Under the pieces are notes generated by a model. The model did not search any database. It was not told the DNA's origin and saw only the letters and a program-made list of their open reading frames with translations. The position numbers and the translations under genes were made by a program. From positions 1 to 24,823 of the forward strand of contig NZ_JAQFIQ010000034.1 in NCBI RefSeq assembly GCF_029504745.1: 24,823 nucleotides of DNA, read 5' to 3'. Source of the stretch: Breznakia sp. PF5-3. GTDB lineage: Bacteria > Bacillota_I > Bacilli_A > Erysipelotrichales > Erysipelotrichaceae. Numbering within the stretch: the stretch's first letter is position 1; every line of letters begins with the position of its first letter. This document shows, piece after piece, positions 1 to 24,823 of this stretch.

Positions 1-140
1 AATATAGGAATATAGTTTATTATTTTTCTTGTTTATCCATCACCTTTTGCTTCTTTTTCCTTCATTGTTGCATTTCTTCTGACATTCAAGCCTTTTTTCA
101 TCGCCCCTGTTTCAGAACAAGTTATAGAAGAACTTATCAT

Positions 141-180
141 AAAAAAAAGATAGACTTTCATAATAAAATCTACCTTTTTA
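141..180 (-). terminator. Rho-independent terminator downstream of CDS 275..1030 (possibly bidirectional)
   Basis: Stem aaagataga (146-154) pairs with tctaccttt (169-177) with one mismatch. On the minus strand the hairpin is followed by a run of 8 T (141-148). On the plus strand it is followed by ttttt. Confidence 0.55.
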
Positions 181-274
181 ATAAACTACTTTTTCATCTA
201 TGATTCACCACAAGTTTCAAAGCATATTATAATCGCTTTTCTACCTAAAATTCAAAAAATATCAACATACCATT

Positions 275-1030
275 TTATAAGTACAGTACATCTGTATAGC
301 TTTCCACACTTGTCAACTTCCAAGAAAACGGTAACCAATATGTTACACACCCACAATATTCACAATTTGATAACGTGTTCTTTCTAATAGGTGCTCCACA
401 CTGTTTACAGTTCACTCTTGTTTCTTTGGAAATAAAAAATGAAGTCTTTGCCTCTTTGCGGCGCTTAAATCTAAATGTGTGTTGTAAAGCTTTCACTTCT
501 GAATCTTTATCTTTTACTTCATAATCAATAACTACACTCAAACAAGCTATTCCTTGTTTAACCCAATAATCACCTAATAATAATTTTGTAATATTGAGTT
601 CTTTCACTGTAAATCCATCATCAATATCTGCTAACATTTTTCGTTTTGCATCTTGTGCTACATTTTTCGCATATTCAATATGCTCTGCATCTGTATAAAT
701 TGCTACTAACAATTGTTGAACTTCTAACTTAAATTTTGTTTGTGTAAACTCTGCATCATTTAATCTAATAGCATCTTCAATCTCTAACACCCTTTGATCG
801 TACGATATTGAAAGTTCTTCTCTATGTTTTTCTCTTTCTATAACAAACAAAATCCAAAGAAAAACTAGAATACCCGCCACTATAGCTGAATATTTAAGAA
901 TCTCTTTTGCGAATGCAAGAGAGCTATAATAGCTAGTTTCTAATCCATATTCTTCTGGCGGTGATGAACTCGCTATACAAATCCCAACAAAAATCGAAAT
1001 CGATAACACTATTAATACTTTCTTCTTCAT
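275..1030 (-). CDS. Hypothetical membrane protein with a C-terminal zinc ribbon; the middle region is possibly Tim44/NTF2-like
   Basis: 251-aa ORF with two hydrophobic segments (aa 5-21 and 45-64). The C-terminus has CKQCG...CEYCG (CxxC-N13-CxxC). The Tim44-like assignment is only a visual impression. Confidence 0.6.
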   Translation of the reverse strand: MKKKVLIVLSISIFVGICIASSSPPEEYGLETSYYSSLAFAKEILKYSAIVAGILVFLWILFVIEREKHREELSISYDQRVLEIEDAIRLNDAEFTQTKFKLEVQQLLVAIYTDAEHIEYAKNVAQDAKRKMLADIDDGFTVKELNITKLLLGDYWVKQGIACLSVVIDYEVKDKDSEVKALQHTFRFKRRKEAKTSFFISKETRVNCKQCGAPIRKNTLSNCEYCGCVTYWLPFSWKLTSVESYTDVLYL

Positions 1031-1070
1031 ACATACCCCTTCATTCTATTCCAATATAAAACTTAAACTT

Positions 1071-1817
1071 TTATTCATCATCAAAATCTTTTATATATGC
1101 TTTGATGGAACGCGTCATCTCTTTAGAGAAATCCGAATCATATTTGCGATTATAGAAAGCATGTACCCACGTATTGAATTCAAAAGGAACCTCTGGAGTC
1201 AAATTTGCACGATCCACAAACATCTTTTCAAGGGTCTTATCATCCATCCTCTTATATGTGTTTTCATGTACAACATATTGTTTATCAAATCTTTTTGGTT
1301 TTTTACGCTTTGCTTGCTGTTCAGTAGGATATCCAAAGACAATCATTGTAACTGGAAAAACATATCTTGGTAGATTCAACACCTCTTTATGATATTCATA
1401 TTTCTCCATTATATCTCCAATATAACATGATCCTATACCTAAGCTCTCAGCAGCCACAACTGCATTTTGTGCTGCGATTAATGCATCGTTACACCCTAAC
1501 AACAACTCACCTACACCTGGCTTTCTAGGATTGTTTTCTACAATTGAAAATGTATCAATCCACTTTTGATAGTCCGCACAAAAAATTAAAGCCAATTTTG
1601 CTTTCGCTATAAACGGTTGATTGTCACAGCTTTTAGATAGATTGGTTAACAATTCTTGATCGGTTACATCAATGATTGTATACATCGTTTGATTACCCGC
1701 ACTAGGTGCTTGGATAGCAGCATTTATAATTGCTTCTTTATCTATAGCAGAGATTTCCTTATCCTCAAAAACTCTTACCGATTTACGATCATTTAAGCTT
1801 TTTATTATTTCATTCAT
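1071..1817 (-). CDS. Nitroreductase-family NAD(P)H oxidoreductase
   Basis: The N-terminus MNEIIKSLNDRKSVRVFEDKEIS...AIQAPSAGNQ is the typical nitroreductase signature. I moved the start to ATG 1817 because AGGAGG lies 7 nt upstream. The track start at 1841 lacks an RBS. Confidence 0.8.
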   Translation of the reverse strand: MNEIIKSLNDRKSVRVFEDKEISAIDKEAIINAAIQAPSAGNQTMYTIIDVTDQELLTNLSKSCDNQPFIAKAKLALIFCADYQKWIDTFSIVENNPRKPGVGELLLGCNDALIAAQNAVVAAESLGIGSCYIGDIMEKYEYHKEVLNLPRYVFPVTMIVFGYPTEQQAKRKKPKRFDKQYVVHENTYKRMDDKTLEKMFVDRANLTPEVPFEFNTWVHAFYNRKYDSDFSKEMTRSIKAYIKDFDDE

Positions 1818-1871
1818 TCTCGTTCCTCCTGTATTTCTCAATATGCATATTATAGCATATTAGTTAAAGTA

Positions 1872-1903
1872 AAAAGAAGTATAGCTTATGCTACACTTCT
1901 TTT
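1872..1903 (-). terminator. Intrinsic terminator overlapping the thiT stop codon
   Basis: Stem aaaagaagtatagc pairs with gctacacttctttt (13 bp, 1 mismatch) around loop ttat, which contains the stop codon. A U-rich tail follows on the minus strand. Confidence 0.5.
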
Positions 1904-2404
1904 CATAGTTGGTTCTAACGCCTTTAATAATACCGGGATTAATAATAGTCCTAAAATCAATGTAGGCCCCATATAAGAAAAATTATATGCTGCTGAAGGG
2001 AGTAAGTCCAACCCCCAAACGATAACCCCCGAAATAGTACTGAAGACAAATCTTGCTACATTCGTTATTAATACCCCTGTATAAAATAATCCATAATTTG
2101 GAAATAAACTTGCTAACCCATATACACTGAATGCAAATAAGTAATCTAACGCAAACCCAATTAGATCTGGGGTATACATTGGCCCAGTTATAAACTGAGC
2201 AAACACTGATAACAATGCAACCATAAATCCTTTCTTCCAACCCAAATGATAAGAAGCCATCAACAAGGCAATTGTTGAAACCCCCAAAGAACCACCATTT
2301 GGCATCTGCAAGAACGGTACCATGTTTGTTAGATAGTCTAACACCATAAACAAGGCAATATAAAATGCCATTAATACAATATCTCTAGTTTGATTTCTTT
2401 TCAT
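1886..2404 (-). CDS. thiT: Thiamine transporter ThiT (ECF-transporter S component)
   Basis: 172-aa polytopic membrane protein (about 6 TM) of ECF S-component size, sitting directly behind a TPP riboswitch. Confidence 0.75.
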   Translation of the reverse strand: MKRNQTRDIVLMAFYIALFMVLDYLTNMVPFLQMPNGGSLGVSTIALLMASYHLGWKKGFMVALLSVFAQFITGPMYTPDLIGFALDYLFAFSVYGLASLFPNYGLFYTGVLITNVARFVFSTISGVIVWGLDLLPSAAYNFSYMGPTLILGLLLIPVLLKALEPTMKRSVA

Positions 2405-2536
2405 AAAAAAACACCTCCGTGAGGCGTAGCAAAGTAATCTTACAATAAGATCAGACTCCCTACGCTAGTATTAACTAGATCAGGTCATAAGGGACTGTAT
2501 ACACATCTCAGCCATTTCTGGCGCCCCTGTCTTGAC
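2405..2536 (-). promoter_or_regulatory. TPP (THI-box) riboswitch with an SD-sequestering expression platform
   Basis: The minus strand reads AGGGGCGCC-agaaat-GGCTGAGA-...-GTCCCTTATGACCTGATCTAGTTAATACTAGCGTAGGGA, which matches the THI-box core (GGGGUGC / CUGAGA / ACCUGAUCUGGAUAAUGCCAGCGUAGGGA). Downstream, CTACGC can pair with the aptamer GCGTAG, and CCTC can pair with the GGAGG RBS. Confidence 0.9.
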
Positions 2537-2542
2537 TTACAC

Positions 2543-2571
2543 ATTATAAATTATCTATTTAAGAAAAGCAA
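2543..2571 (-). promoter_or_regulatory. SigA-type promoter for the TPP riboswitch and thiT
   Basis: The minus strand reads TTGCTT (2571-2566), a 17-nt spacer, then TATAAT (2548-2543), about 7 nt upstream of the riboswitch. Confidence 0.6.
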
Positions 2572-2582
2572 CCATATGAACA

Positions 2583-3098
2583 TCAATAATCCATTGACTC
2601 TATCCCTTTAATCTTCAATTTATCAATTCTCCATATCTTACGATCTACATCCATCATTAATCGTACACGCATATGCATTGATTGAGCTACTTGCTTGTTT
2701 TTACGCAAAAGACTTTTTCCTTTATCTACTGTTTGAAACAAAGTAAAATCAACAAGCTTATGAATTTCATTTTGATCCACTTCTTTTACCGACACAAGCA
2801 TAGAGGATATATATGTCACCCCTACCAATTCCGTCTCTATTTTAGATATCACTTCTTCACTACAAAAAGATTCATATTTCAATTCATCTCTACTTTCAAA
2901 TACATATGTATTAAACTTTTCAATCGTCTCTTTCACCAATGTATCACTTGTAGTAGAATTTCTTTTTTTACTTTCACTTATTTTCTTCTTTGGTAATATC
3001 CTTTGTTTTGAAAGTTCCTTTTTTGACCAAGGGTCATGCAAAGCATCCATTAATTCACTTGGTACCTTATAATCTCTTTTTTTATCTTTGGTTTCCAT
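2583..3098 (-). CDS. Hypothetical cytoplasmic protein (171 aa)
   Basis: Long ORF in the same orientation as its neighbours, with a lysine-rich N-terminal half. No motif recognised. Confidence 0.5.
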   Translation of the reverse strand: METKDKKRDYKVPSELMDALHDPWSKKELSKQRILPKKKISESKKRNSTTSDTLVKETIEKFNTYVFESRDELKYESFCSEEVISKIETELVGVTYISSMLVSVKEVDQNEIHKLVDFTLFQTVDKGKSLLRKNKQVAQSMHMRVRLMMDVDRKIWRIDKLKIKGIESMDY

Positions 3099-3246
3099 AA
3101 CACCATTATACCAAGAAAATGATTTTATTGAATGCTATTTTCTTAATTATATAAAATCATAAAGCCAGCATCCACCCCATAAACAGACTAGTTTGATATG
3201 ATTGCTTATAGACAAGTACAATCTTAAACATTATCTATATCATCAT

Positions 3247-3279
3247 CAAAAAAAGACTATTAACTTTCATTAATAGTCT
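3247..3279 (-). terminator. Rho-independent terminator after CDS 3297..3911
   Basis: Perfect 10-bp stem agactattaa (3254-3263) / ttaatagtct (3270-3279) with loop ctttca. A run of 7 T follows on the minus strand. Confidence 0.8.
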
Positions 3280-3296
3280 GATATATAAAACGTAAT

Positions 3297-3911
3297 TTAA
3301 ACAACATTAGCAAACATCGGTTTCATTTGTCGTTGTGTAATCAAATAAGACATAACTAATATCAAGAAAGTAATATCAAAGTTTGTCTTAACAACTAATT
3401 TGATAATGACACAAACTATCAAAGCAAAAATATCTAAGTATAAATATCTTTTTTCAAAATTATACTTTAAGACAATTCTTCTTTTAATTAAAAAGCTACG
3501 TATCGCCACATATGAGGCAAGAATCGCTATCAAAATATCTGCCGAATAATGAATCAAATAATTTTCTGTCAACCAGTTTTTAAAGAAAAGCAATACAATG
3601 AATGTTGTAAACACTTCCCAAATATTTGATACATTAAATTTCTCATAATCGCGATCACGAATTTTTTTCTGTTCCTCTTTTATTAATCCATTTCTTTTTA
3701 TCCTTTGAATATATTTACGATAATCACTTGGTATCGATTTCCCTTCTTCTAGATTGCTCAATACAACGGATACATATATATTTAAATCATCAGGATGATT
3801 GTTAAGTAAATAAGAAAGAATTTTCGTATACTCTTCCTTTTGTTTTTCCGTTAGCTTTTTTACTCGGCGTTCATTATCTCTTGCAATATCTGAATAATCA
3901 ATTGCTTTCAT
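3297..3911 (-). CDS. Hypothetical membrane protein (soluble N-terminal about 95 aa plus 3-4 TM)
   Basis: 204-aa ORF. Its ATG (3909-3911) overlaps the TAA (3911-3913) of the aminopeptidase gene as TAATG, which suggests translational coupling. Confidence 0.6.
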   Translation of the reverse strand: MKAIDYSDIARDNERRVKKLTEKQKEEYTKILSYLLNNHPDDLNIYVSVVLSNLEEGKSIPSDYRKYIQRIKRNGLIKEEQKKIRDRDYEKFNVSNIWEVFTTFIVLLFFKNWLTENYLIHYSADILIAILASYVAIRSFLIKRRIVLKYNFEKRYLYLDIFALIVCVIIKLVVKTNFDITFLILVMSYLITQRQMKPMFANVV

Positions 3912-5233
3912 TATTTGTAATTGACCTCTATTTTACTTACATCATCAATTCGAATATCCGATTCAAAGAAATGTTTTATAGCCTCCACCAAATAAGCAGT
4001 ATCTTTACTACCTGCAGTTTCATATGCTGAGTGCATTGCAAGTTGTGGAAGTCCAAGATCCACTGCATTCATAGATACTTTAGTAGATGATATATTTCCT
4101 AAGCTACTTCCTCCAACCATATCGCTACGATTTGCAAAATGTTGATAAGGAATTTTAAAATGATTACACAAATCAGTAAATACTGCATTACTAATTGCAT
4201 CGGTTGTATAACGTTGGTTTGCATTATACTTTATTACAATTCCTTTATTCAAATAAGCACAATTCTTTTTATCTGTTAATTCTGGATGGTTTGGATGAAC
4301 TGCATGTGCATTATCACAAGACAGCATAAAGCTTTTAGCAATTGCACTATAGTAGTCTTTATTTTCATATCCTAAACTTAAATTGATTCGCTGCAATACA
4401 TCATATAAGAACGTTGATCCAGCTCCTTGTTTTGTGGAAGAACCAACTTCTTCATTATCAAAACAAGCATATACTGCAATTGACTTTGTATTCTCTGCAT
4501 TCATAAACCCTTTTAAAGATGCAAATGAACATTGTAAATTATCCAACCGTGGAGAAGATATGAATTCATCCTTCACTCCCCATTCAATGGAATTATCACG
4601 ATTGTATAAGAACATATCACTTCCCAATATATCTTCGCGTTTTACACCTAACTCAGCAGCCAAAAATTTGTAATAGTCACCTGCTTGTAATTCTCCCGCA
4701 CTAAATAATGGTAATAAATCTACTTGATTATTATATTTAATTCCATTGTTTGCATCGCGATTCAAGTGAATTGCAACATTTGGAATAACAAGAATGTCAC
4801 GATCTATTTTCAACAACTTTGATTGTATTGTATTTCCTTCCTTGACTACAATCCGCCCCGCCAATGATAAAGGACGATCGAACCAAGAAGCCGCAAGCAT
4901 TCCACCATAGCCTTCTGTATTTAATTGTAAATATCCTCCTTGTCCAGCTAATTCAGCATTTTCTTTTACTTTATACGTAGGTGAATCACTATGTGCTGCC
5001 GTAAGCTGGAAATGATAATTATCCATATCTTTTCCAATATGAAAAGCAATGATACTTGAGCCATTACGAATGGTGTAATATTTTCCATTTTTTGTCAAAT
5101 TCCATTGGGTCGTTTCATCTAATTGTGTAAACCCTGCTTCATCCAATTGCTTTTTAATTTCTGCAACTGCATGAAAACATGTTGGACTATCTTTTAAAAA
5201 CGATAATAATTCTTTATTTATATTTTCTAACAT
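3911..5233 (-). CDS. M18-family (aspartyl) aminopeptidase
   Basis: 440 aa with AAHSDSPTYKVK, FDNEEVGS and LSCDNAHAVHPN motifs, typical of M18/M42 metallo-aminopeptidases. GGAGGA RBS upstream. Confidence 0.85.
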   Translation of the reverse strand: MLENINKELLSFLKDSPTCFHAVAEIKKQLDEAGFTQLDETTQWNLTKNGKYYTIRNGSSIIAFHIGKDMDNYHFQLTAAHSDSPTYKVKENAELAGQGGYLQLNTEGYGGMLAASWFDRPLSLAGRIVVKEGNTIQSKLLKIDRDILVIPNVAIHLNRDANNGIKYNNQVDLLPLFSAGELQAGDYYKFLAAELGVKREDILGSDMFLYNRDNSIEWGVKDEFISSPRLDNLQCSFASLKGFMNAENTKSIAVYACFDNEEVGSSTKQGAGSTFLYDVLQRINLSLGYENKDYYSAIAKSFMLSCDNAHAVHPNHPELTDKKNCAYLNKGIVIKYNANQRYTTDAISNAVFTDLCNHFKIPYQHFANRSDMVGGSSLGNISSTKVSMNAVDLGLPQLAMHSAYETAGSKDTAYLVEAIKHFFESDIRIDDVSKIEVNYK

Positions 5234-5298
5234 GAAATATCCTCCATATCTTATGCGTATTATAACACTCTTTATTTCTAATATCTATTTGAATACAA

Positions 5299-5324
5299 AT
5301 GAAAAAGAAAGCCTACGCTTTCTT
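5299..5324 (-). terminator. Intrinsic terminator overlapping the permease stop codon
   Basis: Stem aagaaagc (5305-5312) / gctttctt (5317-5324) with loop ctac. On the minus strand it is followed by tttcatttg. Confidence 0.55.
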
Positions 5325-6722
5325 TCCGTTTTGTCGTCTTGCTATAGCTGGCAATATTAATCCCAATCCTAGCAATACAAATGGTGTAAGAACATTTAAA
5401 GCGATGTGTTGAAGATCACCTTTAAACATACCACCTAAACAAGCAAATGCTGTAAAAGCAAAACACCAAATCCCTGCAATTAAACCTAAAACTTTACTCT
5501 TTGTAAATTGATAATCAGCTTTATATTTGTTACCAGCTCGTTTTAACGCAATATAAGCAACAAATACCCATAAGTATCGTAGTGGCATGGTAACAGAGTT
5601 TAATTGAATCAAAGATTTAAACATTGCATTTACATCACCAGGTAACAATCCTGGTACAATGATTAAGATTGCAACAATAACCGTAACCAATTTAATTCCA
5701 TTAATATATACCCCTTTATCATTAAGCTTCAACATATTTTTTGGAATATAGTTTGTATCCGCTGAATCTAGTAACATACGAAGTGGAGCATCAATTGAAA
5801 CAATTAACACTGACAATTGTCCTACCACATTACATAAAGCATATATAATCATAAATAAATTTCCTACATGATAATATTCCCCTAATCTTTGAAATGCATA
5901 ATATGCACCATTCATCATTAAATCTTCAGGAATATTATTTGGATCAAACATCATACCTAATGCTATTGTTCCCAAGATGGCTGTTATCGCAACCATGATT
6001 GCTAAGAAAATCATCCCTTTTGGAAACCCTTTACTCGGATCCTTCATCTTGTTTACATATGGAGATATCCTCTCACACCCTCCAACTGCAAATACCAAAA
6101 TTGATAATGAAGTTAAAAATTTCCCATCAAAGGATGGCATAAACGTATCTAAACTCCAGTCAATTGAATGAATTTGATCACCTGCAATCGCTGGTGCCGC
6201 CATCATTAATACTATAAACAAAAGCGACATGACAAACATGGAAGAACCCGCTATCGTCGCAATATTCTTAAGTGGATTGATTCCTCTTGTAGATATCAAT
6301 ACAAAGATCAAGAACACCAATAAACAACCTATCTGCAACAATAATGGATTCATATCATTAACATAAGTTGCACTTCCTGTAATCGCCCAACTTAGTGCAA
6401 TAAGTGCACTTTGTGGTTTTTGTGATATATATGGCATATGTACTACCCAATATGTCCAACCTGCATAATACGCAATTCGTGGTCCAATTGTTTCATGAAT
6501 CCATGAACTTACTCCACCACCTAAATTCTTAAATGCTGATCCCATTTCACCAACCATAAGTGCATATGGAACAAAATATAAGGCAAACATTAGTATCCAT
6601 GAAACAATTGCTTTTAATCCATTATATTCAGAAAAACCATTTACTACATTTCCGAAGCTCCAAACAGATGCAAAAGCCATAAAAGCAAGATTATACCATA
6701 AGATTTTTTTTGACTCTTTCAT
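5313..6722 (-). CDS. APC-superfamily amino-acid permease (glutamate/GABA-antiporter-like)
   Basis: About 12-TM protein with an APC-like N-terminus (MKESKKILWYNLAFMAFASVWSFGN). I moved the start to ATG 6722 (RBS GAGGGGAAG). The track start at 6779 adds 19 unsupported residues. Confidence 0.8.
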   Translation of the reverse strand: MKESKKILWYNLAFMAFASVWSFGNVVNGFSEYNGLKAIVSWILMFALYFVPYALMVGEMGSAFKNLGGGVSSWIHETIGPRIAYYAGWTYWVVHMPYISQKPQSALIALSWAITGSATYVNDMNPLLLQIGCLLVFLIFVLISTRGINPLKNIATIAGSSMFVMSLLFIVLMMAAPAIAGDQIHSIDWSLDTFMPSFDGKFLTSLSILVFAVGGCERISPYVNKMKDPSKGFPKGMIFLAIMVAITAILGTIALGMMFDPNNIPEDLMMNGAYYAFQRLGEYYHVGNLFMIIYALCNVVGQLSVLIVSIDAPLRMLLDSADTNYIPKNMLKLNDKGVYINGIKLVTVIVAILIIVPGLLPGDVNAMFKSLIQLNSVTMPLRYLWVFVAYIALKRAGNKYKADYQFTKSKVLGLIAGIWCFAFTAFACLGGMFKGDLQHIALNVLTPFVLLGLGLILPAIARRQNGKKA

Positions 6723-6811
6723 ACTTCCCCTCACTCTCCAAACATATATTATTATACTCTTATTTTTAAATAAGTACATTCATAAAAATGAGAAAATACT
6801 TTCTGTTAGAC

Positions 6812-7815
6812 TTCAAGGTTAATGCAATAGATGATTGCAATAACCTTGAAAATACAATATTGAATTTAGTCAACGTATTTCCTTGCTAGAAGCTGCAGAA
6901 CTTTTAAATGTAAACAGTTCAACAATCTATAGAGAAATTATGCAGCATAGAATTAAACAAGCATACAAGCAAAACCAGTATTACCATAGTAAGGACCACC
7001 AAAGTCGTCTAAATTGTCCGTTTACAGAAAAATTCCCGTATACTTGCAATAATTGTGAAAAGTATCCGAGATGTACAAAAACAAGGTTTAAATATGATGC
7101 TTATAGTGCCAATGAAATAGCTAGGAAGGAATTAAAAAACTCAAGAAGTAAACCTTCTCTATCAAATGCTGATATCAAAAAATTAGATAAAAAGATATCT
7201 CCACGTGTATTACAAGGACAGTCTTTATATCATATACTTCAAAGTGATAAGACGATTTTAAAATCTGAATCCACAATACGTCGTTATATTGATCAAACAC
7301 TTCTTACATGCAGAAACATTGATTTACCTAGAAGCTGCAAATCTGTGAACAGTTGTATTCGAAATCTCATTCAAAAATTACAACAGCTTTATCATAGAAT
7401 TTTCTTTGATTGCATTCTCACAGATAATGGGTCAGAATTCAAAAATTTGCACAATGAAGAACAAGACTTAGAGACTGGAGAACAATTCTTTAAACTTTTC
7501 TTCTGTGATCCTTACTCATCATTTCAAAAAGGAGGATGTGAACGCAATCATGAATTATTTCGATATATCCATAAAAAAAAAGAAAACCTTCGACAATCTA
7601 ACTCAAGAAGATATATCTGAAGCGTTTTCTCATATCAATTCTTAAACAGGAAATCACTAAAGGGACGATCACCATATCAAGCCTTTAGTAAAAAGTTTGG
7701 CATAAAGTCAGAGATTCTTGGTATAAAAAGAATTGATCCAAAAGATGTAAAATTGAAAAAATAAATAACAATTTCGCACCTAAGACACAACTTATTCCAT
7801 TGCAATAAGGTTGAA
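6812..7815 (+). mobile_element. Decayed IS30-family insertion sequence (candidate ends only)
   Basis: It contains the transposase pseudogene. ttcaaggttaatgcaat (6812-6828) and attgcaataaccttgaa (6834-6850) form an inverted pair at the left. attgcaataaggttgaa (7799-7815) recurs at the right, 15/17 identical to 6834-6850. The true IR boundaries are uncertain. Confidence 0.5.
6883..7764 (+). pseudogene. IS30-family transposase pseudogene
   Basis: HTH (LNVNSSTIYREI), a Cys-rich region, IDLPR, LTDNGSEF and DPYSSFQKGGCERNHELFR are IS30-like. The N-terminus is missing (no ATG). The catalytic core between IDLPR and LTDNGSEF is far too short. The frame breaks at the A9 run (7573-7581). The remaining C-terminus is split over two other frames with in-frame stops (KTFDNLTQEDISEAFSHINS*, then SLKGRSPYQAFSKKFGIKSEILGIKRIDPKDVKLKK*). 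Confidence 0.8.
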
Positions 7816-7819
7816 AACT

Positions 7820-7839
7820 AAAAGGTAGCAACCTTTTTT
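7820..7839 (+). terminator. Small terminator-like hairpin after the IS30 relic
   Basis: aaaaggt-agca-acctttt followed by tt. Confidence 0.35.
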
Positions 7840-7880
7840 CGTCATGTCCTTAACTAACTATATTATACACAATAACTTAG

Positions 7881-7915
7881 AAATGAGCGAGATTTATATA
7901 GAAAATCGCTCATTT
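7881..7915. terminator. Intergenic hairpin (terminator-like)
   Basis: 10-bp stem aaatgagcga (7881-7890) / tcgctcattt (7906-7915) with a 15-nt loop. Function unknown. Confidence 0.3.
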
Positions 7916-8003
7916 CTTTAGTATTATTCTATATTTTTATTGAAAACCTGATTTATTGCATTTACTTTGAAATCTAACCGAAAAAATACTTTCGATAAAC
8001 AAC

Positions 8004-8034
8004 AAAATCGCGGAGAGGTTATTTCCGCGATTTT
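8004..8034 (-). terminator. Rho-independent terminator closing the surface-protein operon
   Basis: 11-bp stem aaaatcgcgga (8004-8014) / tccgcgatttt (8024-8034). On the minus strand it is followed by ttttgttgttt. It lies 80 nt after the last CDS. Confidence 0.7.
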
Positions 8035-8113
8035 ACTCTGATTTTTCATTTTATATTGGAACTAAAAAATTCAGATTTTGCTATGTTCGTTTATATTAAG
8101 ATAATTTATACAT

Positions 8114-8248
8114 TTATTCCTTATAAAATCGTTCTATTATTTCTTGGTCATCTTTTCGTCTATTCTTATTTGCGACTAAATATAAGTAACATGATATTAC
8201 TGTAAACACCAAAATAATCATCGCAATAATATCATACCAACAAATCAT
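8114..8248 (-). CDS. Small single-pass membrane peptide (44 aa), translationally coupled to the upstream gene
   Basis: MICWYDIIAMIILVFTVISCYLYLVANKNRRKDDQEIIERFYKE. AAGGAGG lies 8 nt upstream of the ATG (8246-8248). The ATG overlaps the TGA of the 359-aa gene as ATGA. The 81-aa track ORF (to 8359) is an unsupported upstream extension. Confidence 0.6.
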   Translation of the reverse strand: MICWYDIIAMIILVFTVISCYLYLVANKNRRKDDQEIIERFYKE

Positions 8249-9324
8249 GCTTGCATCCTCCTTGACTCTTTCAAATGTGTGTTTCGCACTTTTGTATAAC
8301 CTACAGTTGTAGCAATCAACAATGTGCTTATACCTAGTAATATCCAATGCGTATAACAAGTTTGATTTAATACGGAAAGTGATTTCTTAACTTCTGTAAA
8401 CTCGTCTCTATCAAATGAATAAACCTTATAGTTTTCATCATTTTTTAATTTATCAATCTCTTTCAGTCTTGCTATGATTGAATCATAACGATTTTCACCA
8501 GACAGACTACTTTCCTTTTTTAGTGTGAAACTGTACTCTTTTCGTCTAACTGTGTCTAAAATTTTCTCAACTTCTTTCGATCCTATTTCATTTATCACCT
8601 TGTCTACCACTTCTCTATCAAGATTCACTTGATTCCCTTGGTTTCCACTTTCAGGAATATTAGGATAATTAGGACTTATCGAAGCAGACTGTTTTTTCCC
8701 AGCTACAATCTGAATAGTTTCTATTGTCCACCAAATTGTTGATATATCATTCTCGTCATACCCATCATGTGAGAGCATAAGCTCTCCATCAATCATTGAG
8801 GTCATATTAAAATCACCAAAAGTAAAGGCTATATTTGTTCCGCTCGTACTTGTGTCTACGTTACGAATTCGAAACTTAATTTTAGCGACAATACCCCCAC
8901 TCTTGTTTCCAGTACCTGGATCTCTTTTTTCACTAACAAACCGAATTTTCCCTTTCTTTCCATTAGCATTTTGAGACATATTTGACCATCCAGTATTTTT
9001 TAACTCAGCACACATAGAAGAATTCACTTCACTGAAACTACTGTATAACTCCAAACTATTGTAATCATATGTGATACTCTCCATGAAAGATACTGCATCT
9101 GTATTCGCAGGAAGTATTATATTAACTTGTATAATATTCCCATTTTGATAATGCATTACACCATTTTCCTCATACGGTTGCGCACCACCCCCAACATACT
9201 CAATCGTATGATGCAAAGTTCTCGACACTTGATTTGATGTCACTTTATTTTGAGCATTCATGCTACCATTTTCCATCCAAAACAGCAGTCCAACCATAAC
9301 CAATAATAATATATTCTTTTTCAT
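8245..9324 (-). CDS. Secreted, C-terminally membrane-anchored protein with a cohesin-like N-terminal module
   Basis: Signal peptide MKKNILLLVMVGLLFWMENGSMNA. Residues about 35-205 are paralogous to the N-terminal modules of the 1053-aa and 534-aa proteins (NGxIIxVxxxLP...YDxxxLxL...GGxxAKIxFxI...GTxIxFxF). C-terminal TM HWILLGISTLLIATTVGY followed by a basic tail. Confidence 0.75.
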   Translation of the reverse strand: MKKNILLLVMVGLLFWMENGSMNAQNKVTSNQVSRTLHHTIEYVGGGAQPYEENGVMHYQNGNIIQVNIILPANTDAVSFMESITYDYNSLELYSSFSEVNSSMCAELKNTGWSNMSQNANGKKGKIRFVSEKRDPGTGNKSGGIVAKIKFRIRNVDTSTSGTNIAFTFGDFNMTSMIDGELMLSHDGYDENDISTIWWTIETIQIVAGKKQSASISPNYPNIPESGNQGNQVNLDREVVDKVINEIGSKEVEKILDTVRRKEYSFTLKKESSLSGENRYDSIIARLKEIDKLKNDENYKVYSFDRDEFTEVKKSLSVLNQTCYTHWILLGISTLLIATTVGYTKVRNTHLKESRRMQA

Positions 9325-9360
9325 AATAAATAAACAAATCCTTTCTTAATACATAACCCT

Positions 9361-12300
9361 CTATAAATTAACTCCTGCTGGAACCTTGACATAAGGAGGT
9401 TCATCGCTAGGATTCATTAAGTGATAGTTAATTCTCGCTACATCATATGAATCTATAATTCCATTTCCGTTCGCATCTGATAATAGAAGTACTAACTCTG
9501 TTTGTGAATCTTCATTCATTATGTAGTAACTAAATCTAGCTTTATCATATGAATCAACCATTCCATTTTCATTGTAATCAAATAACATAACATCTCTTGT
9601 TTTTTGAACAACACTGATTGTAACTGTTTTTTCAACATAACTACTACCTGTTCCATAACTATATGTAATGTTGTAATCTCCTAAAACACCATTTTTAATA
9701 TTGTTTAAGTTGCCATTAGAAATAGATACAGTTGGAGCCGCAGTCGTTCCATCCGCAAATACTACTTCTGCTTCATTAAACGGAATTAAATCTTCTGCTT
9801 TTGTAATTTTCTTTGCATCATCATTTGTAATTTCACCATCATTTGCTTCTAATGCAACTTTTCCATCTGGTGATATTACAGCTTCATCTGAAACAACTGT
9901 GATTTTTACTGTTTTTTCAACATAACCATCACCTGTTCCATATGTATACATAACATCGTAAGAACCCAATGTTCCTTTTTTGATATCCAACCATTCATTA
10001 TTTGTCACTGTAACATTTGGTGTAGCTGTGCTACCATCAAACATTGTCACTAATGCTTCGTTATAAGTGGATAAATCTGTTTTTGCTGATAATGCTTTTG
10101 CTTGACTTACTGTAATATGTTTGTCTTTTGCATATAAACTTGCTTTTTCATTTTCAGAAACTTCAGACCCATCTTTAATTACTGTTAATTTCACCTTTTT
10201 TAATAAAGTACTTGCAGGTGTAGGATATGAATATGTAACATTATATGTTCCTAAAGCACCATCTAGAACATCTAACCATTCACCTGTAGTAACATTTACA
10301 TTTGGTGTAGGAGTTGTTCCATCTAGCATCATAACAACAGCTTTATTAATTGGAATTAAATCTGCTTTAGCTCTTAATGCTTTTGCATCTTTTTGGAAAA
10401 TAAATCCATCTTTTGCAGATAAGCTTCCGTATTCATCAGTTGCTGCATCATCATCGATAACATTTACTCTAAAAGTTTCAGTAACTTGTTTATCACCTGT
10501 TCCATATGTATATGCAATTTCATATGTTCCAATTGTTCCTAGTTTAATTGATGCAAAATCTAACGTTGTTACACTAGGAGTAGGATTTGTTCCATCCATT
10601 GCTGTTACTTTTACTTTATTAATACCTATTAAGTCTTCCTTAGCTACTAATGCTCTTGCTTGTGTTTGTGTAATTTGAGCATTTTCCCCTTCAATTTGAT
10701 GCGCTTTGTCTTTTGCAATTTCTAAAGTTACAGTTTTGCTAACCGCATCATCACCACTTCCATATGAGAACACTATAGTATAATCACCTATTACACCCTT
10801 TTTAATATTTGTCCAATCCGACACACTAATTTGTGGAGTGTATGTATTTCCATCTGAATCTGTAACAAGTGCATTTGCTAAATCAATCAAATCACTTTGA
10901 CTAACTAAAGCTTTAGCTTCACTTTCAGACAATTCAATATCATCTGCTGATAGACTATATTTTTCATTCTTAGAAACTTCATCGTTATCTCCAATAACGG
11001 TGATTTTAACTTTAAGATCCGTTTCATTCACACCAGAACCATAAGCATAATACACATCATATCCACCTTTATTACCACTTCTGATTTCTGTCCAATTGTT
11101 TGCTGATACTGATGCATCAGGATTCGCAGTTGTACCATCGGCTAAATATACAATTGCTTTATTGTATGGACGAAGCTCATTACGATTAGTTAAATTTTTC
11201 GCAATGGATTCTTTTATAAATCCCGATTCTGCATATACTGCGAATTTTCCATCTGGAGAAATTTCTGATCCATCTGGAACAACCACCACGTTAACAGTTT
11301 TTTCTGCTAACCCTTGGCCACTACCATACTTATAAGTGACAGGATAAGCACCAATTTTTCCTGTTTTCAATGTTGAAAATTGACTACATACAACACTTGG
11401 AACTGCACTTGTCCCATCGCTCTTTGTAACTTTAGCACTATTTAAATTAATCAACTGTGAAGTGCTTGATAATGCTTTAGCTTCACTTTGTGTAATAATT
11501 TTATCTTTTGCATAAACTGCATTATTTCCGTCTGGAGAAATTGTACTTCCATCTTCAATAACATTTAACTTAACTGTTTTAGAATCTGATAAACCTGCAT
11601 CACTATACGAATATGTAACTGTATAAGCTCCTAAAGTTCCCGATTTAATTGCAGCTAAATTTGATGCTGTTGCAGTTAAATTCAAAGGCGTTCCATCTCC
11701 CAATTCAGCAACTACTTTATTAGTTGCTTTTAAATCCATTGCTGTATTTATAAGCTTTGCATCACTTTGTGTAATAAAGCCGTCTTTTGCATTAAAGTTA
11801 ACACTTGGTGACTTTGCCATTACAGTTACGCTTGGTAAGTCACAAGACATTGTATTGATCTTATCATTTATATCATATCCTGGTGTTAACCAGTTGAAAT
11901 CAATATCTACTGCATCATAATTTTTAAAATCAAAAGTTATTGGTGTTCCTGCATCTGTTTCAACACCATTATTTATCTTGAAATATATTTTTGCAATCGC
12001 TCCACCTTCATTAATAGGTACATCTGTTTTATATGTAGATGAACGTAATAATATATATGAATGCGTACTCGAAACTGAATGAATCCCTACCAAGTTAGAC
12101 CAGCTACTTGCTTTGAAGTTCGAATCTAAAGACGCCAAAATATCATCAGAGGTTGAAATTAATTGAACCTTTGTAGGATCATAATGAACTTCTTCTTTTA
12201 AAGAAATTGCATAATTATCTACTGGTAAAGATAATCTAACTTCAAGAATACTTCCATTTCTATAGTATGTTGTCCCTCCTTCATTATAACTTGGAGCAGA

Positions 12301-12480
12301 AACTCCATAGCCAGTTCCATCATTCCAAGTCACTGTATTGTTCATAACAATCGGACCATAAACTGATACGCCATCACCCACAATTGCGCTAACATTCAAT
12401 AACGAAGATGGCAAAATGCATGTAATTGCTAAAGCTATAGCAAAAAACATCTTATTTAATTTGAATATATTTTTTTTCAT
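9361..12480 (-). CDS. Large secreted protein: cohesin-like module, 8 Ig-like (Big_3-like) repeats, C-terminal dockerin-like module
   Basis: I start at ATG 12480 (MKKNIFKLNKMFFAIALAITCILPSSLLNVSA, RBS GAAAGGA). The track start at 12522 adds 14 residues. There is no membrane anchor. See the repeat and dockerin features. Confidence 0.85.
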   Translation of the reverse strand: MKKNIFKLNKMFFAIALAITCILPSSLLNVSAIVGDGVSVYGPIVMNNTVTWNDGTGYGVSAPSYNEGGTTYYRNGSILEVRLSLPVDNYAISLKEEVHYDPTKVQLISTSDDILASLDSNFKASSWSNLVGIHSVSSTHSYILLRSSTYKTDVPINEGGAIAKIYFKINNGVETDAGTPITFDFKNYDAVDIDFNWLTPGYDINDKINTMSCDLPSVTVMAKSPSVNFNAKDGFITQSDAKLINTAMDLKATNKVVAELGDGTPLNLTATASNLAAIKSGTLGAYTVTYSYSDAGLSDSKTVKLNVIEDGSTISPDGNNAVYAKDKIITQSEAKALSSTSQLINLNSAKVTKSDGTSAVPSVVCSQFSTLKTGKIGAYPVTYKYGSGQGLAEKTVNVVVVPDGSEISPDGKFAVYAESGFIKESIAKNLTNRNELRPYNKAIVYLADGTTANPDASVSANNWTEIRSGNKGGYDVYYAYGSGVNETDLKVKITVIGDNDEVSKNEKYSLSADDIELSESEAKALVSQSDLIDLANALVTDSDGNTYTPQISVSDWTNIKKGVIGDYTIVFSYGSGDDAVSKTVTLEIAKDKAHQIEGENAQITQTQARALVAKEDLIGINKVKVTAMDGTNPTPSVTTLDFASIKLGTIGTYEIAYTYGTGDKQVTETFRVNVIDDDAATDEYGSLSAKDGFIFQKDAKALRAKADLIPINKAVVMMLDGTTPTPNVNVTTGEWLDVLDGALGTYNVTYSYPTPASTLLKKVKLTVIKDGSEVSENEKASLYAKDKHITVSQAKALSAKTDLSTYNEALVTMFDGSTATPNVTVTNNEWLDIKKGTLGSYDVMYTYGTGDGYVEKTVKITVVSDEAVISPDGKVALEANDGEITNDDAKKITKAEDLIPFNEAEVVFADGTTAAPTVSISNGNLNNIKNGVLGDYNITYSYGTGSSYVEKTVTISVVQKTRDVMLFDYNENGMVDSYDKARFSYYIMNEDSQTELVLLLSDANGNGIIDSYDVARINYHLMNPSDEPPYVKVPAGVNL
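9412..9579 (-). other. Dockerin-like module (two EF-hand-type Ca-binding loops)
   Basis: DYNENGMVDSYD-KARFSYYIM and DANGNGIIDSYD-VARINYHLM, 34 aa apart. Both loops have D/N at positions 1, 3, 5, 9 and 12, as in type I dockerin duplicated segments. Confidence 0.7.
9595..11799 (-). repeat. Eight tandem protein-level repeats of about 93 aa (Big_3 / bacterial Ig-like)
   Basis: Recurrent pattern AKD-x-I-x-x-S/T-x-AKAL-...-DGT-x-x-x-P-x-V-...-G-x-x-G-x-Y-x-V/I-x-Y-x-Y-G-x-G-...-K-x-V-x-I/V-x-V. The repeats are diverged (roughly 30-40% identity by eye), so they are not DNA-level repeats. Confidence 0.75.
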
Positions 12481-12544
12481 ATTATCCTTTCTAAATCGAC
12501 AAGCAAGAAAAGATGCCTTCACACCTTTTCTTTATTTATCTTTT

Positions 12545-14101
12545 CTATTTACTACTTGATTTAACTTTTTTAACACCAAATCCCATCGCTACCATTGACA
12601 TCAATGCTGTAAACATCCATGCAATAGTATTTGTAGTATCTGCTGTTCCAACACCAGTAGAACCATCTCCCGCTCCAGCAGTAGATGCTGCAGAAATTAC
12701 TGAATCTTTACTTCCATCATTTCCGTTTCCACTGTTATTACCATTGTTCCCACTATTATTTGATCCATTTATTTTTATTAGACCTTTCACAATGTAATTC
12801 TCTTTAGTAGCACTTAATTTATTCCATTCATTTACATCGCTACCATTATATTTTGTAATTACGCGATTACCATCGCTATCATAAGATATAATTGGCATTA
12901 CCAATTCATAATTGACACCAAATGTCTGATCACCAATTAATTTACCATCACTATCTACCTTATATTTTTCCGTATTTCCATTCAAAGCAACACCTTCAAC
13001 CATAAATGTTGATCCATCATTACATGATACCGTTACCTTAAATGCATCATTTACTGCATCTTGTAATTCTTTTTTCATATCATCTTCAGAAGTACCAGCA
13101 TCAAACGTAAACTCTTTTCCTGTTTTATCTACTTTTGTAATTGTATATGTTCTTTCTGTAACTGTTACTGTTGCTGTAGCCGTTGTTGTTTTTCCATAAT
13201 CATCTGTAATTGAATATGTATATGTGTATGTTCCAGCTTCTGGTTGATGTTTCGTGAATACTCCATCTCCTCCAGAAATTGTTACATTTTCTTTACCGAC
13301 TGTATTTCCTTGGCTATCTTTAACTGACGAAATTAAACTACTAGGGTCAAACACATCACCTTCATAAATTGTTTTTGTAGCTGTTTCTAAGCTAATGCTA
13401 GGTGAAGTTTCATTTGCTTTTGGTTTTTTCACAACAATTGAGAATGGGTCACATTCACAGAACATTGATAACTTATCTGCTGGATCAAAACCTAATGTCA
13501 AATAATCAAAATTTGCATCAATAGCATCAAAGTATGGTGATGTAAATGTTATTGTTGTTCCCTCCTCAGTGGCAACTCCTTGGTTAATTTTGAAATAAAT
13601 TTTACACAACTTTCCACCTTCATAATTAGGTGTACAAGTCCTTGATGCTGCTTGGATCCTTATCATACTTGTTGTTGCGTCAATTGGGTACCCATTACAA
13701 AGCATTTCAAAATTATCTTTGTAAAAGCTACTTGGCATCGTTGCTGTAACATCAGTATACGATGATACTAATGTTAGTTTCGTTGAATCATAACGTATCT
13801 CATTCATTGTACTGATTGTACTATGATTATCTGGCAATACAACTGCCACCTCAATAATACTTCCATCTTGAAAATAAGTTACCCCATCTTCTACATAAGA
13901 TGATGGTGATACACCATATCCCGCAGAACCATCTGCCCATGTTACTGAGTGCGTAGCTTTAAAAGGTGGGGCAAGTGTACTCACTTGCTGGTCTGCGTGC
14001 GCTTTGCTACGTGAACCCTCAATAATAAGTCCAGTTCCAACAAGTGCTACAATAAGCATACATATGAAACTAACTCTAAATTTCATTTTCGATTTAATCA
14101 T
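12545..14101 (-). CDS. Secreted, C-terminally anchored protein: cohesin-like module, Ig-like domain, unknown domain, N/G/S-rich linker, TM
   Basis: I start at ATG 14101 (MIKSKMKFRVSFICMLIVALVGTGLIIEGSRSKAHA, RBS AGGAAGGAG). The N-terminal module is paralogous to the two downstream genes. There is one Big_3-like unit (TIYEGDVFDP...GTYTYTYSITDDYGKTTTATATVTV). The tail is NNSGNNGNNSGNGNDGS...TIAWMFTALMSMVAMGFGVKKVKSSSK. Confidence 0.8.
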   Translation of the reverse strand: MIKSKMKFRVSFICMLIVALVGTGLIIEGSRSKAHADQQVSTLAPPFKATHSVTWADGSAGYGVSPSSYVEDGVTYFQDGSIIEVAVVLPDNHSTISTMNEIRYDSTKLTLVSSYTDVTATMPSSFYKDNFEMLCNGYPIDATTSMIRIQAASRTCTPNYEGGKLCKIYFKINQGVATEEGTTITFTSPYFDAIDANFDYLTLGFDPADKLSMFCECDPFSIVVKKPKANETSPSISLETATKTIYEGDVFDPSSLISSVKDSQGNTVGKENVTISGGDGVFTKHQPEAGTYTYTYSITDDYGKTTTATATVTVTERTYTITKVDKTGKEFTFDAGTSEDDMKKELQDAVNDAFKVTVSCNDGSTFMVEGVALNGNTEKYKVDSDGKLIGDQTFGVNYELVMPIISYDSDGNRVITKYNGSDVNEWNKLSATKENYIVKGLIKINGSNNSGNNGNNSGNGNDGSKDSVISAASTAGAGDGSTGVGTADTTNTIAWMFTALMSMVAMGFGVKKVKSSSK

Positions 14102-14156
14102 TTTATTTCTCCTTCCTGTTAAATCTTTACTAAGAACCTTCGTCCTCACAAGTTAT

Positions 14157-14181
14157 GACGAAATGAAAATAAATTACGTTC
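14157..14181 (-). promoter_or_regulatory. ECF-type promoter candidate P2 (GAAC-N17-CGTC) upstream of the surface-protein genes
   Basis: The minus strand reads ataGAACgtaatttattttcatttCGTCata, 56 nt upstream of ATG 14101. It is near-identical in extended sequence to P1. Confidence 0.6.
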
Positions 14182-14275
14182 TATTCAAAATAATCTTTAA
14201 ATAACTCAAATAAAATATGTAATATATTTTTGGCTAACATATTACATATTTTTAACTATATTAATTTAAACCAAA

Positions 14276-15610
14276 TCAATTTGCCTCTACTATATCATTC
14301 ACCTTTATATCAAATGTTGCATAATTTCCAGCATGATCATACAATCGTAATTCGCCATTTGCAAGTATTTGTTCCTGTAATGTTGCAATCATATTTTTAT
14401 CATCAATGCTTTTAAATGAAATTCTTTGATTATTTGAAATAAAATATGATCTAGAAAAATCAACCCCTGCTAAATCATCCATAGCTGTAATTTGTAATAG
14501 CCCATTTCGTTCTTCCATTGAAACTATCTCTGGGAGAGATTTGTCAATATTAGAAATAGCTATATCTTTATGAAAATCTCCGTAAGCAAAATTATATATT
14601 CCATTACCTTTAGCAATAAAGCTTATCGTTTTTTGATCCTCTTTATGTACTTCTATGCTCTCGTTATTAAAGATAATAGAAATCAACTCCTCATTTATAT
14701 CATTATCAAACCTTAAAACAATTTGAAGATTTTTATTAGTCAAATTGTCATCAAAATTTATTTCTTCAAGCTTTGCTTCTTCCAAAATTGCTTCACTTTC
14801 ATTATTTGATGCTTGTAATTCATTAATACCAATATATGCACTTGTTCCACCAATCAGAATACTTGATGAAATAATAGCAACTGTTACAGCTGTTGATACC
14901 CCCTGCACACCTACTGAAGCAATTGTTGTTATCTCTGTAGATTGTGCAATCGTTTTATAAATAAAGTCTTGCTTATCCATACTAAGTGACTCACTTTCTA
15001 CAATTCGTTGAAATAACCGCACTGTTAATGGATTAATCGAAAACATTAAATACCTAGATGGTGTAATTTTTTTATTAGTTAATTCTTTTTGTAAAATCTT
15101 GCGAATTCGATATAATCTACTTTTGATTGTCCCCTCAGGCATATTCATAATTTGGGCAATTTCATCAATATTCAAATCACCAACAAAACGAAGTGTTGCA
15201 ATTCTTTGTGACTCATTTGGCAACTTATTAATTTCTTCTTTAACCTCTAAAAAAAGTTCATTTCGCACCATTTGTTCTTCTGTGCTAGCATCATCATTTG
15301 AATATACATCTTCAAAAAGAACTTCATTTCTTTCAGAATATTTAACATTTCTCCGATATATATCTAGGCTGCAATTATAAGTTATCCTAAAAACCCAGGA
15401 GTTAAATGCTCCTGTTTCTTTTACATTTCCACGGTTTTTTATAATCTTTATAAATGTTTCTTGCACTACTTCCTCAGCGTCTGCACTATTATGCAAAACA
15501 GAGAATGCCATATAATGAATTTTATTTTGATAATTCCTATATATTTCAGGAAAAACCGTATCATCTCCATCTAGAAATTGTCGTATTATCTTTTCCTTTA
15601 ATTTTGACAT
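14276..15610 (-). CDS. ECF-type sigma-70 family factor fused to a TM segment and a C-terminal extracytoplasmic domain
   Basis: Region 2 (EEVVQETFIKIIKN...FNSWVFRITYNCSLDIYRR) and region 4 (LPNESQRIATLRFVGDLNIDEIAQIMNMPEGTIKSRLYRIRKIL). A hydrophobic stretch covers aa about 227-262. The about 150-aa C-terminal domain is paralogous to that of CDS 16251..16898. Confidence 0.85.
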   Translation of the reverse strand: MSKLKEKIIRQFLDGDDTVFPEIYRNYQNKIHYMAFSVLHNSADAEEVVQETFIKIIKNRGNVKETGAFNSWVFRITYNCSLDIYRRNVKYSERNEVLFEDVYSNDDASTEEQMVRNELFLEVKEEINKLPNESQRIATLRFVGDLNIDEIAQIMNMPEGTIKSRLYRIRKILQKELTNKKITPSRYLMFSINPLTVRLFQRIVESESLSMDKQDFIYKTIAQSTEITTIASVGVQGVSTAVTVAIISSSILIGGTSAYIGINELQASNNESEAILEEAKLEEINFDDNLTNKNLQIVLRFDNDINEELISIIFNNESIEVHKEDQKTISFIAKGNGIYNFAYGDFHKDIAISNIDKSLPEIVSMEERNGLLQITAMDDLAGVDFSRSYFISNNQRISFKSIDDKNMIATLQEQILANGELRLYDHAGNYATFDIKVNDIVEAN

Positions 15611-15632
15611 ATTTTGCCCTCTCTATACATAT

Positions 15633-15657
15633 GACGTCAACCAATTTATATACGTTT
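15633..15657 (-). promoter_or_regulatory. ECF-type promoter candidate P3 (AAAC-N17-CGTC) directly upstream of the sigma-fusion gene
   Basis: The minus strand reads tcaAAACgtatataaattggttgaCGTCata, 23 nt upstream of ATG 15610. Confidence 0.5.
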
Positions 15658-15667
15658 TGAATTTATA

Positions 15668-16243
15668 TCATTTACCATTCCCAAAAGAATTAAATGGATA
15701 TAGAATAATAATCCCTCTTGAAATAATATTTTTTGCTTTAATCGCTCCAAAAGAACGTGAATCACTAGAGTAAGGGCGATTATCACCCAATACAAAATAT
15801 TCATCTTCTTTCAAAGAAACAGGACCAAAATCCTTCGTAAAAACTGATGATGTTTTAAGATAGTTCTGTTTATATTGCGCATCTAAAAACGGTTCTTCTA
15901 CTTCTATCCCATCTACATACAGTTTGTCATTCATATAGAAAATCGTTTCTCCAGGTAAACCAACCACTCTTTTCACTAATTCTATATCTTCACCTTTTCT
16001 ATTATTTGTATCTTTTATGATTACAATTTCAAAACGCTTTATATCTTTAATATTAGAAAATAATTTATTACTAACGCCATACTCACCAGCTTTTAATGTA
16101 GGATACATACTATCACCATAAATTTCAACTTGATGAAAAATAAATCTTGTAATTACAAAAATCAAAATCAGAAAAATTATTAGTACTTTTATCATAATGA
16201 TATTCCAGTACTTGATTTTATCTTTATCATCAGTTTCTCTCAT
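15668..16243 (-). CDS. lepB: Type I signal peptidase (S26 family, LepB/SipS-type)
   Basis: N-terminal TM, then GDSMYPTL (catalytic Ser box), VKRVVGLPGE (Lys box) and GDNRPYSSDSR. Confidence 0.9.
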   Translation of the reverse strand: MRETDDKDKIKYWNIIMIKVLIIFLILIFVITRFIFHQVEIYGDSMYPTLKAGEYGVSNKLFSNIKDIKRFEIVIIKDTNNRKGEDIELVKRVVGLPGETIFYMNDKLYVDGIEVEEPFLDAQYKQNYLKTSSVFTKDFGPVSLKEDEYFVLGDNRPYSSDSRSFGAIKAKNIISRGIIILYPFNSFGNGK

Positions 16244-16250
16244 TATAAGT

Positions 16251-16898
16251 TTATTCTATATCCTCTACCCGTATATCATAAGATGCATAGTTACCAGCTT
16301 TATCATATAACATCAAGGTAGCATCCTTCTCTAACGCTTCTTTAATTACAGCAATATCTTGTTTGCTTTTCATGATAGTAATTTTTTCATCATCAACTTT
16401 AATATGTGACTTCTTATAATCAATCCCACTACCTTTATCAGTTACTGTTAATGTCAATAAGCCAGACGAATCCTTATTAATACTTTTCAATACAGGCCCA
16501 TCTTTATCAATATTATCGATTTTTATCGTTTCGCTAAATTTTCCATATGAAATCTTATAATTTCCATTCTTCTGTACTATAAAATGAAGAACATCATCTT
16601 CTTTTTTTACTGCTATTTTCTTTTTGTTAGATGTAACGCTCAGCTTTGACTCATCAGCATCTCCGCTAATCATAATTGCCACCTGCACATCAGTATTAGT
16701 CTTTTCTTTTTTATATACGATATTTTCTATGTATGAGGTTGCAACTACCGAATCCTTACTATTTGACATTTCAAATATTGATATTGTTGCAACTAGTACG
16801 ATAACAACACTTAAAGTAACCAATACTATTTTGAGTCTTTTCTTGGATTTATCACTATTTTGAATAAATGTCATAATTTCCTTAATTTTCTTCATCAT
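16251..16898 (-). CDS. Single-pass membrane protein whose ectodomain is paralogous to the sigma-fusion C-terminal domain (anti-sigma-like or co-sensor candidate)
   Basis: TM LKIVLVTLSVVIVLVATISIF. The ectodomain aligns with the sigma-fusion C-terminus (NGNYKISYGKFSETIKIDNIDKDGP...GLLTLTVTD...LMLYDKAGNYASYDIRVEDI against NGIYNFAYGDFHKDIAISNIDKSLP...GLLQITAMD...LRLYDHAGNYATFDIKVNDI). The start may be the second ATG (16895), judging by AGGAGA spacing. Confidence 0.75.
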   Translation of the reverse strand: MMKKIKEIMTFIQNSDKSKKRLKIVLVTLSVVIVLVATISIFEMSNSKDSVVATSYIENIVYKKEKTNTDVQVAIMISGDADESKLSVTSNKKKIAVKKEDDVLHFIVQKNGNYKISYGKFSETIKIDNIDKDGPVLKSINKDSSGLLTLTVTDKGSGIDYKKSHIKVDDEKITIMKSKQDIAVIKEALEKDATLMLYDKAGNYASYDIRVEDIE

Positions 16899-16904
16899 CT
16901 TCTC

Positions 16905-17348
16905 CTACTTACATTTCATTCCCGCTTCACTTAAATTCTTTTTAGCTGTTTCAAGTTTAATTTTATCTTCATCTGCTGACAAAAATTGAACTAGTAAACC
17001 TGACTCTTTCAATTCTTTAATCGTACTATCGTCAATTGCTATCTTAATTGTTTCTTTTAACTCTTTATCTGAAATTTTATACGAGTAGTCTACTCCTTTA
17101 ATTTTTTTATACTGTTTCCCAACCGTTTTAGCTATTTCTTCTAAATCTTCTTTTGAATATAGTTCCTCATCAACTTCAATTTGATTATCATATGTAATCT
17201 TTTGAACCTCTCCATCTTTTGATTCCATTGTCACCGTAGATTCTGGTGTTGTTATATCTTCAAATGTACATACTGTTTCTTTTGTCTTTGATCCGCATGC
17301 TCCTAATAGTAGCACACATGAAAATAGCATTAATATTCTTTTTCTCAT
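16905..17348 (-). CDS. Lipoprotein (YehR/DUF1307-like)
   Basis: Lipobox LLLGAC|GSK after MRKRILMLFSCV. Size and the KGVDYSYKISDKELKETI pattern resemble DUF1307 lipoproteins (visual call). Confidence 0.7.
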   Translation of the reverse strand: MRKRILMLFSCVLLLGACGSKTKETVCTFEDITTPESTVTMESKDGEVQKITYDNQIEVDEELYSKEDLEEIAKTVGKQYKKIKGVDYSYKISDKELKETIKIAIDDSTIKELKESGLLVQFLSADEDKIKLETAKKNLSEAGMKCK

Positions 17349-17409
17349 TTCTCAGTTTCCTTTCTTCATTTATTCAAGCTACAGATATTTCTGCTCACTT
17401 CATAAATAT

Positions 17410-17434
17410 GACGAAAGAAAAATCAATTGCGTTC
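17410..17434 (-). promoter_or_regulatory. ECF-type promoter candidate P1 (GAAC-N17-CGTC) upstream of the lipoprotein to sigma operon
   Basis: The minus strand reads gtaGAACgcaattgatttttctttCGTCata, 62 nt upstream of ATG 17348 and just downstream of terminator 17465-17500. Confidence 0.6.
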
Positions 17435-17464
17435 TACATCTTTAAAAAAAAATCATTTTTCCAC

Positions 17465-17500
17465 AAAAAAAAGCCAAGAGTATCTTAAATAACTCTTAGC
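17465..17500 (-). terminator. Rho-independent terminator (ends the candidate sRNA/leader)
   Basis: The minus strand reads gctaagagt-tatttaagat-actcttggc (9-bp stem, 1 mismatch) followed by 8 T. Confidence 0.7.
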
Positions 17501-17592
17501 TTTTATATGCAATATGTGGGAGTGAACCTTGATCAATAGTCTAAGCTATAAAGGTTTTTACGAGATCTAAGTCTCAAATGTGAACACTCCCT
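17501..17592 (-). ncRNA. Candidate structured small RNA or cis-leader of unknown class
   Basis: Closing helix GGGAGUG (17591-17585) / CACUCCC (17524-17518) encloses two hairpins, GAGA-CUUAGA-UCUC and AACCUU..AUAG-CUUAGA-CUAU..AAGGUU, with identical hexaloops. An extended -10 (TGaTATACT, 17607-17599) lies about 7 nt upstream of the helix. The terminator follows. Confidence 0.3.
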
Positions 17593-17667
17593 AATTAAAG
17601 TATATCACATTCCCTCACACATTTGCGTAAGTCTTATGTTTTATTAAGATATCTCTTAACTTTATAA

Positions 17668-17696
17668 TACGAAAAAGAATGCCAAATGGCATTCTT
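17668..17696 (-). terminator. Rho-independent terminator of tuf / the str operon
   Basis: Stem aagaatgcc (17675-17683) / ggcattctt (17688-17696) with a 4-nt loop. On the minus strand it is followed by tttttcgtatt. Confidence 0.75.
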
Positions 17697-17720
17697 AATG
17701 TAAATATTCTATTTTTTAAA

Positions 17721-18905
17721 TTATTTAATAATTTCAGTAACGTTTCCAGCTCCAACTGTACGTCCACCTTCACGGATTGAGAACTTAGTTCCTTGTTCAA
17801 TCGCGATTGGTGCAATAAGTTCAACTGTCATTTCTACGTTATCACCAGGCATAACCATCTCAGTTCCTTCTGGTAAAGTAATAACTCCTGTTACATCCGT
17901 AGTTCTGAAGTAGAATTGAGGACGGTAGTTAGAAACGAATGGTGTATGACGTCCACCTTCTTCTTTACTTAAAACATATACTTGTGCTTTAAATTGAGTA
18001 TGTGGTGTTACACTACCAGGTTTACAAAGAATTTGTCCACGTACGATTTCATCACGGTTAACTCCACGAAGCAATGCTCCAATGTTGTCTCCAGCTTCAG
18101 CGTAATCTAACAATTTACGGAACATTTCAATTCCTGTAACAACTGTTTTCTTAGTATCTTTGATACCAACGATTTCAACTTCTTCATTGATGTTTAATTG
18201 TCCACGTTCAACACGTCCTGTAGCAACTGTACCACGTCCTGTAATTGTGAAAACATCTTCTACTGACATCAAGAATGGTTTGTCAGTTTCACGTACTGGA
18301 TCTGGAACGTATTCGTCAACTGCATCCATCAATTCATTGATTTTTTCTACCCAAGCAGCATCTCCTTCAAGAGCTTTAAGAGCAGATCCACGAATTACTG
18401 GAGCGTTATCTCCATCAAAGTTATATTCGCTTAATAATTCACGAACTTCCATTTCAACTAAATCTACTAATTCATCGTCATCAACCATATCACATTTGTT
18501 TAAGAAAACAACGATTTTGTCAACACCTACTTGGTTTGCAAGTAGAATGTGTTCACGTGTTTGAGGCATAGGCCCATCAGTTGCAGCAACTACTAAGATT
18601 GCTCCATCCATTTGTGCAGCCCCAGTAATCATGTTCTTAACGTAGTCAGCATGACCTGGACAGTCAACGTGTGCATAGTGACGTTTTTCTGTTTGGTACT
18701 CAACGTGTGCAGTATTGATTGTAATTCCACGTTCTTTTTCTTCTGGTGCTCCATCAATTTGGTCATAAGCTTGCGCTTCAGCTTGACCTTTGTTAGCTAA
18801 TACATTTGTAATAGCTGCTGTTAATGTTGTTTTACCGTGGTCAACGTGACCAATTGTTCCAATATTAACATGTGTTTTCGATCTATCGAACTTTTGTTTA
18901 GACAT
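17721..18905 (-). CDS. tuf: Elongation factor Tu
   Basis: Unmistakable EF-Tu sequence ([30 protein letters not shown]), 394 aa. Confidence 0.99.
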
Positions 18906-19020
18906 TTTAATTTCCTCCTAATAAGTTTCTTTTCATCTTAGTGGTTTTTACCACAAATTAATTTAGTTATCCTTTTTTATTTTAAATCAAAATAATCATA
19001 AAAGCAACATCTAAAATGAA

Positions 19021-21093
19021 TTATGCACTTGCACGTTCTTTCATGATTTTTTCACCAATACTTTTTGGTACTTCAGAGTAGTGTGCAAACTTCATTGAGT
19101 AGTTACCACGCCCTTGAGTGAACCCACGTAAGTCAGTTACATATCCGAACATTTCTGAAAGTGGAATCATTGCTCTAACGCTAATTGCATTTCCTCTTTC
19201 TTCTTGTCCATCAATCATTCCACGACGAGATGATACATCCCCCATAACTGATCCCAAGTATTCACTTGGTGCTGTAACTTCAACTTCCATGATTGGTTCA
19301 AGAAGTACTGGATCACATTTCTTTGCAGCTTCTTTAAGTGCCATACTAGCAGCAATCTTATAAGCCATTTCACTTGAATCGACATCATGGTAAGACCCAT
19401 CAAATAAAGTTGCTTTGATATCAATTACTTCATATCCTGCAAGCATACCATTATGTAAAGCAGATTCCACTCCTTCACCAACAGCTTTGATATATTCTCT
19501 AGGAACCGATCCACCAACTGTCTTATCTTCAAATATGAATCCTTCATTAGGATTTGGTTCAAATTTAATCCAAACGTGTCCATATTGTCCACGTCCACCT
19601 GATTGTTTAATGTATTTCCCTTCACAATCTGCTTCCTTGCGAATTGTTTCACGGTAAGCAACTTGAGGTGCCCCAATATTTGCTTCTACTTTAAACTCTC
19701 TTTTCATACGGTCAACAATGATATCAAGATGTAGTTCACCTACACCAGCGATAATTGTTTGTCCTGTTTCTTCATCTGTATAAGTTTTGAAAGTTGGATC
19801 TTCTTCAGCAAGTTTCGATAAAGCAAGTCCCATCTTGTCTTGGTCACCTTTTGACTTAGGTTCTACAGCAACACGAATAACTGGTTCAGGGAATACCATT
19901 GATTCAAGTACGATTGGTGCATCTTCAGCACACAATGTATCTCCAGTAGTAGTATCTTTCAATCCTACTGCTGCAGCAATATCTCCAGCATTCACTTCAC
20001 TTATTTCTTTACGCTCATTCGAGTGCATTTGTAGAATACGTCCAAAACGTTCTTTTTTATTTTTCGTCGCATTCAATACATATGTTCCAGATTTTGCTGT
20101 TCCTGAATAAACTCTAAAATAAGATAATTTTCCAACATATGGATCTGTCATAATCTTAAATGCTAATGCACTAAATGGTGCACTATCAGAAGATTCACGA
20201 GCTTCTTCTTCACCTTTTGGTGTTGTACCAGTAATTGCTGGTACATCAATAGGCGAAGGTAAGTAAGCAATTACTGCATCAAGCAATAATTGAACTCCCT
20301 TGTTCTTATATGCTGAACCACAAAGTACAGGGAAGAATTCACCGGTAATAACAGCTTTACGAATTGCTTCTTTAATTTCATCAATAGTAGGTTCTTCACC
20401 TTCTAGAACTTTCATCATAAGTTCATCATCAAAATCAGCAACTGCTTCAATCAATCCTTGATGTAATTCATCACATTTTGCTTTTAAATCAGCAGGAATT
20501 TCGATTGTTTCAATTTCTGTTCCTAACTCATTTGTATAATTATAAGCTTTCATTTCAACCAAATCAATGATTCCGTTAAAGTTTGCTTCAGCACCGATAG
20601 GGTATTGAATTGGAGCACTCTTCGCTCCTAAACGATCAATAATTGTATGACAACTCATATCAAAGTCAGCACCTGTAGCATCCATTTTATTACAGAATAC
20701 AATACGAGGTACTCCATAAGATGTTGCTTGACGCCAAACCGTTTCGGTTTGTGGTTCAACACCAGCTTTAGCATCCAATACGGTAACCGCACCATCTAAT
20801 ACACGAAGTGAACGTTCAACTTCAACGGTGAAGTCAACGTGACCTGGTGTATCGATAATGTTTACACGATACCCATTCCAAGCAGCTGTTGTAGCTGCTG
20901 ATGTAATCGTAATCCCACGTTCTTTTTCTTGGTCCATCCAGTCCATTGTACTGGCACCATCATGAGTTTCCCCAATCTTATGATTTACCCCTGTATAATA
21001 AAGGATACGCTCAGTAGTTGTTGTTTTACCAGCATCGATATGGGCCATGATCCCTATATTACGTGTTTTTTCTAATGTAAATTCACGAGCCAT
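19021..21093 (-). CDS. fusA: Elongation factor G
   Basis: [24 protein letters not shown] and full-length 690-aa EF-G architecture. Confidence 0.99.
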
Positions 21094-21105
21094 GCCATCG
21101 TCCTC

Positions 21106-21576
21106 CTACCAGCGATAGTGAGCAAACATTTTATTTGCTTCCGCCATTTTATGGATATCTTCACGTTTCTTAACAGAAGCTCCATTTCCTTCAGCAGCAT
21201 CCATAATTTCAGCTGCTAATCTTTGTTCCATTGTTTTTTCATTTCTTAAACGAGCATAGTTAACAATCCAACGAAGTCCTAATGTAAGTCTTCTCTCTTG
21301 AGAAACTTCAACTGGTACTTGGTAGTTTGAACCACCAACTCTTCTTGCTTTAAGTTCTAACATTGGCATAACATTTTCTAGTGCTTGTTCAAACACTTCC
21401 ATCGGTTTCTTTTCCGATTTTACTTCAATAATATCAAACGCATTGTATAAGATTGTTTGTGCAACTCCTCTTTTACCATCAACCATGATTTTGTTAATTA
21501 AACGAGTAACTAATTTAGAGTTGTAAATTGGATCTACTAATACATCACGTTTTGCAATATGTCCTTTTCTTGGCAT
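21106..21576 (-). CDS. rpsG: 30S ribosomal protein S7
   Basis: [40 protein letters not shown]..., 156 aa. Confidence 0.99.
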
Positions 21577-21606
21577 ATCTAATACCTCCTTTTCATGATT
21601 GTGCGA

Positions 21607-22026
21607 CTATTTCGCAGCTTTTGGTTTTTTTGTACCGTATAATGATCTAGATTGATTACGATCATTTACACCAGCACAATCAAGTGTTCCACGTACCACG
21701 TGATAACGAACCCCTGGTAAATCTTTAACACGTCCACCACGGATTAACACAACACTATGTTCTTGAAGATTGTGTCCAATCCCTCCGATATAAGCATTTA
21801 CTTCCATTCCGTTACTTAAACGAACACGAGCATACTTTCTTAGAGCAGAGTTTGGTTTCTTTGGCGTCATTGTCCCAACACGCGTACATACTCCACGTTT
21901 TTGTGGTGCCGCTTGATTTGTTGGACGACTTTTCAAAGAGTTGTACCCTCTGTTCAAAGCAGGTGCTTTCATAATCCATACTTTATCTTGACGACCTTTT
22001 CTAACTAATTGATTAATTGTAGGCAT
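21607..22026 (-). CDS. rpsL: 30S ribosomal protein S12
   Basis: [12 protein letters not shown]...[10 protein letters not shown]. The start is at ATG 22026 (AAGGAG RBS), not at the track start 22041. Confidence 0.98.
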
Positions 22027-22115
22027 ATTTTCTCCTTTCAAATCTTACACACATTTCCGGGTGTGTCATTTTGTAGCATTTAAAATGTTCCTTTCGGAAC
22101 TTCGCTAGCCTATTA

Positions 22116-22144
22116 ATAATATAATAATAAAAGAGTGATGTCAA
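22116..22144 (-). promoter_or_regulatory. SigA-type promoter of the str operon
   Basis: The minus strand reads TTGACA (22144-22139), a 17-nt spacer, then TATTAT (22121-22116). The leader that follows has hairpins gttcc-gaaa-ggaac and acacac-ccggaaat-gtgtgt. Confidence 0.6.
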
Positions 22145-22153
22145 CACTCTTTT
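22129..22153 (-). terminator. Terminator hairpin immediately after the sigma-WG gene stop
   Basis: 9-bp stem aaaagagtg / cactctttt with a 7-nt loop. On the minus strand it is followed by attattatatt, a weak U-tract. The loop carries the TTGACA -35 of the str promoter. Confidence 0.5.
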
Positions 22154-22158
22154 ATTAT

Positions 22159-23937
22159 TTATTTCAGATCCATAAAACCCCATATTCCGTTTTTCCTTAC
22201 CATGATTACACCATTTGCTGGTGCACTCAAATCATCATATTTCCCTTGAAAAAGAATATTCCCTTTATTATCCAACAATCCCATTTCATCACCAAGTTTA
22301 AAATATGCATAATTTTTATTTAAAACTTCCATATCATCATAGAGGTTTGATGTTAAGTTTATTCCTTCTTCATTTATTAATTTCCATTTATCTCCTTTAC
22401 GAAGTGCCGCTAATCCATATACTCTTTTAGGACCAGCTACCGTAATATAAACTGTTCTTACTTCATCATATATATTATGACTAATAGGCTTATCATTTCT
22501 AAAAACAATATATTTTTTTGTTTCCTTATAGTCAAACTGTGGATTATCAAACCGATGTGTATCTACCTCAATAATTTCAGTCGTATCTTTTTCTCGAGTT
22601 TGATATAAAACCCATTTTAGTTTTGTATCAAACGAAGTTCCTGTTTCATTAAAATCTTGCATGAGCATATATACTTGTTGTCTATCTGAAAAATAAACAA
22701 CTGGAGGATATGTGCCACCAATTCCACTACATATCCCTTTATCCTCCACTTCAACATCTATTAAATCCACTACATAGTGAATTGCTTCCATAGAATACTC
22801 ATCTTTGGGTGGATATACAAATGCATAAGCATCTTCCCCCAAACATTGACGATATTTTTCTTGCTTCTCAAAAACCACGGTATTGTCAATATCTACAAAT
22901 TTTGACTTGCCATTTTCAGTAAGTAAAAATCCTTTATCATAAAGTGCGATTGGTCGCTCATCAAGATAATGTGAAGGAACAACACGCCATGTATCTTCAT
23001 TCAAAGCAGTTTGCGTATCAATCGGGTGGGGTTGTGTTTCACTTGGCGGATTGATATCAACTGTTTCTTTTTGCTTCAGTTGTTGATTATTAATTAAAAT
23101 ACCTGCTGTTGCCAGTACTGCAACAGCACTAACACCAGCTATAACTTTAGCAACTGTAGCAGTTGCAATCGTCACGCCGGCAATTGTAATCACTCCTGTA
23201 CCCACTGCTGTACCACCTATTGCAGCTAGGGTCGTGGTAGAAACAACTTCAGGAACGATAGTAGAACTTGCTAAATCCTTTAATATATATAAGAAAAGTG
23301 GAATTGGTGCCACACTCCTCAATTTCGTCCCAGTTGATTCTACTTCTTCTACTTTCCGCTTGATTTGCTTCTTGCCATAATTTAATCTGCTTTTTACCGT
23401 ATTTGGTGATATATCTAAGATATCTGCTATTTCATTGATTGATAGTTGTTGATAATAAAACATAAGAATACACATTCTATTTTCTTCACTTAATTCATCA
23501 ATCATATTTGATATAGCTTCTTTCAATTCATTATAATTATATGTTTCTGATGGATTGAACTCTATTTTATCATCTTCAATAAACTCCTCAATATTTTGAT
23601 CATCTTCTGTTGTATCTGTAAAAAGAAACGGCTTTTTTTTCTTTAAATAATCTTTTGCTTTATTGGCAACAATCCTATTTATCCATTGTGGAAACTTATT
23701 ATCATCATCCAATTGTGATAACTTCGAAAATGCTATCACATATGCATCTTGGAGAATATCAAAAACTGTTTGTTCATCACTTACAAACTTCTTTGCTACA
23801 AAATATACATTATTTGAAGTTTGTTCATAAATTTCTTGTATCGCTTTTTGATCTCCGTCCCTAGCCCTACATACATAGTCACTAAGTCCCTCTTCTACGC
23901 TTCTTCTTTTAAAATTAAACACACTCATTACCCACAC
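22159..23937 (-). CDS. Second ECF-type sigma-70 family factor fused to TM segment(s) and a C-terminal WG-repeat domain
   Basis: Region 2 (DILQDAYVIAFSKL...FPQWINRIVANKAKDYLKK) and region 4 (LSEENRMCILMFYYQQLSINEIADILDISPNTVKSRLNYGKKQIKRK). A long Ala/Gly/Thr/Val-rich hydrophobic stretch follows. C-terminal WG-type repeats are present (GDKWKLINEEG, EMGLLDNKGN, NGIWGFMDLK). The start is ambiguous between GTG 23937 and ATG 23928. Confidence 0.8.
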   Translation of the reverse strand: MWVMSVFNFKRRSVEEGLSDYVCRARDGDQKAIQEIYEQTSNNVYFVAKKFVSDEQTVFDILQDAYVIAFSKLSQLDDDNKFPQWINRIVANKAKDYLKKKKPFLFTDTTEDDQNIEEFIEDDKIEFNPSETYNYNELKEAISNMIDELSEENRMCILMFYYQQLSINEIADILDISPNTVKSRLNYGKKQIKRKVEEVESTGTKLRSVAPIPLFLYILKDLASSTIVPEVVSTTTLAAIGGTAVGTGVITIAGVTIATATVAKVIAGVSAVAVLATAGILINNQQLKQKETVDINPPSETQPHPIDTQTALNEDTWRVVPSHYLDERPIALYDKGFLLTENGKSKFVDIDNTVVFEKQEKYRQCLGEDAYAFVYPPKDEYSMEAIHYVVDLIDVEVEDKGICSGIGGTYPPVVYFSDRQQVYMLMQDFNETGTSFDTKLKWVLYQTREKDTTEIIEVDTHRFDNPQFDYKETKKYIVFRNDKPISHNIYDEVRTVYITVAGPKRVYGLAALRKGDKWKLINEEGINLTSNLYDDMEVLNKNYAYFKLGDEMGLLDNKGNILFQGKYDDLSAPANGVIMVRKNGIWGFMDLK

Positions 23938-23972
23938 AAAGGTTTAATAAACCTATCTCCTTTCAACCACTT

Positions 23973-23997
23973 GACGACTAACCTTTTCCTAAAGTTT
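23973..23997 (-). promoter_or_regulatory. ECF-type promoter candidate P4 (AAAC-N17-CGTC) upstream of the second sigma fusion
   Basis: The minus strand reads ttaAAACtttaggaaaaggttagtCGTCaag, 36-45 nt upstream of the start codon. Confidence 0.45.
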
Positions 23998-24059
23998 TAA
24001 CTTTTTTAAAACTTTTTTTAAACTATCTCGTCTTATAACTGTAACAGGAGCTGATTAGA

Positions 24060-24179
24060 ATGAAAAAATACATAACTATTCACCAACTACTGTTTAGTAT
24101 TTCAAAAGACTATAGACTTAAGAAAAAACAGAAAAAGTTACTTTATAAGAATATCCAAAAAAAATTAGAAACCAAATAA
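24060..24179 (+). CDS. Possible small basic protein (39 aa), unverified
   Basis: AGGAG lies 9 nt upstream of ATG 24060. Translation: MKKYITIHQLLFSISKDYRLKKKQKKLLYKNIQKKLETK. No homology recognised. AT-rich intergenic DNA produces Lys-rich ORFs easily. Confidence 0.2.
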   Translation: MKKYITIHQLLFSISKDYRLKKKQKKLLYKNIQKKLETK

Positions 24180-24181
24180 AA

Positions 24182-24661
24182 TTATTTTCTTTTAATACCA
24201 ACTAAAGGATCTTTTTCCGCTACTTTACCAAGTGAAAAAACAGATAAAAAATCATTATCATTTAAATTAGGAAAAACAAATGGAGACAACAAAGATATAT
24301 TATTTTTCTCCATGATTTTTCTATCAAACTTCATCAATAAATCACCACGTTTCACAGAATCTCCATCTTTCACAAATACATTAAACCCTTTTCCATCAAG
24401 TTGAGCTGTATTCATACCAATGTGAATTAAAATTGCAATGTTATCACTTGATTTAATGATGATGGCATGTTTCGTAGGATATACTAAAACAATTTCTCCA
24501 TCACATGGCGAAAATACTTTTTCTCCATCTGGATTAATTAATATACCACGTCCTAATAGTCCTTGTGCTACTGCTTCATCTTTACTCTCACGAAGCGGCT
24601 TAATCTCACCACTCAACGGAGAAAGCAATGTTACATATTGATTATCATCCATTCTATACAC
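24182..24661 (-). CDS. Stand-alone PTS EIIA (glucose-family) component
   Basis: 159 aa with the EIIA-Glc signatures PTKHAIIIKS and ILIHIGMNTAQLDGKGF (both conserved His residues). RBS GGAAGAGGG. Confidence 0.85.
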   Translation of the reverse strand: MYRMDDNQYVTLLSPLSGEIKPLRESKDEAVAQGLLGRGILINPDGEKVFSPCDGEIVLVYPTKHAIIIKSSDNIAILIHIGMNTAQLDGKGFNVFVKDGDSVKRGDLLMKFDRKIMEKNNISLLSPFVFPNLNDNDFLSVFSLGKVAEKDPLVGIKRK

Positions 24662-24730
24662 CCTCTTCCTTTATAATATATTTTTATTTTATCATATTAT
24701 GTATTCAAATTCTGCAATAATCCATAATCA

Positions 24731-24823
24731 ATCGAGTAGGAGGTAACTGATTAATTCAGTTACCGACCTCTCACACCACCGTACGTACGGTTCCGTATAC
24801 GGCGGTTCAGTATATTTTAACGG
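24731..24823 (-). mobile_element. 3' end of a group II intron (domains V and VI, 3' splice site), truncated by the window edge
   Basis: The minus strand shows a DV-like 32-nt hairpin (24806-24775): ACCGCCGUA-UACG-GAAC-CGUA-CG(bulge)-UACGGUGGU, with a conserved G-U wobble and a CGC triad position. DVI follows: GAGAGG-UC-GGUAACUGA-AUUAA-UCAGUUACC-U-CCU-A(bulged, 24737)-CUC. The intron ends ...CUCGAU at 24731, 6 nt after the bulged A, like Ll.LtrB ...CCUCCCUACUUCAC. Confidence 0.65.

Follow-up and report, generated by a model that had tools for sequence, protein, structure and literature searches.

The window, the whole 24.8-kb stretch of Breznakia sp. PF5-3 DNA that was analyzed, contains between positions 8004 and 17434 a cassette of eight co-oriented genes on the minus strand, which encode a DUF1307 lipoprotein, a single-pass membrane protein, a signal peptidase, a membrane-tethered ECF sigma factor, three secreted paralogs and a 44-aa peptide. 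All of the genes listed here on the minus strand in a preliminary description of this DNA were found, with its count of nine corrected to eight conserved genes. The two neighbors that it named are also present, the tuf intrinsic terminator (17675-17696, minus strand; a 9-bp GC-containing stem and then a T run), which forms the upstream boundary of the cassette, and an IS30 relic (6883-7620), seen as a partial IS30 match (E 9e-15) below the cutoff. A second hairpin followed by U8 (17473-17500, minus strand) forms the 3' end of a structured intergenic RNA of ~150-200 nt between tuf and the cassette (MFE -53.4 kcal/mol, z -4.6), for which no Rfam family gave a match, and from its sequence this hairpin insulates the cassette against read-through from tuf. 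Two further elements were read from the sequence, an AT-rich, terminator-like perfect 11-bp hairpin with a T run between the sigma gene and the second promoter (14215-14249, minus strand), and a 13-bp palindromic terminator at the end of the structural operon (8004-8034). The G+C content of the cassette (0.29-0.35) is the same as that of its flanks, so the term island, in the sense of horizontal transfer, is not borne out. The host, a Breznakia, is an insect-gut bacterium.

Promoters and regulatory genes

Two ECF-type promoters of the form GAAC-N17-CGTC were located by motif match on the minus strand, P1 (17410-17434), which lies 5' of the regulatory operon (lipoprotein, 215-aa protein, signal peptidase and sigma factor), and P2 (14157-14181), which lies 5' of the structural operon. 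They are the only two matches to GAAC-N16/17-CGTC when both strands of the window are scanned (0.17 expected), both are intergenic and co-oriented with the genes, and none of 100 shuffled windows reached two matches. The same motif precedes, in two related loci (L006 and L008), the genes for the sigma factor, the ~515-aa protein and the DUF1307 protein and, in a third locus (L005), a giant dockerin gene, while a CGCC variant occupies the same two positions in L018 and L019. In a sister strain (L010), the extended motif, near-identical to those of P1 and P2, is found 5' of a remote gene for a 1693-aa protein with an 'SY' dockerin (P0037). The earlier view of the cassette as sigma-driven is strengthened by these two promoters, which are unique in the window.

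The DUF1307 lipoprotein (16905-17348, minus strand; 147 aa, lipobox LLGAC) matches PF06998 (E 3e-9, 37.5 bits against a gathering threshold, GA, of 28.3), and its gene is found in all six cassette loci at a variable position. It is followed by the 215-aa single-pass membrane protein (16251-16898, minus strand; predicted TM helix at residues 18-47), the extracytoplasmic part of which is a paralog of the sensor domain of the sigma factor (34% identity, E 5e-31, by BLASTP against sigma residues 258-440) and which has an ortholog in only one (L005) of the five other loci. The signal peptidase (15668-16243, minus strand; 191 aa) is a type I enzyme of the bacterial P-type (Peptidase_S26 E 6e-43; TIGR02227 136 bits), with the archaeal/ER-type model TIGR02228 scoring 18.8 bits against a cutoff of 51.9. 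It carries the motifs GDSMYPT, with the catalytic Ser, VKRVVG, with the Lys, and GDNRPYSSDSR, all conserved in the four orthologs examined, and by these motifs it is catalytically intact and active-looking.

The sigma factor (14276-15610, minus strand; 444 aa) was assigned by matches to Sigma70_r2, r4_2 and ECF models (TIGR02937 96 bits, cutoff 42.9), with the closest match to SigW-like ECF models and not to SigI. It consists of sigma2 and sigma4 (residues 1-180), a linker of ~60 aa in which Pfam detected no anti-sigma domain family, a Gly/Ser/Thr-rich TM helix (~229-262) and two Ig-like beta-sandwich domains that are predicted to lie outside the cell, and an AF2 model of it (two-sequence input, pLDDT 63) matches generic tandem Ig domains. 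This order of ECF domains, TM helix and extracytoplasmic part is kept in all of the sigma orthologs aligned, and the features of ECF group 4 are found, namely sigma2 and sigma4 as the only sigma domains and a GAAC/CGT-type promoter ahead of the sigma factor's own operon.

In six of six loci the signal peptidase gene is the immediate upstream neighbor of the sigma gene, and by analogy with known systems (below) the substrate of the enzyme may be the sigma fusion, either in place of the cohesin proteins or in addition to them. Beyond the TM helix of the sigma fusion, the -3/-1 residues bear only a loose resemblance to a signal peptidase site and vary from one cassette type to another. Where homologs of the sigma fusion occur without cohesins (in L013, and as a second homolog in L006), no S26 gene lies next to them, which makes the link of the peptidase with the cohesin set no weaker than its link with the sigma factor. 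Instead or in addition, the peptidase may be a dedicated maturase of the cassette pre-proteins, as SipW is for TasA.

Structural genes, cohesins and dockerins

The first structural gene encodes an anchored cohesin protein of 518 aa (12545-14101, minus strand; identified by ORF, Pfam and paralogy), in which a signal peptide is followed by a cohesin module (nt 13415-13954), a Big_3 Ig domain, an unknown domain, a G/N/S-rich spacer, a GTADTT motif, a TM helix and a basic tail. The second encodes an adaptor-like protein of 1039 aa with no membrane anchor (9361-12480, minus strand), which comprises a signal peptide, a cohesin (nt 11803-12360), eight tandem Ig-like repeats of ~93 aa and a type I dockerin (nt 9418-9582). 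Between the two genes lies a conserved hairpin, GAAAAGGTGT..CATCTTTTC (12507-12530, minus strand), which L006, L008, L018 and L019 have in the same place. The maximal ORFs extend to 14149 and 12522, giving the lengths of 534 and 1053 aa reported previously; the real products are likely 518 aa (ATG at 14101) and 1039 aa (ATG at 12480), because the ECF promoter and the conserved hairpin fall inside the longer ORFs and good ribosome-binding sites precede both of these ATGs. While these lengths were revised, the common N-terminal module that had been claimed for the three paralogs stood, since phmmer with the module of the 534-aa reading gave 3.8e-40 against the 1053-aa and 3.2e-16 against the 359-aa protein.

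The third paralog, an anchored cohesin protein of 359 aa (8245-9324, minus strand), has a signal peptide, a cohesin (nt 8680-9228), a linker, a small helical region, a CYTHW motif, a C-terminal helix and a tail. Of the two TM anchors proposed before, that of the 518-aa protein is a TM helix, whereas the helix of the 359-aa protein is moderately hydrophobic, falls below the Kyte-Doolittle threshold and is modeled by AF2 as a long helix (residues 324-358). The 44-aa membrane peptide (8114-8248, minus strand), which has two conserved Cys, is coupled to the 359-aa gene by a 4-nt ATGA overlap of its start with the upstream stop, as had been described, and orthologs of 47-50 aa lie at the same position in all five other loci (phmmer 1.5e-15 to 2.3e-5 for the three scored). 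This peptide and the DUF1307 lipoprotein are probably membrane partners of the anchors. A sortase-assembled pilus or LPXTG surface protein was considered and set aside, as no sortase gene is present in the six loci and the 515-aa class has, in place of LPXTG, a (G/S)TGDTT-type motif, a TM helix and a basic tail.

Several lines of sequence and model evidence indicate that the common N-terminal module is a divergent cohesin, a nine-stranded beta-sandwich jelly-roll. In the AF2 model of the 359-aa protein, pLDDT exceeds 90 across residues 31-215, and a Foldseek search of the PDB with this model gave cohesin entries as 49 of its 50 best matches (E 4e-6 to 6e-4, target TM 0.5-0.68). Alignment to Pfam-verified cohesins by hhalign gave a probability of 96.5% (E 9e-10), the family profile ranked five cohesins first among PDB sequences, and in a search of 1.84 billion proteins with that profile, five of the six most distant matches are above GA for Pfam Cohesin. 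The match to PF00963 itself is below threshold for the 359-aa protein (18.8 bits against a GA of 24.1, E 0.0019) and absent for the other two paralogs as single sequences, and 11 of 26 family members match at E up to 0.1. The modules in the window are ~185 aa, larger than classical cohesins, and share 10-18% identity with solved cohesins, and the family comprises about 20 clusters, all from Breznakia, Thomasclavelia and Coprobacillaceae. The cohesin-like nature of the module, as first noted, is thus upheld by the model and Foldseek, the profile searches and hhalign.

The C-terminus of the 1039-aa protein is, from its sequence, a canonical type I dockerin. It scores 26.6 bits with Dockerin_1 (PF00404, GA 22.9), which places above the Pfam threshold what had been called dockerin-like, contains two canonical DxNxNGxxDxxD loops, DYNENGMVDSYD and DANGNGIIDSYD, 34 residues apart, and aligns to the double-dockerin PDB entry 8x39. 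P0038, from the same genome, aligns to the dockerins of 1ohz and 5nrm. The recognition pair is SY in the window cassette and in P0037 and P0038, VI in both dockerin proteins of the second cassette in this genome, and the corresponding residues in Thomasclavelia are I/V-x-DK. As these residues co-vary with the cassette, specific, Ca2+-dependent dockerin binding is a candidate role of the window cohesins.

The giant dockerin proteins are of 1560-1690 aa, with a remote gene located in the sister strain, and Pfam shows only Ig-like domains and a dockerin in them. No glycoside hydrolase or CBM was found by Pfam in the cassette proteins or in the recovered dockerin proteins (P0028-P0039), a set whose recovery is biased toward repeat-containing relatives. 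A cellulosome in the usual sense, with CAZyme dockerins and a CBM-bearing multi-cohesin scaffoldin, does not fit the single cohesins and the lack of GH and CBM in the proteins recovered, in agreement with the preliminary description. The claim that the system is self-contained does not fully hold, because the remote dockerin gene of the sister strain has the same promoter and dockerin type.

Conservation and comparison with known systems

The gene order of the cassette is kept in five other loci from Breznakia and Thomasclavelia, including a second copy in this genome. One locus (L005) has all eight gene types in the same order, L006 and L008 have seven of the eight, also in order and without the 215-aa paralog, and L018 and L019 have the same order as judged by gene length and Pfam calls. 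The literature yielded no description of the combination of sigma factor, signal peptidase and cohesin/dockerin genes, in line with the initial impression that it is not a described system, and on none of the points by which that reading could fall, the fold, the dockerin, co-localization in other genomes or prior description, was it refuted.

Several known systems share parts of this arrangement. Cellulosomal scaffoldins, represented among the fold matches by 4dh2 (OlpC) and 2bm3 (SdbA) of C. thermocellum and 3l8q (ScaA/ScaB) of Acetivibrio cellulolyticus, and including the sca cluster of R. flavefaciens, likewise have cell-attached cohesins, clustered genes and type I-like dockerins with duplicated Ca2+ loops, and the joining of a cohesin and a dockerin in one cassette protein is that of an adaptor scaffoldin. 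In contrast, the cassette has no glycoside hydrolase, CBM or multi-cohesin scaffoldin, its dockerin cargo consists of 1000-1700-aa Ig-repeat proteins, its anchoring is by a C-terminal TM helix/sorting-like signal rather than SLH or LPXTG, an ECF sigma and a signal peptidase are part of it, and its host belongs to the Erysipelotrichaceae and is non-cellulolytic as far as known. The top Foldseek matches are non-cellulosomal cohesin-dockerin pairs from glycosidases and toxins of C. perfringens (2jh2, 2vo8, 2w1n, 2o4e), which exemplify the use of these modules outside cellulose degradation in host-associated Bacillota, but there they reside inside secreted enzymes, which they link, without an operon, anchored cohesins or a sigma or peptidase partner.

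The regulatory logic resembles that of SigI/RsgI of C. thermocellum, in which an alternative sigma factor and a membrane sensor protein drive cohesin and dockerin genes. That it uses different parts, as was remarked at the outset, is evident, since the cassette sigma is ECF and not SigI, is fused to its TM helix and sensor where RsgI is separate, and senses with a pair of Ig-like domains rather than a CBM/polysaccharide-sensing domain. A similar architecture is seen in IutY of P. putida (ECF243) and the ECF48/52/53 groups (SCO4117), in which the ECF sigma, a C-terminal TM helix and an extracytoplasmic domain also form one chain; these differ in that the cassette sigma belongs to another phylum, has no detected zinc-finger or FecR-like anti-sigma domain, has a ~60-aa linker and has a signal peptidase gene as neighbor. 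IutY, a sigma/anti-sigma fusion, becomes active through regulated intramembrane proteolysis (PMC8999054), and in Bacillota signal peptidases are the site-1 proteases for RsiV (sigmaV) and RsiP (sigmaP) in ECF release (PMC4183432, PMC8844934). The abutting S26 and sigma genes in all six loci recall the latter, while the candidate substrate here would be the sigma fusion itself. In tapA-sipW-tasA of Bacillus subtilis, a dedicated signal peptidase also shares an operon with an anchoring protein and with the secreted surface-fiber proteins that are its substrates for maturation, whereas SipW is ER/archaeal-type and the cassette enzyme is P-type; with the ER-type model at 18.8 against 51.9 bits and no match to Peptidase_M73 or TasA (TasA/camelysin domain), a SipW/TasA-type fiber operon was rejected.

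Proposed mechanism and alternatives

The reading favored here, from the sequence evidence and with a probability of about 0.6, is that the cassette would be a self-regulated, non-cellulosomal cohesin-dockerin system that layers very long, adhesin-like Ig-repeat proteins on the cell surface. At basal expression, the sigma fusion would sit in the membrane and expose its two Ig-like domains on the outer side. A surface signal would then lead to site-1 cleavage just outside the Gly/Ser-rich TM helix, for which the cassette signal peptidase is a candidate by analogy with RsiV and RsiP, followed by intramembrane proteolysis and release of the sigma domain. Freed sigma would activate P1, in positive feedback, P2, for the cohesin and dockerin genes, and the distant genes for the 1560-1690-aa dockerin proteins. 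The anchored cohesins could then capture the dockerins of the 1039-aa protein, which has the architecture of an adaptor scaffoldin (a cohesin, eight Ig-like spacers and a C-terminal dockerin), and of the giant proteins, and the cohesin of the adaptor could capture a further dockerin, thereby extending the assembly outward. In the second cassette of this genome both the promoter flank and the dockerin recognition pair differ from those of the first, so the two assemblies are probably orthogonal.

In one alternative, which appears unlikely, the 1039-aa protein would polymerize head-to-tail through dockerin-cohesin contacts into a non-covalent, sortase-independent, pilus-like fiber, with the anchored cohesins as its base and possibly the giant dockerin proteins as its cap. 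Its invariable plan of one N-terminal cohesin and one C-terminal dockerin around a rigid-looking array of eight Ig-like repeats would suit such a fiber, as would three diverged cohesins with essentially one dockerin type per cassette and the conserved hairpin 3' of the anchor gene, which suggests tuned stoichiometry; against this, the known adaptor scaffoldins have a cohesin and a dockerin of different specificities. Less probable again is a minimal cellulosome-like enzyme scaffold, in which the cassette would supply scaffoldins only, as in the sca cluster of R. flavefaciens, and dockerin-bearing CAZymes would be encoded elsewhere. The cohesin and dockerin identities hold, at least one same-type dockerin protein is encoded away from the cassette, and some cellulosome producers are known to have gene clusters for scaffoldins alone; on the other hand, the recovered dockerin proteins (a set biased as described above) contain only Ig-like repeats, the single cohesin in each cassette protein provides no multi-enzyme scaffold, the family is restricted to its roughly 20 clusters in three taxa, and no Breznakia species is known to degrade cellulose.

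The least probable of these alternatives denies the pairing itself, making the cohesin-fold modules carbohydrate- or host-binding beta-sandwiches of an ECF-regulated adhesin set, with the dockerin as a Ca2+-dependent stabilizing or wall-binding module. The sub-threshold Pfam scores, the low identity to solved cohesins and the length of ~185 aa speak for it, but the six cassettes show strict co-occurrence of cohesin-class modules and dockerins. Moreover, the recognition residues of the dockerins change from one cassette to the next, and dockerin proteins that belong to a common cassette agree in them, the pattern expected of a specific protein-protein pair.

An extension of the surface-layering reading is more speculative and, taken whole, doubtful, although it is ranked ahead of the three alternatives. 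The cassette might specify a new, sortase-independent 'cohesin-dockerin pilus', in which non-covalent adaptor polymers on membrane-anchored bases would display giant adhesins, switched by a one-component tethered sigma that is cut by a dedicated signal peptidase, with two copies, orthogonal in promoter, sigma and cohesin-dockerin specificity, in operation at once in a single cell.

Gene content and boundaries of the cassette

The region 8004-17434 of the Breznakia sp. PF5-3 window contains eight minus-strand genes in one orientation, rather than the nine counted in the preliminary description, and is bounded on one side by the tuf terminator (17675-17696) and on the other by a degenerate ORF for an IS30 transposase. 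The latter (6883-7620, plus strand) is truncated, with an N-terminal HTH and a match to transposase model positions 174-251 only, below the NCBIfam cutoff, in agreement with the IS30 relic previously placed here. The regulatory genes, all on the minus strand, encode a DUF1307 lipoprotein with a lipobox (16905-17348, above the Pfam gathering score), a 215-aa single-pass membrane protein (16251-16898, TM residues 18-47), a type I signal peptidase (15668-16243; S26 E 6e-43, bacterial-type TIGR02227 136 bits), the Ser and Lys motifs of which are intact in the window and in three orthologs, and a 444-aa ECF sigma factor with a TM segment at residues ~229-262 (14276-15610). The structural genes, also on the minus strand, encode three secreted paralogs (12545-14149, 9361-12522, and 8245-9324) and a 44-aa membrane peptide coupled by an ATGA overlap (8114-8248). 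An AT-rich terminator-like hairpin (14215-14249) divides the two units and a 13-bp palindromic terminator (8004-8034) ends the cassette. The ORFs of 534 and 1053 aa are maximal. Since they take in a promoter and a conserved hairpin, and both internal ATGs have good ribosome-binding sites, proteins of 518 and 1039 aa are the likely products.

Cohesin and dockerin modules

By phmmer (3.8e-40 and 3.2e-16) the N-terminal modules of the three secreted proteins (nt 13415-13954, 11803-12360, and 8680-9228) are plainly paralogous and, as judged from profile comparison and structural modeling, the shared module is a divergent cohesin. Among the window proteins only that of 359 aa matches PF00963, and it does so below the gathering score (18.8 vs 24.1 bits), while 11 of 26 family members match at E up to 0.1. 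An exhaustive HMMER search of 1.84 billion representative proteins with the module profile gave only 20 clusters at E < 1e-20, which form three length classes (~355, ~515, and ~1035 aa) mirroring the window triplet, and five of the six next, weak matches have Pfam Cohesin domains above threshold. When PDB sequences are ranked by the family profile, cohesin chains are the first five, and hhalign against Pfam-verified cohesins gives a probability of 96.5% (E 9e-10), a comparison that is not fully independent as those cohesins were themselves found with the module profile. The AlphaFold2 model of the 359-aa protein (26-sequence alignment) has pLDDT > 90 across residues 31-215, and with it 49 of the top 50 Foldseek matches in the PDB are cohesin entries, led by non-cellulosomal C. 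perfringens cohesins and OlpC and SdbA of C. thermocellum; the cohesin-like module described earlier for the three paralogs is consistent with this outcome. A word-index protein search with the three-module alignment gave zero matches and missed the window's own proteins as well, and one with the 359-aa protein matched only itself, the sensitivity of both being limited relative to HMMER. Genome scanning with alignment A2 yielded nothing, its derived patterns being too specific, and no relative turned up in two scans of contigs from JGI metagenomes. One candidate relative, P0012 (2896 aa, HYR_4C repeats), was discarded since it matches the profile through its repeat only.

The C-terminus of the 1039-aa protein (nt 9418-9582) matches Dockerin_1 (26.6 bits, gathering score 22.9), contains two dockerin loops, DYNENGMVDSYD and DANGNGIIDSYD, and can be aligned to a solved double-dockerin entry. 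On these sequence criteria the dockerin is canonical, and the dockerin-like end noted previously on the longest paralog is upheld. This protein consists of a signal peptide, the cohesin, eight Ig-like repeats of ~93 aa, and the dockerin, has no anchor, and shares its layout with adaptor scaffoldins. In the 518-aa protein the cohesin is joined by Big_3, an unknown domain, a spacer rich in G/N/S, a GTADTT motif, and a TM helix with its basic tail. In the 359-aa protein a linker leads from the cohesin to a small helical region, with a C-terminal helix beyond it.

The C-terminus of the 518-aa protein (12545-12700, minus strand) and those of its orthologs P0004, P0007, and P0010 have in common the G/N/S-rich spacer, then a (G/S/A)T(G/A)D(T/Y)(T/S) motif, and finally a hydrophobic stretch of ~20 residues and its basic tail. 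It looks like a sorting signal, though not of the LPXTG type, and NVKTGD in the Thomasclavelia ortholog resembles the NVQTG sortase motif of C. difficile. In the ~355-aa class a CY(T/R/K)H(W/Y) motif is conserved at the outer edge of the C-terminal helix (8114-8330, minus strand), and the coupled peptide of 44-50 aa has C(W/G/R)YD and a second conserved Cys. These Cys-bearing motifs hint at a complex close to the membrane or at a disulfide.

Promoters and conservation across loci

All eight gene types are present in unchanged order in Thomasclavelia sp. STF2_103 (L005), and seven are found at another locus in this Breznakia genome (L006), in Breznakia VLC_068 (L008), and in an ENA (L018) and a Logan (L019) assembly. 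The latter four loci lack the 215-aa paralog and usually have an additional dockerin protein of 1100-1670 aa after the sigma gene. Co-localization of the cassette genes, which the preliminary description had proposed to check, is seen in all five.

Comparison of intergenic regions across loci revealed an ECF-type promoter, GAAC-N16/17-CGTC, which occurs twice in the 24.8-kb window when both strands are scanned, each time on the minus strand (chance expectation 0.17; two matches reached in 0 of 100 shuffles). One match (17410-17434, P1) is ahead of the lipoprotein/215-aa/peptidase/sigma operon and the other (14157-14181, P2) is ahead of the structural operon. The motif precedes the sigma, ~515-aa, and DUF1307 genes in L006 and L008 and a giant dockerin gene in L005, and a CGCC variant precedes the sigma and ~515-aa genes in L018 and L019. 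The promoter link to a remote gene comes from the sister strain GCA_029504795.1, where the motif, with extended identity to the window promoters, precedes the gene for P0037, a 1693-aa protein with Ig-like repeats and a dockerin recognition pair, Ser-Tyr, that is the same as in the window dockerin. On one side of the P0037 gene is one for a 1121-aa protein without a confident domain, and on the other are teichoic-acid export/synthesis genes (ABC2_membrane, ABC_tran, and Glyphos_transf; flanks 1-3366 and 9006-13359 of L010). A dockerin protein of the SY type, P0038, also belongs to the genome of the window itself.

Within a cassette the dockerin recognition residues are matched from one dockerin protein to another, but they differ between cassettes. 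The window cassette has SY (dockerin positions 10 and 11), the second Breznakia cassette has VI in each of its two dockerin proteins, and Thomasclavelia has I/V-x-DK. The -35 flank is AGAACG in the window cassette vs GGAACC in the second. The simplest reading of these signatures is two orthogonal systems within one genome, which, if correct, would provide new matched sigma/promoter and cohesin/dockerin parts for synthetic biology.

A hairpin, GAAAAGGTGT..ACATCTTTTC (12507-12530, minus strand), separates the ~515-aa and ~1035-aa genes, and its sequence is kept in five of the six cassettes (also L006 at ~9955-9985, L008, L018, and L019), with the flanking proteins only 40-50% identical. It may set subunit ratios, acting either as an attenuator or in mRNA processing or stability. 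From the tuf terminator to P1, the spacer (17473-17625, minus strand) has a stable fold (MFE -53.4 kcal/mol, z -4.6, equaled by none of 200 shuffles) with its own terminal hairpin and U8, and might represent a small RNA or the remnant of a leader; Rfam gave no family match in the cassette or the tuf-lipoprotein spacer.

Tethered sigma factors, the signal peptidase, and known systems

The extracytoplasmic parts of the sigma factor and the 215-aa protein are paralogs of each other (34% identity, E 5e-31), and for that of the sigma factor a two-sequence AlphaFold2 model of moderate confidence (pLDDT 63) contains two beta-sandwich domains that match generic tandem Ig folds only. Gly, Ser, and Thr are abundant in the fusions' TM helices, a composition that would be compatible with intramembrane cleavage. 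Proteolysis might free the tethered sigma, as for the fusion IutY, which is released in this way (PMC8999054), and the adjoining signal peptidase could plausibly make the site-1 cut, by analogy with signal peptidases acting on RsiV and RsiP (PMC4183432, PMC8844934). LQA|S is a candidate cleavage site. The freed sigma would then turn on its own operon, the cohesin operon, and remote dockerin genes, after which the anchored cohesins would capture dockerins and the adaptor would lengthen the assembly. The peptidase could equally be a dedicated maturase of the cassette pre-proteins. In L006, L008, L018, and L019, the four loci of the cassette-2 type, the ECF promoter is located between the peptidase and sigma genes, and the peptidase is therefore outside the autoregulated unit, which we count in favor of the site-1 role. 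That the peptidase gene appears to track the cohesin set and not the sigma family is counted in favor of the maturase role, and it adjoins neither of two cohesin-less sigma fusions, in L006 and in a Paraclostridium MAG (L013). Were the conserved pairing of signal peptidase and tethered sigma genes functional in the site-1 sense, it would carry the emerging role of these peptidases in ECF sigma activation over to sigma fusions.

The cassette proteins and the dockerin proteins recovered yielded neither an enzyme nor a CBM, as the preliminary description had stated for glycoside hydrolases and CBMs in the cassette, and this argues against a true cellulosome, which, for the proteins covered, was rejected. 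A TasA/SipW-type operon, a sortase pilus, and membership of SigI/RsgI, which is near the cassette by analogy only, were also considered and rejected. Among known systems, the nearest to the cassette are the anchoring and adaptor scaffoldins of cellulosomes, the cohesin-dockerin pairs of C. perfringens, and sigma/anti-sigma fusions, and full-text literature searches found no description of the gene combination, which the preliminary description had not recognized as a described system either. Cohesin and dockerin modules are widespread outside cellulose degraders. The cassette is a compact, conserved, and apparently self-regulated example from gut Erysipelotrichaceae, and it predicts a cohesin-dockerin pairing, two promoters for one sigma factor, and one candidate protease.

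Scanning genomes with the sensor domain recovered Thomasclavelia and Breznakia contigs, and the weaker matches L014-L017 were rejected as sigma fusions since they are Ig-like domains of other surface proteins. Paralogous fusions with the same Ig-like sensor and no cohesins are found in L006 (15317-23096), followed by Flg_new, LRR, and pectate-lyase-like (Pectate_lyase_5) proteins, and in L013 (9155-13005), followed by a 774-aa Bact_surface_Ig-like protein; L013 has GAAC-type -35 boxes with different -10 boxes. The window contains a second membrane-tethered ECF sigma (22159-23937, minus strand; 592 aa, Sigma70_r2, r4_2, hydrophobic segments at ~237-284, and a C-terminal WG_beta_rep) directly upstream of rpsL-rpsG-fusA-tuf, and the organism therefore uses sigma fusions repeatedly. 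Also present on the minus strand are a TPP riboswitch match (71 bits, 2440-2538) upstream of the ORF 1886-2404 and, at the extreme contig end, a match to a group II intron catalytic domain (48 bits, 24731-24807).

Follow-up and report, generated by a model that had tools for sequence, protein, structure and literature searches.

A probable cohesin-dockerin adaptor with an Ig-like repeat stalk in Breznakia and related Erysipelotrichales

The window, a 24,823-nucleotide stretch of DNA from Breznakia sp. PF5-3, carries a gene for a long repetitive protein, here called the stalk, between genes for two paralogs, the long and short anchors. The features of this region are:

16905 to 17348, minus strand: DUF1307 lipoprotein-like gene
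16251 to 16898, minus strand: 215-aa transmembrane (TM) protein, paralogous to the extracytoplasmic domain of the sigma factor fusion below
15668 to 16243, minus strand: signal peptidase I (S26), with catalytic Ser (GDSMYP) and Lys (VKRVVG) present
14276 to 15610, minus strand: fusion protein of ECF-type sigma factor, TM segment and extracytoplasmic domain
12545 to 14101, minus strand: long anchor, 518 aa, with a clade-A cohesin at nt 13409-13966
9361 to 12480, minus strand: stalk/adaptor gene; 1039-aa precursor with signal peptide, cohesin, eight Ig-like repeats and dockerin, and no anchor
12385 to 12480, minus strand: Sec signal peptide of the stalk, aa 1-32, MKKNIF...LLNVSA/IVG (slash, cleavage site), read from the sequence
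11794 to 12354, minus strand: divergent clade-A cohesin of the stalk, about aa 43-229 (Pfam, profile and fold)
9586 to 11805, minus strand: spacer of eight tandem Ig-like repeats of ~93 aa (self-comparison, AF2 and Foldseek)
9418 to 9582, minus strand: type-I-like dockerin with Ca loops DYNENGMVDSYD and DANGNGIIDSYD (Pfam Dockerin_1)
8245 to 9324, minus strand: short anchor, 359 aa, with a clade-B cohesin at nt 8680-9225 (Pfam Cohesin, 18.8 bits)
8114 to 8248, minus strand: conserved 44-aa single-TM ORF, with a 4-nt overlap with the short-anchor stop codon

The stalk protein, which has 1039 aa if translation begins at its ATG and 1053 aa if it begins at a GTG farther upstream (12522), is identical to NCBI MDF9825239.1, a "dockerin type I domain-containing protein" of Breznakia sp. 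PF5-3. An earlier, sequence-only reading of this DNA took 1039 aa as a mature size, but this is the length of the precursor, signal peptide included. That reading also described the protein as lacking an anchor, in agreement with the translated C-terminus, in which we find neither a TM segment nor a sorting motif. Anchoring as a lipoprotein, through a Cys in the hydrophobic region of the signal peptide, was considered and rejected; it is unlikely because the Cys is not conserved, being Y, T or V in homologs, and all homologs keep an AXA-like signal peptidase I cleavage site at this position. A scan for promoters yielded 54 sites where 58 were expected and was not informative.

Dockerins are recognized by two 12-residue, EF-hand-like Ca loops, with D or N at positions 1, 3, 5, 9 and 12, each followed by a helix. 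Both loops of the stalk fit the pattern DxNxNGxxDxxD, and each has D1, N3, N5, D9 and D12, such that every ligand position is kept. The two halves are nearly symmetrical, with 12 of 21 residues identical, including positions 10-11 (SY). The segment matches Dockerin_1 (PF00404) at 26.6 bits (cutoff 22.9, E=7e-6) over profile positions 2-56 of 57, and each of the seven long-type homologs that we scanned also matches this model above cutoff (23.0-36.5 bits). The pair of C-terminal EF-hand loops noticed earlier is therefore a dockerin.

The N-terminal module is much less easily recognized. It scores 23.8 bits (E=5.5e-5) against Pfam Cohesin (PF00963), whose cutoff is 24.1, and the same model matches 13 of 19 family members at E<=1, the best at 4.5e-6. 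A profile of the 19-sequence family matches the solved cohesins 3l8q (E=3.4e-6), 3fnk (5.6e-4), 3ghp (1.1e-3) and 4u3s (9e-3), all of which are scaffoldin cohesins of A. cellulolyticus. With a profile of the three paralogs, the remote matches among 1.84e9 proteins bear Pfam Cohesin domains above cutoff. An AF2 model of moderate quality (pLDDT 71, pTM 0.73) has the beta-sandwich of a cohesin rather than an unrelated fold, and its best 18 PDB matches in Foldseek, which include 5lxv, 5nrm, 2jh2 and 4dh2, are all cohesins (E 2e-5 to 6e-4, TM 0.42-0.59). The cohesin-like assignment thus holds: profile and model identify a divergent cohesin, for which Ca-dependent dockerin binding is putative. Public annotation overlooks these cohesins because they are so divergent, and the NCBI names of the two anchors are "hypothetical" and "bacterial Ig-like domain-containing".

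Since the cohesins lie at or below the Pfam cutoff, ligand binding could have been lost or changed. The modules might then no longer interact, and the stalk would be an Ig-repeat protein, either secreted or held loosely at the cell, whose ends are structural relics or bind non-protein ligands. Many non-cellulosomal dockerin-like modules reportedly have no known partner, as Peer and colleagues are said to have found in 2009, which also favors such a reading. The retention of all ligand positions in both Ca loops argues against it, as do two properties of the related loci described below, and we consider it very improbable.

Between cohesin and dockerin, the sequence-only reading saw eight Big_3-like repeats of about 93 aa. 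Their number and period (about 93 aa, with 26-51% pairwise identity) are borne out, and an AF2 model of a single repeat (pLDDT 94) shows a beta-sandwich that includes short helices and comes closest, within the PDB, to Ig-like linker domains (MmChi60, ZmpB INT and InlK; TM 0.5-0.58, E 7e-4 to 1e-2). Membership in Big_3 is not established: PF07523 matches the stalk as a whole only marginally (21.8 bits, cutoff 21.2), and no single stretch passes.

Both flanking proteins share the N-terminal module with the stalk, at 40% identity for the long anchor and 28% for the short anchor. The long anchor consists of a signal peptide, the cohesin, a Big_3-like domain, a further domain, a low-complexity linker, a TADTTN motif, a TM segment and a basic tail. 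The short anchor has a signal peptide, the clade-B cohesin, a linker, a CYTHW motif, a TM segment and a basic tail. With a hydrophobic segment and then a basic tail at both C-termini, the two are TM-anchored paralogs with cohesin-like modules, as had been proposed. The further proposal, that a fibre built from these proteins would need no sortase, is less certain. We found no sortase domain among the window ORFs scanned, no pilin motif in the window, no sorting signal on the stalk, and no match above cutoff between the long-anchor C-terminus of the window and the LPXTG-anchor model TIGR01167. However, this model does match the long-anchor C-termini of two related loci, L002 and L003, from TG onward (17.2 and 18.7 bits, cutoff 15.9). 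Both of these long anchors are Breznakia homologs.

The neighboring genes are also partly conserved. Small ORFs homologous to the 44-aa ORF come after the short-anchor gene in L005, L007 and L010, and the fused ECF-type sigma factor gene adjoins the structural genes in related loci as well. Synteny of the signal peptidase I gene is kept in L002, L003 and L010, and the DUF1307 gene also lies beside the modules of L007, L009 and L010. The 215-aa protein is 34% identical to the extracytoplasmic region of that sigma factor gene product over 184 aa (E=5e-31).

The stalk family is rare and taxonomically restricted: 1.84 billion proteins contain about 20 clusters of it, which come exclusively from Breznakia, Thomasclavelia or Coprobacillaceae. 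A homolog search with the stalk N-module alone gave no match, and one with the 19-sequence profile found one protein only; no match was obtained in a genome-contig scan with the single stalk protein, or in two metagenome-contig scans, and an exact look-up of the stalk protein gave no record. We compared eight loci: that of the window and L001, L002, L003, L005, L007, L009 and L010. In each of the eight, the genes run in the order long anchor, stalk, short anchor; all three products have a cohesin, and the stalk has a dockerin as well. This linkage of cohesin and dockerin genes spans at least three genera-level lineages, which is the first property that argues against relic modules. The PF5-3 genome itself holds three paralogous kits, namely the window locus, L005 and L007. 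A full kit is also present in B. pachnodae DSM 16784, a strain deposited in a culture collection.

Seven of the eight loci include a fourth, dockerin-bearing gene, which belongs to the canonical module but is absent from the window, and which the sequence-only reading could not have seen. Its product, the tip protein, has an N-terminal adhesive head, repeats of the stalk type and a C-terminal dockerin. One type of head resembles Lectin_L-type (E=1.6e-7) and another Pectate_lyase_5 (the "adhesive domain", E=0.0018), both below the Pfam cutoffs, and we therefore regard the heads as lectin-like or pectate-lyase-like candidate adhesive domains at sub-threshold similarity. The tip protein would supply a natural, putative ligand for the stalk cohesin.

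These domain arrangements suggest an assembly. The stalk is probably a secreted adaptor in a cohesin-dockerin system of non-cellulosomal type, with which Breznakia and related Erysipelotrichales would build long adhesive structures on their surface. It would be exported by Sec and cleaved by a signal peptidase I, for which the enzyme encoded in the window is a candidate. Its C-terminal, Ca-dependent dockerin would then plug into the cohesin of an adjacent membrane- or wall-anchored paralog. Such docking, one of two arrangements suggested earlier, is the best-supported reading as judged from gene context, because cohesin and dockerin genes share one operon in all eight loci. The 518-aa long anchor is the likelier receptor, because its cohesin resembles that of the stalk most closely. 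The eight Ig-like repeats would keep the N-terminal cohesin off the cell, by a rough estimate of a few tens of nanometres, where it would take another dockerin: that of the co-encoded tip in sister loci, and perhaps that of another stalk copy. The topology fits an assembly of anchor, stalk and tip, with the anchor cohesins N-terminal and thus distal to the C-terminal TM segment, and with the stalk running from an N-terminal cohesin to a C-terminal dockerin. In the window locus the tip gene would have been lost, which would leave the stalk capped by a tip from the two other loci of the same genome, self-extended, or with an empty socket. Module identities, paralogy, synteny and the narrow taxonomic range are observations, and we infer every binding step of this assembly. 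The divergence of the cohesins, the missing tip gene of the window locus and the sub-threshold similarity of the tip heads count against it.

The second arrangement suggested earlier is head-to-tail self-polymerization, in which the dockerin of one stalk binds the cohesin of another to give a non-covalent chain with base, shaft and tip. It is compatible with docking on the anchors and would yield a pilus-like fibre without pilin-polymerizing sortases; we treat it as possible but doubtful. Because the window locus has no tip gene, the only in-locus candidate ligand for the window stalk cohesin is the stalk's own dockerin. In every locus the stalk cohesin is nearest to the long-anchor cohesin of the same locus, with 41-81% identity (81% in L010, a Thomasclavelia ortholog, and 45% in the window), versus 27-40% to short-anchor cohesins, and hence a dockerin suited to the long anchor could suit the stalk as well, although 45% overall identity cannot reveal specificity. 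Tip and stalk dockerins are homogenized within some loci, with 73% identity in L005 (bootstrap 100) and 52% in both L009 and L010; if the tip binds the stalk cohesin, the stalk dockerin may do so too. On the other hand, tip dockerins of L001, L003 and L009 form a clade separate from the stalk dockerins (bootstrap 77), as expected from a hierarchy of two specificities without self-binding. Classical scaffoldins with cohesins and a dockerin (CipA, ScaA and ScaB) are not known to bind themselves, which also counts against chains. There is an experimental precedent in the R. bromii amylosome, where the dockerin of Amy4 (Sca1) recognizes its own cohesin and causes autoaggregation, as shown with isolated modules (PMC4611034).

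L005 has an ortholog in L009. In L005, a clade-A copy has replaced the short-anchor cohesin and the tip dockerin has become stalk-like, whereas L009 retains both ancestral types. The joint switch favors self-polymerization, but the argument is based on one lineage. These two loci also suggested a strict pairing of stalk dockerins with clade-A cohesins and of tip dockerins with clade-B cohesins; we rejected this pairing because in L010 the two dockerins are similar, yet a clade-B cohesin is still present. Dockerins and cohesins largely group by locus lineage, which we read as probable co-evolution. Such locus-specific co-divergence is not expected of relics, and is the second property that argues against that reading.

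The adaptor reading also has to be weighed against an enzyme scaffold, that is, a mini-cellulosome or a system of the C. perfringens type, in which the cohesins of stalk and anchors would serve mainly to bind glycoside hydrolases that have dockerins and are encoded in other parts of the genome. A single cohesin together with a single dockerin is indeed the architecture of a monovalent adaptor scaffoldin, which the stalk would then be. Moreover, a 2336-aa GH31 / F5-F8-type-C protein encoded next to L001 has, by eye, a dockerin-like loop pair followed by a cohesin-like segment. However, no dockerin protein in any of the eight modules is a glycoside hydrolase, and the dockerin partners instead bear lectin-like or adhesive heads and stalk-type repeats. 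The described Breznakia species are not known to be cellulolytic. We therefore think an enzyme scaffold unlikely. Cellulosomes have a scaffoldin with at least two cohesins and a dockerin-fused glycoside hydrolase; here there is one cohesin per protein and no GH domain on the dockerin-bearing products of the eight modules, and judged by this domain content the Breznakia system is not a cellulosome.

The probable surface adaptor nevertheless has relatives among known systems. A cohesin and a dockerin on one polypeptide are in themselves not surprising, being normal in adaptor scaffoldins and also present in R. bromii Amy4. As with the adaptor scaffoldin ScaC of R. flavefaciens and the anchoring scaffoldins ScaE and OlpA/OlpC, one polypeptide would bridge an anchored cohesin and a dockerin protein, and in the structural comparison the stalk cohesin matches that of ScaC (5lxv) best. 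Unlike adaptor scaffoldins of cellulosomes, the Breznakia system has no glycoside hydrolases or CBMs, and in the stalk eight Ig-like repeats, 740 aa in all, separate cohesin and dockerin. Its anchors end in C-terminal TM segments, unlike anchoring scaffoldins, which have SLH domains or a clear LPXTG. Its cohesins, in contrast to those of cellulosomes, are too divergent for Pfam, and its hosts are non-cellulolytic Erysipelotrichales.

A precedent for adhesin display is CttA of R. flavefaciens, whose XDoc binds the ScaE cohesin, and which likewise is a non-enzymatic adhesive protein held at the surface by a C-terminal dockerin in an anchored cohesin (PMC4266597). CttA attaches in a single step inside a cellulosome system and binds cellulose, whereas the Breznakia system could interpose a cohesin-bearing stalk, has heads that are lectin-like or pectate-lyase-like, and forms a self-contained operon. 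Amy4 is an amylase for which no ordered fibre or gene module of anchor, shaft and tip is known. The non-cellulosomal cohesin (X82)-dockerin complexes that large glycoside hydrolases form in C. perfringens also belong to a gut Firmicute and lie outside cellulose degradation, and a cohesin-like module of that species (2jh2) is the fourth Foldseek match of the stalk cohesin, but they join secreted enzymes or toxins to one another rather than anchors, Ig-repeat stalks and adhesive tips. A literature search on cohesin-dockerin fibrils or adhesins found nothing specific.

Sortase-assembled pili of Gram-positive bacteria may share with the Breznakia system the logic of a base, a shaft of repeated Ig-like domains and an adhesin tip encoded in one operon. 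The window has a signal-peptidase-family gene, and in streptococcal pilus loci SipA/LepA occupies the signal-peptidase position. Sortase pili have a pilus-specific sortase, LPXTG signals and a pilin motif, none of which we find among the window ORFs scanned, and the links proposed here are non-covalent and Ca-dependent instead of isopeptide bonds. The resemblance is thus functional only, and the Breznakia system does not belong among the sortase pili. The most extended form of the idea is a sortase-independent, pilus-like fibre with an anchored base, a shaft of cohesin-(Ig)8-dockerin units and a dockerin-only adhesin tip, joined by Ca-dependent links and present as three paralogous, possibly orthogonal, kits. 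We regard this as speculative, and a little less likely than self-binding as such. The full kit in B. pachnodae DSM 16784 makes the fibre idea testable.

Breznakia is an insect-gut bacterium. The cohesin-dockerin pair is chiefly familiar as the glue of cellulosomes and amylosomes. In non-cellulolytic gut Erysipelotrichales, a compact, self-contained operon appears to use this glue to mount long Ig-repeat stalks and adhesive heads on the cell surface. If the stalk self-chains, this would be a new, non-covalent route of fibre building for Gram-positive cells, and the three paralogous kits of one genome would offer protein engineers a natural set of cohesin-dockerin pairs that are candidates for orthogonality.

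The stalk, a 1039-aa protein, is encoded between the genes of two membrane-anchored paralogs, the long and the short anchor, in a gene run that is preceded by the str operon (S12, S7, EF-G, EF-Tu). The relevant genes of the window are all on the minus strand, and are arranged as follows.

17696-17675: terminator-like hairpin between the str operon and the DUF1307 gene
16905-17348, minus strand: DUF1307 lipoprotein-like gene
16251-16898, minus strand: TM protein, 215 aa
15668-16243, minus strand: signal peptidase I
14276-15610, minus strand: ECF-type sigma factor fused to a TM segment and an extracytoplasmic domain
12545-14101, minus strand: long anchor, 518 aa, paralog of the stalk
9361-12480, minus strand: stalk, 1039 aa
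8245-9324, minus strand: short anchor, 359 aa, paralog of the stalk
8114-8248, minus strand: single-TM ORF, 44 aa (MICWYDIIAMIILVFTVISCYLYLVANKNRRK...), overlapping the short-anchor stop codon
8004-8034: G+C-rich hairpin between A and T runs, after the 44-aa ORF

The sequences of the three paralogs match MDF9825238-40 from Breznakia sp. PF5-3 exactly; NCBI names these proteins 'bacterial Ig-like domain-containing', 'dockerin type I domain-containing' and 'hypothetical', and their cohesins carry no annotation there. Their N-terminal modules align over ~190 residues, with the long anchor 40% and the short anchor 28% identical to the stalk. Four independent lines agree that these modules are cohesins, as the sequence-only reading had proposed. 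The isolated stalk module scores 23.8 bits (E=5.5e-5) against Pfam Cohesin, just below the cutoff of 24.1, and this model recognizes 13 of the 19 family members. A profile of the 19 sequences matches solved scaffoldin cohesins of A. cellulolyticus (3l8q, E=3.4e-6; 3fnk, E=5.6e-4). The AlphaFold2 model of the stalk module (pLDDT 71) has a predicted cohesin fold rather than an unrelated one, since its top 18 PDB matches are all cohesins, including R. flavefaciens ScaC (5lxv) and a C. perfringens cohesin-like module (2jh2). When 1.84 billion representative proteins were searched exhaustively with HMMER, all matches outside the family carried Pfam Cohesin well above its cutoff, in a domain scan that left out two large repeat proteins among them (P0015 and P0022). 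The most conserved family motif, G..SY.E.G..YY..G (window about 12220-12354, minus strand; columns of the family alignment A2 for stalk residues about 23-45), sits in an N-terminal beta-hairpin extension ahead of the stretch that aligns with Pfam Cohesin (from profile position 16 on). This extension adds an element specific to the family to the cohesin fold.

The C-terminal pair of EF-hand loops, likewise predicted, is a dockerin: it scores 26.6 bits against the Pfam model (cutoff 22.9), and the best PDB sequence match of the stalk C-terminus is a dockerin-type duplicated segment. Both 12-residue loops retain D1, N3, N5, D9 and D12, and the two halves are identical at 12 of 21 positions, including positions 10-11. 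Half-symmetry of this kind is the appearance of a dual binding mode. With Ca loops intact and the cohesin-dockerin linkage conserved, it is very unlikely that the two modules are relics that no longer interact. Between them lie eight repeats with a period of ~93 aa and 26-51% identity. A single repeat, modelled at pLDDT 94, is a beta-sandwich with short helices, and its closest folds are Ig-like linker domains of MmChi60, ZmpB and InlK. The expected count, period and Ig-like fold are therefore borne out, although membership in Big_3 is only marginal. The stalk carries a Sec signal peptide but lacks an anchor, and both anchors end in a hydrophobic segment followed by a basic tail, as expected for an unanchored protein between two anchored ones. 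These checks of cohesin, dockerin, repeats and anchors confirm that the stalk architecture is real and was correctly described.

Seven related loci were recovered, namely L001 (a Logan assembly), L002 (a Breznakia MAG), L003 (B. pachnodae DSM 16784), L005 (1960-11221) and L007 (78-11077) from the same genome or strain group as the window, L009 (another organism's ortholog of L005), and L010 (a Thomasclavelia MAG), which is orthologous to the window's locus. In each of the seven, long anchor, stalk and short anchor follow one another in this order, a fused sigma factor gene lies near the module, and a fourth structural protein (1061-1671 aa), the tip, is encoded, with a signal peptide, a variable head, stalk-type ~93-aa repeats and a dockerin. 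Four tips reach the Pfam cutoff of Dockerin_1; for the tips of L002, L007, L009 and L010, the precomputed match is absent, weak or faint, and two Ca loops were read by eye. One head type resembles an L-type lectin domain (E=1.6e-7) and another Pectate_lyase_5 ('adhesive domain'; E=0.0018), both below the Pfam cutoffs. Since the tip gene accompanies anchors and stalk, the canonical kit is three cohesins, two dockerins, stalk repeats and an adhesive head. Three paralogous kits thus occur in the same genome or strain group, with L005 and L007 complete and the window's kit without a tip gene. No tip gene is present in the window, where the gap from the sigma gene to the long-anchor gene is only 126 nt and EF-Tu lies upstream. 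Adjoining the module end, a 245-aa ORF on the opposite strand (6883-7620, plus strand), whose only domain match is a sub-threshold hit to HTH_17, resembles a truncated gene of a mobile element or a regulator, and could be linked to a rearrangement that removed the tip gene.

L005, L007 and L010, which are all the loci checked, each have a small TM ORF after the short anchor (homologs of 49-59 aa), and the 44-aa ORF probably belongs to the module as a fifth conserved component. The signal peptidase gene is kept with the module in L002, L003 and L010. In L010, a 128-aa ORF consisting of one stalk-type repeat (7527-7913) lies between the tip and signal peptidase genes; the 215-aa TM protein occupies the matching position in the window.

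The composition of the kit points to a surface adhesin or fibril instead of an enzyme complex. That the stalk or kit serves as an enzyme scaffold is improbable, its sole hint being a GH31 gene adjoining L001 with dockerin-like and cohesin-like segments read by eye. This 2336-aa GH31 / F5-F8-type-C protein (L001 11471-18481) has a dockerin-like loop pair (GDYTNDGKVNEDD...ADINYDNIIDAYD) followed by the cohesin-like segment, ends in TxDxTN, a TM segment and a basic tail as in long anchors, and is reminiscent of large C. perfringens glycosidases.

Long-anchor C-termini share [TN][GA]D[TA]TN immediately ahead of the TM segment and basic tail (window 12545-12640, minus strand; L002, L003, L005 and L007); the window's version is TADTTN, that of the homologs TGDTTN. 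Short anchors have CY[TRK]H[WY] before the TM segment instead. From TG onward, the motif regions of L002 and L003 exceed the cutoff of the LPXTG-anchor model TIGR01167, whereas the window's long-anchor C-terminus falls below it. The motif may be a non-canonical sorting signal. The proposal of an assembly needing no sortase agrees with the lack of a sortase gene in the window, with the C-termini of L002 and L003 as a caveat.

The cohesins form two clades, with short anchors in clade B, and long anchors and stalks in clade A. In every locus, the stalk cohesin is nearest to the long-anchor cohesin (41-57% identity, 81% in L010), compared with 27-40% for the short-anchor cohesin. Among the dockerins, some grouping follows type (the tips of L001, L003 and L009 form a clade, bootstrap 77), and there is also strong grouping by locus lineage: tip and stalk dockerins are 73% identical in L005 (bootstrap 100) and 52% identical in L009 and in L010, and those of the window and of the L010 tip and stalk cluster together. 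Between L005 and its ortholog L009, the short-anchor cohesin was swapped for a clade-A copy (22-33% identity in the cohesin region, 42-58% in the C-terminal part), and the tip dockerin turned stalk-like in L005. These patterns of clade, identity and exchange reveal co-evolution of sockets and plugs inside a kit, and make it plausible that a dockerin fitting the long anchor would also fit the stalk's own cohesin. A clean two-specificity rule fails in L010, because a clade-B cohesin is kept there beside two similar dockerins.

We consider it probable, and the most likely arrangement, that the stalk dockerin would tether the stalk to an anchored paralog, with its distal cohesin presented to a further dockerin. 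Compatible with such tethering, stalks might also extend themselves into chains. The resemblance of stalk and long-anchor cohesins and the within-kit co-evolution lend indirect support to this possibility, for which R. bromii Amy4 is an experimental precedent (PMC4611034), but overall identity is a poor guide to cohesin-dockerin specificity, and we regard self-extension as rather doubtful.

The extracytoplasmic domain of the fused sigma factor (~180 aa) is 34% identical (E=5e-31) to the 215-aa TM protein encoded two genes upstream. The fused sigma factor may be a membrane-tethered one-component regulator, and it is speculation that the adjacent signal peptidase acts in its release. This signal peptidase I retains its catalytic Ser and Lys, shares 48% identity with its B. 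pachnodae counterpart, and could be a dedicated processing enzyme for stalk and anchor proteins. Immediately upstream of the str operon lies another fused sigma factor (592 aa; 22159-23937, minus strand), which combines ECF-type regions 2 and 4 with a C-terminal extension ending in a WG-containing repeat (PF14903).

The stalk shares its architecture with monovalent adaptor scaffoldins, and cohesin plus dockerin in one chain is ordinary among cohesin-dockerin systems. In function, the kit is like the CttA-ScaE adhesin display system (PMC4266597) and, by analogy only, resembles base-shaft-tip pili. With one cohesin per protein and no glycoside hydrolases, the kit is not a cellulosome; with no sortase gene in the window and no pilin motifs, it is not a sortase pilus either. 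The family comprises ~20 clusters at 50% identity among 1.84e9 proteins, and members traceable to named genomes belong to Breznakia, Thomasclavelia and Coprobacillaceae. The system around the stalk, threefold in one genome or strain group, appears to be undescribed: a rare, self-contained kit for a probable adhesin or fibril of non-cellulosomal type, in which the cohesins have escaped annotation.

Follow-up and report, generated by a model that had tools for sequence, protein, structure and literature searches.

The window, by which we mean the whole 24,823-nt stretch of Breznakia sp. PF5-3 DNA that was analysed (contig NZ_JAQFIQ010000034.1), carries on its minus strand an island of genes for a lipoprotein, a signal peptidase, a sigma factor (sigma 1) and several surface proteins; a second sigma gene (sigma 2) lies in the same window (Table 1). 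The sequence covered from this genome amounted to ~36 kb.

Table 1. Genes and predicted regulatory features of the window
Feature	Position	Strand	Details
P4, predicted ECF-type promoter of sigma 2	23973..23997	-	TAAAAC-N17-GTCGTCAA
P4 core	23996-23973	-	AAACTTTAGGAAAAGGTTAGTCGTCAAG
Sigma 2, 589 aa	22159..23928	-	ECF sigma domain, then hydrophobic segment(s) and a WG-repeat outside domain (Pfam, hydropathy)
P1, predicted ECF-type promoter	17407..17434	-	-35 GAAC 17434-17431, -10 CGTCATA 17413-17407
P1 core	17433-17410	-	GAACGCAATTGATTTTTCTTTCGTCATA
DUF1307 lipoprotein, 147 aa	16905..17348	-	Pfam DUF1307, 37.5 bits vs cutoff 28.3
p214	16251..16895	-	N-terminal membrane helix, then free-standing copy of sigma 1 outside domain
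Type I signal peptidase (S26, bacterial P-type)	15668..16243	-	Pfam Peptidase_S26 E = 5.7e-43; TIGR02227 136 bits
P3, predicted autoregulatory ECF-type promoter of sigma 1	15630..15657	-	-35 AAAC 15657-15654, -10 CGTCATA 15636-15630
P3 core	15656-15633	-	AAACGTATATAAATTGGTTGACGTCATA
Sigma 1, 444 aa	14276..15610	-	Pfam r2, r4_2, Sigma70_ECF; hydropathy; AlphaFold; Foldseek vs PDB
AT-rich 17-bp hairpin with U-run	14212..14252	-	RNA fold z-score -3.1; 0/200 shuffles fold as well
P2, predicted ECF-type promoter of surface-protein operon	14154..14181	-	-35 GAAC 14181-14178, -10 CGTCATA 14160-14154
P2 core	14180-14157	-	GAACGTAATTTATTTTCATTTCGTCATA
Surface-protein operon, four genes	8114..14101	-	Pfam, BLASTP, hydropathy
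p518	12545-14101	-	Big_3 domain; membrane anchor at C-terminus
p1053	9361-12522	-	C-terminal dockerin
p359	8245-9324	-	cohesin-like match (weak); anchor at C-terminus
p44	8114-8248	-	small membrane protein

Sigma 1 and sigma 2 both matched the Pfam families Sigma70_r2, Sigma70_r4_2 and Sigma70_ECF, with no Pfam match to region 3 or region 1, and scored 96.3 and 93.0 bits with TIGR02937 (sigma70-ECF; cutoff 42.9). The closest named relative and the closest solved structure of both is B. subtilis SigW. The best NCBIfam equivalog, SigW NF007223, reached 116.5 bits, below its cutoff of 209, and every score with the SigW, SigV, SigM, SigX, SigY and SigZ equivalogs fell under its curated cutoff, so far under that neither protein is an orthologue of a named Bacillus sigma factor. 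Judged by these domains, both proteins, encoded downstream of P3 and of P4 respectively, are genuine sigma factors of the ECF type.

Sigma 1 consists of an ECF domain (residues 1-180), a linker of ~55 aa, a membrane helix (~235-260) and two tandem Ig-like outside domains (~280-440). Hydropathy and AlphaFold models gave one hydrophobic segment at 235-260, after which comes a beta-rich domain of 180 aa; the model is poor at residues 183-277 (pLDDT below 50). Pfam detected no anti-sigma domain in the linker (residues 180-235), the scanned products of adjacent genes matched no Pfam or NCBIfam anti-sigma family, and the alignment of the sigma 1 family contained no conserved A-x-A cleavage site after the membrane helix. 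In sigma 2, hydrophobic segments at 234-280 precede the WG repeats; more than 617 homologues have the sigma-plus-membrane module in common and vary in their C-terminal part.

Homologues of the DUF1307 lipoprotein (34-35% identity) are encoded directly 5′ of sigma paralogues at loci L009 and L010, and orthologues of the signal peptidase (46-47% identity) directly 5′ of the sigma gene at L003 and L004. By hydropathy p214 has a single strongly hydrophobic helix (residues 23-41), and BLASTP aligned it with sigma 1 residues 258-440 at 34% identity (E = 8e-30). A weakly cohesin-like N-terminal domain of ~220 aa is common to the surface proteins p518, p1053 and p359 (E = 1e-40 to 1e-18). The dockerin of p1053 exceeded its cutoff (Dockerin_1, 26.6 bits vs 22.9), and the cohesin match of p359 stayed below threshold (18.8-19.7 bits vs 24.1). 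Cohesin was matched weakly by 3/8 family members (best E = 9e-5), and the top PDB profile match of the cohesin-like domain was a scaffoldin cohesin (E = 0.087, weak). Searches of the island with Pfam and NCBIfam gave no RsgI, carbohydrate-binding module (CBM) or glycoside hydrolase match. The four-gene order of the operon recurs in L004. Its called start is ATG 14101, preceded by the ribosome-binding site AGGAAGGAG; a mechanically called GTG at 14149 is an unlikely start.

The original prediction had placed a two-part motif, AAC-N17-CGTC, at the four minus-strand sites P1-P4. Re-reading of the sequence bore out their coordinates, the spacer of 17 nt (4/4 sites) and the CGTCATA that terminates P1, P2 and P3. 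P1 and P2 are identical at 24 of 28 positions, spacer included; the likeness of P3 to them is restricted to two short boxes and their exact spacing. An 8-bp palindrome, TGACGTCA, lies inside P3 and is absent from P1 and P2.

With only 7 specified bases, the minimal motif might be thought to recur by chance in AT-rich intergenic DNA. The window contains 7 matches, among them three intragenic ones [6235-6258 (+), 12154-12131 (-) and 18456-18479 (+)] that were overlooked in the partial hand scan on which an earlier statement of no further match was based. These three are near the chance expectation in number, and none (0/3) has the extended AACG...CGTCATA form. Shuffled sequences, however, yielded 1.01±0.90 minimal matches, and 0/100 reached 7; the extended form, AACG-N16-CGTCATA, was observed 3 times against 0.02 expected (0/100 shuffles reached 3), and its copies are exactly P1, P3 and P2. 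In AT-rich spacers, moreover, words containing CG should be rarer, not commoner. These counts, together with the cross-genome enrichment given below (p = 3e-15), effectively refute chance recurrence, to which we attach next to no credence.

P1, P3 and P2 occupy the three intergenic gaps of the island that exceed 50 nt, on the coding strand and 22-61 nt 5′ of start codons. The motif had been claimed for every intergenic gap; this holds for these three, and the remaining four are intra-operon gaps of 7-36 nt. It had also been placed shortly before the lipoprotein, first cohesin-like and sigma genes, in agreement with measured distances of 61, 55 and 22 nt. P1 lies directly past a terminator-like hairpin, 61 nt (from CGTC) before the lipoprotein ATG at 17348; from P2 it is 55 nt to ATG 14101; and the 22 nt between P3 and the sigma 1 ATG (15610) offer space for a short leader with a GAGAGGG ribosome-binding site. 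The hairpin between sigma 1 and P2 is, by its predicted fold, likely the terminator of the sigma 1 transcript, separating it from P2. A scan for sigma-70-like promoters showed no enrichment (83 found vs 84.6 expected), and none of the best 60 of its 83 matches falls at P1 or P2; we thus see no competing housekeeping-type promoter.

The two-part motif recurs in the orthologous islands of two further Breznakia/Coprobacillaceae genomes, where it precedes the sigma gene as well as the adjacent operon of surface-protein genes. In L003 and L004, whose sigma 1 orthologues are 38% identical, TGGAACCTTTT-N10/11-CGTC precedes the sigma gene and is repeated before the orthologous 499/514-aa surface operon: GGAACCTTTT...CGTCAC before the sigma gene and the 499-aa operon in L003, and GGAACCTTTTT...CGTCT before the sigma gene, before the 514-aa operon and at a third site in L004. 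At L007, the locus of a paralogue on a different contig of the genome that encodes sigma 1, AAAC-N17-CCGTC stands before both the sigma gene and the adjacent 1682-aa gene, and paralogues of B. pachnodae have TGAAC-N17 followed by CGAC, CGTC or CATC. CGTC precedes the sigma genes of P3, P4, L003, L004, L006 (sigma B), L007, L089 and L090, and three further sigma genes are preceded by CGAC or CATC variants, which at the level of sequence is what positive autoregulation would predict; the family loci L010 and L024 have no recognisable motif. The original prediction had proposed a whole-genome scan with a test for intergenic enrichment. In a count over 8 loci, the same-strand zones upstream of genes (200 nt before a gene; 9.4 kb in all) contained 15 matches and the other 246 kb contained 12, a 33-fold enrichment (Fisher p = 3e-15). 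One same-strand site in L004 lies 278 nt before its gene and thus outside the zone, and an antisense match adjoins P4.

The repeated element might instead be duplicated intergenic DNA, perhaps of recent origin given the 24/28 identity of P1 and P2 with their spacers, or the site of a conventional transcription factor, which would fit the palindrome in P3. The palindrome is missing in P1 and P2, however, P3 shares with them nothing beyond the boxes and exact spacing, and at the orthologous sites elsewhere the boxes and their distance of 16-17 nt are conserved, the spacer sequence being different. Apart from the 278-nt L004 site and the antisense match, the intergenic sites face the downstream gene at promoter distance, and no alternative promoter is evident in the gaps. 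A non-promoter origin is therefore very improbable. The motif's reading as an ECF promoter gains support from the SigW-like ECF domains of the sigma proteins, from the documented promoter form and, most strongly, from the presence of the motif before orthologous genes, all at the level of sequence.

P4, described earlier as a fourth copy, does have the 17-nt spacer at the predicted position but belongs to a distinct promoter class. Its signature also precedes the sigma 2 orthologue in L089 and, in B. pachnodae L090, both the sigma operon and an NlpC/P60 operon; being conserved before sigma 2 orthologues, this class belongs to a sigma 2 circuit outside the P1-P3 regulon. P4 is likely the autoregulatory promoter of sigma 2, with a -35 and -10 flavour of its own. 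Extended signatures differ by paralogue: AACG...CGTCATA at P1-P3, AAAACT...GTCGTCAAG at P4 and AAAC...CCGTC(C/T) at L007. Flanking-base identity was 0.70 for sites of one genome and 0.39 for sites of different genomes (permutation p = 5e-5), as is expected if every sigma factor owns a promoter set.

In B. subtilis, promoters of sigma-M, W, X and V have AAC at -35, a spacer of 16-17 nt and CGTC at -10 (tgaAACnTTTT...CGTC), and the CGTC -10 is read by sigma-M, X, V and sometimes W (PMC5758882). The island promoters are of this form, and the orthologues of the island also have a T-tract beside the -35 (AACCTTTTT), as Gaballa et al. described for B. subtilis (PMC5758882). P1-P3 might by the same token be read mainly, or also, by sigma 2, by the contig-63 paralogue P0006 or by an unfused ECF factor, as parts of an overlapping multi-sigma regulon. 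The genome encodes at least three fused ECF paralogues, all with AAC...CGTC-type motifs upstream, and since CGTC is read by several ECF factors, we infer the assignment of P1-P3 to sigma 1. Against such overlap, the paralogue-specific signatures are nevertheless common, within each genome, to the promoter of the sigma gene and that of its neighbouring target, a pattern of insulated pairs, and we regard a multi-sigma regulon as unlikely.

We consider it likely, from promoter sequence and arrangement, that P1, P3 and P2 are read by RNA polymerase with the ECF domain of sigma 1 and form a circuit of three units, so that a membrane-anchored sigma factor probably switches on itself and neighbouring surface-protein genes through AAC-N17-CGTC promoters. 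P3, likely the autoregulatory promoter of sigma 1, would drive the sigma 1 gene and thereby positive autoregulation. P1 is expected to drive the genes for the lipoprotein, p214 and the signal peptidase, and P2, behind the terminator hairpin, would drive those for two membrane-anchored proteins, a dockerin-bearing protein and a small membrane protein. As in hybrids of the IutY kind, the sigma domain of sigma 1 would stay membrane-bound until it is cleaved in response to a signal from outside, and the cleaved-off domain would then activate P1, P2 and P3. Transcription start sites, sigma-promoter assignment and activation by proteolysis are all parts of this scheme that we infer.

Like SigW, SigM, SigX and SigV of B. 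subtilis, the sigma factors of the window have regions 2 and 4 only and a predicted promoter directly before the sigma gene. In contrast to the B. subtilis ECF factors, sigma domain and membrane-spanning part form one protein, and the predicted targets are large surface proteins rather than cell-envelope stress genes. A separate co-transcribed anti-sigma gene, which ECF factors typically though not universally have, is lacking.

Hastie et al. in 2014 and Castro et al. in 2018 are said to have found that signal peptidase makes the first cut in RsiV, the anti-sigma factor of B. subtilis sigma-V. RsiV is a separate lysozyme-binding protein, and the sigma-V promoter has a CGTC -10. Sigma 1 resembles this system in its type II topology (N-terminus inside, C-terminus outside), in its promoter with a CGTC -10 and in having a P-type signal peptidase at hand, encoded directly 5′ of the sigma gene in three genomes. 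Here, however, the sensor is not separate, and the sigma 1 family has no conserved A-x-A site past the membrane helix. The adjacent S26 peptidase is suggestive of regulated intramembrane proteolysis, as a hint only; it may simply process secreted products of the operon.

Fused ECF sigma factors are already known from other phyla. As described in PMC8999054, sigma/anti-sigma hybrids include IutY of P. putida (ECF243) and the actinobacterial ECF48, ECF52 and ECF53 (e.g. SCO4117), and the activation model is regulated proteolysis of the C-terminal extension. Sigma 1 and sigma 2 share with those hybrids an ECF domain that continues C-terminally into a membrane-spanning segment and a domain outside the cytoplasm. 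They differ in coming from Erysipelotrichales, within the Bacillota; in sigma 1 neither a zinc-finger nor a FecR-like anti-sigma domain was found, and the outside part consists of two Ig-like domains. The DUF1307 lipoprotein, S26 signal peptidase and free-standing sensor copy that accompany sigma 1 in the island are absent from the hybrid-ECF descriptions in the consulted portion of PMC8999054.

The SigI/RsgI systems of C. thermocellum likewise have an alternative sigma factor with a membrane-spanning sensor beside dockerin-bearing and cohesin-like surface genes, and the sigma gene here is, from its upstream motif, apparently autoregulated as well. Unlike in SigI/RsgI, the sigma factor is of the ECF type and not SigI-type, and its sensor is fused instead of being a separate RsgI. 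Compared with the cellulosome, carbohydrate-binding modules and glycoside hydrolases were not found in the island, and the cohesin assignment is weak.

A more far-reaching reading, which we hold to be doubtful as a whole, takes the island as a self-contained membrane-tethered sigma module new for Bacillota. The Ig-like domains of sigma 1 would be the sensor, and a dedicated S26 signal peptidase would make the first, RsiV-like cut that releases sigma. The conserved DUF1307 lipoprotein would be a co-sensor, and p214, a sigma-induced free copy of the sensor, would be a decoy giving feedback. The output would be a non-cellulolytic dockerin/cohesin-like surface complex of an insect-gut Erysipelotrichales bacterium. 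If this were true, the sigma 2 type, whose module is found in more than 600 clusters at 90% identity, would represent a widespread one-protein transmembrane signalling family with interchangeable outside domains.

An autoregulated ECF circuit with AAC/CGTC promoters is textbook logic, and the regulon, as predicted, is solid but ordinary. The gain thus lies in annotation and a lead, not in a new principle: the protein family is uncharacterised, and the three promoters, three transcription units and candidate cognate sigma factor provide a concrete wiring diagram for this membrane-anchored ECF family of Erysipelotrichales. The conserved pairing of signal peptidase, DUF1307 lipoprotein and sensor-domain paralogue might inform how fused sigma factors are released, and the genome-specific promoter variants could provide sigma-promoter pairs that are insulated by nature. 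Since Breznakia pachnodae DSM 16784, a relative available in culture, has TGAAC-N17-CGAC/CGTC sites at its paralogues, the prediction is directly testable there.

The AAC-N17-CGTC sites on the minus strand, P1 before the lipoprotein gene, P2 before the surface operon, P3 before the gene of the first fused sigma factor (sigma 1) and P4 before that of the second (sigma 2), were confirmed on re-reading, and all four sequences were exactly as originally written. The motif occurred seven times in the window, compared with 1.01 +/- 0.90 times expected from dinucleotide-preserving shuffles (n=100), none of which reached seven. AACG-N16-CGTCATA, the extended form common to P1, P2 and P3, was found three times vs 0.02 expected. 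Three further minimal matches (6235+, 12154- and 18456+) were intragenic, lacked the extended form and were about as numerous as expected by chance. The motif in the window is a real observation; its reading in the window's own genome covers ~36 kb.

The original prediction had placed the motif at every intergenic gap of the island. This holds for the gaps of more than 50 nt, of which the island has only three; they carry P1, P3 and P2 on the coding strand at distances of 61, 22 and 55 nt from the start codon (for P2, the called ATG at 14101 with ribosome-binding site AGGAAGGAG). These three ECF-type promoter sequences split the island into three units. Housekeeping promoters, considered as an alternative, were not enriched in a generic scan (83 found vs 84.6 in shuffled sequence). 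Among the best 60 of these 83 sites, none was located at P1 or P2, and the sole match near one of our sites (15640-15611) was weak and overlapped the -10 element of P3. P1 and P2, identical at 24 of 28 positions, may stem from a recent duplication. Almost all genes of the window are carried by the minus strand.

Features of the island and its upstream flank in transcriptional order (p214, p518, p1053, p359 and p44 are island gene products)
Feature	Position	Strand
PTS EIIA	24661-24182	-
P4	23996-23973	-
sigma 2 (589 aa)	23928-22159	-
rpsL, rpsG, fusA, tuf	22041-17721	-
spacer, 372 nt	between tuf and P1	-
P1	17433-17410	-
DUF1307 lipoprotein (147 aa)	17348-16905	-
p214	16895-16251	-
S26 signal peptidase	16243-15668	-
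P3	15656-15633	-
sigma 1 (444 aa)	15610-14276	-
hairpin, 17 bp + U-run, between sigma 1 gene and P2	14252-14212	-
P2	14180-14157	-
p518	14101-12545	-
p1053	12522-9361	-
p359	9324-8245	-
p44	8248-8114	-

The proteins encoded after P3 and P4 are ECF sigma factors: both contain Sigma70_r2 and r4_2, have a Sigma70_ECF match and score above the cutoff of the sigma70-ECF superfamily. The best named relative of both was SigW; its score reached about half of the equivalog cutoff, and orthology to any named ECF sigma factor was rejected for both. In a PDB search, done for sigma 1 only, SigW was also the closest solved structure (E = 2e-23). The promoters of B. subtilis sigma-M/W/X/V have a tgaAAC -35 element, often followed by a T-tract, and a CGTC, CGTA or CGAC -10 element (PMC5758882), a published form that the island motif matches. 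Since CGTC is a permissive -10 element (PMC5758882), cross-recognition of promoters among paralogous ECF sigma factors is plausible.

The main support for the original interpretation, an autoregulated ECF regulon, came from comparison with other genomes. Full-length relatives of sigma 1 were few and all from Breznakia or Coprobacillaceae. Scanning a genome collection yielded four family loci among 80 (L009, L010, L011 and L024), the others being unrelated ECFs, e.g. of Paenibacillus; a metagenome scan with the sigma 1 family alignment returned only generic ECF sigma factors matching residues 7-180 and no new orthologous islands. Two orthologous islands from other genomes (L003 and L004), whose sigma proteins are 38% identical, share the motif architecture in a different flavour. 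In L003, the sigma gene is preceded at 30 nt by TGGAACCTTTTT-N11-CGTCAC, and the 499-aa surface operon by GGGAACCTTTT-N11-CGTCAC. L004 has three copies of TGGAACCTTTTT-N10-CGTCTAT: one precedes the sigma gene, one precedes the 514-aa operon, whose four genes are ordered as in the window, and the third lies at another site. In both, the T-tract next to the -35 element is striking (AACCTTTTT). At L007, a paralogous locus on another contig of the window's genome, AAAC-N17-CCGTC precedes the sigma gene and its 1682-aa neighbour. In B. pachnodae paralogues, TGAAC-N17 is followed by CGAC (L009, L011), CGTC (second sigma of L006) or CATC (L006 P0007). No recognisable motif was present at two family loci, L010 and L024.

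When the eight loci with called genes were pooled, AAC-N16/17-CGTC gave 15 hits in the same-strand upstream zones (9.4 kb) vs 12 in 246 kb elsewhere, a 33-fold enrichment (Fisher p = 3e-15). The ten variable positions flanking the boxes were 70% identical within genomes vs 39% between genomes (permutation p = 5e-5). Across loci, conservation covers the boxes and their spacing and not the spacer sequence, and the flanking bases change together with the sigma factor, as would be expected of cognate sigma-promoter pairs. Taken together, the reading of P1, P2 and P3 as a predicted autoregulated ECF regulon is well supported in silico; P4, which the original prediction had counted as a fourth copy, belongs to a second circuit.

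P4 reads TAAAACTTT-N-GTCGTCAAG. A 52%-identical sigma 2 orthologue (L089) has TAAAACTTTTT-N-GTCGTCAAA at equal distance, and in B. pachnodae (L090) both the sigma operon and an operon encoding three NlpC/P60 hydrolases are preceded by TAAAACC-N-GTCGTCAAT. More distant members of the sigma 2 family show AAAACC-N15/16-TGTCTTA. By these comparisons, P4 is a predicted promoter class distinct from P1, P2 and P3. The same signature precedes the relatives of sigma 2, and therefore P4 most likely serves the autoregulation of sigma 2. The sigma 2 family comprises more than 617 clusters, in which sigma, linker and membrane part are conserved and the outside domain is variable; sigma 1 can be aligned with it through the membrane helix. 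In two distant members (L092, 6170-6215 and 9055-9100; L093, 6190-6235), a conserved element of ~35 nt, CGTTTCCTTTGTATCCTTGTAGCCCATATTTAGTA, replaces AAC...CGTC before the LRR surface-protein genes that follow the sigma gene, and target genes at these loci may have promoters unlike the autoregulatory one. Just upstream of P4, an opposite-strand AAAAC-N16-CGTC (24010-24032, plus strand) is directed into the PTS EIIA gene in antisense orientation and overlaps a palindromic stretch (AAAGTTTT/AAAACTTT); this match is probably due to chance.

Past region 4, a linker leads in both sigma factors to a hydrophobic segment, which is followed by a large C-terminal domain. AlphaFold modelled residues 280-440 of sigma 1 confidently (pLDDT 88) as two tandem beta-sandwich domains, and the linker poorly. 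No anti-sigma domain was found by Pfam in this low-confidence linker, and no A-x-A signal-peptidase site was conserved downstream of the membrane helix in the family alignment. A Foldseek search with the sensor domain gave generic tandem Ig/FN3 matches and no functional lead. The sensor was not detectable as a copy of a domain of the regulated surface proteins (best neighbour E = 0.005, at L007; none significant in the window). The same Ig-like domain recurs as repeats in unrelated giant database proteins. A profile of it matched 202 representative proteins. Most of them are 410-465 aa long and carry the domain C-terminally, consistent with additional sigma fusions; other matches were free-standing forms of ~200 aa (190-215 aa) and giants with up to 21 repeats.

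p214 is a membrane-anchored free copy of this domain (34% identity to sigma 1 over 184 aa, E = 8e-30). Transcription from P1 would make it sigma-induced, and it could then act as a decoy for the sensor or as its partner. DUF1307 lipoprotein genes (34-35% identity) also lie directly upstream of sigma paralogues at L009 (5430-5885) and L010 (1619-2059); this recurrence before fused-sigma genes in three genomes suggests that the lipoprotein is part of the signalling module. The three large proteins of the P2 operon share an N-terminal domain of ~220 aa that is weakly cohesin-like. Each of p518 and p359 carries a membrane anchor at its C-terminus, and the dockerin of p1053 scored above the Pfam threshold; searching PDB with the p1053 sequence gave nothing useful.

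We infer that sigma 1 would read P1, P2 and P3, would be retained at the membrane through its C-terminal extension and would then be freed by proteolysis. In each of the three orthologous islands, the gene immediately preceding the sigma gene encodes an S26 peptidase (46-47% identity). In RsiV, signal peptidase makes the first cut, and by analogy the adjacent enzyme is a candidate for the first cut of sigma 1; it might just as well act on the secreted products of the operon. Membrane holding with proteolytic release is the model proposed for fused ECFs, e.g. IutY and ECF52 (PMC8999054). This circuit type is textbook and the fused architecture has precedents in other phyla; the family combining a fused ECF and Ig-like sensor with lipoprotein, signal peptidase and sensor paralogue appears to be uncharacterised.

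Several further features were observed. A purine-rich, ribosome-binding-site-like box (AGAAAGGAG, GTGAAAGGA or GTGAGGA) follows the -10 element by 8-12 nt at most P1-P4, L003, L004, L089 and L090 sites, even where the true ribosome-binding site is 50 nt further downstream; it resembles GAAAGGAGG, the 'STAB-SD' stabiliser at the 5' end of B. thuringiensis cryIIIA mRNA. In the region 17721-23928 (minus strand), the conserved rpsL-rpsG-fusA-tuf operon is flanked by the two fused-sigma units. Sigma 2 forms a single-gene unit whose own terminator (22159-22123) overlaps the strong rpsL promoter TTGACA-17-TATTAT (22144-22116). Between the tuf terminator (17696-17675) and P1, a stretch of ~180 nt (17455-17640, minus strand) combines a promoter of housekeeping-like form, TTACGC-N17-TGATATACT, with a long-range stem (GGGAGTG/CACTCCC) and a terminator hairpin of its own that has a U-run; its fold z-score is -3.7. 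It may be a small RNA; an Rfam search of the tuf-P1 spacer matched no family. At the very edge of the window (24731-24807, minus strand), Rfam detected group II intron domains V/VI (48.1 bits vs a gathering score of 40); the remainder of the intron would fall off the contig. A TPP riboswitch (2440-2538, minus strand; 71 bits) precedes a gene for a thiamine transporter of the ThiT/YuaJ type (1886-2404); this arrangement is ordinary.

What the first reader, a model, noticed from the sequence alone, without database searches (positions are those of the whole stretch)
14276..16898. Membrane-tethered sigma factor, a sigma-less paralog of its sensor domain, and a dedicated signal peptidase in one operon
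The sigma protein is a one-component design (sigma r2/r4, TM, about 150-aa ectodomain). The gene two positions upstream encodes only a TM plus the same ectodomain, roughly one-third identical by eye with shared blocks NG-x-Y-...-YG-x-F-...-I-x-NIDK-..-P, GLL-x-(I/L)T and LYD-x-AGNYA-x-(F/Y)DI-x-V-x-DI. An S26 signal peptidase gene lies between them. In B. subtilis SigV/RsiV, signal peptidase performs the site-1 cleavage that starts regulated proteolysis of the anti-sigma. By analogy, the co-encoded peptidase might release or activate this tethered sigma, or process the paralog, rather than (or in addition to) maturing the adhesins. The paralog could act as a decoy, co-receptor or anti-sigma.
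Basis: partly seen in the sequence, partly recalled or inferred. Interest (0 to 1): 0.8.

Follow-up and report, generated by a model that had tools for sequence, protein, structure and literature searches.

The report
Membrane-tethered sigma factor with partner peptidase
A gut bacterium (Breznakia) encodes a gene-switch protein anchored in its own membrane, inherited together with an active signal peptidase and a switch-less copy of its outer sensor, and this set probably controls neighbouring surface-protein genes by regulated cutting, though the cutting is not yet shown.

Summary
On the minus strand lie a 215-aa TM+ectodomain protein (16898..16251), an S26 signal peptidase I with its catalytic residues intact (16243..15668), and a 444-aa ECF sigma fused to a linker, one TM helix and a ~165-aa ectodomain (15610..14276). 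The two ectodomains are 34% identical (E=5e-31) and model as tandem Ig-like domains.

The unit is larger than reported. A DUF1307 lipoprotein gene leads it. Three copies of an ECF-type promoter (AACG-N16-CGTCATA) precede the lipoprotein gene, the sigma gene and the downstream cohesin-like/dockerin surface-protein operon.

The sigma fusion belongs to a family I did not find described, restricted to Breznakia and Coprobacillaceae, with at least 19 paralogs in B. pachnodae. Most family loci checked have surface-protein genes directly downstream.

Only the window's orthologous subfamily has the peptidase directly upstream (7 loci). Six of those seven peptidases form one clade in an unbootstrapped NJ tree. 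In four orthologs the sigma-type promoter sits between the peptidase and sigma genes. The sigma-less paralog is an old duplicate of this subfamily's own sensor.

This fits the peptidase making the first cut, as SipP does on RsiP, but does not prove it. A secretion role for the adhesins is nearly as likely. I rate it a new variant of a known kind, interest about 0.6.

The parts
17407..17433 (-). P1, an ECF-type promoter (AACGCAATTGATTTTTCTTTCGTCATA) upstream of the DUF1307 gene
   Evidence: One of 3 exact matches to AACG-N16-CGTCATA in the window, with 0.02 expected by chance. It lies after two terminator-like hairpins that follow tuf.
16905..17348 (-). DUF1307 (YehR-like) lipoprotein gene, the first gene of the unit
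   Evidence: PF06998 scores 37.5 bits against a cut-off of 28.3. It has a lipobox, LLLGAC. NCBI names it a YehR/DUF1307 lipoprotein. The same family sits directly upstream of the paralog in L005/L006 and directly upstream of other sigma fusions in L015 and L030.
16251..16898 (-). Sigma-less paralog: a short cytoplasmic tail, TM (residues 24-43, nt 16770-16829) and a tandem Ig-like ectodomain (residues ~55-215)
   Evidence: 34% identical to the sigma ectodomain, E=5e-31. The A1 profile hits it at 2e-59. No Pfam or NCBIfam family matches. It is identical to NCBI hypothetical protein M2475_001699. An ortholog, P0026, is in L005/L006. It is sister to the ectodomains of the S26-linked sigma clade.
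15668..16243 (-). Type I signal peptidase (S26A) with an N-terminal TM and an intact Ser/Lys dyad
   Evidence: PF10502 5.7e-43; TIGR02227 136 bits. The catalytic boxes are conserved in all 7 sigma-linked orthologs. Six of the seven sigma-linked S26 proteins form one clade in the NJ tree; L041 falls outside it.
15630..15656 (-). P3, an ECF-type promoter (AACGTATATAAATTGGTTGACGTCATA) in the 57-nt gap between the S26 and sigma genes
   Evidence: Third match to the motif. A related GGAACCTTTTTT...CGTC motif occupies the same position in orthologs L001, L002, L032 (CGCC there) and L039.
14276..15610 (-). Membrane-tethered ECF sigma. Sigma2 is residues 23-88 (nt 15347-15544) and sigma4 is residues 122-173 (nt 15092-15247). 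A conserved three-helix linker spans residues 180-234 (nt 14909-15073) and the TM spans residues 235-259 (nt 14834-14908). A juxtamembrane spacer covers residues 260-277 and the tandem Ig-like ectodomain covers residues 278-440 (nt 14291-14779).
   Evidence: Pfam and NCBIfam; hydropathy; AF2 models; orthologs and family.
14212..14252 (-). AT-rich 17-nt inverted repeat followed by a T-rich run, between the sigma stop codon and P2. It may be a weak terminator or an operator.
   Evidence: Inverted repeat I1, 94% complementary. Function not tested.
14154..14180 (-). P2, an ECF-type promoter (AACGTAATTTATTTTCATTTCGTCATA) upstream of the surface-protein operon
   Evidence: A related GGAAC(C/T)TTTT motif precedes the homologous 5xx-aa adhesin gene in L001, L002 and L005 (where the -10 reads GAGTC), and the first (1086-aa dockerin) gene of the L007 cluster.
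12545..14149 (-). Surface protein (518-534 aa) with a Sec signal peptide (AHA|DQ), a cohesin-like N-domain, an Ig-like domain and a C-terminal TM anchor
   Evidence: Big_3 8.2e-05. The N-domain is homologous to those of the 1053-aa and 359-aa proteins and to adhesins in L001, L002, L005 and L007. Termini inspected.
9361..12522 (-). Large secreted protein with a signal peptide (VSA|IV), a cohesin-like N-domain, repeated modules of about 85 aa (estimated by eye) and a C-terminal type I dockerin
   Evidence: Dockerin_1 scores 26.6 bits against a cut-off of 22.9, at residues 981-1035.
8245..9324 (-). 359-aa cohesin-like protein with a C-terminal TM anchor
   Evidence: Weak Cohesin hit, E=0.0019, below the cut-off. 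Orthologs in L002, L005 and L007 at 1e-32 to 4e-63.
8114..8248 (-). Small (~44 aa) single-TM protein that ends the adhesin operon
   Evidence: The ORF is. It is homologous by eye to the 49-59-aa genes at the same position in L002, L005 and L007. A GC-rich palindromic terminator follows at 8004-8034.

Best explanation
This is a self-contained transmembrane signalling module that switches on a surface-protein operon.

The 444-aa protein is a one-component ECF sigma. Its sigma2/sigma4 core is tied, through a conserved ~55-aa three-helix linker and one TM helix, to an extracytoplasmic tandem Ig-like sensor. When free to join RNA polymerase it reads GAAC/AAAC-N17-CGTC promoters in front of three targets: its own gene (P3), the lipoprotein-paralog-peptidase genes (P1), and the cohesin-like/dockerin surface-protein operon (P2). 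The architecture, the promoter positions and the gene neighbourhoods are shown. Their use by this sigma is inferred.

I infer that the tether keeps sigma inactive until regulated proteolysis releases it. The first cut would be on the outer face, just past the TM. An S2P-type intramembrane cut would follow, then clearance of the linker remnant.

The co-inherited, catalytically intact signal peptidase I is my best candidate for the first cut. It would act on the signal-anchor-like TM end (TSA|Y in the window), as SipP does on RsiP and as SipS/SipT do on RsiV.

The sigma-less paralog is an old duplicate of this sigma's own TM+sensor. Together with the DUF1307 lipoprotein it is placed in sigma-dependent transcription units. 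It most likely modulates that cut, either as a decoy substrate or as a partner that shields or exposes the site, and so provides feedback.

My own likelihoods:
- Architecture, autoregulation and adhesin regulon: 0.85.
- Release by proteolysis is required: 0.6.
- The S26 is the site-1 enzyme: 0.35-0.4.
- The paralog acts as a decoy or modulator: 0.25.
For: Domain architecture.

Promoters: three copies of AACG-N16-CGTCATA occur exactly upstream of the DUF1307 gene, the sigma gene and the adhesin operon, with 0.02 expected by chance. The related GGAAC(C/T)TTTT...CGTC-type motif sits at the sigma and adhesin positions in orthologs.

Family:
- At least 66 distinct sigma fusions (clustered at 50% identity) carry the same linker-TM-Ig2 tail.
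- About 40 genomic loci were examined.
- Of 20 scanned for downstream ORFs, 16 have a large ORF directly downstream, and the 14 read begin with a signal-peptide-like N-terminus.

S26-sigma linkage:
- The S26 is directly 5' of the sigma in 7 orthologous loci (window, L001, L002, L005, L032, L039, L041).
- Six of the seven sigma-linked S26 proteins form one clade.
- The Ser/Lys dyad is conserved in all 7, whereas the pilus-cluster S26 in L007 has lost both residues.
- The sigma-type promoter lies between the S26 and sigma genes, with terminator-like hairpins after the S26 gene in L002 and L039. The peptidase is therefore made independently of the adhesins in those genomes.
- The adhesin signal peptides are ordinary AxA-type.
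- The TM has the N-in/C-out topology of a signal peptide. In the alignment, position -1 is A in 6, G in 1 and S in 1 of 8 relatives (the 7 S26-linked sigmas plus L007), at the outer end of the hydrophobic core.
- The TM-to-Ig spacer is 17-25 aa in S26-linked sigmas, against 7 aa in the nearest relative without an adjacent S26.

Paralog origin. The DUF1307-paralog pair is conserved in L005/L006, and a DUF1307 gene sits at the equivalent position in L002 and L007.

Precedents:
- SipP is a specialised SPase that cleaves RsiP at a non-canonical VQS site (PMC8844934).
- RsiV is cleaved at site 1 by signal peptidase (PMC4183432).
- The sigma/anti-sigma hybrid IutY is activated by Prc and RseP (PMC8999054).
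Against: - No cleavage evidence of any kind exists.
- No canonical AxA is conserved. The small-residue motif at the TM end (G.G.Y) is family-wide and so is not specific to the S26-linked subfamily.
- None of the other ~30 sigma-fusion loci has an S26 in the fetched DNA.
- The S26 co-occurs with the cohesin-like/dockerin adhesin set as strictly as with the sigma, so synteny cannot separate the two roles.
- In the window itself the S26 lies downstream of sigma-dependent P1. If the S26 were needed to activate sigma, basal expression would have to come from elsewhere.
- The sigma-linked S26 proteins are no more similar to one another (38-54%) than to other Erysipelotrichales SPases (40-47%), and the NJ tree has no support values.
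- No anti-sigma domain was detected in the linker, and its AF2 confidence is only 55-74.
- No S2P gene is in the window.
Confidence: 0.42

Rival explanations
1. The S26 is a cluster-dedicated or auxiliary secretory signal peptidase. Its job would be to remove the signal peptides of the cluster's exported proteins: the three cohesin-like/dockerin proteins and possibly the paralog. This parallels SipW in tapA-sipW-tasA. The tethered sigma would be released by some other protease, or by the housekeeping SPase.
For: - The S26 co-occurs with the same adhesin set in every S26-linked locus whose downstream region was fetched (window, L001, L002, L005).
- In the window it is transcribed from sigma-dependent P1, and so would be co-induced with the adhesins.
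- All the adhesins have cleavable Sec signal peptides.
- Other sigma fusions with the same architecture manage without an adjacent S26.
- Peptidase genes embedded in secreted-protein loci are common, for example SipA in pilus loci (PMC4049620). The tapA-sipW-tasA example rests on established knowledge.
Against: - In L001, L002, L032 and L039 the sigma-type promoter lies downstream of the S26 gene, with terminator-like hairpins after it in L002 and L039. There the peptidase is not co-regulated with its supposed substrates.
- The adhesin signal peptides are canonical (AHA|D, VSA|I, VFA|A and so on) and should not need a special enzyme.
- The S26 keeps its position directly 5' of the sigma gene while the adhesin content and the DUF1307-paralog position vary.
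Confidence: 0.35
2. The sigma works while still tethered, as ToxR and CadC do among membrane-bound transcription factors. Ligand binding or oligomerisation of the Ig-like ectodomain would change the cytoplasmic linker and free sigma2/sigma4 to bind core RNA polymerase at the membrane. No cleavage would occur, and the S26 would be irrelevant to signalling.
For: - The ~55-aa conserved linker is long enough to let the sigma domains reach RNA polymerase.
- Many family members have very hydrophobic TM helices without helix breakers, and TM-to-Ig spacers as short as 3-7 aa. That leaves little room for a site-1 cut.
- No protease gene is linked to most family members.
Against: - Known membrane-spanning sigma hybrids are thought to need proteolytic release: IutY, and the ECF52 protein SCO4117 (PMC8999054).
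- The window's TM is weakly hydrophobic and rich in Gly/Ser/Thr (hydropathy 1.77). From established knowledge of S2P enzymes, that composition is typical of intramembrane-protease substrates.
- The conserved link with an active peptidase in this subfamily would go unexplained.
Confidence: 0.15
3. The S26-sigma adjacency is historical accident. The S26 would be the ordinary housekeeping signal peptidase of these bacteria that happens to sit next to this cluster.
For: It is a typical-length Gram-positive SPase I, 40-47% identical to SPases of other Erysipelotrichales. In L001 and L002 it has its own transcription signals.
Against: - The flanking housekeeping genes differ between genomes: tuf in the window, Antibiotic_NAT/PgpA in L001 and L002, and a dockerin protein in L005. 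The S26-sigma pair stays together throughout.
- Six of the seven sigma-linked S26 proteins cluster apart from the other Erysipelotrichales SPases.
Confidence: 0.08

Closest known systems
SigP-RsiP-SipP of Bacillus thuringiensis and SigV-RsiV of B. subtilis / C. difficile (signal peptidase as site-1 protease in ECF activation)
   Same: - A single-pass, N-in/C-out membrane protein holds an ECF sigma.
- A type I signal peptidase cuts just outside the TM, and an S2P (RasP) then cuts within it.
- For RsiP, a specialised SPase paralog (SipP) and a non-canonical site (VQS) are used, and an accessory extracytoplasmic sensor (PbpP) gates the cut (PMC8844934; PMC4183432).
- Here an active SPase paralog is co-inherited with the sigma, and accessory extracytoplasmic proteins (the paralog and the DUF1307 lipoprotein) are present.
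   Different: - Here the sigma and its tether are one polypeptide, not a sigma plus a separate anti-sigma.
- There is no DUF4179 or RsiV-type domain and no PBP.
- The sensor is a tandem Ig-like module.
- The peptidase gene is adjacent to the sigma gene.
- Cleavage has not been demonstrated.
IutY of Pseudomonas putida (ECF243 sigma/anti-sigma hybrid), and the actinobacterial ECF52/ECF53/ECF48 sigmas with TM-containing C-terminal extensions (e.g. SCO4117)
   Same: One polypeptide carries an N-terminal ECF sigma, a TM segment and an extracytoplasmic C-terminal domain. Activation is thought or shown to need proteolytic release; for IutY this is by Prc and RseP (PMC8999054; PMC5411451).
   Different: - The lineage differs (Erysipelotrichales, Bacillota).
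- There is no FecR-like or zinc-finger anti-sigma domain.
- The ectodomain is tandem Ig-like, not a FecR periplasmic or carbohydrate-binding domain.
- No TonB-dependent receptor partner is present.
- A linked S26 peptidase and a sigma-less sensor paralog are present.
- The family is massively expanded, with at least 19 copies in one genome.
SigI-RsgI systems of Clostridium thermocellum / B. subtilis
   Same: Many paralogous transmembrane sigma-control devices occur in one genome. Each has its own extracytoplasmic sensor and each controls genes for cohesin/dockerin-type surface assemblies, with RIP-based release. This comparison rests on established knowledge; the SEAL-domain paper PMC10556640 was listed.
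   Different: - SigI is not an ECF sigma, and RsgI is a separate protein.
- Site 1 in RsgI is autoproteolysis of a SEAL domain, not a signal-peptidase cut.
- No RsgI or SEAL signature is found here. An 'NP' dipeptide seen in some orthologs' juxtamembrane spacers is absent from the window protein.
Dedicated signal peptidases in secreted-protein loci: SipW (tapA-sipW-tasA, B. subtilis) and SipA/LepA (S. pyogenes FCT pilus loci)
   Same: An S26-family gene is embedded in an operon for surface or matrix proteins. TapA, like the paralog here, is a small membrane-associated accessory protein encoded directly next to the peptidase gene.
   Different: - SipW is the ER/archaeal type. The window enzyme is the bacterial type: TIGR02227 scores 136 bits, whereas TIGR02228 scores only 18.8 bits against a cut-off of 51.85.
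- SipA lacks the catalytic residues (PMC4049620). So does the pilus-cluster S26 of L007, whereas the sigma-linked enzymes keep them.
- There are no sortase or pilin genes in the window.

Membership tests
ECF (group 4) sigma-70 factors | Sigma2 and sigma4 domains present, no sigma3 or sigma1.1, and a score above the family threshold | tested here: met
   PF04542 50 bits and PF08281 44.7 bits. TIGR02937 96.3 bits against a cut-off of 42.9. No equivalog-level model is reached: the best is SigW at 116.5 bits against a cut-off of 209.
ECF sigma with a fused membrane-spanning C-terminal extension (IutY / ECF52-53 kind) | A single polypeptide with sigma, then TM, then an extracytoplasmic domain | tested here: met
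   Hydropathy peak at residues 235-253; AF2 helix 241-259 and a confident C-terminal beta domain. The architecture is conserved in at least 66 representative proteins.
ECF sigma with a fused membrane-spanning C-terminal extension (IutY / ECF52-53 kind) | A recognisable anti-sigma domain (FecR-like, or ZAS/zinc finger) between sigma4 and the TM | tested here: not met
   No Pfam hit in residues 180-444, either at E<0.01 for the window protein or at E<1 for 23 family members. No PDB sequence hit. The linker is conserved (KG-x-[TS]P-xx-Y-x-S....P) but unclassified.
ECF sigma with a fused membrane-spanning C-terminal extension (IutY / ECF52-53 kind) | Activation by proteolytic release of the sigma domain | not testable with these tools
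   This needs western blots and reporters in protease mutants.
SPase-dependent RIP of an ECF regulator (RsiV / RsiP kind) | A signal-peptidase cleavage site (-3/-1 small residues) just outside an N-in/C-out TM | tested here: inconclusive
   The topology fits. In the alignment, position -1 is A in 6, G in 1 and S in 1 of 8 relatives (TSA|Y, LTA|F, LAA|F, GGA|Y, LGA|F). There is no strict AxA, and similar small-residue TM ends occur in family members without an S26.
SPase-dependent RIP of an ECF regulator (RsiV / RsiP kind) | A separate anti-sigma protein with an RsiV-type (DUF4179) domain or an RsiP-type ectodomain | tested here: not met
   The regulator is fused to the sigma, and no DUF4179 or RsiV domain is found.
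SPase-dependent RIP of an ECF regulator (RsiV / RsiP kind) | Dependence on an S2P (RasP/RseP) for the second cut | not testable with these tools
   No S2P gene is in the 24.8-kb window, and the genome could not be scanned.
Bacterial type I signal peptidase (S26A, active) | A Ser/Lys catalytic dyad in conserved boxes B and D, an N-terminal TM, and a score above threshold | tested here: met
   GDSMYPT, VKRVVGLPGE and GDNRPYSSDSR are present. TIGR02227 136.4 bits against a cut-off of 47.
SipA/LepA-type pilus-assembly pseudo-peptidase | An S26 fold that lacks the catalytic Ser and Lys, encoded among sortase and pilin genes | tested here: not met
   The window S26 keeps both residues and has no pilin or sortase neighbours. 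By contrast, the L007 pilus-cluster S26 reads ADMDP / VSRVV.
SipW-type (ER/archaeal) dedicated signal peptidase | The S26B/archaeal-type signature | tested here: not met
   TIGR02228 scores 18.8 bits against a cut-off of 51.85.
SigI-RsgI | A SigI-type sigma and an RsgI N-terminal anti-sigma domain with an autoproteolytic SEAL juxtamembrane domain | tested here: not met
   No such Pfam or NCBIfam hits. The juxtamembrane spacer is short and unstructured in the AF2 model.
DUF1307 / YehR lipoproteins | PF06998 above threshold, plus a lipobox | tested here: met
   37.5 bits against a cut-off of 28.3; lipobox LLLGAC.

The most novel reading that the evidence does not exclude
The sigma-linked S26 would be a dedicated site-1 protease that has co-evolved with a membrane-tethered ECF sigma, making it the first signal peptidase genetically hard-wired to a sigma factor. 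The sigma-induced, sigma-less copy of the TM+sensor, working with the DUF1307 lipoprotein, would act as a decoy substrate or shield that sets the threshold and gives negative feedback. More broadly, Breznakia and Coprobacillaceae would run 10-20 parallel one-component sigma switches of this design, each controlling its own adhesin set.
Probability: 0.3. Interest if true: 0.8.

Novelty: new variant of a known kind. Interest (0 to 1): 0.6.

Why it matters
How membrane-spanning 'one-component' ECF sigma factors are switched on is largely unknown outside IutY. Which protease makes the first cut is also the least understood step of most regulated-intramembrane-proteolysis pathways.

Here the candidate components are encoded side by side and conserved across species: the tethered sigma, an active signal peptidase, a natural sigma-less version of the sensor, and a lipoprotein. 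Three clear target promoters are available as read-outs. The whole pathway could therefore be rebuilt and tested in a model host with a few constructs.

The work also uncovers a large, so far unannotated family of sigma-TM-tandem-Ig regulators. There are at least 19 in one Breznakia genome, and in most loci checked the gene sits directly upstream of surface-protein genes. This suggests how these insect-gut Erysipelotrichales choose which surface proteins, including cohesin-like/dockerin assemblies, to display.

Tried and rejected
- Homophilic sensing. I asked whether the sigma ectodomain is a copy of a module in the neighbouring adhesins. An hmmsearch of the ectodomain profile against all ORFs of the window and of L001-L010 hit only sigma fusions and paralogs. 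The module does occur as up to 31 tandem repeats in giant surface proteins elsewhere.
- Fold-based function. Foldseek against the PDB gave only generic tandem-Ig matches (Met, KIT, intimin, SiiE; TM 0.3-0.5), with no ligand clue.
- Anti-sigma domain in the linker. There was no Pfam, NCBIfam or PDB sequence match.
- RsgI-like autoproteolysis. An 'NP' dipeptide in the juxtamembrane spacer of L001, L002, L032 and L007 is absent from the window and from L005, so I dropped this idea.
- The exact window promoter motif in other loci gave no matches. A diverged motif (GGAACCTTTTTT..CGTC) was then found by eye and by regex.
I replaced it with a degenerate DNA pattern scan of genome contigs.
The presence of the paralog in L001, L002, L007 and L032 therefore remains unverified. 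Only the start of a DUF1307-like lipoprotein gene is visible in L002 and L007.
- Spacer length as a marker of S26 dependence. The family-wide range is 3-43 aa, so the trait is not diagnostic.
- The word-seeded protein search with the paralog found only the paralog itself. The profile search was needed to find its relatives.

Full report
**What is there**

All genes of interest lie on the minus strand. Downstream of tuf (18905..17721) and its terminator (17696..17675) the order is:
- a DUF1307/YehR-type lipoprotein gene (17348..16905);
- a 215-aa protein with no known family (16898..16251);
- an S26 signal peptidase I (16243..15668);
- a 444-aa ECF sigma with a long C-terminal extension (15610..14276);
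- three surface-protein genes (14149..12545, 12522..9361, 9324..8245);
- a ~44-aa single-TM gene (8248..8114);
- a strong terminator (8034..8004).

The paralog, sigma, peptidase, lipoprotein and two adhesin sequences match Breznakia sp. PF5-3 proteins exactly, on a 24,824-nt contig. Their annotations are generic.

**Checking the observation**

The sigma protein has Sigma70_r2 (residues 23-88) and r4 (122-173), and passes the ECF superfamily model TIGR02937. It has one hydrophobic segment at about 235-259.

AF2 gives confident sigma2 and sigma4. It gives three short linker helices at 184-225 (pLDDT 55-74), a TM helix at 241-259, and a C-terminal pair of beta-sandwich domains (pLDDT 91-97).

The 215-aa protein has a positively charged N-terminus, one TM and the same module. 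BLASTP gives 34% identity over 184 aa with E=5e-31.

The peptidase is a bacterial-type SPase I with an intact Ser/Lys dyad.

Topology follows from function. The sigma domains must be cytoplasmic, so a single TM places the C-terminal module outside. The paralog's positive N-terminus predicts the same orientation.

**The unit is bigger than reported**

The motif AACG-N16-CGTCATA occurs three times in the window, with 0.02 expected by chance. All three copies are on the coding strand and in intergenic DNA:
- before the DUF1307 gene (P1, 17433..17407);
- in the 57-nt gap between the peptidase and sigma genes (P3, 15656..15630);
- before the first surface-protein gene (P2, 14180..14154).

GAAC/AAAC-N17-CGTC is the classic ECF promoter shape; this rests on established knowledge. 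The simplest reading is autoregulation plus control of the adhesin operon.

The gaps between genes from the lipoprotein gene to the peptidase gene are only 6-7 nt. In this genome the peptidase and the paralog are therefore probably co-transcribed from P1.

**The family**

The word-seeded search found only seven proteins with the same ectodomain, and the paralog found only itself.

A profile of the ectodomain, searched against 1.8 billion representatives, found 794 proteins. They fall into three groups:
- At least 66 distinct sigma fusions of 410-470 aa with the same sigma-linker-TM-Ig2 layout.
- Giant surface proteins that carry the module as up to 31 tandem repeats. Pfam labels those repeats BiPBP_C, DUF7743 or CHB_HEX_C, all Ig-like.
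- Only three genuine sigma-less TM+module proteins: the window paralog, its ortholog P0026, and P0117.

A degenerate DNA pattern scan of one genome per species found the fusions almost only in Breznakia and Coprobacillaceae:
- at least 19 loci in B. pachnodae DSM 16784;
- at least 11 in one Coprobacillaceae MAG;
- further loci in B. blatticola and Erysipelotrichaceae MTC7.

Of the 20 family loci scanned for downstream ORFs, 16 have a large ORF directly downstream, often overlapping the sigma gene. The 14 such ORFs I read all begin with a signal-peptide-like N-terminus. Seven end in a C-terminal TM anchor and several have leucine-rich-repeat-like sequence. The called genes of L004 and L012 add Flg_new, SdrD-type, LRR and Ig-like Pfam hits.

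Foldseek gives only generic tandem-Ig matches. No Pfam or PDB sequence family covers the linker or the ectodomain.

I found no description of this family in the ECF classification papers I read or by phrase searches.

**Where the peptidase fits**

About 40 sigma-fusion loci were examined. An S26 gene lies immediately upstream only in the subfamily orthologous to the window sigma. These are the window, L001, L002/L003/L060, L005/L053, L032 (B. pachnodae), L039 and L041 (MTC7), and their sigma N-domains score 2e-35 to 9e-56 against the window's.

- All seven peptidases keep the catalytic Ser and Lys.
- Six of them, plus one metagenomic protein, form a single clade among about 100 Erysipelotrichales SPases in an NJ tree. 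The tree has no support values, and L041 falls outside the clade.
- The nearest sigma relative without an adjacent S26 is L007. It has only a divergent S26 inside an FctA-type pilus cluster 3 kb upstream. That protein has lost both catalytic residues, so it is SipA-like (PMC4049620).

In L001, L002, L032 and L039 a conserved GGAACCTTTTTT...CGTC motif lies between the peptidase and sigma genes. (In L032 the -10 element reads CGCC.) The same kind of motif precedes the homologous 5xx-aa adhesin gene. L002 and L039 also have terminator-like hairpins after the peptidase gene. In those genomes the peptidase is therefore outside the sigma-dependent units and is probably made constitutively.

That is what a pre-existing activating protease would need. 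In the SigP system, SipP does not need to be induced (PMC8844934). It is not what one expects of an enzyme dedicated to co-induced substrates.

The adhesins have ordinary AxA-type signal peptides.

The sigma's TM has signal-peptide orientation. At the outer end of its hydrophobic core, the aligned -1 position is A in 6 of the 8 sequences compared (the seven S26-linked sigmas plus L007) and G or S in the other two: TSA|Y in the window, then LTA|F, LAA|F, GGA|Y and LGA|F. The motif is not a strict AxA, and similar small-residue TM ends occur across the whole family.

The TM-to-Ig spacer is 17-25 aa in S26-linked sigmas and 7 aa in L007, but ranges from 3 to 43 aa in the family, so it is not diagnostic.

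**The paralog and the lipoprotein**

In an ectodomain tree the two paralogs (window and L005) are sisters of the ectodomains of the S26-linked sigma clade. The paralog is therefore an old duplicate of this subfamily's own sensor that lost the sigma part.

It is always preceded by a DUF1307 lipoprotein gene (window, L005, L006).

In L005 the pair lies at the 3' end of the adhesin operon rather than upstream of the peptidase. In L007 a DUF1307-family gene occupies that 3' position. In L002 a lipoprotein gene whose visible N-terminus resembles the window's DUF1307 protein occupies the same position. In both loci the fetched sequence ends there.

DUF1307 genes also sit directly upstream of two unrelated sigma fusions, L015 and L030. 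This suggests that the lipoprotein partners with the Ig2 module in general.

In both arrangements the pair falls in a sigma-dependent transcription unit, as anti-sigma genes usually do.

**Mechanism**

Shown:
- the architecture;
- the promoter repeats and their positions;
- the conserved neighbourhoods;
- the intact active site of the peptidase;
- the origin of the paralog.

Inferred:
- The tether is inhibitory and the sigma is released by regulated proteolysis. This is by analogy with IutY and ECF52 (PMC8999054) and fits the weakly hydrophobic, Gly/Ser/Thr-rich TM.
- The S26 makes the first cut, by analogy with RsiV and RsiP/SipP.
- The paralog and the lipoprotein modulate that cut.

I put the S26-as-site-1 step at 0.35-0.4. 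The main rival is that the S26 is a cluster-dedicated secretory peptidase. That rival is almost as likely, because the S26 co-occurs with the cohesin-like/dockerin adhesin set as strictly as with the sigma. In this window it is also downstream of P1.

A cleavage-free, ToxR-like mode cannot be excluded. A purely housekeeping S26 is unlikely, because the flanking genes differ between genomes while the pair stays together.

**Verdict**

This is a new variant of a known kind: ECF sigmas with membrane-spanning extensions, and signal-peptidase-initiated RIP. The new features are:
- a tandem-Ig sensor;
- a large lineage-specific expansion next to adhesin genes;
- one subfamily with a co-inherited active signal peptidase, a sigma-less sensor paralog and a lipoprotein.

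Interest is about 0.6. It would rise to about 0.8 if the peptidase is shown to be the dedicated site-1 enzyme.

Noticed in passing
window 17455-17665 (- strand): About 210 nt lie between the tuf terminator and P1. They fold far better than shuffled controls (-55.9 kcal/mol, z = -5.0) and end in a strong intrinsic terminator (GCTAAGAG...CTCTTGGC followed by T8). No Rfam family matches, even at E<1, and no convincing ORF is present. This may be a small RNA or a leader.
   Followed up: partly
window 8245-14149 (- strand): The three surface proteins share a weakly cohesin-like N-terminal domain. Two of them (534 and 359 aa) end in a TM anchor. The 1053-aa protein ends in a type I dockerin that scores above the Pfam threshold. 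This looks like a small non-cellulosomal cohesin-dockerin surface assembly in an Erysipelotrichaceae. The same trio recurs in L002, L005 and L007.
   Followed up: partly
L014-L064 (B. pachnodae DSM 16784 contigs) and the Coprobacillaceae MAG VLC_075 loci: The sigma-TM-Ig2 fusion is greatly expanded, with at least 19 loci in one genome including a tandem pair in L051. In seven of the scanned loci a C-terminally TM-anchored surface protein of about 235-425 aa (Flg_new-like repeat sequence by eye) follows directly, usually with a larger ORF after it. In most of the other loci the first downstream gene is a large LRR-like or BspA-like surface protein.
   Followed up: partly
L024 6578-7902 and L044 4438-5814: Two sigma-fusion paralogs are interrupted between the TM and the ectodomain. 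L024 has a 1-nt deletion in a short A-run, and L044 has in-frame stops. If these are real rather than assembly errors, they would give a sigma-TM protein with no ectodomain, which would mimic a site-1-cleaved product.
   Followed up: partly
L007 559-6614: Directly upstream of the closest S26-less sigma relative lies an FctA/DUF7601 pilin-type cluster. It contains an S26 homolog that has lost its catalytic Ser and Lys, so it is SipA-like.
   Followed up: partly
window 6883-7620 (+ strand): There is a 245-aa ORF with an HTH and a C-terminal match to IS30-family transposases (partial, below the cut-off). It lies just beyond the end of the adhesin operon. It may relate to the rearrangement that put the DUF1307-paralog pair upstream of the peptidase in this genome.
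   Followed up: no
window 2440-2538 (- strand): A TPP riboswitch (RF00059, 71 bits) lies upstream of the 172-aa ORF at 1886-2404.
   Followed up: no
window 24731-24807 (- strand): A match to the Rfam group II catalytic intron model (RF00029, 48 bits, above the gathering score) lies at the very edge of the window.
   Followed up: no
window 14212-14252: A 17-nt AT-rich inverted repeat (94% complementary) sits between the sigma stop codon and P2. It may be a weak terminator or an operator site.
   Followed up: no
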